From positions 32,001-96,000 of IMG/VR virus record IMGVR_UViG_3300025389_000014: 64,000 bases of DNA; one strand, 5' to 3'. The notes under the pieces are model-generated. The model was not told the origin of the DNA. It worked only from the letters and a program-made list of their open reading frames with translations, and searched no databases. A program made the translations under genes and the position numbers. Shown piece after piece: positions 1 through 64,000 of this stretch (positions are counted from its first letter, which is position 1; each line of letters begins with the position of its first letter). This stretch comes from a virus. Lineage: Duplodnaviria; Caudoviricetes.

Positions 1-569
1 TTCACAGCAGTTCCTATTATGGTGCTATTCGATCCAGTCTGTGCAGGCACTCCATTGGTTGGATAACTTGATGATCCACTTCCACCTGCACCTACTGTTA
101 CTGTGTAAGTGACTCCTGCAGATAAAGATACTGTTCCAGTGAGCATACCACCGGCTCCTCCACCCCCACCACTATCATAACCGCCCCCACCACCTCCGGC
201 TACTACCAGATAGGCCACAGTAACAGCAGAACTGGCTGTAAAGTAACTGGTACCTGTGGCTGTAAATATGTGTACTACTGAGGTTCCGCTGAATAGGCCA
301 GTTGCAGTTGTATAGAATGTGCCTCCTGTACCTGTGATCACTGTAACTGAAGGTCTCTGAGCCGTGGTACCTTGAGGTAACTGTAGGAATCCTGTTGAGA
401 CAGTGGGTTGATTAGCTAGTGCACCAATGACCAAACTTGTAGTTGTGTTGATAGTAGGACTAGATCCTGTGGCTATCCAACGCTGTTTTGTAGAGTTATA
501 AGCATAGACACTGGAACCGATTTCGAACAGCTGGCCGTTTACTGGATTTGCGGGGAATTGTATTGACAT
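1..569 (-). CDS. Glycine-rich virion/fibre protein, 3' part runs off the left edge of the window (not in ORF track)
   Basis: ATG at 569 with SD GGAGGA at 579-584. Manual translation gives MSIQFPANPVNGQLFEIGSSVYAYNSTKQRW...LQLPQGTTAQRP...VAYLVVAGGGGGGYDSGGGGGAGGMLTG...YTVTVGAGG, a typical glycine-rich phage fibre module. The frame is open to position 1. Confidence 0.8.
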   Translation of the reverse strand, partial: MSIQFPANPVNGQLFEIGSSVYAYNSTKQRWIATGSSPTINTTTSLVIGALANQPTVSTGFLQLPQGTTAQRPSVTVITGTGGTFYTTATGLFSGTSVVHIFTATGTSYFTASSAVTVAYLVVAGGGGGGYDSGGGGGAGGMLTGTVSLSAGVTYTVTVGAGGSGSSSYPTNGVPAQTGSNSTIIGTAV

Positions 570-589
570 AGTGGCCTATCCTCCGCTAG

Positions 590-3500
590 TTAGGCCTGAG
601 GCTCCGCCCAACGCAGGACCAACTGTGTATTGATCGGTGTTCCCTGTGTGAGGTAGACATTGATAAACAGAGTATCTGGACCATTGGGATACGTTCCTCT
701 ACCACCTAATGGCGTGTTGGTCATTTCTTTCAACGGTGTCAGATCTAGTGAGTCTTTGTTGCTGGGTGATGATATGAATGAGAATATGGTCTCACCAGGC
801 TGTGCCCAGGTGTTACGATAGAAGGTCAGTGTGGCACCGTTTGATATGCTAGAAATAGTAGCATTATTCAGTGTGATGGTGCCTGCTCCTATGCTGGTCA
901 CGATAGAATTTCCAGCGAAGTAGCTGTTACCTTGGGCAGTGACTCCTGGTATAGTCACAGCATCACCTGCCTGTATACTGGCGGTTGAGGCCACAGGTAT
1001 CACAAATGTACCTGAACTGATGTTGTTGGCAGCTGTAGTAGTATATGTAGCGGTACTGTCAAACTTGATATTGCCAGTCGGGGCTACCTGTGCGAAACTA
1101 GGCTGACCTGATCCCAGCGGATTACCTGCGGCGATGGTTCCCTGTAGATTGTACCAGGTGATGTTAGTCACGGTTGAGGGGAAGTTTGAGGGATTGATAA
1201 CACCTTCGATCACCAGAGCAGTGTTGACGTTTGAGCTGCCACCTGCTGTGATCTCCAAGGCCTGTAGTTTCATCTGCGCACGATTTACCAGATCACGAAT
1301 ACCCAGGTCACCTGAGATAGCGTTACTGACGCTAGGTGCCAGACGGATGGCAAAAGCTGTGGTCTTAACTGTAGAGATGTTGACATTGATGGCCTGATAG
1401 TTGAAGATATAGCCCACGTCATCGTTAAATCCGCCGTCTGTCATAAAAGCTGATCCCCAGTGGCTAAGACTCGGAGTCGCCGTAACACCGATTGATATTA
1501 CTCCAGTTCCAGTAGAATGAGTAGCGGTTGATCCTGCTGTTAGAACCCTCGGCGCACCTGCATAGAAATAGCTCAATGTGCCAGCACGTGTCAATCCTGT
1601 GAGCGTTCCTGGGAATGTAGGACGACCTAGGTAATCGATCGTAGGCTGATTACTAGTTAAAGTTTTACCAGTATAGTTGATTATCTCATTGTCTACGTAG
1701 ACAGTACCTGATGATGCGAAATAGGTGACATCTGTCAGGGTCATCACTGTGTCTGTGGTTCCCATTGCTACTGCTAGTGGAGCATGGAATCCTTCGTTTT
1801 GCACTTCATAGCGAACAGGCATGTTTCCTGAACGCTGATAAGCTTCGTAGTTGATGTTTGAATTCTTCATACGATGCACAGTGATATAGTTGCCCTGTGG
1901 TCCGCGTAGCATCCAATCGATAAATCCAGCACCATACCAGGTCCACTGCAATCCAATCATCTGCATCTTGTACTGTAACAGTTGATATCCGCTGGGATTA
2001 AATGGTCCGTTTGAGCCATCACAGCGATCCATGTTCCATAAGAACTGTGGAACGATAAAATCTATAGTCTTGGTCAGTTTAGCACTATTGGTAGTAGTAG
2101 AACCACGATATGGAGGTGTCACATATATCCAGGTTGAACTAGATATTGCTGTAACCACGTGTGTCATACCGCGTGCTACTATGCGATCTCCGGCAGTCAA
2201 CTGCGTGTCAAAACGTGTGTTAACCCCAGTTATTAGATTGCTACCAGGAGTCAACGTGGCTAATCCTGCGATCTGGAAAGTGCTGGCACGGCGTCCTATG
2301 GCCATATACTGACCATCATACTGCCAGAACATGCCATTCTGATCATCATAAGTTCCTGCACGCACAGTAGCACCAGTCCAGTTGACATGGTTTAGTGTGC
2401 TGGGATCAGTCAACCCTGGGGTAGTAGTACTTAAGACCTGTGTAGCTGTTACTATGATCTGTCGCTCGCTGACCACGCTGGCCACTGTATAGGTGCCTGC
2501 ATAGCCTGTGGCACCACTAATACCGTTAAGCTGGATCACACTACCGGCCTGTAGTCCATGATCGATGTCGTCTGTGGTTATGTAGATAGAGCTGCCTGTA
2601 GTGACGTTAGTCGCTGTGACCAGCTGTAGATTATAGCTAGGAGCGAATTGAGCACCTGTGTTGTAGTTTACCGCCTTACCAGACTGATAACGAATATATT
2701 TTTTACTCTGGCGGATAGCATGAGATCCATAGTTAGGACCACCTGCACCCAACATAACACCACCGTCCAGAGGTCTGTGCTGGAAAAATGAATCTGGGCG
2801 AGCATAGATCACACCTGTCGGAGTACCTGTTATAGTGCCTACGTTACGAGCGAGGAATGACAAGGTGGTCGGGCTAGGTATTGAAGTGATCAGGAAAGGT
2901 CCCTGTACCAATATGTGATTATTAGAGCCATTATCTGAGTTGACTATGCTGAATATGCTGTCACCAGGAACAAATCCATGATTTGTAGCAAAGGTCAAGG
3001 TCACAGAAGCTGTGCTGGTGGCGCCACCTCCTGTTATAGCATAGGTAGGTGTCTGCTGAGCGTTGGTATAGAAACCACCTTTGCGGACCACTGTAGATGG
3101 TGTGCTGATCTGCTGACTGCTGGTGGTGCCCACTGATGCCTTGGCATAGTAGTTGAAGGTAGTGGCATTGGTTACAGAATTTACCACGAAAATACCCTGG
3201 GCACGTGAATAACCAGGTACTGTATTGTCTAGGTTCTGCACGGTAATAGGCTGTCCCACTGCGAGCAGATGATTGTTCACCGTCTGCACAGTGATAAGAC
3301 TTTCTACACTGACCCCTTGAGCGTTTGATGCATCTGTGGTCATGCTGGACAGAGTCTGATCTGAGCCAGGAAGTTCATAAACAGATGGAGTGCCACGAAC
3401 TAGGCTTATGGTCTGCCATTTAGTTGGCTGCATACCGTATTCGAAGTCCGAGTCAATCATGGAGCTAGGTTGTGCTACACGAGTGCGTTCGAAGGCGTCT

Positions 3501-3838
3501 GTGCCCATGGGCCATGGTCGAGTCCAGGTTTCCATGCGTTCTATAAAGATCTGTATATTGTCTGTGGCAGATTGCCCCAGGGTACTGATTCCAAAATTTA
3601 CTGTGGTTGTGCCATCTTCCATCATGGATACAGTAGGGAAGTTGACGGTATTACCACGATTGAACGTTACCGTGGTGTTGACATAGGTATTATCAGCAAA
3701 ATTATAAAGTATTTGGTTACGTGTGACGTTGGTGATGATGGTAATCTGATTTAGATCCCATTTTCCAGGGAATTCTATAGTTCCTACACCGGCAGCACCG
3801 GGGGTGAACACATATTGTCTAATCTGTTGCTTGGCCAT
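590..3838 (-). CDS. Large virion structural protein (1082 aa), probably tail/fibre-associated
   Basis: Long ORF with SD AAGGA. It has the DAFERTRV...DSDFEYGMQPTKW motif and several T...HG[LF]..G..I small beta-domain repeats of the kind seen in T4-like structural proteins. It lies within the fibre gene block. Confidence 0.7.
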   Translation of the reverse strand: MAKQQIRQYVFTPGAAGVGTIEFPGKWDLNQITIITNVTRNQILYNFADNTYVNTTVTFNRGNTVNFPTVSMMEDGTTTVNFGISTLGQSATDNIQIFIERMETWTRPWPMGTDAFERTRVAQPSSMIDSDFEYGMQPTKWQTISLVRGTPSVYELPGSDQTLSSMTTDASNAQGVSVESLITVQTVNNHLLAVGQPITVQNLDNTVPGYSRAQGIFVVNSVTNATTFNYYAKASVGTTSSQQISTPSTVVRKGGFYTNAQQTPTYAITGGGATSTASVTLTFATNHGFVPGDSIFSIVNSDNGSNNHILVQGPFLITSIPSPTTLSFLARNVGTITGTPTGVIYARPDSFFQHRPLDGGVMLGAGGPNYGSHAIRQSKKYIRYQSGKAVNYNTGAQFAPSYNLQLVTATNVTTGSSIYITTDDIDHGLQAGSVIQLNGISGATGYAGTYTVASVVSERQIIVTATQVLSTTTPGLTDPSTLNHVNWTGATVRAGTYDDQNGMFWQYDGQYMAIGRRASTFQIAGLATLTPGSNLITGVNTRFDTQLTAGDRIVARGMTHVVTAISSSTWIYVTPPYRGSTTTNSAKLTKTIDFIVPQFLWNMDRCDGSNGPFNPSGYQLLQYKMQMIGLQWTWYGAGFIDWMLRGPQGNYITVHRMKNSNINYEAYQRSGNMPVRYEVQNEGFHAPLAVAMGTTDTVMTLTDVTYFASSGTVYVDNEIINYTGKTLTSNQPTIDYLGRPTFPGTLTGLTRAGTLSYFYAGAPRVLTAGSTATHSTGTGVISIGVTATPSLSHWGSAFMTDGGFNDDVGYIFNYQAINVNISTVKTTAFAIRLAPSVSNAISGDLGIRDLVNRAQMKLQALEITAGGSSNVNTALVIEGVINPSNFPSTVTNITWYNLQGTIAAGNPLGSGQPSFAQVAPTGNIKFDSTATYTTTAANNISSGTFVIPVASTASIQAGDAVTIPGVTAQGNSYFAGNSIVTSIGAGTITLNNATISSISNGATLTFYRNTWAQPGETIFSFISSPSNKDSLDLTPLKEMTNTPLGGRGTYPNGPDTLFINVYLTQGTPINTQLVLRWAEPQA

Positions 3839-3869
3839 GTCTTTTCCTTATCTTACTCATACTTATCTG

Positions 3870-6800
3870 TTATGCTCCGAATACCACACTCATCGCGACG
3901 CTGAATGCCTTCTGGGCATTTACATTGGTAGCAGGAGCAAACATTCCATAGAATACTCGTACAACATCTCCTGCATTACGAGCGGAATTCAGCACGATAG
4001 TGGTACCATTTGAAGCTGTGTAATCTGAACTGCCTAGGGTGATACCGTTGGCACTGGCTATTATGCTTCCTACTGTGTAGCCGCCCGTCACAGTGAATAT
4101 GCTCTGTCCTTGCGTAGCAGTAAATTCCTGTATAGCGCCCGGTACCAATTGGCTACCATTAGAATAGATGTTGCCGGCATACAAGCTACCACCGATACCT
4201 GCACCGCCTGTTACTACCAGTGCACCACTCTGTGTACCTATGCTGACCGTGCTTGATGTTACCAAATGGACCGGACTAACCAACTGTCCTAGTGCAGGAT
4301 TATAAGTTAGACTACTACCAGCATCTGTGATGACACTGGTAGTACCACTCGTAGTGTTGAGGAATGTTATGTAATATTGTGCGCTGGCACTGCTCGTGTT
4401 TACAATCAAACTGCTAGCTGTGCTGGCAAAAGTAGCGAATGTAGCTGTGGCTACTGCATAGTTGAATATGGTAGCAGTGGTGATGATCTGCGCACCAGCT
4501 ATATATGATGTGTTGGCGATATAAACAGAGCCGCCGATGCCAGCTCCACCTGTGACCTGCAAGGCACCTGTAGTAGTAGAGGTACTAGAAGTTGTATTAG
4601 ATATAACAAAAGTAGCAGTAGTACCTGTGATAACACCACCTGCCGCATAGTTGGCTATAGTGGCTGTAGTGATGACCTGTGCGCCAGCTATGTAAGAAGT
4701 ATTAGCCGCATATATAGCACCACTGATACCAACCCCACCGCCGACGATCAAAGCGCCTGTTAGTGTAGAGGTAGCACTGGTTGTTGCCTGTATGGTCATA
4801 GCGTTGGCTACGACACCGCCATTAAACAAAGTCTGTGATACAGCATCAACCCACTGACCTGAGCCACCACTCACATACCATATGGCTAGATTACCTACCT
4901 GGCTATCCCACCAGAATTGACCAGCTGTAGGATTAGGAGGAGGAGTGTCTGAAATAATAACATTACTGACCAGTGCACCATTGGCATAGATAAGACCGCC
5001 AGCATATATGTTTCCACCTACGCCTAGTCCACCCGCGATCACCAAAGCTCCGGTATTGGTACCGGTTGATGTGGCTGTGCTTACATTGACTTCTCCATTT
5101 ACATATAGAGCTCCGCCGATTCCAACGCCACCGGCAACTACTAGTGCGCCTGTTATGGTACTGGTAGCAGATGTAGCATTAGTTATAGTGAATATGTCTG
5201 GGCTGGTTATCTGCGTCTGAGTGATTGTTGTATAGACTATGTTTAACTGTTGGGCGGTTATAGATCCGCCAACTACTAAATTACCACCTATACCTACTCC
5301 GCCCGCGACTACTAGAGCACCAGTAGTTGTACTAGTGGTGCTGGCTGTGCTGTTTAATATCAAATTGGTCAGCGTTGAGCCAGAATCTACCTGTATACCA
5401 CCGGTGATATAGAAATTAGTTGCGGTTACATTACCGCCTACTACCAATCCACCACCTATACCAACACCACCGGTGACTACCAGAGCACCTGTTGTTGTGC
5501 TTGTGGTACTAGCTGTGCTGTTTAACAATAAATTGGTCAGTGTAGAACCAGCATCTACCTGTATACCACCTGAGATATAGAAGTTGGTCGCAGTTACATT
5601 ACCACCTACAATTAATCCGCCGCCTATACCTACCCCACCGGTGACTACTAGAGCGCCTGTTGTGGTTGAGGTTGTTGACGCAGTATTGGTAAACTGTGTA
5701 ACACCTGTGACTATACCGCCATTAAATTGATATTGTGAAACAGCATCAACCCAAGCACCGGCTGCAGAATAATAGATAGCTAGATTACCAACTTGACTAT
5801 CCCACCATAGAGCACCGTTGGTCGTTGTTGTTGGAGGAGTATCGCTGACTGTGATCGAAGCACTGCCACCACCTCCACCAGTAAACAACACACCATTCTG
5901 ATATAGATTACCACCAAAATTGATATTACCCTGTACACCTAGTCCACCTGCGATGGTCACCGCACCTGTGGTTGTTGAAGTGCTAGAAGTAGTATTGTTA
6001 AACTGTGTGGCATTGGCCACTGCTCCACCAGTAAATGAACTGCTCAATGAAACCCATTGTATACCTGCGCCTGTTGACTGTAGATATTGTCCGTTGGTTC
6101 CTGTTGATCCACCAGCATATATGCCGCCACCTATGGCTAGATTTCCACCTATACCTACTCCACCGGTGACTACTAAAGCCCCTGTTAGAGTCGAAGTTGT
6201 GGTGGCAGTTCCAGCATTGGTCAATACACCTGTGCTAGGATTGTAAGTTAGTTTAGATCCCGCATCACTGACCACATTGATAGTGCCTGTGGTGGTAGAT
6301 ACGAATGTGATATAATATGATTGATTACTGCTGACTGTAGATAATAGTATATTGCTGGCTGTTGTAGCATAGCTAGATGTAGTAGCTGTAGTAGCATAAC
6401 TAGATGTGGTACTGACTCCAGCTGATCCAGTATAACCTATAACACCCTGTGTACCTGTTGATCCAGTATAACCTATCGATCCCTGTGTACCAGTGCTACC
6501 TGTGTAACCGATTGAACCAGTATAACCTATAGATCCCTGCGTACCTGCAGATCCTGTGTAACCAATACTACCGGTGTAACCTATAGATCCCTGTGTACCT
6601 GTAGATCCAGTATAACCAATACTTCCAGTATAACCAATGCTACCAGTGTAACCAACTCCGCCATATAGAGCTATGGTAGCTGTGGTGATGATCTGTGCAC
6701 CGTTGATATATGAAGTGTTAGCGATGTATACTGCACCACCGACACCAACTCCACCGCCCACTATTAAAGCACCTGTTGCGGTACTTGTAGCTGAAGTTGA

Positions 6801-9800
6801 GTTAGAGATGTTTAGAGCGCTAGATATAGTACCGCCGTTGAATATGTTCTGTGTTACTGCATCAACCCAGGCACCGTTATAGTATATCGCCAATGTACCA
6901 ACTTGACTGTCCCACCAGAATTGACCTTGTGCGGCACCGCTAGGTGCTGTATCACTTACGGTAACACTGCTGACCAGTGATCCATTGACAAACAGACCAC
7001 CTGCATTGATAGTGCCTGCAACGCCTAGCCCGCCAGCGATGACCACCGCACCTGTTGTAGTGCTAGTACTTGAAGCTGTTGAACCAACGATTAGATTTCC
7101 ACCTAGCCCAACGCCACCTGCCACAGTCAGTGCTGCCGAGCTGGTACTTGTGGCTAGTGTGGTATTGGTTATAGTGAATATGTCTGGGCTGGTTATCTGT
7201 GTCTGGGTGATCGTAGTATAGACGATGTTTAACTGATTAGCGGTTATAGTTCCGCCAACTACTAAATTACCACCTATTCCAACACCGCCTGCTACAGTCA
7301 GTGCACCAGTAGTTGTTGAGGTACTGGTCGCTGTTCCACTGATAGTTAAATTGGTAAATGTAGATCCTACATCAACCTGTATACCACCAGCATAGATCTG
7401 GCCGCCGGCATAGATATTACCTGCTACTCCGAGACCGCCGGCGATCTGTACCGCGCCTGTATTGGTAGATATAGAACTAGTAGTATTAGATACTATCAAT
7501 GGAGCAGTTATCGTACCACCATTGAATATGTTCTGTGTTACAGCATCTACCCAGGTTCCTGTGTAATAAATCGCCAATGTACCAACCTGGCTGTCCCACC
7601 ATAGAGCACCGTTGGTTGGGTTACTTGGAGCTGTATCACTAATCGTTATAGAAGCTGATCCACCCGCGGCAGCATAGTTGCCTATGGTGGCCGTGGTGAT
7701 TATCTGTGCACCGTTGATATATGATGTATTGCCGATATAGACACTACCACCTACACCAACGCCACCTGCTACAGTCAATGCACCTGTAGTAGTTGAAGTT
7801 GAGCTTGTGGTATTATTGATGCTGAATACGCCGACACCTGGATTGTAAACTAAATTGGTACCCGCATCATTGATTATGCTCAGTGTACCAGTGGTTGTTG
7901 ACACAAATGTCAAGAAATAGTTAGTAGCTGAGCTAGAAGTTGATATTAAGACACTAGTAGCTGTAGTTGAATATTGAGAGAAAGTAGCTGATGTGACCGC
8001 AAAGTTAGCTATGGTAGCAGTGGTTACGATCTGTGCCCCAGCGATATAAGATGTTGTGTTGATATATACTGCGCCACCAATACCGACTCCTCCTGCTACA
8101 ACCAAAGCACCCGTTGTAGTTGATGTTGAGCTTGTGGTATTATTAATGAATACTGTGCTAGTTGTAGTACCAGTAAATGAACCCGATGCACCTTGAGATC
8201 CTACATAACCAATTGATCCTGTATACCCTATAACACCTTGCGTACCTGTAGAACCTGTATACCCAACGCTACCTGTGTAACCAGTGCTGCCGGTATATCC
8301 CGCGCTGCCGGTATATCCCGCGCTGCCAGTATAACCAATACTACCTGTGTAACCAATGCCCCCAAGAGCAGATAATGTAGCGGTAGTAACAATCTGTGCA
8401 CCGGCAATATAAGATGTAGTGTTGATATACATAGCACCACCAACACCTACCCCGCCTGCTACTACTAATGCGCCTGTTGTAGTTGATGTCGACGGTGTTA
8501 CAGATGTAGCAGTAAACGATCCAGCTGTAAATGTACCAATACCAATAATGTTAACAACACCAGTGATATCTCCGCCTGCTCCTGATACTGATAGGCTTGT
8601 AGCAGTTATTACACCGCCTGCAAAGATGCCACCACCTACTCCAATACCGCCTGCTACTGTTAATGCGCCAGTTGTGGTCGAAGTGGTATTGGTAGAGCTA
8701 GTTATTATAACAGTCTGGAATGTACCTGTGGTAGCAGTAAAATCAGTAAAACTTGAACTGGCTGTTAAATTAATTGAACCAGCGACATTAATATTACCAC
8801 CAACCCATAGATCTTTGCCTATACCAGCACCGCCAGTGACGATCAGCGCACCTGTAGTTGTGCTGGTACTAGAACTTGTATTTGTAGTAATGATTTGGAA
8901 AGCTGTAGTTCCAGTAAATGAGCCTTGACTTCCAACGTAGCCAACACTACCAGTGTAACCAACACTTCCCCAATAACCAGTACTACCTGTATAACCTAAT
9001 GGCCCTTGATTACCGGTACTACCTGTAAGTCCCACACTACCGGTATATCCCTGTGATCCTGAATAACCCTGGCTACCTACATAACCAATACTACCATAGT
9101 AACCTTGACTACCGGTGTAACCTATACTACCCCAATATCCAGTTGATCCTGTATAACCTTGACTACCAGTGTAGCCTTGACTTCCATCATACCCTTGGCT
9201 ACCTGTGTATCCGGTACTACCTATATAACCAGTACTGCCGGTATAGCCAGTACTACCTGTATAACCTAATGGCCCTTGATTACCGGTACTACCTGTAAGT
9301 CCCACACTACCGGTATATCCCTGTGATCCATTATAACCAGTGCTGCCGGTATAGCCGGTACTACCTGTATAACCCTGGCTACCTGCGTATCCTTGACTAC
9401 CTGCATAGCCCAGACTGCCGGTATATCCCTGTGAACCATTGTATCCTTGGCTACCTGCATAGCCCTGTGAACCAGTATATCCTTGACTGCCCGCATAACC
9501 TTGACTACCCGTATATCCGAGGTCACCTTGTGATCCAGTATAACCGATATCACCTTGGCTACCTGCGTAACCTTGACTTCCGCCATATCCCTGGCTACCA
9601 GTATAACCACCTGATCCTGTATAACCACCTGATCCAGTGTAACCAATGCTGCCTGTGTAACCAACGCTACCTGTAAATCCAGTACTACCTATATAGCCCA
9701 GACTACCTGTATATCCTTGGCTACCTATATAACCAGTTGATCCTGTGTATCCGATGCTACCGGTATAGCCTAAGCTACCTGTGTAACCGTAGCCGATGCT

Positions 9801-12800
9801 GTTTCCATTGAGATAGATAGCGCCCTGGACCCAGAGGTTGCTACCGATGCCAACACCGCCAGCGACTACCAATGCGCCTGTACCTGTAGATATGCTGGTC
9901 GTGGTGTTAGTGATCGTGAATACATCTGGAGTTGTTATTAAAGTTGTAGTTACGGTAGTGTACTGTATGTCTAATTCTTGGGCGACAATTTTACCACCAA
10001 CATAGAGATCTCCGCCTATGCCTGCACCACCTGTGACCTGTAGGGCTCCTGAATTTGTACCTGTAGATTGCGTAGGATTAGTTGTGATGATCTGTAGATC
10101 TGTAGTACCTGTAAAACTACCAGTACTACCAGTATAGCCAATACTCCCAGTATAGCCCTGTGATCCATCATATCCTTGGCTACCTGTGTATCCCTGTGAT
10201 CCGGTGTAACCTTGGCTACCTGTATAACCTTCGCTTCCTGTGTATCCTAATGATCCAGTGTAACCTAGACTACCTGTGAATCCTGTACTGCCTGTATAAC
10301 CTTGGCTTCCTGTATAACCTAAACTGCCTGTGTAGCCTTGACTACCCACATAGCCTAATGATCCAGTGTAACCTAGGCTACCTGTGAATCCCGTACTGCC
10401 TGTGTAACCCTGACTACCTGCGTAGCCCTGGCTACCTGTATACCCTTGACTTCCTGCGTAACCTTGACTACCTGTATAACCGAGGCTTCCTGTATAGCCT
10501 TGGCTACCTGTATAACCTGTACTACCTGTGTAGCCCTGTGAGCCATCGTAGCCTTGGCTACCTACATAGCCCTGACTACCTACGTATCCTGTGTCGCCTT
10601 GTGATCCGGTATAACCAATGTCACCTTGACTACCTATATAACCTTGGCTTCCTGTGTATCCCAGACTACCTGTGTAGCCTTGACTACCAGTAAATCCAAT
10701 ACTACCTGTATAGCCTCGACTACCGGTATAGCCTTGGCTGCCATCGTAGCCTTGGCTTCCTACATAGCCTAAACTACCGGTATAGCCTTGTGATCCTGTA
10801 TAACCTTGACTACCTGTGTATCCTTGACTGCCCGCATAGCCCTGGCTACCTGTATAACCAGTTGATCCTGTATAACCTAGACTACCTGTATAGCCTTGGC
10901 TTCCATAATATCCTTGACTACCTGTATATCCAATATCGCCTTGTGATCCGGTATAACCAATGTCGCCTTGTGAACCAGTATAACCAATATCACCTTGGCT
11001 ACCAGTATAACCAGTTGATCCAGTGAACCCGATACTACCAGTATATCCTTGGCTACCAGTATATCCCTCACTACCTGTATATCCTGTTGAACCTACATAT
11101 CCGATACTACCTGTGTATCCAGTGCTGCCTGTATAACCGAGGCTGCCTGTGTATCCTTGACTACCAGTATATCCGGTGCTGCCTGTGTATCCTTGGCTAC
11201 CATCGTAACCGATAACACCTTGACTACCTATATAACCTATGACCCCTTGGCTGCCGGTGTATCCTTGACTACCTGTGTATCCCTGACTACCATCATAGCC
11301 TTGGCTACCAGTAAATCCAATACTACCAGTATAGCCCTGACTTCCTGAATAGCCCTGGCTACCAGTAAATCCAATACTACCGGTATAGCCTAGACTACCG
11401 GTGTAGCCTTGACTACCTGTATAGCCCCGACTGCCGGTAAATCCAATACTACCAGTATATCCTTGAGGACCCAGATAGGCCCATTGAGCTATAGTAGCTG
11501 TTGTAACGATTATGGCGCCAGCTATATATGATGTTGTGTTGATATATACTGCGCCACCTACTCCAACACCACCAGCTACTGTCAATGCTCCGGAGTTGAC
11601 ATCTGAGCTAGATGCTGTGCTGGCTAATATGATGTTACCAGTTTTGAATGTGCCGTAGCCTGCTCCATAGAATGTGCCTGTTGAGCTTTCTGCGCCGGTA
11701 TTATACCATTCTAGATATTGGCTGTCATCAGCTAATACCAATGCCGCGTTGCTGTCAGAACCCAGTGTTCTATTGTAGTAGTGGAAACGCAGTCCTACAT
11801 CTTTGCCATCATCAGAAGGCCAAGAACCGTATACACCACCAGGAGGAACGTGTACTTCTAGGATGTTGTCTGTGTAATAGGTATTGGAACTTAATGAGTA
11901 GGTAGCTGTACCGCTGAATGTTACAGGACTGCTGAATGTCACTGGGCCCCAGACCTGCATAGCGCCACCAACATTCAAGTTGCCGCCTATGCCAACACCG
12001 CCGGTTACCTGTAGAGCACCTGTGGTGGAGTTTATTGAATTCGTGCCATTTGTTATAGTAATCAACTGATTAGTTGAACTGCCTCTAGATGTCACACTCT
12101 GTAGTGTGCTGACATCGCTGATAGTAACATTACCAGTGTTGGTATTGACTGAAATATCTGTACCAGCACTGATGTAGAGCACACCGGTATTATTGATACG
12201 AGTATAGTCTGTGGCAGTGGTTAGACTGATACCAGGGCCTGCTTGTAAACTAGCCTGTATAAATGAAACACCACTAGAAGTAGTGATGATATTGGCCTTG
12301 TTGACAAACAGTTCACCACCGACGAACAAATCTCCACCGATGCCAACTCCACCTGCCACTGTGAGTGCTCCGGTATAGGTATTGGTACTGCTGGTCTGAT
12401 TGGTAATTGCGACTCCGCCTACGGTCAATACCTGTAGACTGCTGTCGTAAGTTAGATTGCTATCTGCGTCTAGTGCTGAGTAATTGCCGTCCTTCTGTTC
12501 TGCTAGTGTTACATAATAGGTCTGGGCAGGTATGGAATTGTTGATGGTGATATTCTGTGCATTGGTAGCTGAATTAACTGTGCTGGAAACATTAGCACCA
12601 CCGATGGTGCCATAGATTACACCACCTACATATAGATCTTCGCCGATGCCAACTCCACCTGCTACGGTCAACGCACCGCTATTTGTACCGGCTGAACCGG
12701 TGGCATTGGTGATATTGATAGCGTTGGTTGTAGTATGTCCACGGGCTGTAACAGTCTGTAATGTGCTGGTATTGTTGACTATCACAGCGCCTGTAGTAGT

Positions 12801-15800
12801 ATTGACACTGATGTCAACTCCGCCCGATACACTAGTAGCCGCATAACTGCTGATACTGCTGGTAGTGATCGCTAGTGAGCCTAGTACAGTTAGATCACCA
12901 CCTACGACTAGATTTTTTCCAATACCAACACCACCGGCCACGATCAGGGCACCTGTAGTAGTACTGGTACTATTTTCTGTAGATGTAATGTCTAGATTAG
13001 TGCTGGTCGAAGATCCACTGATGATCAGCGATCCGCCCACATTTAGGTTGCCGCCAATACCTACACCACCCGATACTATCAGAGCACCTGTAGTAGTGCT
13101 GGTACTGCCAGCATTGTTGTTGATCTGTGTTTGATTACCAGTAGCACTGGTTCCACCTGCGGTTACAGCGATACTGAAAGATTTAGTAACACTCTGTGGT
13201 TGGCTGTCGGTTACTGTAATATTAAAAGAAGTAGCTGAACTGACCACAGACGGTGTACCACTGACAACACCTGTGCTGGAATTTAGACTCAATCCCGCAG
13301 GCAGTGCAGGAGTGATAGAGTAGCTGTATGGACTGACTCCGCCTAGTACCTGTACAGGACTAAAATTAGCCGCTTGATTTTGTGGTAGACTGACGTTCTG
13401 ATTGCCAACAGTTACGCTGAGTGCGGAAGGCGCAGTTTGGAATACGCTGAGGTTAAACGAACCAGTCGACGATTGATTTATGCCGTCTGTGATAGTTACT
13501 ATATAAGAACTAGTTCCGCTGGTCGCAGTAGGAGTACCTGTGATCTGTCCTGTACCTGAATTGAAACTCAACCCTGCAGGTAAACTGGTGCTTAGGCTAT
13601 AGCTTAGACTGCCATATCCTCCCGATCCTGTGACTGGTGTAAAAGGATTGGCTAATTGATATACTACCAGTGTAGTCGAAGGAACTGAGACTGTGGCTAC
13701 TACCGCCTGTGGTGCTACCGCTAGGCTAAAATTACTGCTGGTAGTCTGACTGATAGGATCAGTTATGGTTATAGTATAGGTAGCAGTGGTACTAGTAGTA
13801 CTAGGTGCTCCGTTGATTTGTCCATTAGTTGAATTTAATATCAGTCCTGAAGGCAATCCAGGCAGTACACTGTAACTGTAAGCGCCGTAGCCGCCTGATC
13901 CTGTGACTGGAGCCACAGGTGAAAGATATAGTCCAGCATACGCAGTGATTGATCCGTTAACAGTAGTAGCTACCAATGCAGCCGGTGGTATGACCTGTAG
14001 ATTCAGTGTCTGGCTAGTTGTAGAACTGACAGCATCAGTGATAGTAATAGTGTAGGCTGTTGGTCCTACTGTGGCTGTTGGAGTTCCAGATATAACACCT
14101 GTGCTAGAATTTAGACTGAGTCCTGTGACCAAACCTGGTGTTATAGAATAAACTACCGGTGCTGTTCCACCTACATAGGTAACTGGAGTAAACGGTGTTA
14201 CTGCTACATATTCTGTCAGTGTAGCCACACTGATTACGCTAGTCGATGTCAGTGCCGGACTAGAAACTGTTAGATAAAATGAACTAGAACTGATCTGTCC
14301 AATGCTGTCTACTCCAACTACTTGATATGCTGTCTGTGAACTGGCCTGTGTTGGTGTTCCTGTTATCTGTCCTTGAGATGAAAAAGCCAATCCAGCGGAT
14401 AAACTAGGATTGACGCTTAAGGTAATACTGCCGTATCCGCCAGAAGCCTGTACAGGTGTAAACGGTGTTACAGCCACCGATCTAGTCAATGTGGTAGCAG
14501 TCACTACTGTAGTCAGTGTCAGTGCTGTAGGATTAGCAATGCTGATCGAGAACGTTCCTGTGCCTGCATGACCAACTGTATCAGTGATGGTGACTGCGTA
14601 ATTAGATGTGTTGGCCACTGTTGGTGTGCCAGACACAAATCCTGTGGCTGTATTGAATACTAATCCTGTGGCCAGTGCAGGGTAAACACTGTAGTTGTAA
14701 GGTGTCGCTCCTCCGGCGGCTGTGACTGGTTGGAAGCCAGTAGCACTGACTCCGCGAGTCATGTTGGTTGAAGGCACAGCTACTGAAACTGAAAATGCCG
14801 GTGTTAGTACTGTAAGATTAAAACTGTTGCTGGCAGTTTGGCCTGCTTGATCATTTACCGTGATGGTAAATGTAGTAGCATTGACTAGATAGGCAGTAGG
14901 AGTTCCACTGATCTGTCCAGAAGTAGTATCAAATGTCAATCCCGCAGGCAGTGTAGGAGCTATACTATAAGTTAGTGTACCATATCCGCCTGTAGCAGAT
15001 ACAGGTGTAAATGGTGTGGCTGCTACACCCTGTGTCAGTGTTAGATTGCTAACTGACTTAGTAAGGCTAATAGCTGTAGGATTCAGTACAGTAAGGCTAA
15101 AAGAACTAGTTCCTACTTGACTAGCAGAATCTGTAACAGCTACTACATAGCTAGTAGCAGGACTGCTGGTTGTAGCGACACCCGATATATAACCGCTGCT
15201 GGTACTGAATGCCAATCCAGATGGTAAACTAGGAGTTACAGTATAGGCATAAGGAGTATAACCACCACTGGCTGTTACTGGAATGAATGTGCTGAATGTA
15301 ACATTGCGATATAGCAGTGTGCTAGGAACCTGTGTAGCTACTGAGATCGGAACACTGCTGACGCTTAGAGCAAAGGTTCCGGTGGCTGTTTGACCTCCTT
15401 GATCAGCTAGACTTACTGTATAGGTAGCTGTAGAGCTGGTAGTGGTAGGTGTGCCGGTTACTGAACCATTGCTGGAGCTGTAGCTTAATCCAGCGGGAAG
15501 GCTAGGATTGATAGCGTAGCTGATCGTTCCGTATCCGCCATTGGCTCGTACAGGAGTAAATGCTGTTACCGCTGTGGCCCTATAGAGATTATAACTAGGC
15601 TGTGTTTGTATAGCGGTCAACGGAGTAAGATTGTTGATCGTTAGATTAAATGTCTGGCTGGCTGACTGATTTAGACTGTCAACTACAGCGATGGTAAAAT
15701 TAGTAGCCGCTAATGAACTAGAAGGCACTCCGCTAATGGCTCCAGTACTAGTGGTAAATGTCAGTCCACTAGGTAAACTAGGCGTTATCGTATAGCGTAA

Positions 15801-16775
15801 AGGTGCTGTACCTCCTGCTCCTGTTACCGGTATAAATGAAGTAAAACTAACACCTTGCGTTAATGTCTTATTGGGAATAGCCAGCGTTGCTGTAGGTACA
15901 TTGGCCTGTACTAATAGATTAAATGATGCTGTGGCTGTCTGTACGGGACTGCTCTGATCCTGTGCTGTTACAGTATAGGCTGTCAGGCTAGCACTTACTG
16001 TAGGGGTTCCGCTGATGTGTCCTGTGCTAGTGCTAAATGCTAGACTAGTAGGCAATGATGGGCTGATGCTGTAGGTTATGCTACCACTACCGCCAGCCGA
16101 GCTCACTGTGGCTAGGTCACCGATTGATACTCCTTGTGTTAATACCTGATTGGTAGTGAGTAAATTGGTCAGAGTCAAAGGACTCTGATTGCTCAATACC
16201 GCTAGACTAAAGCTAGCATTAGCAGTTAATCCGCTGGCATCAGTGAAACTCACTGTATAAGCCTGTGAAGGACTTGCGGCCGAGGTAGTTCCACTGACTA
16301 CTATGTTAGCAGAGTTATATAGATAGTAGTTGCTATCTACTGAGTTTAATTGTTTTAGTGTGGTAAATGTTGATGTAAAACTCAATCCTGCCGGCAGGCT
16401 AGGACTTATAGTTACGTTATAACCAACGAATGTTCCAGATGTATTATAGCTGGTAGCTACTGCTGATCCACCATAGATGCTGACAGGAGTAAAATTCGCG
16501 GCCTGCCCCTGTGTAACTGTCTGGCTAGGCACTAGTACCGTAGTAGTTAGTCCAGGAACAGTCGGCGGTTGTGTGCTGGTGCCTGGAATGTAGGGATTAG
16601 TTAAACCGTGATCTGATGCAGACGGGGCATAGTTACTCCATACCAAACTTAGTGTTTTAGTAAGTTTGGTTAACCCGCTGACACTGCTGACTACGATATC
16701 ACCAGTGCTGGTACTGTATTGTTTTAAGGTGGTACTAGGGGTCGAACTAGGGTGAGGATAATAATAAATTGCCAT
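3870..16775 (-). CDS. Giant fibre/adhesin protein (4301 aa): 12 putative Ig (He_PIG-like) domains, ~28 TTTGALxVxGGxGxG repeats, four collagen-like blocks, four GxxWWDSQVG modules
   Basis: Domains read directly from the translation: LP.GL.F...TG.ISGTPT x12, long (G-Y-T-G-S-x)n runs, and a C-terminal AFSVAMSVVFGA. Confidence 0.85.
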   Translation of the reverse strand: MAIYYYPHPSSTPSTTLKQYSTSTGDIVVSSVSGLTKLTKTLSLVWSNYAPSASDHGLTNPYIPGTSTQPPTVPGLTTTVLVPSQTVTQGQAANFTPVSIYGGSAVATSYNTSGTFVGYNVTISPSLPAGLSFTSTFTTLKQLNSVDSNYYLYNSANIVVSGTTSAASPSQAYTVSFTDASGLTANASFSLAVLSNQSPLTLTNLLTTNQVLTQGVSIGDLATVSSAGGSGSITYSISPSLPTSLAFSTSTGHISGTPTVSASLTAYTVTAQDQSSPVQTATASFNLLVQANVPTATLAIPNKTLTQGVSFTSFIPVTGAGGTAPLRYTITPSLPSGLTFTTSTGAISGVPSSSLAATNFTIAVVDSLNQSASQTFNLTINNLTPLTAIQTQPSYNLYRATAVTAFTPVRANGGYGTISYAINPSLPAGLSYSSSNGSVTGTPTTTSSTATYTVSLADQGGQTATGTFALSVSSVPISVATQVPSTLLYRNVTFSTFIPVTASGGYTPYAYTVTPSLPSGLAFSTSSGYISGVATTSSPATSYVVAVTDSASQVGTSSFSLTVLNPTAISLTKSVSNLTLTQGVAATPFTPVSATGGYGTLTYSIAPTLPAGLTFDTTSGQISGTPTAYLVNATTFTITVNDQAGQTASNSFNLTVLTPAFSVSVAVPSTNMTRGVSATGFQPVTAAGGATPYNYSVYPALATGLVFNTATGFVSGTPTVANTSNYAVTITDTVGHAGTGTFSISIANPTALTLTTVVTATTLTRSVAVTPFTPVQASGGYGSITLSVNPSLSAGLAFSSQGQITGTPTQASSQTAYQVVGVDSIGQISSSSFYLTVSSPALTSTSVISVATLTEYVAVTPFTPVTYVGGTAPVVYSITPGLVTGLSLNSSTGVISGTPTATVGPTAYTITITDAVSSTTSQTLNLQVIPPAALVATTVNGSITAYAGLYLSPVAPVTGSGGYGAYSYSVLPGLPSGLILNSTNGQINGAPSTTSTTATYTITITDPISQTTSSNFSLAVAPQAVVATVSVPSTTLVVYQLANPFTPVTGSGGYGSLSYSLSTSLPAGLSFNSGTGQITGTPTATSGTSSYIVTITDGINQSSTGSFNLSVFQTAPSALSVTVGNQNVSLPQNQAANFSPVQVLGGVSPYSYSITPALPAGLSLNSSTGVVSGTPSVVSSATSFNITVTDSQPQSVTKSFSIAVTAGGTSATGNQTQINNNAGSTSTTTGALIVSGGVGIGGNLNVGGSLIISGSSTSTNLDITSTENSTSTTTGALIVAGGVGIGKNLVVGGDLTVLGSLAITTSSISSYAATSVSGGVDISVNTTTGAVIVNNTSTLQTVTARGHTTTNAINITNATGSAGTNSGALTVAGGVGIGEDLYVGGVIYGTIGGANVSSTVNSATNAQNITINNSIPAQTYYVTLAEQKDGNYSALDADSNLTYDSSLQVLTVGGVAITNQTSSTNTYTGALTVAGGVGIGGDLFVGGELFVNKANIITTSSGVSFIQASLQAGPGISLTTATDYTRINNTGVLYISAGTDISVNTNTGNVTISDVSTLQSVTSRGSSTNQLITITNGTNSINSTTGALQVTGGVGIGGNLNVGGAMQVWGPVTFSSPVTFSGTATYSLSSNTYYTDNILEVHVPPGGVYGSWPSDDGKDVGLRFHYYNRTLGSDSNAALVLADDSQYLEWYNTGAESSTGTFYGAGYGTFKTGNIILASTASSSDVNSGALTVAGGVGVGGAVYINTTSYIAGAIIVTTATIAQWAYLGPQGYTGSIGFTGSRGYTGSQGYTGSLGYTGSIGFTGSQGYSGSQGYTGSIGFTGSQGYDGSQGYTGSQGYTGSQGVIGYIGSQGVIGYDGSQGYTGSTGYTGSQGYTGSLGYTGSTGYTGSIGYVGSTGYTGSEGYTGSQGYTGSIGFTGSTGYTGSQGDIGYTGSQGDIGYTGSQGDIGYTGSQGYYGSQGYTGSLGYTGSTGYTGSQGYAGSQGYTGSQGYTGSQGYTGSLGYVGSQGYDGSQGYTGSRGYTGSIGFTGSQGYTGSLGYTGSQGYIGSQGDIGYTGSQGDTGYVGSQGYVGSQGYDGSQGYTGSTGYTGSQGYTGSLGYTGSQGYAGSQGYTGSQGYAGSQGYTGSTGFTGSLGYTGSLGYVGSQGYTGSLGYTGSQGYTGSTGFTGSLGYTGSLGYTGSEGYTGSQGYTGSQGYTGSQGYDGSQGYTGSIGYTGSTGSFTGTTDLQIITTNPTQSTGTNSGALQVTGGAGIGGDLYVGGKIVAQELDIQYTTVTTTLITTPDVFTITNTTTSISTGTGALVVAGGVGIGSNLWVQGAIYLNGNSIGYGYTGSLGYTGSIGYTGSTGYIGSQGYTGSLGYIGSTGFTGSVGYTGSIGYTGSGGYTGSGGYTGSQGYGGSQGYAGSQGDIGYTGSQGDLGYTGSQGYAGSQGYTGSQGYAGSQGYNGSQGYTGSLGYAGSQGYAGSQGYTGSTGYTGSTGYNGSQGYTGSVGLTGSTGNQGPLGYTGSTGYTGSTGYIGSTGYTGSQGYDGSQGYTGSQGYTGSTGYWGSIGYTGSQGYYGSIGYVGSQGYSGSQGYTGSVGLTGSTGNQGPLGYTGSTGYWGSVGYTGSVGYVGSQGSFTGTTAFQIITTNTSSSTSTTTGALIVTGGAGIGKDLWVGGNINVAGSINLTASSSFTDFTATTGTFQTVIITSSTNTTSTTTGALTVAGGIGVGGGIFAGGVITATSLSVSGAGGDITGVVNIIGIGTFTAGSFTATSVTPSTSTTTGALVVAGGVGVGGAMYINTTSYIAGAQIVTTATLSALGGIGYTGSIGYTGSAGYTGSAGYTGSTGYTGSVGYTGSTGTQGVIGYTGSIGYVGSQGASGSFTGTTTSTVFINNTTSSTSTTTGALVVAGGVGIGGAVYINTTSYIAGAQIVTTATIANFAVTSATFSQYSTTATSVLISTSSSATNYFLTFVSTTTGTLSIINDAGTNLVYNPGVGVFSINNTTSSTSTTTGALTVAGGVGVGGSVYIGNTSYINGAQIITTATIGNYAAAGGSASITISDTAPSNPTNGALWWDSQVGTLAIYYTGTWVDAVTQNIFNGGTITAPLIVSNTTSSISTNTGAVQIAGGLGVAGNIYAGGQIYAGGIQVDVGSTFTNLTISGTATSTSTTTGALTVAGGVGIGGNLVVGGTITANQLNIVYTTITQTQITSPDIFTITNTTLATSTSSAALTVAGGVGLGGNLIVGSTASSTSTTTGAVVIAGGLGVAGTINAGGLFVNGSLVSSVTVSDTAPSGAAQGQFWWDSQVGTLAIYYNGAWVDAVTQNIFNGGTISSALNISNSTSATSTATGALIVGGGVGVGGAVYIANTSYINGAQIITTATIALYGGVGYTGSIGYTGSIGYTGSTGTQGSIGYTGSIGYTGSAGTQGSIGYTGSIGYTGSTGTQGSIGYTGSTGTQGVIGYTGSAGVSTTSSYATTATTSSYATTASNILLSTVSSNQSYYITFVSTTTGTINVVSDAGSKLTYNPSTGVLTNAGTATTTSTLTGALVVTGGVGIGGNLAIGGGIYAGGSTGTNGQYLQSTGAGIQWVSLSSSFTGGAVANATQFNNTTSSTSTTTGAVTIAGGLGVQGNINFGGNLYQNGVLFTGGGGGSASITVSDTPPTTTTNGALWWDSQVGNLAIYYSAAGAWVDAVSQYQFNGGIVTGVTQFTNTASTTSTTTGALVVTGGVGIGGGLIVGGNVTATNFYISGGIQVDAGSTLTNLLLNSTASTTSTTTGALVVTGGVGIGGGLVVGGNVTATNFYITGGIQVDSGSTLTNLILNSTASTTSTTTGALVVAGGVGIGGNLVVGGSITAQQLNIVYTTITQTQITSPDIFTITNATSATSTITGALVVAGGVGIGGALYVNGEVNVSTATSTGTNTGALVIAGGLGVGGNIYAGGLIYANGALVSNVIISDTPPPNPTAGQFWWDSQVGNLAIWYVSGGSGQWVDAVSQTLFNGGVVANAMTIQATTSATSTLTGALIVGGGVGISGAIYAANTSYIAGAQVITTATIANYAAGGVITGTTATFVISNTTSSTSTTTGALQVTGGAGIGGSVYIANTSYIAGAQIITTATIFNYAVATATFATFASTASSLIVNTSSASAQYYITFLNTTSGTTSVITDAGSSLTYNPALGQLVSPVHLVTSSTVSIGTQSGALVVTGGAGIGGSLYAGNIYSNGSQLVPGAIQEFTATQGQSIFTVTGGYTVGSIIASANGITLGSSDYTASNGTTIVLNSARNAGDVVRVFYGMFAPATNVNAQKAFSVAMSVVFGA
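6420..6660 (-). repeat. Collagen-like block 4 (short)
   Basis: GVGYTGSIGYTGS...GTQGVIGYTGSAG. Confidence 0.85.
8185..8365 (-). repeat. Collagen-like block 3 (short)
   Basis: GIGYTGSIGYTGSAG...GSQGASG. Confidence 0.85.
8921..9795 (-). repeat. Collagen-like block 2, containing an exact 83-bp duplication (8977-9059 = 9247-9329)
   Basis: GYTGSx runs. The sequence ccagtactacctgtataacctaatggccc...ccctgtgatcc occurs twice, 270 bp apart. Confidence 0.9.
10114..11472 (-). repeat. Collagen-like block 1, about 150 Gly-X-Y triplets in (GYTGSx)n, 18-bp periodicity
   Basis: Continuous GYTGS[Q/L/T/I] hexapeptides from GPQGYTGS to GSTGSFTG. Confidence 0.9.
13160..16560 (-). repeat. Tandem array of 12 Ig-like (He_PIG-type) domains of ~90 aa
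   Basis: Twelve copies of PV...GG.....Y...P.LP.GL.F....G.ISGTPT......Y.V...D counted by eye. Confidence 0.8.
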
Positions 16776-16778
16776 GGT

Positions 16779-17282
16779 TTATCCTAGGCTTACCGGGGTT
16801 ATATCAAAAAATTGCACTAGTCCATTTCCTTGATCAAGCATCATATAAATGTGGTTTGGAGTACCACCAAAACTACCATCGTCAAAATAAGTGTCTCCTG
16901 TTTCTACATATCCGCCTTGTACTGTGGGAGCGAATACTATTCCTGGGTCTATATTAAGATAGTTAGCTACCGCTACAAATCTAGAATTGGTCCAAGCAAC
17001 CGGAGCTCGAGTAGACTGTACAGATCCGTCTGCAAAGGTAATACTGCCGGTAGATATCGCATCATAGTTGATTTCTACAGGAAATGCCTCAGATGCTCCA
17101 ATTTTAATTCCGGACAAGCTAAGATTGCCACCAACATATAGATCTTTGCCAATGCCTGCACCACCTGCTACAGTCAAGGCGCCGGTCGTGGTAGAAGAAG
17201 CGTTGCTAGTTGATAGTATTGTAGCCGTGGTAGAAACCACGAGGCCATTTTTGACTAAAAAGTCAACTGAATTTAACGACAT
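16779..17282 (-). CDS. Small fibre-associated protein (167 aa; start re-called at ATG 17282, MSLNSVDFLVKNG)
   Basis: The upstream extension in the ORF track crosses a late promoter and a terminator. The protein has the DFxVxxGL N-terminal motif and one TTTGALTVAGG repeat. Confidence 0.75.
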   Translation of the reverse strand: MSLNSVDFLVKNGLVVSTTATILSTSNASSTTTGALTVAGGAGIGKDLYVGGNLSLSGIKIGASEAFPVEINYDAISTGSITFADGSVQSTRAPVAWTNSRFVAVANYLNIDPGIVFAPTVQGGYVETGDTYFDDGSFGGTPNHIYMMLDQGNGLVQFFDITPVSLG

Positions 17283-17320
17283 TCTCGCCAGCTTCCCTTT
17301 CCACTTAACGATGTTAGTAC

Positions 17321-17328
17321 TATTTAGC
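17321..17328 (-). promoter_or_regulatory. gp55-type late promoter (GCTAAATA)
   Basis: TAAATA core just downstream of a terminator and upstream of the 17282 start and the giant fibre gene. Confidence 0.7.
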
Positions 17329-17340
17329 AGAACTGTAATA

Positions 17341-17373
17341 TATAAAAGAAAACAGGGCCCGAAGGCCCTGTTT
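17341..17373 (-). terminator. Rho-independent terminator with cUUCGg tetraloop
   Basis: AAACAGGGCC-TTCG-GGCCCTGTTT followed by TCTTTT on the minus strand, after the 1125-aa gene. Confidence 0.9.
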
Positions 17374-17387
17374 ATCATCTAGTTGTA

Positions 17388-20300
17388 TTAACAGTAGCTT
17401 TCGGCTGATGTTAATATGCTTTGGCGTACTATCTGGATGGTTCCTGTTAGAGAAGCAGCCGGAGTGAATTTCAATTCTATATTACTTCCACTAAAGTCAC
17501 TATCAAATGTACCTAGTGCAGATCCTGTAGTGTAGATTATACCATATTCGCTGATATAGATATTAGTCTGATCTTGTACCAACATGATTTCTTCGATATG
17601 TATACCACCGCTGGTATATATTTGTACTAGATATTTGGCGCTGGTATAGAGTGTTTTATCCCAAGTATCTATAACGACCGCAGATGCTTGGCTAGCGACC
17701 TTGACGGTTCTAGCAGCCTGCATGTTATTGAGTAAGTAGAAACCATCTATCGAACCAGAATCACCAGTGCCAGGACTATTGCCGTTTAGATTACTGATAG
17801 CACTGTCATAGCTACCAGTTCCACCAAAATCACCAGCACTAATAACTCCGCCAGCTTTGATGTTCTTGGCAGCACTGATGCTTCCTTGTGTTCCAATGCT
17901 AGCATCTTGTACTGATTTGCCTGGGAATGTACCATCATCTGTGTTAGTAACATAGATGTGACCTGTTGCAGTAGTAGTACCATTTATAGATACATTTTGT
18001 AAATAGGCTGTACCTGTTGATACGATGTCTAAGAAAGTACCAGTGCTTCCAGTTATCTTATCAACACCAGTTAGACTATTACCTTGTACATACAATGTAC
18101 CATCGACGAATACATCACTGTTGAATGTAGCAGTCTGATTAAATTTTGATGTAGCACCAACATACAGTGTGTTAGTAGCTGTTACTGTAGCCAGATAGGC
18201 TGTACCGGTTGATACGATATCTTGGAATGTACCAGTACTTCCAGTGATCTTATCTACACCAGTTAGGCTATGACCTTGTACATACAGTGTACCATCTACA
18301 TAAACATCACTGTTAAATGTGGCAGTTGATCCAACATATAGTGTATTAGTAGCTGTTACTGTAGCTAGATAGGCTGTACCAGTTGATACTATGTCAACGA
18401 ATGTACCAGTTGATCCAGTAATTTTATCGATGCCTGTTAGGCTCGTACCTTTGACATACAGTGTACCGTCAACATATAGATCGCTCTGTACTGTTAAATT
18501 GCCAGCAACTGTACCAGTAGTTCCAACATATAGATCTTTGGCAATCCCAACACCGCCAGCAACAGATACAGCACCGCCTGTAGAAGTTGTTAGTGTAGGT
18601 GCTGTTGATGTAGCTTCGAATACTGGTGCACTGACATAACCACTGCCGCCTAGTGTTACATTAGTACCATCATAGGCTAAATTTGAGTTGCTTACTAGAT
18701 TGTTGCTACCATCGATATAGGCGATAGCATTTTGCGTGGCATAGTTTAATGTAACTGAACCGCTGGTATCAACTGTAATATTGTAACCAACATATAGACT
18801 GCCATTGCCGTCGGTTGCACCAACTGACAGCGTGCCTGTACCAGAATCATATAGTAGATTAGCGTCATCTACTAGCCAAGATCCGTTGTGAAATGTAACA
18901 CGACCACTTGTTAAATTAGTAGGATCGACATATCCACCTTGTACTGTTCCGCTGCCTGTGATGTTGTTGGCACCGGTGATATCACCGCCGGTCATAGTGA
19001 TACTACCGCCACTACCACTGATATTAAGTTCAGTTCCAACTGTTAGCGTGCCTGAACCATCATAGGTCAATCCTGAGCTATCAGCTAGGGTGCCCATACC
19101 GTCTGAATTGTAAACTACACCGCCATTTGTTGTTAATGCTGTATCTTTGATACCAGTGACTGTTAGGGTAGTTCCGTCAAACTGTAAATTTGAACTGAAT
19201 GTTGTTGTGCTGGTAGCAGATTGATAAGGAATATCATACCGTACTCCGCCTGCTATGTTAGTAGCTGTACCTGAATAGTTAGCAAAATTAACTGACTGAG
19301 AACCTGCTGAAACCCAAGTAGCTGTTGTACCCGACCATGTTAACACCTGACTGTCAGCAGTTCCAGCTGGAATAAATGCTGTTACACCATTAGCTGACTG
19401 GATTGGAATGTAACCTTGTGCGCCACCATTTAGATTGTTGGCCTGTGTAACAGTACCGTGGATGGTATTTCCAACCCATAGTTCTCCAGCGATGCCTACT
19501 CCGCCTGCGACAACTAAATCACCACTGCCTGTATTACTAGCACTTGTGCCACCTACTAGATTTAATGAAGCTGCCTTGATGCCGGCATAATCATGACTTA
19601 CAAACGAACCATTGGTCTCTGTACCGTTTCTATAAAATTCAAACTCGTGGGTATCGGCCGCTAATACGAATGCGGCGTTGAGGTCACCTATACCATTTTG
19701 ATAATAATGGAAGCGTAGTCCTATGTCTTTCTGGTCATCAAATGTCCAGACCCCACTAACACCAGTACTAGTAGAGTGTAGCTCGATTAGGTTGTCTGTA
19801 TATACTGTGTTTGTACTATAAACATAAGTAGTCTGACCATTGAAGAATACATCATTTTGGAATACTGCTGTTCCCTGTACCCGTAGGCCGTTATTAATAC
19901 CAACGCCGCCTGCTACATATAATGCGTTTGCGGTCAAAGTACCTGTGCTGGATCCTGCTCCCATCACAACTAAATTCTTGCTGATGTACTCGCCGCCCGA
20001 TAGTTTTAATGAAGCCGCTCCTGATAAGGAATCAGCCGCTGTTGTATCTGTTAGAGTTGTTACACCTGCTACATTCAGTGTTGAATTTAGAGTAGTTCCT
20101 GCGCCAACATATAGAGCTCCAGTCAGTGTGCTTGCACCTACGACTGCTAAAGTACCCTGTGTCGCTACATTACCAGTAGCACCATCTACTGTGAATAAGT
20201 TGTTGTTAACGCTTAATGTGCCAGTTGAGTGGAGTGTTCCTTGTATACCAGCATTACCTGCAGAATATACATTACCAGTAGCACCATCTACAGTGAATAG

Positions 20301-20765
20301 ATTGTTGTTGACACTTAGGGTACCGGTTGAATTAAGAGTGCCCTGTATTCCGGCATTACCTTGAGAATATATATTACCCGTAGCACCATCTACAGTGAAT
20401 AGATTGTTGTTGACACTTAGGGTACCGGTTGAATTAAGAGTGCCCTGTATTCCGGCATTACCTTGAGAATATAGATTGCCGGTAGCGCCGTTTACTGTGA
20501 ATAGGTTGTTGTTAACACTGAAAGTACCTGTTGAATTTAATGCACCTTGGATACCAGTATTACCTTGTACAAATAACGTACTGTGTAATATGCCTGGACC
20601 CCAAATGCTAGCAGTACTGCCAATAACAACGTTTTGTGCAAATGCCGCTCCGCCACGAACGCTCAGCGTCCCTGCGGCTGATGAACTAGTAGTTGCAAGG
20701 TTCGTACCTTGTACGACCAGTCCAGATGCTACTACGAAATCCTGTGTTATCGATGTTAGTGCCAC
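17388..20765 (-). CDS. Fibre/virion structural protein (1125 aa) with internal tandem repeats
   Basis: GTG start with SD GGAG. Contains 34-aa repeats x4, ~58-aa repeats x3, and a C-terminal IDTW...YTSAKYLVQ...EYG domain. Confidence 0.8.
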   Translation of the reverse strand: MALTSITQDFVVASGLVVQGTNLATTSSSAAGTLSVRGGAAFAQNVVIGSTASIWGPGILHSTLFVQGNTGIQGALNSTGTFSVNNNLFTVNGATGNLYSQGNAGIQGTLNSTGTLSVNNNLFTVDGATGNIYSQGNAGIQGTLNSTGTLSVNNNLFTVDGATGNVYSAGNAGIQGTLHSTGTLSVNNNLFTVDGATGNVATQGTLAVVGASTLTGALYVGAGTTLNSTLNVAGVTTLTDTTAADSLSGAASLKLSGGEYISKNLVVMGAGSSTGTLTANALYVAGGVGINNGLRVQGTAVFQNDVFFNGQTTYVYSTNTVYTDNLIELHSTSTGVSGVWTFDDQKDIGLRFHYYQNGIGDLNAAFVLAADTHEFEFYRNGTETNGSFVSHDYAGIKAASLNLVGGTSASNTGSGDLVVAGGVGIAGELWVGNTIHGTVTQANNLNGGAQGYIPIQSANGVTAFIPAGTADSQVLTWSGTTATWVSAGSQSVNFANYSGTATNIAGGVRYDIPYQSATSTTTFSSNLQFDGTTLTVTGIKDTALTTNGGVVYNSDGMGTLADSSGLTYDGSGTLTVGTELNISGSGGSITMTGGDITGANNITGSGTVQGGYVDPTNLTSGRVTFHNGSWLVDDANLLYDSGTGTLSVGATDGNGSLYVGYNITVDTSGSVTLNYATQNAIAYIDGSNNLVSNSNLAYDGTNVTLGGSGYVSAPVFEATSTAPTLTTSTGGAVSVAGGVGIAKDLYVGTTGTVAGNLTVQSDLYVDGTLYVKGTSLTGIDKITGSTGTFVDIVSTGTAYLATVTATNTLYVGSTATFNSDVYVDGTLYVQGHSLTGVDKITGSTGTFQDIVSTGTAYLATVTATNTLYVGATSKFNQTATFNSDVFVDGTLYVQGNSLTGVDKITGSTGTFLDIVSTGTAYLQNVSINGTTTATGHIYVTNTDDGTFPGKSVQDASIGTQGSISAAKNIKAGGVISAGDFGGTGSYDSAISNLNGNSPGTGDSGSIDGFYLLNNMQAARTVKVASQASAVVIDTWDKTLYTSAKYLVQIYTSGGIHIEEIMLVQDQTNIYISEYGIIYTTGSALGTFDSDFSGSNIELKFTPAASLTGTIQIVRQSILTSAESYC
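17995..18485 (-). repeat. ~58-65-aa repeat x3
   Basis: SDxxVDGTLYVxGxSLTGxDKITGSTGTFxDIVSTGTAYL occurs three times. Confidence 0.85.
20165..20560 (-). repeat. 102-bp (34-aa) tandem repeat x4; 20278-20371 is identical to 20380-20473
   Basis: GNxYSQGNAGIQGTLNSTGTLSVNNNLFTVDGAT units with 94 bp of exact identity between two adjacent copies. Confidence 0.9.
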
Positions 20766-20814
20766 GTTGTATTCTCCAAGTTACCTGTTAGTGTTTTTTA
20801 CTGCTACTGCTATA

Positions 20815-21780
20815 TTACATCGCTAGTGCTGTTCTCAACACCACTATTTCTTTGTTAGTCGCTTCGTATGGAGTAAAATACAATTTTACAGTATTATCTA
20901 CGATGTCCAGTCCTGCTGAAAAATCTCCCATTATGCCGTTAGATGTCAGCGTTCCATATTCTGTAGCGTATACTGTTCCGGAATTATCTAATAATAATAG
21001 AATTTCGATAACCTGGAATTTTGCTAATGCTCCTATTCCAACTTCTTCGATCTGTACCAGATATTTAGAACTTCTGTACTGTGTAATCAGGTACGTATCG
21101 ATAACAGTTGTTGCTGTTGTATTTACCAAAACCAACGTAGAATCTAGTATAGCGTCAGCGATTTTTAACTGCTGTGCTGTTACGGTTCCACCAATATTGG
21201 TATCTCCGCTTATGCCAACTCCGCCTGAGACTACTAATGCTCCTGTAGTAGTCGAAGTGCTAGAGGCTGTATTGGTTAGGCTGATACCACCCTGTGCAAC
21301 GAATCCTCCTGCGACTGTTACAGAACTGGTACTGGTATTTAGGAAACTGATAGGATTGGTGGTACTGCCCCCACGACCAGTGATAGACTGTAGTGTTGAA
21401 GTATTTGATACGATTACACTGTTGGTACCAGTGATGATAGCGGTATCTGTACCGGCCTGTATGATCTGACCAATAGTGCCTGTAGTGATGATCTGTGCAC
21501 CTCCTACTGTGGCTGTAGAACTGCCTACATTCAGGCTGCCACCAATGTTAGTATTTCCGCCAACACCTACTCCGCCTGTCACGGTCAATGCACCAGAATT
21601 GGTGCTGGTACTGTTGGTAGTAGTGGTGATAGAAGCGGCCTGTGTAGCTGTAAAATTGCCCACTGTGGTTCCGCTGTTTCCTTGGCTGATAGCCCAACCG
21701 TGACCATTCCATATATAGATTTTAGTACCAAATGAATATGTTTCGCCTACGTAGGGGTTAGTTGGAAATCCTAGTGCCAT
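20815..21780 (-). CDS. Fibre-associated structural protein (321 aa)
   Basis: N-terminal MALGFPTNP...YIWNG..W module, TTTGAL repeats, and a C-terminal IDTY...YRSSKYLVQ...EYG domain paralogous to that of 17388..20765. Confidence 0.75.
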   Translation of the reverse strand: MALGFPTNPYVGETYSFGTKIYIWNGHGWAISQGNSGTTVGNFTATQAASITTTTNSTSTNSGALTVTGGVGVGGNTNIGGSLNVGSSTATVGGAQIITTGTIGQIIQAGTDTAIITGTNSVIVSNTSTLQSITGRGGSTTNPISFLNTSTSSVTVAGGFVAQGGISLTNTASSTSTTTGALVVSGGVGISGDTNIGGTVTAQQLKIADAILDSTLVLVNTTATTVIDTYLITQYRSSKYLVQIEEVGIGALAKFQVIEILLLLDNSGTVYATEYGTLTSNGIMGDFSAGLDIVDNTVKLYFTPYEATNKEIVVLRTALAM

Positions 21781-21790
21781 GTCGTTCTCT

Positions 21791-23521
21791 CTATAAAATA
21801 GCTATCTGCAGCCAGTAACTCTGACCACCGTCGTTGATATATTGATATTCTGCTTGACTAAGAATATCTATCCAGAAATCTCCAGGATTTGGAGTGATTC
21901 CGTTTAATACTGTGTAGTCGCCTACTAAGACTCTAGGAGTATATAGGAGACCATTTAGTGTAGGATTACCATCGGCACTATAAACACTGCCTGCAACTCC
22001 TACACCTCCCCGTACAATAACATCGCCTGTGGTTGTACTGGTACTAGCTACGCCGCCTATGGTCCTAAATATTGGAGCTGTAAAACTTGTGTTAGTAGCA
22101 CTGTAATAGACTCCTACGTCTGCATCTACAGGACTGTATGTTCCGCCTTTGGTTTCTACCAATGCCGCATAGTAGGTCATGGTAGATGTGGTATCGTGCA
22201 CCAAGATGTTGTCTGCCTGTGTGGCTGTGCTGGATAAAACGCTGATGCCAGAAAGTGAACTTAATAGGCTATCTCCAGAGATATTGCCATGGATGACTCC
22301 TCCCACCCAGAGGTCTTTGCTGATACCCTGACCACCGTTGACCACTAACGCACCTGTGTTAGTTCCATAACTCTGTAGGCCCAGTCCCACTGTGGCGTTG
22401 CCATTGAGCGTGATATGATTGATACCGTCATAGTAGTAACTGGCACCTATACTGGTCTGATTGTCTAGGCCGTTTTGATAATAATCACCATTGATGATGA
22501 TGTTGCCGCTACCGTTTAGAAGGTTATAGGCTGCATCATGTCCTATTAAGACATTATAGCTACCTGTGGTTAGATACTGTCCAGCACGTGGTCCTAACAG
22601 GAGATTCTGACGACCATCCAATAGATTCTGTCCTGCAAACGATCCAAAGGCAGTGTTTTCATCGTAGTACAGTACTCGTCCCACTGTTCCGCTGTTTACG
22701 TATATAGGCAGACTTCTTGAGTCAACAGGAGTACCTAATATATTATCTGAAAAAATAGAAAAAGTATTTGGACCTAGCCTGTTTATCCAAAAATCTGTAT
22801 TGTTTAGGCTCACTGGTCCTTGTGTTAGTCCCAATATGTTTATCACAGTTCCTGTGCTGAGACCATGATTAGCCACCGTGACCACAGCAGGAGATGCCCT
22901 AGATATATCAATGATATTTCCCACAGGCCAAGTATTTAGATTGCCTAGATTCTCTAGTGCACCTTGCCCTATGGCTATTTCGTTGGTTAGAAGTGTTCCA
23001 GAATTAAGTGCCAGATATCCTATACCTATGGAATTGTTAGATGATCCAATTCCACCTAATACGCTGTATCCTATGGCGATACTTTCTTGACCTGTATTAG
23101 CATCATCGGGGATACCGTGTGCCACTCCACGAATCACTAGATTGTTGATGCCCTGGTATCCTTGTCCGATGGTTAGCCCATTGACAAAAATATCCTGCGT
23201 GGTAGCGATACCGCCTATAACCTGTAGAGCTCCTGTATTTGTGCTGGTGCTGAGTGCGCCGCCTAAGACTAATACCGTGCCTGTACCTGTACCTAGCAAT
23301 TTGATAGACTGATCAGGTGTGGAGGAATATATGGTACCAGAATTCATTTCTAGATTACCTAGACTGCTTCTATAGGTAGTGACTAGATTACCGTCTGTTA
23401 CAACTGTATAACCTGTACTGGTTGTAGGTGTGGGCGGCAGTTGTGGTTGGGCATCTTTCAGTTTGATAAACTGCCCACTTCCACCTGATCTCAGTAACGA
23501 CCCGCTTAATAAACCTGGCAT
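21791..23521 (-). CDS. Fibre/adhesin protein (576 aa) with YadA-head-like xAxG repeats
   Basis: SIAIGY/NSIGIGY/EIAIGQ/NTAFGS/NVLIGH repeats, an ASPAVVTVANHGLSTG small domain, and a C-terminal PGDFWID module. Confidence 0.7.
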   Translation of the reverse strand: MPGLLSGSLLRSGGSGQFIKLKDAQPQLPPTPTTSTGYTVVTDGNLVTTYRSSLGNLEMNSGTIYSSTPDQSIKLLGTGTGTVLVLGGALSTSTNTGALQVIGGIATTQDIFVNGLTIGQGYQGINNLVIRGVAHGIPDDANTGQESIAIGYSVLGGIGSSNNSIGIGYLALNSGTLLTNEIAIGQGALENLGNLNTWPVGNIIDISRASPAVVTVANHGLSTGTVINILGLTQGPVSLNNTDFWINRLGPNTFSIFSDNILGTPVDSRSLPIYVNSGTVGRVLYYDENTAFGSFAGQNLLDGRQNLLLGPRAGQYLTTGSYNVLIGHDAAYNLLNGSGNIIINGDYYQNGLDNQTSIGASYYYDGINHITLNGNATVGLGLQSYGTNTGALVVNGGQGISKDLWVGGVIHGNISGDSLLSSLSGISVLSSTATQADNILVHDTTSTMTYYAALVETKGGTYSPVDADVGVYYSATNTSFTAPIFRTIGGVASTSTTTGDVIVRGGVGVAGSVYSADGNPTLNGLLYTPRVLVGDYTVLNGITPNPGDFWIDILSQAEYQYINDGGQSYWLQIAIL

Positions 23522-23533
23522 TATTTTATCCTA

Positions 23534-23917
23534 TCATTGATTAGCAGTTTGTAAAATACTCATGACCAACTGTAGATTGTGTTCTTGATCTGCATAGGCC
23601 ACGATCTTATCTAATTCTTCTACGACTAATTTGCCAGATAGAGGAGTACCTGCATCGCTACTTGGGATAGCATAATTTACCACTAATGGACTGTAGGTAT
23701 TTCCCGGTTGACCTCCATTGCCCTGTGCATCTGCTAGGATAGGTCTGTTTCTATAGTGGCTGAAACTGACATAGTGTGTATCTGTAGCTAGATTAGAAAT
23801 CTGTGCCATTAAGACGATGGCCGTAGTTCCGATCGGTGCTGTATAAACTGTGGCTGTGGTATTTGTAGTCAATACCGCAGTTTTAGTTAAAAATTTATTT
23901 AATGGTAACTGTGCCAT
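23534..23917 (-). CDS. Small virion structural protein (127 aa)
   Basis: SD AAGGA. VYTAPxGxTAIVLMAQISN motif of small T4-like virion proteins, tightly packed in the fibre operon. Confidence 0.65.
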   Translation of the reverse strand: MAQLPLNKFLTKTAVLTTNTTATVYTAPIGTTAIVLMAQISNLATDTHYVSFSHYRNRPILADAQGNGGQPGNTYSPLVVNYAIPSSDAGTPLSGKLVVEELDKIVAYADQEHNLQLVMSILQTANQ

Positions 23918-23929
23918 ATCTTTTCCTTA

Positions 23930-26900
23930 TTATTCGATAGCCAATATGAACGGTGTCATGTTGGCATATAAACTCTGTACAAATGTCCTTCCACTCAATA
24001 CTCCTGTAGCCTGGCTGATAACCAGACCAGTACCAATACGGAAATCACCGTTTTGGTCAGTTGATGTGAAGAACACCTTACCACTATTTAACGAGATAGT
24101 TTCATGACCCTGTATAGGATCTGCTATTCCTCTCTGTGGTAATGCCCCGTAGTTACTGCCAGCGCCTACATATTCAAACACATATCCGCTAGCTGAGATA
24201 TAACTGCGCTCATAGAAATTAACCGTGCTACCATCTGGAAATAGGCTGGTGTCTGTCACAGCTTCGCCCAGTTCTACCACATGATAAGTTCCAGGACGGC
24301 TCCAATAGCTGAGTCCGCTATAGACAGAATTATAATTACCACCCGATTCTAAATCATAGAGTAACTGCTGTAGTATCAACTTAACATCTCGGGCACATTT
24401 AGCAGTTTGGCTGTCAGACATGCTTCCTGCCAATATGCTAGCATAGTTCTGATTGACATAGGCGACGATTTCGTTGGCCAAGAAATCTATATTGGCTTTT
24501 ATTAGAGTTACGGCTGATCCAGCTCCACTAGGTATAGTTCCCGATGTGGTTATCAATCCGCTAGGTACCACAGACTGTGCGGCTGCTAGATTAGCGGCTC
24601 CTATTATGCTGGTCATGTAATTAAACCGTAGATCGATAAAACTCTGTGCTCCAGACCCACCAGTTACATTAAGATTAATAAACTGACCCGATGTCAACCA
24701 ACCTCCTACGGGTGCAGTATTAGCGATCACAGCATCCACCGCTGTTTTCAAATATTCGATGCTGACTATGTGTGCTGAAATCTGATTTATACTGGGACCT
24801 TGATACTGTGGATTAGTATTGGCGCTGAGTATATTCTGTCCAGGAGCGTATGGCTGGACGGCTACACTGCTGGTCTGTACTGTGTAATAGGCATGTCCGC
24901 AGAAATATAGAGTAAAATATGTGTTGTTAGTTGGATCGCCACCACCGCTGGTCAGAGCCTGTGTGAGACTGATACTGTTGTAATTTACATCACTGACTGT
25001 GGTTCCTGGAGGAATATAATATATTCCGTTGGCATCTTTTTCACTGCCAAACTGATCTCGGATGTAGACTGTGTTGCCTATGTATACATCTGTGGTATCT
25101 ATATTGACCAATTCTATAGTACCTGTGGTCAGTGTGCTGGTGCTGGGCTGTGCATTTAAGAAACCATTAAATCCTTGATTGTTAACATAGGTCTCTGGAG
25201 GAATGATCTCCATGACCTGACCAATGTGCGGACGATTGCTGGTGTCTGGTACGAATACTTCTACCAACCCACCGGACCCCGGAAAATAACCATTAGGGTA
25301 ATAAGGGTCTAGTTCCGCATTGAAAGGATAAGCACGATTGACGGGATTGAAAACCGTACCACTGAAATCTCTAGGTCCATAGCCCTTGGCTACTAGACAG
25401 AGATCTCCAAAGTTGGCATTACTGTTTACGATGCTGGCCTTGCCGCCATTATCGCACTGTACACCAACTGAACAGAAAATAGTAAACACAGAAACCAACT
25501 GTGCATAGCCGTTATTGGTAATATGCACACCGTAACCGCCTTGATTGACCTGTGTATAAGCGTCATAGACGAATGACTGTATAGGTGATCTATCTGAGAT
25601 CACAGCGCCATCTACTAGGCTGCCACCCATACTGCCAAACTTGTCTACCTTGCGTTGATTCCATGTATTTCTTGATCCTGTATACTGATAGCTGAGATCT
25701 TCTACCTGACCATCCTGAAGAGGAAAAACGTAAATGTTGCCAAAATACAGTGTGGCATTGGTACCAAATCCCACAGTGGCCGTGCTGAGTCCCACGGTTA
25801 TGGTTCCGTCTGTGTTGGTGTTGATAGCTGTGACGGTAGGCGCTATTTTTACATCACTGCCATTTAGGCCTGTGAGGCTGAATAATCCACCACCTGCATA
25901 CGGAGGAGGTGCCTGTTCAGGTCCGTTGCTGATAATGTCTGTGATGATCTTGAAATTACGCTGTATAGCTTCTTGAGGCATGTAGGCATTGCCGCCATCA
26001 AAGAATGGATTTATTACCTGTGTGGCCACTGTGCCAGTGACTGGTGTTACAGGTGTGTTAGCAATGATCTGCAGAGCTATGTCTCTAGCGTAGTTTAGGG
26101 CCTGTGTAGTGGTCGATTCCTGACCTGCTATATAGTTGTAACCGGCATTCCAATAACTGTTGCCTGCTTCTAGACTCTTTTGATTTCCGCCTAGCAGTAT
26201 GTCTTGGCTGACTGCATCTATGATCAGTCCTGTGTCTCGATAGCACTTGTCTTGATCGTAATTAAACGATCCTGGATTATAGGTCTGATCTAGATGAGCG
26301 ATAACCTCAGCCGCTATAAACTCTCGATTGGCTTTGAGTATATTCCAAGCGTTAACTGTAGATGCCGACGAACTAGGTGTGATAGGCATAGGACTCAAAG
26401 GTCCAGCTACTCCGGGACCATTGCCAATGATGTTGGTTATTATACCCAGATAGCTTGCCACCATGTCGGCATCACCGCCTGCTCCTACCGGTAATCCAAG
26501 AACTGGTTTAATTGATCGTTGTAGAGGTTGGTAATCATTTCCCTGTATCAGAGCACGAGCCACTGATCCTATGAAGGTAAATGCGTCTACTGTGGCCGGT
26601 ATTTCGTTGGGAATTACTGTGTCATTGTTGGTGTTAGCATAATAGCTGAGACCGCTCTGTATGGCCTGTCTATTTCCTCCGTAGAGTAGATCAAATGCCA
26701 CACTTTCTACTATGTAACCAACATCTCGAGCGCACTTAGACGCGTCAAATGACAGGCTAGGAAAATCAGATAATACACTGGCTACTACTTCTAAGGCCAA
26801 ATATCCTGTGTTGGCCAACAGTAAATTGACTGTGTTTCTCACACTCGGAAGGTCGCTGGCAGAGCCGTTGGGTATGACCATGTCTGTTAGTCCTGCGGTG

Positions 26901-29152
26901 TTGCCTCGCAGTATGCTCAATATGAGATCAAATTCTGTACCAATGATCGATACTTCGGCTGACGTAGCATGATTGCTGGCAGTGGTTTGTACGCCGCTGG
27001 TATATCTAGAGATGCCTACCAATGCATCTGTGGATGTGGTGATGTTCTGTACTACCTTCAGGCTGAGATCTTTTAGATAAGAGATGGCAGCTATGGTAGC
27101 TGTTATCTCAGCTGGTATAGAACCTGTATAGGTGTTTTGGCTGTAATACTGTAGTCCTGCAAACGTACTCTGACTACTGGTAGAAAATAACAGGTCGCTG
27201 GCCACGCTGTCGATGATGATTCTAGTATCTCTACGGCACTTGATCTGATTGTAGGGCAGAGCTTTTGGAGGCACACAGAGATTGTAGTTGATATAGTTGA
27301 CCACATTTTCCTGTATGAAGCTTCTATTGGCCTGCATGAGTATTTCGGCACTGACAAATGCTGAATCTGGTCCAGCACTGTTATAGAGACTAGGAGCAGA
27401 ATCAGGACCATGCAGTATGATTCCTGTGGTTATGTCAAATAGTTTACGCACACTGGCCGTGCTGATCGAACCATCAGTTAACACAGTGTTGATAACCTGT
27501 GAGGCTGCGGGTATGCTGGCAGGAGGTGCTAGAACTGTACACACAGAGTTAGTTACGATTTTCTGGCTCAGTGTGCTGAGATAATTGATGGCTGCTACAG
27601 TCTGCGCTTCTTGTCCAGCTATCACGCTGGTCACTCCGCGATAGTAGGCCCGTCCGCTTTCTATGCTTTTTTCATTTCCACCAAAGGCCATGTCATAGGC
27701 CATGTTTTCTATCAGTATGCCTGTGTCTCTATAGCATAGCTGTTGATTATAGTCGAATCCAGGAAAAGTTGCGTTGACATAGGCCACAACCTGTGCCTGT
27801 AGGAATGGCTTGTTGGCCAACAGGAGCGTGCGAGCATTGAAGAAACCTTGATTGTGCTGTCCGGCGTTGATGCTCTGTCCTAATGATACAGTTCCGGTAG
27901 TGACCGAGATCACTATGCTGGTTGTGTTCACATCCCAGGTTCCTACTCCTATGGCAGCAGGTACCTGCACTGTCTGGTCTGGAACGAACATGGTTCCGTC
28001 TACCAACCAAGGACCACTCTGATTAGTAACATTCTGTACATAGGGGCTGTGGAATAGATCTATGCGATCCGCACCTGACTGTGGAGGAAATGCTGTGGCA
28101 TAGGCTCCTCTGTTGTAGCCTGGAGCATAGTTTCCAGGTAATAGTCCACTGCGACCATTGAGGAAGGTCATGTAGTTTAGATAGCAACCACTCTGTAAGT
28201 GGAATAGATCCTGTGTCTTGTTTATGGGTTCGATGAATGTGGTACGTATGTCACTGCCTTTGACACTGGTATAGGGTTTTAACAGTAGAGGATTATTTTC
28301 TAAATAGTGTCCGGCTGATACCTGTATCTGTGTGCCTGGTTGATAATAAGGTGATTTTAGAGCACCGCCTATGGTACGGCAGGCACGGCTGGCATCCTGC
28401 GCACGACCATCGTTGGTATCGTCTCCGTCTACTGTGACGTATAAGACGTTGGTCACTTCTGGTGCTGTTCCTATAGGATTAACACCACGCACACGTATGT
28501 CGCCTACTATTTCTGTTAGCCCAGACGCGGGCTGTATGCTCACTGGACCTTGTTGGCTACGTATGAACTTGGTATAGAGGTTGTCCACGTACTCATTGCC
28601 ACCTATCCATACATCACCCAATATACCTGCTCCACCTGTGACTGTAAAAGCACCTGTGGTTGGGCTGGTAGATGAAGCTGTGCTGGCCACACTGATCTGA
28701 TCCAACAGGAGTTTACCTGTGTATGGATCGTAGCGCAGTCCACCGGAGGCATAGTCCGAAGTGTTGTCTCCATAGATCATACCACCATTGGCACCGAGAT
28801 TATCTATGAAGAGAGGATAGAAATAGGCATCCACATTGGTAGCTGTGACTGTCATAGCCATGGATGTGTTGGACACGGCCACACGACCGTAGATAAATCC
28901 ACCTACGTTTAGGTCTTGCTCAATACCTACACCGCCGGCAAAATAGGCCGCGCCTGTCTGTCTTTCAGCTGTGTTTCCAAATATATTATTTGGATCATAG
29001 GGGACATTATTGGGATTCCCAACATTGGCCACGCTGTTACCTGTTACTTGACCACTGGCCGTAGTGATCAGATTTATATTACCGCCGGGTGCCGATATGG
29101 TCTGATCACCGTTGGGTGTAATATTCTTGGTTCCGGTAATGCGTTGGGTCAT
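23930..29152 (-). CDS. Tailspike-like parallel beta-helix virion protein (1740 aa) carrying five phycobiliprotein-like C-x-R-D repeats
   Basis: LYVTVDGDDTNDG...RTIGGA, SPYVQN, DAYTQVNQGG.G..ITNNGYAQLVSVFTIFC and FFTSTDQNGDFRIG motifs. The helical repeats are described in findings. Confidence 0.75.
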   Translation of the reverse strand: MTQRITGTKNITPNGDQTISAPGGNINLITTASGQVTGNSVANVGNPNNVPYDPNNIFGNTAERQTGAAYFAGGVGIEQDLNVGGFIYGRVAVSNTSMAMTVTATNVDAYFYPLFIDNLGANGGMIYGDNTSDYASGGLRYDPYTGKLLLDQISVASTASSTSPTTGAFTVTGGAGILGDVWIGGNEYVDNLYTKFIRSQQGPVSIQPASGLTEIVGDIRVRGVNPIGTAPEVTNVLYVTVDGDDTNDGRAQDASRACRTIGGALKSPYYQPGTQIQVSAGHYLENNPLLLKPYTSVKGSDIRTTFIEPINKTQDLFHLQSGCYLNYMTFLNGRSGLLPGNYAPGYNRGAYATAFPPQSGADRIDLFHSPYVQNVTNQSGPWLVDGTMFVPDQTVQVPAAIGVGTWDVNTTSIVISVTTGTVSLGQSINAGQHNQGFFNARTLLLANKPFLQAQVVAYVNATFPGFDYNQQLCYRDTGILIENMAYDMAFGGNEKSIESGRAYYRGVTSVIAGQEAQTVAAINYLSTLSQKIVTNSVCTVLAPPASIPAASQVINTVLTDGSISTASVRKLFDITTGIILHGPDSAPSLYNSAGPDSAFVSAEILMQANRSFIQENVVNYINYNLCVPPKALPYNQIKCRRDTRIIIDSVASDLLFSTSSQSTFAGLQYYSQNTYTGSIPAEITATIAAISYLKDLSLKVVQNITTSTDALVGISRYTSGVQTTASNHATSAEVSIIGTEFDLILSILRGNTAGLTDMVIPNGSASDLPSVRNTVNLLLANTGYLALEVVASVLSDFPSLSFDASKCARDVGYIVESVAFDLLYGGNRQAIQSGLSYYANTNNDTVIPNEIPATVDAFTFIGSVARALIQGNDYQPLQRSIKPVLGLPVGAGGDADMVASYLGIITNIIGNGPGVAGPLSPMPITPSSSASTVNAWNILKANREFIAAEVIAHLDQTYNPGSFNYDQDKCYRDTGLIIDAVSQDILLGGNQKSLEAGNSYWNAGYNYIAGQESTTTQALNYARDIALQIIANTPVTPVTGTVATQVINPFFDGGNAYMPQEAIQRNFKIITDIISNGPEQAPPPYAGGGLFSLTGLNGSDVKIAPTVTAINTNTDGTITVGLSTATVGFGTNATLYFGNIYVFPLQDGQVEDLSYQYTGSRNTWNQRKVDKFGSMGGSLVDGAVISDRSPIQSFVYDAYTQVNQGGYGVHITNNGYAQLVSVFTIFCSVGVQCDNGGKASIVNSNANFGDLCLVAKGYGPRDFSGTVFNPVNRAYPFNAELDPYYPNGYFPGSGGLVEVFVPDTSNRPHIGQVMEIIPPETYVNNQGFNGFLNAQPSTSTLTTGTIELVNIDTTDVYIGNTVYIRDQFGSEKDANGIYYIPPGTTVSDVNYNSISLTQALTSGGGDPTNNTYFTLYFCGHAYYTVQTSSVAVQPYAPGQNILSANTNPQYQGPSINQISAHIVSIEYLKTAVDAVIANTAPVGGWLTSGQFINLNVTGGSGAQSFIDLRFNYMTSIIGAANLAAAQSVVPSGLITTSGTIPSGAGSAVTLIKANIDFLANEIVAYVNQNYASILAGSMSDSQTAKCARDVKLILQQLLYDLESGGNYNSVYSGLSYWSRPGTYHVVELGEAVTDTSLFPDGSTVNFYERSYISASGYVFEYVGAGSNYGALPQRGIADPIQGHETISLNSGKVFFTSTDQNGDFRIGTGLVISQATGVLSGRTFVQSLYANMTPFILAIE

Positions 29153-29168
29153 ATTGAATCCTTTAGAG

Positions 29169-29176
29169 TATTTATC
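29169..29176 (-). promoter_or_regulatory. Late promoter (GATAAATA)
   Basis: TAAATA core, then SD AAGGA and ATG 29152. Confidence 0.75.
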
Positions 29177-29179
29177 GGT

Positions 29180-29674
29180 TTAATAGATTTGCAGTTCCAC
29201 CACGTCCAGTATAGCACTATCCTTGTGAGGCCAATGTGGATGGCTCTGGAAACGCAACAGGACTCCAAATGTAGGGTCTTGTAGATCCCCCACTGCGAGC
29301 TGTGTTGACCATAGATCAGTTTCTCCGCCATAGATCTTGACCGGACTGAGGTCCATGTCTGCACGATTTTTTCCTATAGGTTCTCCAGCTAGACATAGCT
29401 GTAGAGTTTCGTCTGTGATCCTACCTCGACGATTGGCCGCAACACGGACAGCTATTCCTGTGAGCACTTCGGGTAATCCAACGAAACGGAAATCTGTAAG
29501 ATGCAGATACCAGGTGCGATCTGTGTCGTCTAGTTTGGGACTGCGTGCTATATGTGATAGATCTCGTTGGCTTCGAGTAGGGAACGATTCGGGTGATCGC
29601 CACGCGATATGTACTGAATCAGCTCCGGGTTCTGCATATTGTAAAATAGATGATGGGGGTGTCCATGGGGTCAT
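29180..29674 (-). CDS. Hypothetical protein (164 aa), probably virion-associated
   Basis: ORF fills the gap between a terminator/late promoter and the next gene, on the same strand as its neighbours. Confidence 0.65.
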   Translation of the reverse strand: MTPWTPPSSILQYAEPGADSVHIAWRSPESFPTRSQRDLSHIARSPKLDDTDRTWYLHLTDFRFVGLPEVLTGIAVRVAANRRGRITDETLQLCLAGEPIGKNRADMDLSPVKIYGGETDLWSTQLAVGDLQDPTFGVLLRFQSHPHWPHKDSAILDVVELQIY

Positions 29675-29679
29675 ACCAG

Positions 29680-29687
29680 TATTTACC
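29680..29687 (-). promoter_or_regulatory. Late promoter (GGTAAATA), 5 nt from the ATG (leaderless)
   Basis: GGTAAATA-CTGGT-ATG with no SD. Confidence 0.7.
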
Positions 29688-29688
29688 T

Positions 29689-29720
29689 AAAAGAAAAGGA
29701 CCCCTGAGGATCCTTTTCAA
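29689..29720 (-). terminator. Rho-independent terminator
   Basis: GAAAAGGATCC-TCAG-GGGTCCTTTTC-TTTT on the minus strand, after 29736..30998. Confidence 0.8.
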
Positions 29721-29735
29721 CAACGCCAATAGCTA

Positions 29736-30998
29736 TTAGGCGTTTTCGATCTTAACCAGACCCAACTGATGATTTGGATTACCTGGAGCAACTGCATCTC
29801 CAAATGTCCAACCAATGCGTTGTGGCTCTGTGCCGTTGATCAATGGATACTGCGGAGTACCATCACCTTTAGGCCATATTACAGCTCTGCGAGAAGTAAG
29901 TTTGGTTACCCAATAGTGAGCGCCGCTTTGATCTGTAGCAGTGATATAGGCCTGCTTGACTGCAGGAGAATCGCTAGCTACCAACTTGCAGACAGCTACT
30001 CCATCAGCTGTGCGTGTCTTGTAACGATGTGAACCTGTCTGCTTCTGGATGTCACCGATCTTCGTGCCTGCACCTGTGGTATTGGCATGGATGATTATGG
30101 CATTGTCCTGATTGCTAGCAACGTTGAGGTTAGTACCTGCACCACGACCACCCGAATCTGTGGTTAATACCAAGGTACCAGAGGCTGTTACTTCACCACC
30201 ACCCGATGTTGATGTAAACACGATGGTTTCAGTGCCGATATAGCCCGAACCCTTCTGTGTCACATCCAGGTGATCTGGAGAGAAACCAACGTTCAATGCG
30301 GCGCCTGTTCCATGTCCACCTGTTGTTACGTTAGATGCACCATATAAGTATGTTGTACCATAGGCATAGTCAACTGGAGTACCTGGAGGTTTCACCAATG
30401 TTTTGATACGCCATACTAGGTTCCACTGTGCGCCGTGTCCGCCTAGTCCTGAAGGGCTTTGAGCACCTGTGGCTGCCGGAGGCGCGCCTGTTGTGGTCCA
30501 TGAACCACGACTTGCGCCACCTTCTGTGAAGTTGTAGGCACCACTTGGTACACCGCTGCCGTTGACACCGTCTAGATTGATATTGATACCATTAGCATAG
30601 GGAATTGTATCGTTGCCACCGTAAGCAGTACCTTGGTGTGCTGGGTCTAATGAAGCGGTGTATACTTCTAATTCTGTTACTCGCCAAGTAGAACCATTGG
30701 CATCAGTGATTATGTCACCAACCCAGTAGTTGATACCGTCTGCGGCTGGACTGGCGCTCTGGGCTAGAGAGTGAACAACTCCCGCAGCCTGCACACCACC
30801 GGGAATTGCGGGTGCGCCGAATGTTGCGATAGTTGGTAGACGATTGATATAGTTACCAGCTGTTGAAATTGCGATATTGGCGATGCCTTCGCCGCCGATG
30901 CCATCATCACCACCTGTGTTGCCACCCGGTGCTGGTGTATAGCCGTTGGTTCCGATATTGAAGTTACCGAAATACTTTTTGTTTAATGGACGTCCCAT
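29736..30998 (-). CDS. Late, probably abundant virion protein (420 aa, MGRPLNKKYFG...)
   Basis: Monocistronic unit with its own late promoter, strong SD AAGGAG and terminator. Gly/Thr-rich and located next to the capsid gene. Confidence 0.6.
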   Translation of the reverse strand: MGRPLNKKYFGNFNIGTNGYTPAPGGNTGGDDGIGGEGIANIAISTAGNYINRLPTIATFGAPAIPGGVQAAGVVHSLAQSASPAADGINYWVGDIITDANGSTWRVTELEVYTASLDPAHQGTAYGGNDTIPYANGININLDGVNGSGVPSGAYNFTEGGASRGSWTTTGAPPAATGAQSPSGLGGHGAQWNLVWRIKTLVKPPGTPVDYAYGTTYLYGASNVTTGGHGTGAALNVGFSPDHLDVTQKGSGYIGTETIVFTSTSGGGEVTASGTLVLTTDSGGRGAGTNLNVASNQDNAIIIHANTTGAGTKIGDIQKQTGSHRYKTRTADGVAVCKLVASDSPAVKQAYITATDQSGAHYWVTKLTSRRAVIWPKGDGTPQYPLINGTEPQRIGWTFGDAVAPGNPNHQLGLVKIENA

Positions 30999-31019
30999 TT
31001 TGTTTCTCCTTTGGTTAGC

Positions 31020-31070
31020 GTTCTAGGCCTACGCGGCGGGTTTCCGCATAAACTCTCTTTAAGAGCGAAC
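31020..31070 (-). promoter_or_regulatory. Structured 5' leader (three-way junction) of the 420-aa gene
   Basis: GUUC/GAAC closing stem, a GCUCU/AGAGU hairpin and a UUUAUGCGG/CCGCGUAGG hairpin with G-U pairs. Confidence 0.55.
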
Positions 31071-31075
31071 ATGAC

Positions 31076-31083
31076 TATTTAGC
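31076..31083 (-). promoter_or_regulatory. Late promoter (GCTAAATA)
   Basis: TAAATA at 31076-31081; predicted +1 at 31070. Confidence 0.75.
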
Positions 31084-31085
31084 GG

Positions 31086-31271
31086 TTAATCTTGGAAATA
31101 TTCAAACCCGCTAGCAACTACTCGAATTGATCCGTCTTTCATAGTAAGTAGATATTCAGTACGATCTGCACTTAAACTGACTCTGGCATAGTCGTCAGGC
31201 CCAATGCCAGATTGAGTTAGAGTCGTATAGAGTGCTTCTTGCATCATTTTTTCATATTGTCTTGAGTTCAT
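31086..31271 (-). CDS. Hypothetical protein (61 aa)
   Basis: Its ATG overlaps the endonuclease stop codon (TAATG) and a GGA SD precedes it. Confidence 0.55.
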   Translation of the reverse strand: MNSRQYEKMMQEALYTTLTQSGIGPDDYARVSLSADRTEYLLTMKDGSIRVVASGFEYFQD

Positions 31272-32068
31272 TATTGTTTTCCTTTACAATTTGTTCCGTG
31301 CCAGCGTTTATACATACCTATACTGGATTCTTTACCACAGTGCTCGCAGGTCTTCTTCATCTGGCTAGGGTGACGTCCTTCTGCTAGTCGTTTGGCATTG
31401 CTGTCTGATCCCACGAAGTTGTGTGTGCCTTCGGCGATACGGCGGTTGTTGAGATCAGGTCCTTGGAAGTTATGTCGACCTTCTGCTACCAGTTTCTTGT
31501 TGAGGGCACCGTTGGCATTAGGTGCGTTGCCATTCTGCCAATGATGTATACCTTGCTCACTGCGCCATTTACTAGGATTGTTGGTTTGGAATATGTTGCG
31601 ACCTCTAGCGGTAGCTAATCTAGAATTTCTGCCATCAAGATTGGGATTATTTTCAACAAACTGTTTCTTTGCTTCTGGATTTTTATTCATCCAATGAGCA
31701 TCACCGGAAAACTTCTCTCTATATTTTTCTGGATCTTTATGAGACCAATGATTATCACCGCTGAGTTTTTTAGCAACCTCCGGACGCTTCATGGGATTAT
31801 TATCTGTATCGAATCCAATAGGATCCGGTGTTCTGTTCATACAATCGGGCTTACCATAGTGTTCGATAAGATAATTTTTCTCTAAAATCTTTAATGAGTC
31901 TGCATCGTCGGCATATTCCAGTATTTCTCTAGTAAGTGAGGATTTATCTTTAATAGACCTAGGCCATTTTCCAGAACCTATATATCCGTCATCTATATTA
32001 TCAGTGCTGTGTCTACCAATATAGTACTTGCCGTTCTTGTGAGTTGTCTTATATATAAAATGTTTCAT
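31271..32068 (-). CDS. Free-standing GIY-YIG (Seg-like) homing endonuclease (265 aa; start re-called at ATG 32068)
   Basis: FIYKTT..NGKYYIGRHST...DDGYIGSG...REILE catalytic domain, repeated G.H[NHW][FW] DNA-binding units, and a C-terminal CEHCGK...RWHG.NC zinc ribbon. Confidence 0.85.
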   Translation of the reverse strand: MKHFIYKTTHKNGKYYIGRHSTDNIDDGYIGSGKWPRSIKDKSSLTREILEYADDADSLKILEKNYLIEHYGKPDCMNRTPDPIGFDTDNNPMKRPEVAKKLSGDNHWSHKDPEKYREKFSGDAHWMNKNPEAKKQFVENNPNLDGRNSRLATARGRNIFQTNNPSKWRSEQGIHHWQNGNAPNANGALNKKLVAEGRHNFQGPDLNNRRIAEGTHNFVGSDSNAKRLAEGRHPSQMKKTCEHCGKESSIGMYKRWHGTNCKGKQ

Positions 32069-32073
32069 ATGTT

Positions 32074-32081
32074 TATTTAGC
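32074..32081 (-). promoter_or_regulatory. Late promoter (GCTAAATA), 5 nt from the endonuclease ATG (leaderless)
   Basis: GCTAAATA-AACAT-ATG. Confidence 0.7.
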
Positions 32082-32112
32082 GTAGTCTGACGCATTACAT
32101 AGATAATCTGGC

Positions 32113-32149
32113 CAACAAAAAAGCACCCGAAGGTGCTTTTTGTTTGTTG
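32113..32149 (-). terminator. Major capsid gene terminator (cUUCGg loop, probably bidirectional)
   Basis: AAAAAGCACC-TTCG-GGTGCTTTTTT with A/T tracts on both sides. Confidence 0.9.
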
Positions 32150-32164
32150 CTGTATTGCTTTGGA

Positions 32165-33340
32165 TTACTTGAATGAAACGTTTGCGGAAGTTATTCCCAC
32201 TTTTCCCAAATAATCTGCGGCATTCCCAAGCGAACTGGCCGTGTTGCTCAATTCGACGTAACCATAGCGAGTTAAGAAACCAACTACTGGTTCAAAAGTA
32301 GCCGGATCAAGTACAACACCAGAACTCATTAACGGAATATAAGGGCAATAGAACGCGGCAGCATCTGCCTCGCTAGAACCTTTGTAACCGATGAGGACTT
32401 GGTTGTTGTCATCTGTATCACTCTTGTATGCGTCAACATAGATTCTCATAGCGCCATTCAATGTACCAACAAACTTAGTGTTTGTAGGAGCTTCAAATGT
32501 GCCTTCTGTTGTACGAGCAAATGCGCTTGTAGTAGCACTTTGTAGAATTGTTAGAGCTTGGTTACTAACAACAGCCCAGTTACCAGCACCACGACGTGTA
32601 CGCTGAGCAATTAAGTTGCTTACACGGTTGATCTGGATAGCCAGTGCGGCATGCTCGTCACCAACGAATGTTGCTGTACCAGAAACTAATGACTGGTCAT
32701 ATGTTTCTTCTACTGAAGCCAAGCTACGTAGGCTTGCTAGGATCTCTTGATCGATCTCAGCTGTGATTTCCTGTGCTAGTGCGGCCATGATTTCAGCTTC
32801 GATGTCAATACCCTGTTGTGCCTGTGCATCTTGTGCAGCCTCGAATGTCCAGCGTGCGCTTAGTTTACGGCTCTTAGCTTCTACTGGGCTCTTCAAGATC
32901 TGGATGCTCATGCGCTTACCAGGTGTGCCTTCTAGGGCCGCTGTTGAATTAGCCTTAGGATAAGCATCTGTATTGTTACCACTGTAAGCAGCCGCAATCT
33001 TGAATGGGCTTAGTGCCTCATCACCTGCGTTGACGTTGTCGCCACTATCAGCATAACGTACACGTAGAGTGTGGATCTGTCCAACTGGACCTGTCATTGG
33101 CTGTACGCCGATGATTTCGTTTGCAATAACTGTAGGCATCACACGACGGATCACTGGAAGAATAACACGGTTAAGTGTTGCTACGTTACCAGCTGATGTC
33201 GCACCTGCTGTTGCGCTCTCTGTCAAGCTACGACGAGTATTCTCTAAGCATACTGCCATGGCAGCACGGCGATTACCCTGTAGGCCTTCAAGCAGAGCTT
33301 CTTTGGTCTCTGACCATCTTTCATTTAATAACTGTGACAT
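32165..33340 (-). CDS. gp23: Major capsid protein, T4 gp23-like
   Basis: IIGVQPMTGPVGQIHTLR, AKSRKLSARWTFEAAQD, EITAEIDQEI, FYCPYIPL and FLTRYG motifs. Confidence 0.97.
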   Translation of the reverse strand: MSQLLNERWSETKEALLEGLQGNRRAAMAVCLENTRRSLTESATAGATSAGNVATLNRVILPVIRRVMPTVIANEIIGVQPMTGPVGQIHTLRVRYADSGDNVNAGDEALSPFKIAAAYSGNNTDAYPKANSTAALEGTPGKRMSIQILKSPVEAKSRKLSARWTFEAAQDAQAQQGIDIEAEIMAALAQEITAEIDQEILASLRSLASVEETYDQSLVSGTATFVGDEHAALAIQINRVSNLIAQRTRRGAGNWAVVSNQALTILQSATTSAFARTTEGTFEAPTNTKFVGTLNGAMRIYVDAYKSDTDDNNQVLIGYKGSSEADAAAFYCPYIPLMSSGVVLDPATFEPVVGFLTRYGYVELSNTASSLGNAADYLGKVGITSANVSFK

Positions 33341-33359
33341 TTATGTCTCCTTGAATAAA

Positions 33360-34445
33360 TTATTTCAGACCCGCTAGTTTGCGGATATCCAAAATATTGT
33401 CTAAGCCTACCTCTGGCTTGGCTTCGCGATTACCTGTTACTGCTGTTGACTCTGTTAGAGCAACTTTAGTTGTACGGGTCGGTTGTCCTTCCATCACTGC
33501 TGGTAGGTATTTCTCGAAAGCACTAGAAAGCTTTGGGGTCTGTACAGACTCTAGTAGCTCTTTCATGATTTCACGCTTGCTAGCATCCAACGGTGCTAGT
33601 AATTCTGCCATAGCATTTTTACGCTCCATTAAATCTCGAGTAACACGGATTTCGCGTTCTTTGGATTCAACTAATTGTGCTTTTTCTGCTACAACCTGTT
33701 TCGCTTCGGATAATTCTTGATCTTTCTTCTGGATGATCTTCAACAGTTTTGATGTCTCAGATTTCTCGTTTAGGTAAGAACTTGAATACTCTTGGGCGAA
33801 TGCTTCATAGATACGGCGACCAAAATCGTTAGTACGAGCACTGTCAATATCTTCTTTCAACTGACGGATTTCAGATGTTAACTTGGTAGTGATCGTGTTT
33901 TCTACGACTTGGCTTGCACGCTTTACAAAGCGATTTTTGATATCTTCGAACTTGCTCTTGGCTTCACGGACTAACTTGACTTTCGTCTCGGCTAGATCCT
34001 GCTTATCAATGGCAAACTCGCGGATTTCTTTGGCTAGACTGTGTACTACAAAATCCTCTAGCTTGGCGAAGTTCTCGGCGACTTTTTGACGATCTCCTTG
34101 GAACTCTGCTAACTCTTTTTGTAACTGCTTGACAACGAAACCTTCTAGTACCTTGGCATCGCTGGTCATCTTTTCGTGATAACGAGCTTTGGCCTCGGCT
34201 AGAGCAGTTTTGTCTTCGTGCAGTTCACTGATTTCTGCGGCTAGTCTGTCGCTTAACATCTTGTCGATTGCCTCAACCATGATCTGTTTATCATGATTAT
34301 ACTTCTGAGCAAATTCTTCGCGAAGTTCAGCTGTGACTTGGTCGCGATTCTCTTGAATCTTTTCAGCAAAGGCAGATTCGATAACAGATTTTGTTTCTTC
34401 TGTCATTACACCTGACTCTACTAACTGTTTGAATGCGTCCAACAT
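33360..34445 (-). CDS. gp22: Prohead core scaffolding protein, T4 gp22-like
   Basis: Coiled-coil, Glu/Lys-rich protein between protease and capsid genes, with GRRIYEAFAQE and a C-terminal IRKLAGL. Confidence 0.85.
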   Translation of the reverse strand: MLDAFKQLVESGVMTEETKSVIESAFAEKIQENRDQVTAELREEFAQKYNHDKQIMVEAIDKMLSDRLAAEISELHEDKTALAEAKARYHEKMTSDAKVLEGFVVKQLQKELAEFQGDRQKVAENFAKLEDFVVHSLAKEIREFAIDKQDLAETKVKLVREAKSKFEDIKNRFVKRASQVVENTITTKLTSEIRQLKEDIDSARTNDFGRRIYEAFAQEYSSSYLNEKSETSKLLKIIQKKDQELSEAKQVVAEKAQLVESKEREIRVTRDLMERKNAMAELLAPLDASKREIMKELLESVQTPKLSSAFEKYLPAVMEGQPTRTTKVALTESTAVTGNREAKPEVGLDNILDIRKLAGLK

Positions 34446-34461
34446 ATATTTCTCCTCGGGC

Positions 34462-35091
34462 TTATTTTAGACCTTTGATAACCTGAAGTACTGCTTCTTT
34501 CAGGTATTTCTGGGCCTTTGGATCTTCTTTTACTTCTTGTGCAACCTTAAACGCTCTTGCTCCGCCACGGGCATTCATTAAATGCTCATAGACAGGAGTA
34601 GGATACGCACCAGGTGCACTGGGTTGAGCAACTACGTCCACTGTGATTATCTCAAAATCAGATACATGGCCGTTCATGTCGTTGACATTGCCACTACCAC
34701 GAGAACTTACGCCAAGTTTTACTCCGCTTTCAAGCATAGTACGAACTAAGTTACCCATTGGCGTTGGAAGGATCTTCATCTTTCCATAACCGTTCGGACC
34801 TTCCATCCACATCTGTGTTATCATATGGGACACACGATCCAAGTTTACTTTTAGGTCATCTGGATGATCAACTTCGCCTAGCACTGAGTAACCATTCTGT
34901 ATCTGGTCGTTCAGTGTCTTCACAGCACGTTCAATTTCGTCTACAGGGTAGACACGTTGATTCGCGTTGCGGATCCCACCTTGGATGGCGATACCTTTTA
35001 GGTAAAGGCTCTTTCCATCCTTGTCGTCACTCTCGAGTATGACTCCAGCTTGATCGAAACTTAGGTGTTCACGTAGGTAGCTTAGTTGCAT
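34462..35091 (-). CDS. gp21: Prohead maturation protease, T4 gp21-like
   Basis: NANQRVYP, GEVDHP, VSHMI, LGVSSRGSG and DVVAQPSAPGA motifs. Confidence 0.95.
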   Translation of the reverse strand: MQLSYLREHLSFDQAGVILESDDKDGKSLYLKGIAIQGGIRNANQRVYPVDEIERAVKTLNDQIQNGYSVLGEVDHPDDLKVNLDRVSHMITQMWMEGPNGYGKMKILPTPMGNLVRTMLESGVKLGVSSRGSGNVNDMNGHVSDFEIITVDVVAQPSAPGAYPTPVYEHLMNARGGARAFKVAQEVKEDPKAQKYLKEAVLQVIKGLK

Positions 35092-35104
35092 CCGGGTTCT
35101 CTAA

Positions 35105-36088
35105 TTATAGCTTTTTCAAGAAAGGCTTATCATGGCTTACAGATGTCTGACCTGCTAGTTCACCTGTCCCGCTGCCAACTGGCTTCGGAGCCTTGTTGTT
35201 GCTTGGATAACCACTACCTTGTTTGTTTAATGCGGCACCGTCTTTCATCTTAGCTGTTGAGCTACCTGCGATGTTCTTTTCAACACCTTTAGTATACTGC
35301 TCACTGCTTTCTGGATTGATACCTTTTGTTACTTTGTTAGGGCTTGTACCTGTGTTCTTTTGACCTTCTTCGCTGCCTTGTGCTAGATTTTTAGCATTTG
35401 CACCTGAAGTTGGCTTACCTGAACCAGAACTTATAGGGCTTTTACCTTCTGTTGGTGCTGGAAACTGCTCACCTGTATTAGCACCTAGGTATTGACCCTG
35501 TGTCTTCTGTGAGTTTTTATCCCAATCGTTGCCGACCTTTTCACGATACTCACGAGTGATACGACGGTTTTCCATTGGCATGCCTATCATTTCATTTTCG
35601 TTGTCTTCTTCGCCTTCTTCGTCGTCAAACTCAGAATCCATATCCATGTCGCCATGCTCTGAACCTTGTGCTTGCTCTAGTTCTGCAAAGGCAGCTTCTA
35701 GTTCTTCGATAGCATTTTTGATGTCCATCATAGCAGAATCTTCGTCGCCTTCTTCGTCGCCGTGCTCTGCACCAACTTCCATACCTAGTGCGTCAGTTGG
35801 ATCATGTTCGTCGCCACCCTGGAAGCCATCATCTTCCTCGTCCATTTCATAAGCATCTTCTAGCTCTTCTTCAGACTCGTCCATTTCTTCTTCCATAGAC
35901 TCGTCCATTTCTTTGTCTTCGTCTTCCATAGACTCGTCCATTTCTTCATCGGCCATTTCTTCTTCGGCGATAAGGTTCTCGTAGATGCTTCGTGATTTTT
36001 CTACCACGATATCGTGGAAAAGCTCATTGGCTTTGTCCATTTCTTCATTAACTAGATAGTCTAGTAGTTGTTCAAACTTTGTTGACAT
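35105..36088 (-). CDS. Highly acidic prohead core/internal protein (327 aa; start re-called at ATG 36088)
   Basis: SD AAGGAG before MSTKFEQLL. E/D-rich N-half with EEMDES repeats and a K/G/S-rich C-half. Occupies the T4 gp67/68 position between portal and protease. Confidence 0.7.
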   Translation of the reverse strand: MSTKFEQLLDYLVNEEMDKANELFHDIVVEKSRSIYENLIAEEEMADEEMDESMEDEDKEMDESMEEEMDESEEELEDAYEMDEEDDGFQGGDEHDPTDALGMEVGAEHGDEEGDEDSAMMDIKNAIEELEAAFAELEQAQGSEHGDMDMDSEFDDEEGEEDNENEMIGMPMENRRITREYREKVGNDWDKNSQKTQGQYLGANTGEQFPAPTEGKSPISSGSGKPTSGANAKNLAQGSEEGQKNTGTSPNKVTKGINPESSEQYTKGVEKNIAGSSTAKMKDGAALNKQGSGYPSNNKAPKPVGSGTGELAGQTSVSHDKPFLKKL

Positions 36089-36128
36089 TGTAAAATTCTC
36101 CTTAATTGGTAGCGGCAAGGCTGTATTA

Positions 36129-36136
36129 TATTTACA
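36129..36136 (-). promoter_or_regulatory. Late promoter (TGTAAATA) for the head operon
   Basis: TAAATA at 36129-36134, upstream of core, gp21, gp22 and gp23. Confidence 0.7.
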
Positions 36137-36233
36137 GTTATGTGACAATACCTGTGCGAAACAGGCCTAAAACGAGCCTTTTTGTTTGATCTACTCAAAA
36201 AATCAAATCATTTTTTTGAGTTTTTGTTAAAAA

Positions 36234-36241
36234 TATTTAGT
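36234..36241 (-). promoter_or_regulatory. Second upstream late promoter (ACTAAATA)
   Basis: TAAATA at 36234-36239 in an AT-rich intergenic region. Confidence 0.5.
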
Positions 36242-36264
36242 TTCTAGGCAGATATTTTAACTGA

Positions 36265-37125
36265 CTACATAATGCCAAGGCATAATTCAGTGTATCTAGG
36301 CACAGCGTCTTTGGTATCAGTGTTGTTTAATAGATGGTAATCTGCGCCCGATAAGGATACTTTCCTTGTATATCTATGCGGGTTTTTGATATGCGCGGCC
36401 AGTACCCAGGTATTATATAGGATCGTTCTATCCACGGTCGCAGTCTGTATTTCAAACTGATCTGTTCGCATAGAATCAAACAAGGAGCCCGTATAGTTCT
36501 TGAGATCACCAAAAACTACAGGGTTTATGGTATCCCATAATAGGTCTGTGACCGTATGACTGTAGTGTACTCCATCGCCTAGCGGTACATTGGGTGTTGA
36601 TTGATAGTTAGGACTAATGTATTCGTAGAATCTACTCGCATACCCTATACGATTCTCACCGATATCCCGATCTACACAGTCAATGAAGGCTCGAGAAAAT
36701 ATATGTTTCATAATATTCCGGGTTATCGCACTGCCGTAATAAGGATACTGGGGAACAAATTGAACATCATGTACTGCGGGCGGTGTGCCCCAGACGACTA
36801 TCTTTTCTAATCCATATAGATCTGCTGTGGTTTTCAGGGCCTGATAGAAGTCTTCTACACGTTTCTGTATGTAGGCTTCCGGAGATACGGTATTTTCGGG
36901 TATGTGTTTCCACCAATGTGCCCTTATATCCAATCCGCCCAGACTTATGACTGCATATCGGACATGAGGTATGTGATACTTAAAGAATTTAGTCAGTGAT
37001 GAATGAGGCTGTCCTGCCAGTTTTATGTAGTCTAGTGCTGTAGAAACTCTCGTATAGACAAACTCTGGAGCTAGATTTCTTAAGGCTAGTGTGCCCGAAT
37101 CACCTATTAAGAGTAGACTTGACAT
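36265..37125 (-). CDS. SGNH/GDSL-like hydrolase (286 aa)
   Basis: Block I LLIGDSG, block III-like SLGGLDIR and block V DGVHY. Confidence 0.6.
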   Translation of the reverse strand: MSSLLLIGDSGTLALRNLAPEFVYTRVSTALDYIKLAGQPHSSLTKFFKYHIPHVRYAVISLGGLDIRAHWWKHIPENTVSPEAYIQKRVEDFYQALKTTADLYGLEKIVVWGTPPAVHDVQFVPQYPYYGSAITRNIMKHIFSRAFIDCVDRDIGENRIGYASRFYEYISPNYQSTPNVPLGDGVHYSHTVTDLLWDTINPVVFGDLKNYTGSLFDSMRTDQFEIQTATVDRTILYNTWVLAAHIKNPHRYTRKVSLSGADYHLLNNTDTKDAVPRYTELCLGIM

Positions 37126-37130
37126 CTATA

Positions 37131-37379
37131 CTATACTGGAGGCTGTCCTTCTGCTGGAGGAGTAGCATACATAGTACGTATCAGTCCTAGTTCTTCTGTT
37201 TTTTCTTTTTCACGAGCATCGCCTGCCTTGCGTAGACTATTCAACATCTCTAGCGTAAGGCGTGTTTTACGTAGGTCTTTTTTACGCAGTATGCTGGTGT
37301 CGTGCTGGCTCAGATAGCGATCATCTTCAACAGGATCTGGGTGCTCACGATCGAAACTTAGGAACTCTCTTAATAACAT
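37131..37379 (-). CDS. Small head-module protein (82 aa), function unknown
   Basis: MLLREF...RKTRLTLEMLNSLRK...MYA, directly downstream of the portal gene, with its own late promoter. Confidence 0.7.
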   Translation of the reverse strand: MLLREFLSFDREHPDPVEDDRYLSQHDTSILRKKDLRKTRLTLEMLNSLRKAGDAREKEKTEELGLIRTMYATPPAEGQPPV

Positions 37380-37386
37380 AGTAGTG

Positions 37387-37394
37387 TATTTACC
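37387..37394 (-). promoter_or_regulatory. Late promoter (GGTAAATA), 7 nt from the ATG
   Basis: GGTAAATA-CACTACT-ATG with no SD. Confidence 0.65.
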
Positions 37395-37396
37395 AA

Positions 37397-39136
37397 TTAT
37401 ACCGGTGGAGGTGTAGGTGATGTAGTGCCAGGTTCTGGCATGCTTCCGGGTAATCCGCCTGCTTCGGCGCCAGGTTCTCCCGGAGGCGGAGCTGAGGTCA
37501 TGCCGCCGAGACTGGATAGATCTCCTCCCATGCCGTTGGCTGTTATACCCACTGATCTAAGTTCAGCACTGGCTGACAGTTTATTGTCAACGTCGATGTT
37601 TTCTTCTTTCCATAGCTTTTCGTTTTCTGCTATTTCTTCTGAGGTTAATCCTAAGAATCGTTTCAAGGCAAATCGCTTGCTCATCATGGGTATAGCTACC
37701 ATAGTGCCAAAGGTGTTGACACGAGCTGTGTCCATTTCTGCCTGGCGATATGATGCGAAATTCTGCGGCGGATTGAATTTAAGGTCGAATATGTTAGAGT
37801 CAATATTGATACCTTTAGTATGTAGGTATAGCTTGAACTCAGAATCGAACGGGCCATTTATGAGGCTTTGTAGTCTTTCGCAGTATTTGTTAAATCTGAG
37901 TTCTTGTATATAGGCAGTTCCAACCCTTCCATCATTGAAATTACTACCACCATCATCTGAGCCAGTAGGCAAGTAACTGCTAGGAATACGTAGAGCACGA
38001 AACAGCTTATTAGTAAAATACTTAAGATCATCTATTTCTCCTAGGTTCTGTCCACCCTGTAGGATTTCTACCTTACTGCCTCTACCTTCTGCTGTCTGAG
38101 GGAAGAAGTAATCCTCATTGATCGATAGCGGATTGTAGCTGGCATCAACTACTGATTGGCTACCGCCGGTAACGCTAGGGATACGGCGCTGATTGACTTC
38201 ATTTTTCACACGTTCTACGAAACTCATAGCTAGGTGTGAGGGCATATTGCCCGTGTCTATATAGAAAACTCTGCGTTCCGGTGCACGTTGCACACGATAG
38301 ATGATGATAGAGTCTTCTAACAGTTCTTTCTGTTTGAATACCTTGAATATGCTTTCCATTAGACTGTTGCCAAAGGGAAAATTGTTGTCTAGGCCTTCTG
38401 ATAGGCTGATGTGTACTACATGTCGGGCATCTATGGCGTACTGATTTTGATTTTGACTGAATCTGCTGGAGTTGGCTGTGGTAGGAAAACTACCAACCAT
38501 GCCCCGTGATCCGCCCGCACCGCCCTGTCCTGTTCCATATCCGCCACCGAACTGACTGCCGCCGCCCTGCATGTTGCTGGGGTTTATGGCTGTAGTGGCC
38601 AATGTTTCTAGATTAGGATTGAAGTCTCTGATGTGATACTGCTCAGGTTTTTTACCTTCTGATTCGTTTACGATGATCTTGTCTACCTTAGCTGGATCTA
38701 CATACATCCAGCTCTGTGTTTCTGGGTCACGTACAAAGAACACATCGCCGTATTTGAATGCGTTACGCACTATCTTGAATATTCGAATGTCAAATTTATT
38801 CTGTTTGGTCCACTGCTGTAGATATTTTTTAATGATAGTGATTTCAGCATTAGTAGCCTGTTCTTTGAAGAAGACCTGGAACGGTGTACCGTTCTCCATA
38901 TTATTCTGTGTGCAGAATTCAGCTAGGATATCCAAGGCCGCATTGACTTCACTGTCACTGTCCATGGTATCATACTGCCCGTAACGCTCTAGACGATTGG
39001 GGTGACCTGCATAAACATCAGGTAGGTAGCTAGAGTAATTAGTACGACTAGCGTGAGCACCACCGCCCATGCTTCCGCTGATTGGACTCATCTGTCCATT
39101 AGTTGCTACAGGAGTGAAGTATCTTTTCCAGGCCAT
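37397..39136 (-). CDS. gp20: Portal vertex protein, T4 gp20-like
   Basis: LEDSIIIYRVQRAPERRVFYIDTGNMP, EDYFFP..AEGRGSKVE.L.GGQNLGEIDD..YF..KLFRAL.IP and ELRF.KYCERLQ motifs. Confidence 0.96.
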   Translation of the reverse strand: MAWKRYFTPVATNGQMSPISGSMGGGAHASRTNYSSYLPDVYAGHPNRLERYGQYDTMDSDSEVNAALDILAEFCTQNNMENGTPFQVFFKEQATNAEITIIKKYLQQWTKQNKFDIRIFKIVRNAFKYGDVFFVRDPETQSWMYVDPAKVDKIIVNESEGKKPEQYHIRDFNPNLETLATTAINPSNMQGGGSQFGGGYGTGQGGAGGSRGMVGSFPTTANSSRFSQNQNQYAIDARHVVHISLSEGLDNNFPFGNSLMESIFKVFKQKELLEDSIIIYRVQRAPERRVFYIDTGNMPSHLAMSFVERVKNEVNQRRIPSVTGGSQSVVDASYNPLSINEDYFFPQTAEGRGSKVEILQGGQNLGEIDDLKYFTNKLFRALRIPSSYLPTGSDDGGSNFNDGRVGTAYIQELRFNKYCERLQSLINGPFDSEFKLYLHTKGINIDSNIFDLKFNPPQNFASYRQAEMDTARVNTFGTMVAIPMMSKRFALKRFLGLTSEEIAENEKLWKEENIDVDNKLSASAELRSVGITANGMGGDLSSLGGMTSAPPPGEPGAEAGGLPGSMPEPGTTSPTPPPV

Positions 39137-39139
39137 ATT

Positions 39140-47587: not shown

Positions 47588-48492
47588 GCTGATGTTTCTT
47601 CAACATCGTCCGAAAGATCATCTTCGCTCTTTGGCATACGCATATTTTTATATAAGGTGGCCTGTCGAGCGATCTCATCAGCATACTCTTGTGAGTGTTG
47701 ACGTGTCATGCTAGGTGTTAATCCGTGTTCTTCTAGCATGTCATCTCGGATGTTTTGATTCTTTTTCTCTAGATTTAGAATTCGAGTGAACGAATTAGTC
47801 ACTGCCGCAGTATAATAGGCAAATGGATTCTCAGATTTGCTTTCATCGAATTGTAATCCAATTTGGCTTAATTGTAGGATGGCCTGTCCACGCATCTCAT
47901 CGATGTAGGTATAACCACGCCAGTTGCTACGCTGGGCATATCTTTCGCTGAGCTTGATAAACATCTTGCCTAGATTTTCTGTGATGCGTCCGTGATCCTT
48001 GCTGAACTTGCCAGTCTTCATCCCACCTTGCCAGTGGCTCTTACCCACACAGATCAGTTCATCTGCGGCATTGAACTTCCAATGTTGGAATGGGGGAAAG
48101 TTGACTTTGTCATGACTGTCAGCACGAGTCTTGGTAGTTTTCTTGCGACCCGGTGCCAGTGGTATATGATCGAAGGTCATGATGCGAATCACGATGTCTG
48201 TCTTGGGTATGGTTTGGTAAGCAGGAGTACATTCTGCCAATTTGATCTTTTTGTCTCCGCTGGCACGAGCCTGGGCGAATGCCTGTAGACCTATGCGTTT
48301 GGCACGGGCACGCTTGGCATCTGCTATGGTGCGGATATTGACCTTATCAAGACTAGTCAGGATGATATCGTGCTGGCTGTATTCGGCTTTGGTAAAACTG
48401 GAATATGAGCATTTGCTACGATGTATTTCTGCTAGGAGGTCTCTATTATTGAGGTATTTTACTTTTCTTGTTGAAATTGGAAGAGCTGTCAT
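47584..48492 (-). CDS. gp55: Late-transcription sigma factor, T4 gp55-like (302 aa; start re-called at ATG 48492)
   Basis: YLNNRDLL, NWRGYTYIDEM, FDESKSENPFAYYT....SF.R.L..EKK motifs and canonical 55-47-46 synteny. Confidence 0.9.
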   Translation of the reverse strand: MTALPISTRKVKYLNNRDLLAEIHRSKCSYSSFTKAEYSQHDIILTSLDKVNIRTIADAKRARAKRIGLQAFAQARASGDKKIKLAECTPAYQTIPKTDIVIRIMTFDHIPLAPGRKKTTKTRADSHDKVNFPPFQHWKFNAADELICVGKSHWQGGMKTGKFSKDHGRITENLGKMFIKLSERYAQRSNWRGYTYIDEMRGQAILQLSQIGLQFDESKSENPFAYYTAAVTNSFTRILNLEKKNQNIRDDMLEEHGLTPSMTRQHSQEYADEIARQATLYKNMRMPKSEDDLSDDVEETSA

Positions 48493-48518
48493 CTTTTTAT
48501 TATTATCCTTATGTACTA

Positions 48519-48546
48519 AGTGTAGCACAAAAAATACAGTTGTCAA
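48519..48546 (-). promoter_or_regulatory. Sigma70-type promoter for gp55
   Basis: TTGACA-N16-TACACT with an extended -10 TG. Confidence 0.7.
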
Positions 48547-48550
48547 CCTG

Positions 48551-48587
48551 GGTAAATAAAACTAGTAGTTTATTTATCGGGTAAATA
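48551..48587. promoter_or_regulatory. Cluster of three late promoters: + GGTAAATA 48551-48558, - GATAAATA 48571-48578, + GGTAAATA 48580-48587
   Basis: Direct motif reading at the divergence point between gp55 and the baseplate operon. Confidence 0.7.
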
Positions 48588-48606
48588 CTATATCAGAGGA
48601 AAATAA

Positions 48607-49350
48607 ATGTCATTGTTAGACTTAGTAGGTAAAACAGGATTAACCGGACTCCAGAGATTTTTAGGAGGTGATAAATCCACATCTAGGTTGCCTAATGTGA
48701 ATTTCTATGATCGTACGGGATCTCAATTAAAAAGTGATCACAGAGTACGCATACAGGTTCCCGATAGCTATGTCGCAGGAACATATACCAGTGGAGGCAC
48801 TAGCTCTATCCCACCTAAGGTTCTAACCAATCTAAAAGGCATTGTATTCCCTTATACCCCAACGATCAATGTAGAACACAAGGCCGATTATAGTCCTATG
48901 CAGGTCACACACAGCAACTTCCAACAGAATTTTTACAGACACAGCAGTGTAGGAACGATCACGGTCACAGGACAATTCAGTGTACAGAACGACAGTGACG
49001 CTGAAATATATCTATCAACTGTACACCTATTAAGAGCATTGACTAAAATGAGCACCGGCCTAGATGCTATTCCAGGTAGTCCACCTCCTGTTTGTAGACT
49101 GTTTGCCTATGGAGAGTGGATGTTGAATAATGTTCCAGTGGCTATTACTAGCTTCCGTACTGATTTGCCAGACAAGGTAGACTACTTTGCTCTGTCTAGC
49201 ACAAACACTACATTTAAGAATGACACTATGGTTCCTACACTGTCGTCAATCACAGTGGCCATGATGCCTATGTACAGTAGGGCCGAACAACAGCAATTTT
49301 CAATCAAGGATTGGTTGGCTGGCAATCTTAACAAGAACGGATATCTATAA
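48607..49350 (+). CDS. Baseplate/tail-tube initiator protein (gp48/gp54-like)
   Basis: GIVFPYTPTI, HSN, G.PPPVCRL.AYG...NNVPV.I.SF...LP..VDY; first gene of the baseplate operon. Confidence 0.65.
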   Translation: MSLLDLVGKTGLTGLQRFLGGDKSTSRLPNVNFYDRTGSQLKSDHRVRIQVPDSYVAGTYTSGGTSSIPPKVLTNLKGIVFPYTPTINVEHKADYSPMQVTHSNFQQNFYRHSSVGTITVTGQFSVQNDSDAEIYLSTVHLLRALTKMSTGLDAIPGSPPPVCRLFAYGEWMLNNVPVAITSFRTDLPDKVDYFALSSTNTTFKNDTMVPTLSSITVAMMPMYSRAEQQQFSIKDWLAGNLNKNGYL

Positions 49351-49652
49351 TGGCAGCGACCTACGGAAAGACCAGTCCTTATTATTCAACATCCCAAAAC
49401 AACGGATATCTCGATGTTATCTCATTTAGGGATATACCTGCCAGTACAGATGATCTCCTATATCAATTAGATAAAAAATACGAATATAGGCCCGAACTAC
49501 TGGCCTATGATGCCTATGGAGATGTAGACCTATGGTGGGTATTTGCTGTCCGGAACAAAAACATCATACAGGATCCTGTTTTCGATATGGTCGCTGGATT
49601 AAAAATTTACCTACCAAGTCTGCCCAGTCTACAAGCCGCATTGGGGATCTAG
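49350..49652 (+). CDS. Baseplate wedge protein, gp53-like (LysM-like)
   Basis: YEYRPELLAYD.YG...LWWVFA.RN...DP.FD...G..IYLP. Confidence 0.8.
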   Translation: MAATYGKTSPYYSTSQNNGYLDVISFRDIPASTDDLLYQLDKKYEYRPELLAYDAYGDVDLWWVFAVRNKNIIQDPVFDMVAGLKIYLPSLPSLQAALGI

Positions 49653-52600
49653 ATGGCAGATAATAGTAGTTATCTTTCGAACATACAGGCTCTTCAATCA
49701 GCATTGGCCAAAGTAGACCAGAACAGCGTGGCTGGTCAAGCTATAAAATCGCAGATCGCTTCTCTAGCTGAACAACAGGTATCTGCTAGATCTACGTCTC
49801 GAGATAAAGGAGACACAGTTGAAAGAAAAACGCCCGGTACAACTAATACCACTGCCGCTGTATCGTCCTCTACGGTATATGGTTCTAAAGAAGTCAACGT
49901 CCTATCTAAGTACAGATCCTATACCTACAGATTTACCCTAGCCTGTCTGACCAAAGATCAACTCAACGACCCTAAGACCTATAATCAAGGCAACAAGTTA
50001 GATCGAGTTATATTGAAATCTGGAGGAAAAGGACAAGGTGCAATCAATGGCAACGATGCTATCAAGAGCCAGATTACTGCCAACAACAATCTATTGAATG
50101 CCGTCGAAGTCAGTCCGGAAGAAACTGATAAGGCCACAAAAAATATAGAAAAATTGAATTCCTATTCCAAGTTGGTAGCAGATTTTAATCAATACAGTGC
50201 AGGACGATTTGACATGTTCATAGAAAATGTCCAAGTAGAAAGCATGGCAGCATTTACAAAAGCCTCCAATGCTACCTTGCCTACTCGTTTATCGTTTGAG
50301 GTCATAGAACCTTATAGTGTCAATGGATTCCTAGAAGCTCTATCTGCTGCCGCATGGACTGCAGGATGGACTACCTATATCGAAGCTCCATATGTGCTCT
50401 TAGTAGAATGGATAGGATACCCAGATACACCGGGTATTTCTAATCCCGTGGTGCTAAATGAAAATCGATATTTTACTATCAGATTCAATGCCATGGATAT
50501 GTCTATCACTGAAAACGGCACGGTGTATAAATGTGAAGCCTATCCGTGGAATGAACAGGTGCATGGAATCACAGGAAAACTGATAGGAAATACTTCAGTA
50601 GAGGGAGATACGGTCGGTGAAATACTGTCAAATCTAGCCATAGCGTTTAACAAACAGCTAGATGTAAATAGAGAACAGACTAAAAAAGAAACCAGCCAAG
50701 CGATACAACTACATGATCTCATCGATGTAAAGTTTGATACTTTTGATAGCAAGGGCAACCGCGTCAAAGATACAAATACTTTGATAGGCCAATATGATGT
50801 CAATAATGAAATAGCCAAATCGGAACTGTACAATTCTAATGATGCTAGGCAATATGCCATGCTAGACCCACAGTCTCAAACATCCAACGAACCAAATTAT
50901 CCCGATGTCAATGCTAAGAACCGCATACAGATCAGTGCCGGAACAGATAAAAAATCACAGATACAGTTCAGCTTCAACACTGATTTTAGGAACATCATAG
51001 CAGAAGTAATAGTCAACAGCCAATATATAAGGTCAAAGTTAAAAGACATGGATGGCAACGGTGGCAAAGAAAGCGTTGATGCTAACGCTATGGTTGATTA
51101 TTTTCTAATAGGAACTGAAACTGAAGAAATCAAGGAACGGGATGAACTACGGAATAAACCCCTGCGCAAACATATTTTTAGGATCAGTCCTTATAAGATA
51201 CATCGTGGTAAATTCCCTGGATTTGCTAAACTACAACAGAGTCTCCAAGATCTGCAAAAAATCAGTTGCCGTTCCTACAATTATATCTATACAGGAAAAA
51301 ATACAGAAATACTAAATTTCAAACTAGAATACAATTATCTATTTTATGAGGCTATTCCCAAAGCCTCGGGCGTGACTGATTCTCCTAAAACTAAAAATAC
51401 CGCACAGCCTGAAAATGTCACCAATCCGACAGAAACTGGTCAACAGCAAACCGAAGCCACGAGAGACAGACGATTGGCCGTAGATTCTGCTCCTGTATCT
51501 ACTACAGCAGAAGATCCTAAGAGCAGTGGACCTGCAGGCAGGAATGCCGTCCAGGCACAGGGAGATCCTTATCAGGCCATGGCTGAAAATCTGCATCGTG
51601 CTCTTGTGGACCCAAAAGCCAGCATGATTTTGGCTACAATAGATATCATGGGAGATCCTTTTTTCTTAGTCACGGGGGGTATAGGCAACCAATCTAAAAC
51701 CGATGGTACCAACAGCGGTGTAGGACCCACACAGGCCAATCACACCTATGGTCAATTGATAATCGACATAAGATTCCAAAATCCTCAAGACATAGGTTCT
51801 AATGGATTTATTACCTATAATCCCAAAAACAACAGTCCCTTCCATGGTGCTTACGGAGTGACAAAGATCACCAGCACTTTTAGGGATGGCACATTTAAAC
51901 AGAATTTAGAACTATTTAAGATAGCAGGGCAAGATACTACCAATACCATACAACAATTAGAAACTGATCGAGGAATCACTGAGACAGCAGACAGTGCTAG
52001 CGAGACAACAAATGATGCCAGAGATAAATCTACGGAATCTGTACCTAGTACTGGCATTCCTATATCTGCTTTCAAATTAGGAGCGGTTAGTCCATCTAGC
52101 AATTACGCCAATATCTCTGGAGGACTTGGTCAAGGTCCTTTGACACAGGCCTTTGGTGCTGTGACAGACGGCGCGGGGAAACTTACCGCACAGGCCAATA
52201 TATACGGCAATGCCATCCTGGGGGGAACACCGTCTCCTATAATAAATTTTTATCCTTCTCAGGTATCTTCTAAAATAGATTCAACGATAGCCAACATACA
52301 GGGAAATGCAAATCGATTATTTCCAAATTATATTCCTAATCCCGATTTACGATTATCTGGATTGACAGGGGGGGCTGTTGGTAATGCCCAGTCGTACCTA
52401 CAGGCAGTGTCGAATACAGTACCGACGAATATCAACCTATCTCAACTACAATCAGATGGATTGAGTTTTAGGAATCTAAAAGATTTTAGTAATATACCCC
52501 CAGGCCAACCAAAAACGGTAGCAGATAATCCGGAAAGCTCATTAAGTATCGACGAACAACAGATAGTGGCCAAGGGTGGTATACAAGGTCTAGCAGATGC

Positions 52601-52712
52601 CCGAGGAGTTGGACTTTCAGAATTGTCAGCTAATCTTAAGAAAGAAGCCACAGCTATCGTTGCTAGAAACAATAAGATCAGTCCTTTGATAAAATTTATA
52701 AGACAGGAATAG
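49653..52712 (+). CDS. Baseplate hub protein (gp27/tail protein D-like) with low-complexity extensions
   Basis: N.L..YRSY.Y.FTL, EPYS, YNYIYTGKN.EIL.F, I.GDPFF and Y.V.KI.S.F..G.F.Q.L motifs; located before gp5. Confidence 0.6.
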   Translation: MADNSSYLSNIQALQSALAKVDQNSVAGQAIKSQIASLAEQQVSARSTSRDKGDTVERKTPGTTNTTAAVSSSTVYGSKEVNVLSKYRSYTYRFTLACLTKDQLNDPKTYNQGNKLDRVILKSGGKGQGAINGNDAIKSQITANNNLLNAVEVSPEETDKATKNIEKLNSYSKLVADFNQYSAGRFDMFIENVQVESMAAFTKASNATLPTRLSFEVIEPYSVNGFLEALSAAAWTAGWTTYIEAPYVLLVEWIGYPDTPGISNPVVLNENRYFTIRFNAMDMSITENGTVYKCEAYPWNEQVHGITGKLIGNTSVEGDTVGEILSNLAIAFNKQLDVNREQTKKETSQAIQLHDLIDVKFDTFDSKGNRVKDTNTLIGQYDVNNEIAKSELYNSNDARQYAMLDPQSQTSNEPNYPDVNAKNRIQISAGTDKKSQIQFSFNTDFRNIIAEVIVNSQYIRSKLKDMDGNGGKESVDANAMVDYFLIGTETEEIKERDELRNKPLRKHIFRISPYKIHRGKFPGFAKLQQSLQDLQKISCRSYNYIYTGKNTEILNFKLEYNYLFYEAIPKASGVTDSPKTKNTAQPENVTNPTETGQQQTEATRDRRLAVDSAPVSTTAEDPKSSGPAGRNAVQAQGDPYQAMAENLHRALVDPKASMILATIDIMGDPFFLVTGGIGNQSKTDGTNSGVGPTQANHTYGQLIIDIRFQNPQDIGSNGFITYNPKNNSPFHGAYGVTKITSTFRDGTFKQNLELFKIAGQDTTNTIQQLETDRGITETADSASETTNDARDKSTESVPSTGIPISAFKLGAVSPSSNYANISGGLGQGPLTQAFGAVTDGAGKLTAQANIYGNAILGGTPSPIINFYPSQVSSKIDSTIANIQGNANRLFPNYIPNPDLRLSGLTGGAVGNAQSYLQAVSNTVPTNINLSQLQSDGLSFRNLKDFSNIPPGQPKTVADNPESSLSIDEQQIVAKGGIQGLADARGVGLSELSANLKKEATAIVARNNKISPLIKFIRQE

Positions 52713-52715
52713 CAA

Positions 52716-54956
52716 ATGGGACGCGATTATTTTGGAGTAGAAAGTGGACCAGGACCGGGGCCTTACCTAGCTGAGGTGGTGAATCACCTCGACTCGACCT
52801 ACATGGGAACTATTGAGGTAGCTCTATTGAATAGAATAGCTACTACAGATATATCACTTAAATCTACTACATTTACTGTTAGATATATGAGTCCGTTTGC
52901 CGGAGTGACCAGTGCCAGATTCCAAGGTAATAACTCTGGTGACTTCAACGATGTACAAAAGAGTTATGGCATGTGGATGGTACCGCCCGATGTTGGTACT
53001 ACAGTGATGGTGATTTTTCCAGAAGGAGCAGGTATTGGCTACTGGATAGGGTGCGTACCTGACATGTATCAGAATCATATGATGCCTGGTATAGCTGCCA
53101 GCCAAAATGTAGCCATGACCACAGCACAAGAGCAAAAATATGGTACCAGATATCTTCCTGTGGCAGAATTCAATAAAAAGACCAATGACGGTAACAATCA
53201 AAATATATCTAAGAGGCCCAAACCTGTACACCCGTTTGCAGATAGACTACTAGAACAAGGTCTACTACTAGATACAGTTCGAGGAGTCACTTCTAGCAGT
53301 GCTCGTAGAGAAATACCTAGCCAGGTATTTGGTATCAGTACCCCCGGACCTGTTGATACGTCTGATGGCGCACCTAAAGGTAAGATTGGATTTGATGGTA
53401 ATAAAGTATTCCCAGTCAGCAGACTAGGGGGATCGACATTTGTCATGGATGACGGTGATCAGTCGGGTCAGAATGAACTGGTTAGGATCCGCACTCGAAC
53501 AGGACATCAGATACTCTTACACAATTCAAGCGATTTAGTCTACATAGCCAACAGCAAAGGTACTGCCTGGATAGAACTAACCAGCGCCGGCAAGATAGAT
53601 GTCTATGCTGAAGATAGTGTCAGCATACATACCAAAGGAGATTTTAATCTGCGTGCCGATAGAGATTTCAATCTAGAAGCTGGTCGTAATTTCAATATCG
53701 CCGCAACTAAAGATTTTAATCTCAACATTGGACAGAATTCAAACATAATAACTGATACTGTTAAAATTAGTGTAGCTGGGGACTATAATCTAGGAGTCAC
53801 TGGATCTATCATCATGGCTGCAAACGCTAATATCAGTTCGTCAGCTGGTGCAGAAAATAAAATTTCTGCTAGCGGAAAATTAAGTCTAGCCGGTGCCGCT
53901 GTGACCGTAGGAGCTCAAGGCAAATTATCTGTAAGTGGTGCTAGCCTGGTAGCATCCGCAGGTCGTATTGATCTAAATGGACCTGCAGCCGATAGTCCAT
54001 CAACAGCTGATTCTCCGGTGGCTCCTTTAGGATTGTCGCTGTTTAAAAATCCACAGCGTGTTGGCGGAACTGCATGGAGCAACGGTGCGTTCTACAAAGG
54101 GGATCCTATCGTTTCTATAATGCAAAGAATCCCTAGCCATGAGCCATGGGATCAACACGAAAATATCAATCCAACTCAGTTTAGTCTAGAAAGGACTGAC
54201 AGCACCATAACCCCTACAGAAACAGCCGCCAACGGTTCTGTGATTGAAGGTCAGCCTAGTGCCAACACTCCGTATCCTGCGAGAAATGGCCCCGCCGGTG
54301 ATCGAGGCACGGTACAAGGAACTCCATTCTCATGGACCACTGATCAACCATTCCTTACTAAAATAAAAGAAGTGTGTGGTAGGTTGGGATTTGATCCACT
54401 GGACCTGATAGGGATCATGTATCTAGAATCAGCAGCCAGTATGGATCCTGCTAACCCTAATGGTAAGGGATATTATGGCCTGATACAGTTTGGTGGTCCA
54501 GCCGCGCAGACACTGGGAACAACTACCAGCGCATTAGCCGCCATGACTCGTGTAGGCCAGATGGATTATGTAGAAAAATTCTTCAAATATTGGGGATGGC
54601 CAAATAAAAAATGTCCAAACCCCACTATAGGAAATATCTATATGACCGTGTTCTTACCTGCTTTTAGATTCTATGCCCCAGATCAGATAGTGTGTAGTGC
54701 TAGCGACCCAGCCACTGCCGCTTATTATAAAGGCAATCCAGCATTTGATCCTAGTCCTAAAAAAGGTTATATCACTCCTGCTATGGTAGCAGAAGCCGCT
54801 CTAATACAAAAACGTGCGGCTCTCCAATGTCTGGCCAATGCCGGTGTAGGTCCTGATTTAGTCGTGCCGACTGCTAACACAACTAATCAAGTGGTATCCG
54901 GAACTGGAATACCGGTGACCACTGGCTCAGGAACACCGCTAACTACAGGAAAATAA
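52716..54956 (+). CDS. gp5: Baseplate central spike, gp5/VgrG-like, with a C-terminal lysozyme/SLT-like domain
   Basis: OB-fold SYGMW.VPPDVG..V.V.F, FVMDDG...RIRTRTGHQI, beta-helix repeats, PSHEPW, then IMYLES...NP....YGLIQF. Confidence 0.8.
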   Translation: MGRDYFGVESGPGPGPYLAEVVNHLDSTYMGTIEVALLNRIATTDISLKSTTFTVRYMSPFAGVTSARFQGNNSGDFNDVQKSYGMWMVPPDVGTTVMVIFPEGAGIGYWIGCVPDMYQNHMMPGIAASQNVAMTTAQEQKYGTRYLPVAEFNKKTNDGNNQNISKRPKPVHPFADRLLEQGLLLDTVRGVTSSSARREIPSQVFGISTPGPVDTSDGAPKGKIGFDGNKVFPVSRLGGSTFVMDDGDQSGQNELVRIRTRTGHQILLHNSSDLVYIANSKGTAWIELTSAGKIDVYAEDSVSIHTKGDFNLRADRDFNLEAGRNFNIAATKDFNLNIGQNSNIITDTVKISVAGDYNLGVTGSIIMAANANISSSAGAENKISASGKLSLAGAAVTVGAQGKLSVSGASLVASAGRIDLNGPAADSPSTADSPVAPLGLSLFKNPQRVGGTAWSNGAFYKGDPIVSIMQRIPSHEPWDQHENINPTQFSLERTDSTITPTETAANGSVIEGQPSANTPYPARNGPAGDRGTVQGTPFSWTTDQPFLTKIKEVCGRLGFDPLDLIGIMYLESAASMDPANPNGKGYYGLIQFGGPAAQTLGTTTSALAAMTRVGQMDYVEKFFKYWGWPNKKCPNPTIGNIYMTVFLPAFRFYAPDQIVCSASDPATAAYYKGNPAFDPSPKKGYITPAMVAEAALIQKRAALQCLANAGVGPDLVVPTANTTNQVVSGTGIPVTTGSGTPLTTGK

Positions 54957-54959
54957 ATA
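54952..54959 (+). promoter_or_regulatory. Late promoter overlapping the gp5 stop, 4 nt from the gp25 ATG
   Basis: AATAAATA-CCTC-ATG. Confidence 0.55.
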
Positions 54960-54963
54960 CCTC

Positions 54964-55437
54964 ATGCCATATAAAAATATTGAACTTAATATACCCAATG
55001 CCATCAACGAGGTTGCGGTCAAAACTGACCATTTCTATAAAGGATTCAGCAGTGTCGATAATAGCAATAAGAATTCTAGTCTCTATGATTTTGACCTCAT
55101 CAAACAGGATATAATCAATAATTTTAATACTCGTCGAGGTGAGCGATTGATGAATCCCACCTACGGTAGTGTCATATGGGACCTCTTGATGGAGCCATTG
55201 ACTGAAGATGTGCGACAGGTATTGTCAGAAGACATAACCTCGATATGTACCAGCGATCCTCGAGTAACTCCCTTACAGATAGATATTACAGAATATGAAC
55301 AGGGATATCTATTAGAATTAACTCTACAGTTGGTAAATCTAAATCAATCGTCTAAATTAAAATTGACCTTTGATCAAAGTATAGGTCTTACTGTATCACA
55401 AACACCGGTGACCAGTGTTAATTATACACCAGGTTAA
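54964..55437 (+). CDS. gp25: Baseplate wedge subunit, T4 gp25-like
   Basis: LIKQDI.N.F.TR.GER.MNP.YGS.IWDLL.EP and DPRV. Confidence 0.9.
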   Translation: MPYKNIELNIPNAINEVAVKTDHFYKGFSSVDNSNKNSSLYDFDLIKQDIINNFNTRRGERLMNPTYGSVIWDLLMEPLTEDVRQVLSEDITSICTSDPRVTPLQIDITEYEQGYLLELTLQLVNLNQSSKLKLTFDQSIGLTVSQTPVTSVNYTPG

Positions 55438-55443
55438 TGTGCT

Positions 55444-55451
55444 AATAAATA
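55444..55451 (+). promoter_or_regulatory. Late promoter (AATAAATA) upstream of gp6
   Basis: TAAATA at 55446-55451. Confidence 0.6.
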
Positions 55452-55470
55452 CGCTATCTAAAAGAAAACT

Positions 55471-58400
55471 ATGACTATTCCAGCTACCAATTCTAAACTA
55501 CTAGTGGCCGAAGATTGGGTTAAGATATACCAATCCTTCCGCAACGCAGATTTTCAGAGCTATGACTTTGAAACACTGCGCCGTAGCATGATCAATTATC
55601 TACAACAGACCTATCCAGAAGATTTTAATGACTATATAGATTCTAGCGAATATATGGCTTTGGTAGAGTTAATTGCATATCTAGGTCAAAATCTCAGTTT
55701 CCGCATTGATCTCAATGCTCGTGAAAACTTCTTAGAAACAGCACAGCGCCGTGACAGTATATTAAGACTAGCACAATTAGTCAGCTATGTACCTAAAAGA
55801 AATACACCTGCTACAGGACTATTAAAAATTGTAGGTATTGCTACTACTGATAATGTATTTGACAGTAATGGAAATAATCTAGCCAATACACAGATACAGT
55901 GGAATGACGCTACCAACTCTAATTGGTACAGTCAATTTATTACGTTATTGAATTCTGCCATGAGTGGCGGATATGCTTTTGGTAATCCTAGAGGTAGGGA
56001 CACCATCGGTGGTATTCTCACAGAAGAATATCGATTTAATAGCAGTAACACTGATGTTCCTGCTTATGCCTTTTCTAAGTCTGTTAGTGGAGTTAGTACA
56101 GCGTTTGAAATCATACCCGCTACATTTTTAGGAAAAACCTATGTATACGAACAAACACCAATTCCTGGTAATTCTCTCAGTTTCCTATATCAAAATGATA
56201 ATAATGGATCAGGTAGTGCTGGTACAGGATTTTTTTTATTGTTCAAACAGGGATCGTTGAATGCGGTCAACTTCAATATAGATACTCCGGTGCCTAATGA
56301 AATTGTTGGAGTTAATGCTTCTAACATTAACAACACAGACGTTTGGTTATGGCAGTTAGATGCTAATGGTAACTATTCGACCCTATGGTCTCAGGTTCCT
56401 AATATTACAGGTAACAATGTAATCTACAACAATTTGAATCAACAGACAAGAAATATCTATAGTGTGCGCACCAGAGATCAAGATCAGATCGATTTGAATT
56501 TCGCTGACGGTAGTTTTGGCAATCTTCCTAAAGGTCAATTCCAATTATTTTATCGCGTTAGCAACGGATTAAGTTATTCTATCACGCCTTCACAGATGAG
56601 CGGCATAGCATTAAAAGTTCCTTACTACAATAAATCTGGTCAAGCTCAGACATTAACGTTGACACTGGCTCTACAATATACTGTCAGTAATGCCGCTACT
56701 GCCGAGACCAATGCTAGCATACAGACTAATGCACCTCAGGCCTATTATACACAGAATCGTATGATCACAGCCGAGGATTATAATATAACTCCGTTAACAG
56801 TCAGCACTAATATACTAAAGATAAAAAGCGTGGCTCGTACAACCAGCGGATTAAGTAAGTATTTTGATCTCAGCGACATAACAGGAAAATATAGTTCAAC
56901 CAATATTTTTGCTTCAGACGGTATACTATATAGATCGCAACATGAAGAAAACTTCCAATTTACGTTCACTAGCAAAAATGATATATTCGTTGTCATTAAA
57001 AAGCGGATCGAACCTCTATTATTAAATCCAGGTCTGAGATCATTTTATCTAGATAAATGGCCTCGTGCATTGATGAGTGATTTTAATTTCCACTGGCATT
57101 TGAGCAACAGTGTTGCTGGACAGAGTCAAGGCTATCTGTATGACGCCAATAATAATGGTGCTCCTCAATCTCTGGGATCATACGCTAATAATAATCTAAT
57201 CTATGCTATACAGGGTGCCCTGTTACAGTTCGACAATGGAACCTGGACCACGATCAGTCAAGTTGTGGGAGATGGTTCTAACGGTGGGTTAGGAAATCTC
57301 GACAATGGGCAAGGACCTTTGATATTGAGTTCTGTGGTACCCGACGGTGCCCTGCTCACACAGATCATACCTGTATTTGTCAACAACTATACCTATGCCT
57401 TTGAATCACAGTTAGTGAGCCTCTGTCTAAATCAAAGAAATTTTGGATTGACGTTTGATACGGTTTCTAGAACCTGGGCTATCATCACTGATACCAATCT
57501 GGATCTGTCTAGTCCTTTCAGTCTAGATCATCATAGAAATTTAGAAAATCTTAATCTAGATGCTAGCTGGTTGATATCATTCAGTTGGATAGGTGATGCC
57601 TATAAGGTCCGATATAGATTTATAGACTATGTATTTGAAAGCGAAAAACAAACAGCCTTTTATGTAGATAAAACCAAAACGAATTATGATTTCACTGATA
57701 ACAAGGTTATCAAAGATCAGATTGATATACTATCTATCAATGCACAACCTAACAACAGTTCTTCGGGTATAGGTCAAGACCTAATTTGGCAGATTGATGA
57801 TTCTATCGTACAACCAGATGGATACATTGAACCTAAGCGTGTCAAGGTAAGTTTTTATGAAAATGTTCAAACAAAACAGATAGACAATCCGGATGCCTTT
57901 GTTGACATAGTTGGAACCAATACTAATGCTGTCTATGATGCTGCCGGACTAGCTTTTATACCTAACTACATCTATTTCCAATTGGCCAGTGATGGGGTCA
58001 CTTATCAGCTCTATACTGGCACAGTAAACGGCAATTATGCCACTCCTAACGATGCCGCATTTGCTATCAATAATGAATTGATATCTGCACAATATGGAGA
58101 TCTATTTTATTTCTATGACCCCGGCTACGATGTAGTCAAGAGTTATACACCTACGGCGATCAATTCCTTAGATCCTTGGACCTATGAATACAGATACAGA
58201 GCCTATCCTGGCAGATCTGGATTAAAATTCCATTACACTCACAATACCGGAGAAGAAGTAAGGATAGATCCTGCCAAGAGTAACATCATAGATATCTATA
58301 TATTAACGTCTGAATATGATACAGCATTTAGGAATTGGTTGATTTCTGGAGTAGGTACACAGCCAAGTCTTCCGACCAGTGCCAGTCTCGAAAGCAATTA

Positions 58401-58857
58401 CAGCGGTCAATTAGAGCCAGTTAAATCTATCAGTGATCAGATCGTCTATCAACCGGTTAGTTATAGAGTTTTATTTGGCAGTACTGCTGAGCTAAGTCTA
58501 CAGGCCATATTCAAAGCTGTACAAAATCCTTCAAGCACTGCTAGTTCTAACAATATTACATCGAGGATATTGAATGCGATTAATAATTTCTTCGCTCTCG
58601 AAAATTGGGATTTTGGTCAGAGTTTTTATTTCAGTGAACTAAGCACATACGTGATGAACCTGATGACACCGGATATCACTAATTTTATCATCACCCCGTT
58701 GAGTTCAAATAATGGATTTGGTAGTTTATATGAAGTAGCCTGTCAGAGCAATGAGATTTTTATCAGTGGAGCTACAGCGGCCAATATACAGGTAATCAAT
58801 GCGATTACGGCCAGTCAACTAAATTCTACACAATCAATTATTACCAACGGAAGCTGA
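55471..58857 (+). CDS. gp6: Baseplate wedge subunit, T4 gp6-like
   Basis: DF.SYDFETLR, NARENFLETA.RRDS..RLA..VSY, F.DG.FG.LP and QNRMITAEDY motifs. Confidence 0.88.
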   Translation: MTIPATNSKLLVAEDWVKIYQSFRNADFQSYDFETLRRSMINYLQQTYPEDFNDYIDSSEYMALVELIAYLGQNLSFRIDLNARENFLETAQRRDSILRLAQLVSYVPKRNTPATGLLKIVGIATTDNVFDSNGNNLANTQIQWNDATNSNWYSQFITLLNSAMSGGYAFGNPRGRDTIGGILTEEYRFNSSNTDVPAYAFSKSVSGVSTAFEIIPATFLGKTYVYEQTPIPGNSLSFLYQNDNNGSGSAGTGFFLLFKQGSLNAVNFNIDTPVPNEIVGVNASNINNTDVWLWQLDANGNYSTLWSQVPNITGNNVIYNNLNQQTRNIYSVRTRDQDQIDLNFADGSFGNLPKGQFQLFYRVSNGLSYSITPSQMSGIALKVPYYNKSGQAQTLTLTLALQYTVSNAATAETNASIQTNAPQAYYTQNRMITAEDYNITPLTVSTNILKIKSVARTTSGLSKYFDLSDITGKYSSTNIFASDGILYRSQHEENFQFTFTSKNDIFVVIKKRIEPLLLNPGLRSFYLDKWPRALMSDFNFHWHLSNSVAGQSQGYLYDANNNGAPQSLGSYANNNLIYAIQGALLQFDNGTWTTISQVVGDGSNGGLGNLDNGQGPLILSSVVPDGALLTQIIPVFVNNYTYAFESQLVSLCLNQRNFGLTFDTVSRTWAIITDTNLDLSSPFSLDHHRNLENLNLDASWLISFSWIGDAYKVRYRFIDYVFESEKQTAFYVDKTKTNYDFTDNKVIKDQIDILSINAQPNNSSSGIGQDLIWQIDDSIVQPDGYIEPKRVKVSFYENVQTKQIDNPDAFVDIVGTNTNAVYDAAGLAFIPNYIYFQLASDGVTYQLYTGTVNGNYATPNDAAFAINNELISAQYGDLFYFYDPGYDVVKSYTPTAINSLDPWTYEYRYRAYPGRSGLKFHYTHNTGEEVRIDPAKSNIIDIYILTSEYDTAFRNWLISGVGTQPSLPTSASLESNYSGQLEPVKSISDQIVYQPVSYRVLFGSTAELSLQAIFKAVQNPSSTASSNNITSRILNAINNFFALENWDFGQSFYFSELSTYVMNLMTPDITNFIITPLSSNNGFGSLYEVACQSNEIFISGATAANIQVINAITASQLNSTQSIITNGS

Positions 58858-58861
58858 ATAA

Positions 58862-61800
58862 ATGGCCGCTAGTACCAGCACAATAAGTTCGATAAATTTT
58901 TTACCTGAATACCTAAGAACTGATAAAAATTCTAAATTTTTATCCGCTACTCTTGATCAATGGATTCGACCAGCACAGCTTGAACGCATCAGTGGATTTA
59001 TAGGGTCTAAAAATACACCTAACTATGTTTCTACTAGTGATGTTTACATACCAGAAAGTCTTCCTCTACGTAGAGACTATCAACTAACTCCTGCACTGGT
59101 GGTTAACGATGCTGTTTATGAAATACAGGATGTGATAGCTCTAGATGATTTAATTGACGAAATAGCAGTCAAAGGCGGAAAGACTGAGAATCTAGATAGA
59201 CTACTACGCAGTGAATTCTATAGTTATAATCCTTGGATCGATTGGGACAAATTAATCAACTATCAAGAATACTATTGGCTAGTTGAAGGACCAGACGAAA
59301 TTCTAGTAGACGAAGATTTGATCACAATCGTAAAAAATATATTGGGACAACAGACCTATACCAATGCCATTACTGGATTGACTTTTACCAATGGATTACG
59401 ATTAAGATTTATAAATCCAGAACTTGAAGGAACACAGTACTATCAACGAGATTTTTTTGTAGAGGGGGTTGGTACAGCCCAAGGAATCCGACTGATAGAT
59501 GTAGACACATTAGTCACCCCTGAACCTATTGCAAGTCTATTCAAGGACAGATTTGGCTCGTATCATTTTGATTATTATAAATTTGATGCTACAGAAAAAT
59601 TACCGTTAATCCCTGAATATGTAACCATCAATAGAGCCAGCCAAGATATTAATTCCTGGAGTAGATACAATCGATGGGTGCATTCTGATGTGATCCGTAT
59701 AACTGCTGAGGCACAGGGTAGATTGGTCGAATATCCTTCAGAATATAGAGCTCAACGTCCCATTATAGAATTCTCCGCAGATCTCAAATTATACAATCAC
59801 GGAACTGTGGGTATTCCTAATATTGAATTTATCGATAATACTATCACGGACCCCACAGTGATCAATGGTACTTTTGGCTACTACATTGATCAAGTATTGT
59901 TACAAAAGGGCAATAGGATAATATTCAATGCTTCTCCTAATCCCGAGATGATCTACGAAGTCAATGTCACAGCAGGAACTTATCAATTAGAGTTAGTCGA
60001 GTCAACTACAGTAGCAGTGGGATCTCAGGTAACTATCGACCTTGGAGTAGAAAACAACGGAACTGATTGGTGGTACAACGGCGTCAATTGGCAGCTGTCT
60101 CAACAGCACACTTCGCTAAATCAAGCACCCCTGTTTGATCTGTTTACTGATCAAGGTATAAGCTATAGCGATAAAATCAATCTTCCTAGTAATTTCCTAG
60201 GATCGAAGATATTCGGATATACTCTAGGGACCGGAACCAGTGATCCGTATCTAGGATTTCCTCTAAAATATCGCAATGCTGTAGAACAGGGCGACTATCT
60301 GTTTTCAAATTATTTTATGACAGATACTATTTCTGTAGTGGCAGGATCTCAAAGCGTTACAGTGATCCCTACGAGCCAGACCTATTTGAAATTTGTACAC
60401 AGGGATACTGAGCAGTATGTTAATGTGTGGATTGATTCTGCAGATTATCAGATTCCTGTTTTACAGTTTCAAACCATAATCACTGCTACTAATTCTATTG
60501 CGGTGTCGGCAATCAAAACTCCTGCGGCTTTTGATTATGAAGCCTATCTAAACACACAGATACTACCAAATACTTCTAGCTTTATTACTGTTAATTCCGG
60601 AACCTATCAGATAAACTTCGACAACACATTAACCGCAGGTACAAATGTGTTATTAAAATTTTATACCACCGCCACAGTCACAGCCGGTGGATATTATGAA
60701 CCACCCTTGGGTCTTACAAATAACCCACTGAATGGGCCTATCTCACAGTTCACCCTTTCAGAACTCGGCGATCATGTACATACCATGATTGAAAGAGATC
60801 CTGGATTTGTAGGAATATTTCCTGGAGTCAGTAACCTAAGAGATTTAGCTAACGTTGGCCAATACGGAACTAGATTAGTATCTAATAAAAACCCCATAGC
60901 CTTTGCTGACATGTTTATAGGAAAGAAAGAACACAGTGTTATTGATGCGATAACCAAGGTAGCAGATCAGTATAATCAATTCAAGAGTCAGATAATATCT
61001 CTGATGAACAGGGTGGTAGATCAGCAGGATCCTGTGGCTTTACTAGATGAAATTTTGTCTGTGATTAATCAAGATAAAACACCTAAAAGCGCATATTTTC
61101 TATCAGACATGATAGGACATGGTACTGATAAAACAGTACGTACCTATACTGCATCTGGATCGACTGAGTTTAGCATTAGTAGTCCTTTTTCTACCACGGA
61201 ACTAGGCCTGCGTTCTATATTAGTATATCTAAATGGAGAACAGTTGGTATTACATCGGGATTATGTATTTGTAGAAAACGACTATGTATTAAATGTACTC
61301 GCTCAATTGCATGATGGAGATACTATAACCATAGTAGAATATCCAGATACTTCTGGCTGTTACGTTCCGCCAACACCGACGAAGTTGGGATTGTATCCAA
61401 GTTTTTATCCAACGAAATATGTAGACAATACCTACGTTGTTCCAAGGACAGTCATACAAGGACACGATGGTAGTATCACAGTAGCCTTTGATGATTTCCG
61501 AGATGATGTTTTATTGGAATTTGAAAAACGTATCTATAACAATATCAAATCTAAGTATAGGGCAGAACTATTCGATATCAATTCTGTTATTCCTGGTGCT
61601 TTTAGGAATAATCAATACAGTCTCGCTGAAGTAGATGATATATTAGAATCGAGATTTATCAAATGGTCTGGCCTCAACGGAGTTGACTATACTACTAATA
61701 CTATATTTGACGAAGCAGACCCGTTTACTTGGAATTATCGTGGAGGCTATATACCTTCTCTGGGACTACAGGTTGGTGGATATTGGAGAAGCATATACAA

Positions 61801-64000
61801 ATATCTATATGATACAGATCGCCCACATACCTATCCTTGGGAAATGTTTGGATTTTCGGAAGAGCCCGATTGGTGGATAAGCGAATACGGTGGAAAATAT
61901 GAAAACCTATGGCAGGATGTTGAAGCAGGAATCATACGTCAAGGAACTCGTGCAGGAACCTATAGTATATATGCTAGACCTGGAATCATAGAAAATGGGT
62001 TGGTTCCTGTAGATATTGTTGGCAATCTCATAGATCCAACTGTATTGATACAAAATGTAACCATATATAACCGAAGACAAAATTGGCAGTTCGGAGACCA
62101 AGCACCTGTTGAAACAGCGTGGAGACGTAGCAGTTATTACCCATTTGCTGTGCAACGCCTATTGGCTCTGACCAAACCTGCGACCTACTCTGCACTGATG
62201 TATGATCTCAGTCGAGTGGATAAAAATATTGCCGGTCAATGGGCCTACAAGAACAACGCATTTTTTAATTTTAATGATCTAATCATACACGGTGAAAACT
62301 CTAAGTTAACCAGCGGATATAGTCAGATGATCAGCGAAGTAGGGGGTCAGCGCACACAGAATTATATTGCGGAACTGCGCAGTGACCTAAGCTATGCTGA
62401 TTTTAATTTATTTTATAAAGTGGGCGGATTCGTCAGTAAAGATAAACTACAGATTACCATAGATGCCTATGAACCAAACAGTAACAGCCCTGGAGCCATC
62501 CTGCCTGTTGAAGATTATACTCTGAGATTGAACGTTAGTAATCCTATTATCTCTGCCAGTATATCTGGTATGGTAGTACAGAAAACTGCAGATGGAAATT
62601 TCGTAATCAAAGGTTATGACACACAGTCTCCTTATTTTACTGTCTATACTCCAATCCGTACATCTAGCACTCCTACTATCACTGTGGGAGGTGTGAGTGA
62701 ATCTTATGTAGTATGGACCAATAGTTCTGCTGCCGGCGGAAGTCTATCGACCAGTATCGAAACTACCTCAGCCGTTGGTGCCGCAGGAGTATTTTATCAA
62801 GCTGGACAGATAGTATCATATGGTGGTTCTTATTATAGAGTCAAAATCAGTCATCAGGCTGAATCTGCTTTCAATCTGGATTATTATCAAATACTACCTT
62901 ATCTTCCTACTACAGGGGGAGCTTCGGTTCAGATAGCTGATAGATTTGACAGTGTAGTAAAAGAAATACCTTACGGTATGGAATTTAGTTCTACGCAGGC
63001 TGTATATGATGTCATCGTGGGGTATGGTGCTTGGTTAAAAGATCAAGGATTTATATTTGATGAATATAATAGCAAGATCAATGATGTTATAAATTGGGAA
63101 TTTTCTGGTAAGGAATTTTTATATTGGACCACACAGAACTGGGCCGCCAATAATGTTATCACGATGAGTCCTTTCGCTGACCAGATAAAATATTCTTATA
63201 ATCAAAGTGTTGTAGATAATTTATTTGACACATTCTATGAATATAGCCTATTGTTGGCCAATGGCTTACCTTTCCCTAAAGATAATTTATTTGTCAATAG
63301 GCAGGCAGGAGTATGTACGATTTCTGCTACAACATCTACAGACGGAATTTATTTTGCCAGATTAAATTCAGTACAGAAAGAACACAGTTTAGTGTTTAAT
63401 AACAAGACAATTTTTAATGATGTCATTTATGATATAGAAACTGGTTATCAACAACAGCGTATGAAGGTAAGTGGATTCCGTACAAAAAATTGGACAGGAG
63501 ATTTATATAGTCCCGGATTTGTCTACGATGATGTACAGATAAGCAATTGGCAGATCAATACTGCGTATCGATCTGCACAGGTAGTCCAATATAACGGTAC
63601 CTACTACTCAGCTAAAACAAATTTAGAATCATCGAAAATTTTCAACATCACTGATTGGATAGCATTAGACAAAAAACCTCAAGGCGGACTATTACCTAAT
63701 TTTGATTATAAGATAAATCAATTCCAAGATTTCTATAGTTTAGATATTGATAATTTTGATGCAGGTCAGGAAAAAATGGCCCAACATCTCACAGGCTACA
63801 CACCTAGAGTTTATCTAAACAATATTTTTACAGATCCTATCGCTCAGTATAAGTTCTATCAAGGATTCATCCGTGAAAAAGGAACTCGTAATGCTGTACA
63901 AAAATTATCCAAGGCCGCTGTACAAAATTTCCAAGGAGTTATAGAATATAACGAAGAGTGGGCATTACGTATAGGTGAATACGGTAGTTTTTCTACCTAC
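58862..64000 (+). CDS. Giant baseplate wedge/structural protein (gp7-like position), more than 1713 aa, truncated by the window end (not in ORF track)
   Basis: ATG at 58862. Frame checked at several points: NFLPEYLRT, DWDKLINYQEYYW (59240), IQGHDGS (61454), FQDFYSLD (63722), EWALRIGEYG at the edge. Follows gp6. Confidence 0.8.
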   Translation, partial: MAASTSTISSINFLPEYLRTDKNSKFLSATLDQWIRPAQLERISGFIGSKNTPNYVSTSDVYIPESLPLRRDYQLTPALVVNDAVYEIQDVIALDDLIDEIAVKGGKTENLDRLLRSEFYSYNPWIDWDKLINYQEYYWLVEGPDEILVDEDLITIVKNILGQQTYTNAITGLTFTNGLRLRFINPELEGTQYYQRDFFVEGVGTAQGIRLIDVDTLVTPEPIASLFKDRFGSYHFDYYKFDATEKLPLIPEYVTINRASQDINSWSRYNRWVHSDVIRITAEAQGRLVEYPSEYRAQRPIIEFSADLKLYNHGTVGIPNIEFIDNTITDPTVINGTFGYYIDQVLLQKGNRIIFNASPNPEMIYEVNVTAGTYQLELVESTTVAVGSQVTIDLGVENNGTDWWYNGVNWQLSQQHTSLNQAPLFDLFTDQGISYSDKINLPSNFLGSKIFGYTLGTGTSDPYLGFPLKYRNAVEQGDYLFSNYFMTDTISVVAGSQSVTVIPTSQTYLKFVHRDTEQYVNVWIDSADYQIPVLQFQTIITATNSIAVSAIKTPAAFDYEAYLNTQILPNTSSFITVNSGTYQINFDNTLTAGTNVLLKFYTTATVTAGGYYEPPLGLTNNPLNGPISQFTLSELGDHVHTMIERDPGFVGIFPGVSNLRDLANVGQYGTRLVSNKNPIAFADMFIGKKEHSVIDAITKVADQYNQFKSQIISLMNRVVDQQDPVALLDEILSVINQDKTPKSAYFLSDMIGHGTDKTVRTYTASGSTEFSISSPFSTTELGLRSILVYLNGEQLVLHRDYVFVENDYVLNVLAQLHDGDTITIVEYPDTSGCYVPPTPTKLGLYPSFYPTKYVDNTYVVPRTVIQGHDGSITVAFDDFRDDVLLEFEKRIYNNIKSKYRAELFDINSVIPGAFRNNQYSLAEVDDILESRFIKWSGLNGVDYTTNTIFDEADPFTWNYRGGYIPSLGLQVGGYWRSIYKYLYDTDRPHTYPWEMFGFSEEPDWWISEYGGKYENLWQDVEAGIIRQGTRAGTYSIYARPGIIENGLVPVDIVGNLIDPTVLIQNVTIYNRRQNWQFGDQAPVETAWRRSSYYPFAVQRLLALTKPATYSALMYDLSRVDKNIAGQWAYKNNAFFNFNDLIIHGENSKLTSGYSQMISEVGGQRTQNYIAELRSDLSYADFNLFYKVGGFVSKDKLQITIDAYEPNSNSPGAILPVEDYTLRLNVSNPIISASISGMVVQKTADGNFVIKGYDTQSPYFTVYTPIRTSSTPTITVGGVSESYVVWTNSSAAGGSLSTSIETTSAVGAAGVFYQAGQIVSYGGSYYRVKISHQAESAFNLDYYQILPYLPTTGGASVQIADRFDSVVKEIPYGMEFSSTQAVYDVIVGYGAWLKDQGFIFDEYNSKINDVINWEFSGKEFLYWTTQNWAANNVITMSPFADQIKYSYNQSVVDNLFDTFYEYSLLLANGLPFPKDNLFVNRQAGVCTISATTSTDGIYFARLNSVQKEHSLVFNNKTIFNDVIYDIETGYQQQRMKVSGFRTKNWTGDLYSPGFVYDDVQISNWQINTAYRSAQVVQYNGTYYSAKTNLESSKIFNITDWIALDKKPQGGLLPNFDYKINQFQDFYSLDIDNFDAGQEKMAQHLTGYTPRVYLNNIFTDPIAQYKFYQGFIREKGTRNAVQKLSKAAVQNFQGVIEYNEEWALRIGEYGSFSTY

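Follow-up and report, generated by a model that had tools for sequence, protein, structure and literature searches.

Does a phage fiber protein that contains five domains resembling light-harvesting phycobiliproteins carry bilin pigment on the virus particle, or has the fold been put to some other use? The question is raised by the window analyzed here, a 64,000-nucleotide stretch of DNA (positions 32,001 to 96,000 of IMG/VR record IMGVR_UViG_3300025389_000014) in which the original prediction recognized a 1740-aa open reading frame with five repeats, each bearing a C-x-R-D motif. Since each of the five domains keeps this Cys-x-Arg-Asp attachment site, the particle may carry bilin pigment, as judged from sequence comparison and structural modeling.

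A fiber protein with inserted globins

The gene and its parts are laid out as follows.

23930..29152, minus strand: whole gene (P0001), encoding a 1740-aa tail fiber-type virion protein (ORF list and translation)
27959..29152, minus strand: N-terminal scaffold part, nonglobin, aa 1-398; kept in 115 of 121 homologues
27449..27958, minus strand: globin repeat 1, aa 399-568, Cys473 (27734-27736); repeat HMM envelope, C-x-R-D
26957..27463, minus strand: globin repeat 2, aa 564-732, Cys639 (27236-27238); repeat HMM envelope, C-x-R-D
26444..26956, minus strand: globin repeat 3, aa 733-903, Cys807 (26732-26734); repeat HMM envelope, C-x-R-D
25958..26473, minus strand: globin repeat 4, aa 894-1065, Cys970 (26243-26245); PF00502 positions 28-149 matched; the repeat used for modeling
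24650..25957, minus strand: middle scaffold part, beta-rich, nonglobin, aa 1066-1501; found in 121 of 121 homologues
24119..24649, minus strand: globin repeat 5, aa 1502-1678, Cys1586 (24395-24397); repeat HMM envelope, C-x-R-D
23930..24118, minus strand: conserved C-terminal fiber end, aa 1679-1740 plus stop; found in 119 of 121 homologues

The open reading frame and its five C-x-R-D repeats were confirmed, with the Cys codons, flanking peptides, and spacings as originally quoted, and the repeat alignment bore out the claim that C, R, and D are invariant in all five copies. The protein contains exactly five C-x-R-D motifs (aa 473, 639, 807, 970, and 1586), those of the first four repeats being spaced 166, 168, and 163 aa apart. 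From the composition of the protein, 0.018 such motifs would be expected by chance, and none of 20,000 shuffles gave more than two. The five helical repeats, each of ~170 aa, are mutually homologous, with pairwise identities of 21 to 34% and invariant A, N, C, R, D, D, G, Y, and T. No copy of the repeat was found in the other ORFs of the phage's own 112-kb contig, which represents only 31% of a genome.

The gene product is a fiber-type virion protein of an uncultured T4-like jumbo phage, in agreement with the original prediction. It is matched by the PHROG tail fiber families phrog_5342, 17885, and 4527 (E 1e-50 to 5e-73), with PHROG tail fiber and baseplate families matching aa 1641 to 1740, and the gene has T4-like structural genes as neighbors, with that for the major head protein (32165-33340) close by. 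All 193 phage records matched by the protein are cyanophage fiber or structural proteins. Isolate homologues are annotated as "virion structural protein" (gp7), and from this annotation we infer that the protein is present in the virion.

Comparison with T4-like cyanophages reveals how the protein is put together. Its aa 66 to 377 align to the repeat-less tail fiber protein PSSM2_021 of P-SSM2, aa 1191 to 1267 are 52% identical to the same protein, and the C-terminal end (aa 1679 to 1740) aligns to its C terminus. This scaffold of N-terminal, beta-rich middle, and C-terminal parts is shared by the cyanophage fiber/baseplate proteins PSSM2_021, P-HM2 gp7, and the S-PM2 "short tail fiber" (165928-177267), and the P-HM2 and S-PM2 proteins also have the same C-x-R-D repeats. 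Where the window's protein has 814 aa with four globins, the P-SSM2 orthologue has ~28 aa. The lineage of the window's phage, uncultured and with genomes of ~350 kb, lacks the cyanophage marker genes, unlike the T4-like cyanophages. A model of the middle scaffold reached a pLDDT of only 65, with weak tailspike-like matches, and the nonglobin parts had no match among PDB sequences.

Phycobiliprotein-family globins are thus inserted into a fiber scaffold at two places: four follow the N-terminal part and lead up to the middle part, and the fifth precedes the C-terminal end. Across homologues, the array is a variable-copy insertion, with 1 to 13 copies before the middle domain and 0 to 11 after it, including isolated single repeats downstream, while the flanks are conserved. 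This layout speaks for a quite possible, though not favored, alternative in which the phage acquired the globin from a gene for a phycobiliprotein or BBAG (see below) and uses it, without a chromophore, to build or space the fiber. Such variation in copy number is expected of a length-setting module, and the array is an insertion absent from the P-SSM2 orthologue.

Kinship with phycobiliproteins

Scored against the whole protein, PF00502 reached 36.8 bits (cutoff 22.2, E 4.9e-9). The original prediction had left open whether databases already flag the similarity; they do, in the form of precomputed PF00502 matches on many homologues. Single repeats fall below the cutoff, at 14.8 to 16.4 bits (repeat 3 alone, 14.8 bits, E 0.029), and Foldseek alone returned weak E values of 0.08 to 0.6 for a model of repeat 4. 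These values are in keeping with chance resemblance, that is, a helical repeat with C-x-R-D that is unrelated to phycobiliproteins. We nevertheless regard this explanation as very improbable. The whole-protein score exceeds the cutoff, and a profile of 68 repeats matched almost exclusively phycobiliproteins in the PDB (33 of 37 matches, almost only phycocyanin alpha chains, best E 2.7e-4). Individually, 11 of the 68 repeats matched PF00502, and no other family was matched more than once. Furthermore, in HMMER alignments the repeat Cys falls on phycobiliprotein Cys84, in the middle of helix E at the position of the bilin pocket, which places C-x-R-D in register with Cys84/Arg86/Asp87. Likewise, phmmer aligned aa 1513 to 1606 (repeat 5) to residues 5 to 102 of phycoerythrin alpha with Cys on Cys84.

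The predicted structure also argues against chance. AlphaFold2 modeled repeat 4 with a pLDDT of 88.3 and a pTM of 0.83, and the model has the globin-type phycobiliprotein fold that the original prediction anticipated. When 48,161 chains were searched without bias using VIA-align, bilin-binding globins ranked first, and the 11 matches with Z of at least 8 were phycobiliproteins, the ApcE bilin domain, photocobilin, and globin sensors. At a second look, the top 50 structural matches were all phycobiliproteins (Z 10 to 10.9, ~3 Å over 120 to 130 residues). The ESM Atlas provided no usable match. In the model, the G and H helices are not clear after residue 138, so the bilin pocket may be incomplete. 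Taken together, the profile matches and the predicted fold support the view that the repeats are true relatives of the phycobiliprotein domain, each keeping its Cys-x-Arg-Asp pigment-attachment site.

Kinship does not extend to architecture. The light-harvesting phycobiliproteins of PF00502, of which C- and R-phycocyanin and phycoerythrin alpha are nearest, share the globin-type fold, with helices B and E alignable, and have the same C-x-R-D followed by a G-G turn. However, they are free subunits of ~160 to 180 aa that assemble into alpha-beta pairs and discs, whereas the phage domains lie in tandem, five here and up to 37 elsewhere, in a giant virion protein. Identity between the two groups is ~15%, and the phage domains have their own invariant residues (relative to Cys, Asn at -29, Asp at +11, and Tyr at +27) and no lyase in relatives. 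A closer parallel in layout is the bilin-binding domain of ApcE (structural match, Z 8.4 to 8.9), which is also of phycobiliprotein type within a large multidomain protein. ApcE attaches its bilin autocatalytically. Yet, unlike in the phage array, only a single domain of this kind is present in ApcE, its Cys is placed elsewhere, and the protein does its work inside the phycobilisome.

A conserved cysteine in a widespread family

The repeat family spans 1538 protein clusters, and a single protein can have as many as 37 repeats. No stand-alone repeat proteins were found; copies occur only in tandem, within proteins of 800 to 6400 aa. Five short repeat matches were considered as free-standing forms and rejected as fragments on contigs of <1.2 kb. 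When genome contigs were searched with a degenerate DNA pattern for the repeat, true repeats turned up only in MAG bins of heterotrophs (Rhodobacteraceae, SAR116, Bacteroidota, and a 619-bp contig in an archaeal bin). These are probably mis-binned phage contigs, which give no host assignment.

As the original prediction would anticipate, the motif is retained throughout the family. In 1113 repeats, the Cys is conserved in 97%, the Arg in 99%, and the Asp in 100%, and C-x-R-D is kept in 623 of 643 repeats from 80 viral loci. Ser substitutes for Cys in only ~2% of repeats, and the repeats are otherwise only ~30% identical to one another. If the globins were chromophore-free building blocks, packing or interdomain contacts would account for the retention of C-x-R-D and likewise of Asp (+11) and Tyr (+27), which are invariant in the phage domains only. 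Extra invariant residues of this kind, not seen in phycobiliproteins, could provide partners for the Arg and Asp of the motif. Still, a lone Cys kept at such a frequency in more than 1100 divergent repeats is hard to attribute to packing alone, and what is conserved is precisely the three residues of the chromophore site.

The Cys is usually the sole one in its repeat (914 of 1183 repeats), which excludes an intradomain disulfide. Other chemistry is conceivable for it: chains of the fiber might share a metal or be joined by a disulfide, repeats might be linked to each other by a disulfide, or a tetrapyrrole other than bilin might be bound. In favor of this, phage fibers commonly have metal sites along their axes, both Cys and Asp coordinate metals well, and the domain is a globin. 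We consider this reading improbable, however. No conserved His was found in the repeats, and hence there is no heme-type proximal ligand. In addition, the combination of one Cys per repeat with isolated single repeats argues against pairing disulfides, and the Cys aligns with the bilin pocket.

Bilin genes and lyases in relatives

The original interpretation held with respect to the phycobiliprotein-type globin (by profile and predicted fold), the alignment of the chromophore site, and the fiber-type virion protein; the tetrapyrrole binding and light-related functions that it also raised are hypotheses. It had proposed looking for bilin genes in the rest of the genome. No heme oxygenase, bilin reductase, CpeT, CpeS, or HEAT_2 was found in the phage's own contig (31% of a genome), and a search of the nearest large relatives for ho1, bilin reductase, and lyase genes was equally negative. 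Among 13 large relatives, there was no psbA, hli, CP12, NblA, CpeT, CpeS, or HEAT_2, nor was AmoC found as a clue to the host. There is therefore no ground for presuming that cyanobacteria supply the bilin, and near-complete relatives that lack every cyanophage marker tested justify the earlier warning against reading a cyanobacterial host from the fold.

Some relatives do encode the means of making bilin. Heme oxygenase adjoins a bilin reductase in three of the five relatives that are at least 65% complete (G002, G005, and G026), in a cassette that is not adjacent to the fiber gene. All six contigs of at least 140 kb with this type of bilin reductase hold the repeat, and no GAF or PHY domains were found in these six. 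Among phycobiliprotein-type globins, GAF, and PHY domains, the fiber globins are the only bilin-acceptor-type domain in the jumbo carriers examined. If the globins were captured for structure only, the enrichment of heme oxygenase and reductase in carriers would be a coincidence. Conversely, the structural alternative gains from complete carriers without bilin genes, lyases, or cyanophage markers. No heme oxygenase, bilin reductase, or CpeT was found in the complete or near-complete carriers G001 (355 kb) and G003 (332 kb), where C-x-R-D is kept in 5 of 5 and 13 of 13 repeats, respectively.

Gene-context support for bilin binding is mixed, with the cassette present in some carriers and absent from others, and with some cassette phages having no repeat. 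Bilin genes occur without the repeat in Pelagibacter phage Mosig, P-SSM2, and the complete contigs G064 and G067, and a strict rule that such genes serve only to feed the repeat was rejected on these grounds. A second strict rule, that repeats occur only with CpeT, fails in the jumbo lineage, though it holds in the seven isolates tested. A further point against bilin binding is that T-type lyases are known for attachment at the Cys155-type site and are not known to serve the Cys84-type one.

A precedent for loading without a lyase comes from cellular proteins. CXRD is a covalent bilin site, and no lyase is needed for BBAG-1 and BBAG-3 to acquire their bilin (Rockwell et al. 2023, PMC10151467). 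As likened by published description rather than by sequence, BBAGs are, like the phage globins, phycobiliprotein paralogues outside cyanobacteria with CXRD. Genomes with BBAGs also encode heme oxygenase and bilin reductase, and lyase-free loading is what the jumbo phage carriers would need. In contrast, BBAGs are single-domain cellular proteins clustered with the reductase, whereas the phage globins form tandem arrays on the virion and are encoded far from the cassette. Moreover, half of the complete phage carriers are without the heme oxygenase/reductase cassette, unlike BBAG genomes.

Possible bilins on the virus particle

The best explanation, to which we assign a probability of about 45%, is that each domain is covalently bilin-bound at its Cys and that the particle displays chromophores, most likely for use as a light-responsive adsorption module. 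Bilin would be attached during fiber synthesis in the infected cell. Because the relatives encode no known lyase, attachment would be self-catalyzed, as in BBAGs and ApcE. The bilin itself would be supplied by the phage's own heme oxygenase and reductase where these are present and otherwise by the host. On the finished particle, chromophores would stand in rows and condition adsorption in response to light or, as a second possibility, act as a light screen.

If bilin binding is true, this would be the first pigment-bearing phage particle, and the domains would be a new CXRD globin lineage relevant to the origin of phycobiliproteins. In the literature searched, part of the search being loosely worded, we found no description of these fiber domains and no report of pigmented phage particles, the latter being a point in favor of a chromophore-free role. 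Should the domains bind no bilin, a light-harvesting fold would still have been recruited as a virion building block in more than 1500 metagenome protein clusters. Phage genes for heme oxygenase and bilin reductase are "still enigmatic," and their acceptor protein has only been guessed at (PMC11480375). Such genes occur also in phages thought to infect nonphotosynthetic bacteria, and bilin-binding fiber globins would make their purpose directly testable.

Light-dependent adsorption in isolates

P-HM1, P-HM2, and S-PM2 adsorb only in light, P-SSM2 and P-SSP7 adsorb in the dark, and light-sensitive receptors or tail fibers have been suggested for light-dependent adsorption (PMC6628666). Virion bilins could be the photoreceptor that restricts adsorption to light, with the heme oxygenase/reductase cassettes (CpeT in marine cyanophages) serving at least partly to load the fiber, although we regard this more specific scenario as rather unlikely. 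The fiber globins would make the cause of light-dependent adsorption in some cyanomyoviruses, which is independent of host photosynthesis, directly testable. In the seven isolates compared, repeats were present in P-HM1, P-HM2, and S-PM2, all of which have CpeT, and absent from P-SSM2, P-SSP7, HTVC008M, and Mosig, none of which has it. The repeats thus go with both CpeT and light-dependent adsorption in a sample of five to seven phages, two of them near-identical.

Five C-x-R-D repeats in a fibre protein

The contig that contains the window (112,189 bp; 31% complete according to CheckV) encodes the fibre protein, a tail-fibre-type product of an uncultured T4-like jumbo phage:

23930-29152, minus strand: fibre protein ORF, 1740 aa

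Translation confirmed five C-x-R-D repeats, at aa 473, 639, 807, 970, and 1586, and reproduced the Cys codon positions and flanking peptides of the original prediction. The composition of the protein would lead one to expect 0.018 such motifs, and none of 20,000 shuffles had more than two. The motif-bearing segments are helical, about 170 aa each, and 21-34% identical to one another. Residues that do not vary between them are A-N (29 positions ahead of the Cys), C, R, D, a further D (at +11 from the first), G, Y, and T. No other ORF on the contig carries the globin repeat.

Kinship with phycobiliproteins

The sole Pfam match of the fibre protein was PF00502 (Phycobilisome protein), at 36.8 bits (curated cut-off 22.2), a score that sums over repeats individually reaching only 14.8-16.4 bits. 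Scanned one by one, 11 of 68 diverse repeats matched PF00502, and any other family was matched at most once. When 177,635 PDB sequences were searched with the fibre protein (phmmer), a five-repeat profile, and a 68-repeat profile, all three queries returned nearly exclusively phycocyanin and phycoerythrin alpha chains. Going from the single protein and the five-repeat profile to the 68-repeat profile improved the best E value from 0.02-0.035 to 2.7e-4, and the alignments span helix B to helix E, placing the repeat Cys on Cys84.

Structural prediction points the same way. We modelled repeat 4 (aa 894-1065, Cys970) with AlphaFold2 from a 68-row alignment (pLDDT 88.3, pTM 0.83; helices not clear in the C-terminal third). 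Foldseek gave weak E values (0.08-0.6), with rows almost all globins or phycobiliproteins. In a second look with VIA-align, all of the top 50 entries were phycobiliproteins (Z 10-10.9, ~3 A over 120-130 residues), and the best matches in a Foldseek-independent search of 48,161 representative chains were allophycocyanin, phycoerythrin, the ApcE bilin domain, and a photocobilin bilin-binding globin (Z 8-10), followed by globin-coupled sensors (8.3-8.6) and unrelated folds (all at or below 7.5), although helical models may reach comparable Z through common helix arrangement. Because sequence profile, fold, and motif register agree, homology is the safe conclusion, and the predicted kinship of the repeats with phycobiliproteins is well supported, with little room for doubt. 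The original prediction of a phycobiliprotein-like nature thus stands on PF00502, PDB profile matches, predicted fold, and Cys84 register.

It had left open whether databases already flag the similarity. They do: more than 1154 homologues are 2000-3000 aa long, and database pipelines have already attached precomputed PF00502 matches to many. In open-access papers and preprints, we found no description of phycobiliprotein-type domains in phage virion proteins.

A variable globin array in a conserved fibre scaffold

Exhaustive profile screening across 1.84 billion cluster representatives recovered 1538 proteins at E <=1e-3, the largest with 6382 aa and 37 matched stretches. No stand-alone single-domain form occurred in the searched collection, where five short matches were fragments on contigs under 1.2 kb. 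In all homologues the scaffold comprises an N-terminal portion, a middle part rich in beta structure, and a C-terminal end of 62 aa, with 1-13 repeats ahead of the middle part and 0-11 behind. The model of the fibre protein's own middle part (aa 1066-1501) reached a pLDDT of only 65, too low to name a fold.

PSSM2_021, the 1123-aa tail fibre protein of P-SSM2, can be aligned with aa 66-377, 1191-1267 (52% identity), and 1493-1740, but has ~28 aa in place of the 814 aa that hold four globins, and the repeat profile found no match in P-SSM2. This makes the globin array an optional, copy-number-variable insertion in a conserved fibre scaffold. A virion role, as predicted from sequence, is supported by PHROG matches and by neighbouring structural genes, the major head protein (32165-33340) among them; together with the P-SSM2 alignment, these agree with the repeats being embedded in a phage fibre protein. 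P-HM2 has its repeats in gp7, a baseplate wedge protein of 4458 aa, and in one more giant ORF; S-PM2 has them in two giant proteins, of which one bears a short tail fibre annotation.

Giant proteins are unusually frequent in the surrounding structural block, and the contig also encodes ORFs of 2391 and 1789 aa. Other features are:

3870-16775, minus strand: giant ORF of 4301 aa, second fibre-like protein, two genes from the fibre ORF
31271-32095, minus strand: homing-endonuclease-like ORF (phrog_314, E 2e-24), adjoining the major head protein gene
58862-64000, plus strand: 4487-aa ORF, leaving the window and continuing to contig position 104325

The 4301-aa product is built unlike the fibre protein: it combines 7 stretches of collagen triple-helix repeats (PF01391, 369 bits) with 10 Ig-like domains of the He_PIG type.

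Do the repeats bind bilin?

Bilin binding is the likeliest reading of the repeats, at a probability of roughly 0.45. Their conserved Cys/Arg/Asp triad is exactly the phycobiliprotein chromophore site. CXRD is the covalent bilin site in phycobiliproteins and in the bilin biosynthesis-associated globins BBAG-1 and BBAG-3, which were shown to take up bilins without a lyase (Rockwell et al., PMC10151467). Across 121 proteins with 1113 full-length repeats, retention is 97% for Cys, 99% for Arg, and 100% for Asp; C-x-R-D is kept in 623 of 643 repeats from 80 IMG/VR loci, and a single Cys is present in 77% of repeats. Judged from these sequences, a disulfide within a domain is excluded, and the occurrence of repeats that stand singly speaks against pairing between repeats. 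A lone Cys so conserved in a virion protein calls for a chemical role. That this role is some chemistry other than bilin attachment is improbable.

The link between repeats and bilin genes is partial. Adjacent genes for heme oxygenase and ferredoxin-dependent bilin reductase occur in three of five relatives at least 65% complete (G002, G005, G026), and all six contigs of at least 140 kb with this type of reductase have the repeat (19 copies in G002, 25 in G005). No GAF or PHY domain was found in the cassette-bearing repeat genomes, and thus the fibre globins are the only bilin-acceptor-type protein detected there. Why phages of non-cyanobacteria have such cassettes has been called "still enigmatic," with a phytochrome or BBAG acceptor speculated (PMC11480375).

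Yet there are no bilin genes in G001 (100% complete) or G003 (93%), though C-x-R-D is perfectly kept, and none were seen on the window's contig (31% complete) or in its nearest large relative, G004. Conversely, the repeat is missing from Mosig, P-SSM2, G064, and G067, all of which have bilin genes. A chromophore-free structural role, which the Cys conservation does not favour, ranks second after bilin binding as a real but lesser possibility. In Pelagibacter phage Mosig (MT647606.1, 35653-44219), ferrochelatase, four 2OG-Fe(II) oxygenases, heme oxygenase, and a PcyX-like reductase stand in a row beside neck genes.

Light-dependent adsorption

Repeats, CpeT, and bilin reductase in seven phage isolates (+, present; -, absent)
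Phage, repeats, CpeT, bilin reductase
P-HM1, 4, +, +
P-HM2, 4, +, +
S-PM2, 9, +, -
P-SSM2, 0, -, +
P-SSP7, 0, -, -
HTVC008M, 0, -, -
Mosig, 0, -, +

Repeats and CpeT coincide in all seven isolates, a tiny sample of phages that are not independent, but the pairing breaks down in the jumbo lineage, where CpeT was not found in 13 large relatives. Also against bilin binding, T-type lyases are known to act on a Cys other than the C-x-R-D type, and the C-terminal third of the repeat 4 model lacks clear helices. In S-PM2, cpeT and a fibre gene with repeats share a strand, cpeT lying 1.4 kb upstream. P-HM1 and P-HM2 fail to adsorb in darkness, and S-PM2 is cited as alike; P-SSM2 and P-SSP7 adsorb also in the dark, and light-sensitive receptors or tail fibres were proposed as the cause (Liu et al., PMC6628666). 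That the repeats might gate adsorption by light is an attractive inference only. In the S-PM2 record (NC_006820.1, segment 162500-177500), RefSeq sets 16 tRNA features, all with one locus tag, within the 3779-aa "short tail fiber" CDS, which looks like a coordinate or annotation artefact.

Carriers and host clues

Repeat 4 matched 171 of 50,697 deposited phage genomes; one of these records is of an uncultured marine virus, and the others are all Synechococcus or Prochlorococcus phages. No repeat is present in Mosig or HTVC008M, pelagimyophages that are classed beside cyanophages in Kyanoviridae. Relatives of the window's lineage are contigs of 207-355 kb. Thirteen large ones (four at least 92% complete) yielded no psbA, hli, CP12, NblA, CpeT, CpeS, HEAT_2, or AmoC when searched, and therefore give no pointer to a cyanobacterial host, bearing out the earlier caution that the repeats alone do not indicate one.

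In G002 (328 kb), the heme oxygenase/bilin reductase pair (4641-8166 of segment 158000-170000) has HSP20 and ClpS upstream and the curli secretion components CsgF and CsgG downstream, followed by FecR- and PA14-domain proteins. Curli export genes are unusual in a phage and hint at a Gram-negative host for G002. Two contigs in one MAG bin, Rhodobacteraceae bacterium Water_Bin34 (FZLS01000008.1, FZLS01000012.1; coverage 5.7x and 87.9x), code for one giant protein each, with 9-10 repeats, and probably come from phages but were binned with a heterotroph by mistake; three bilin reductase genes lie on other contigs of the bin.
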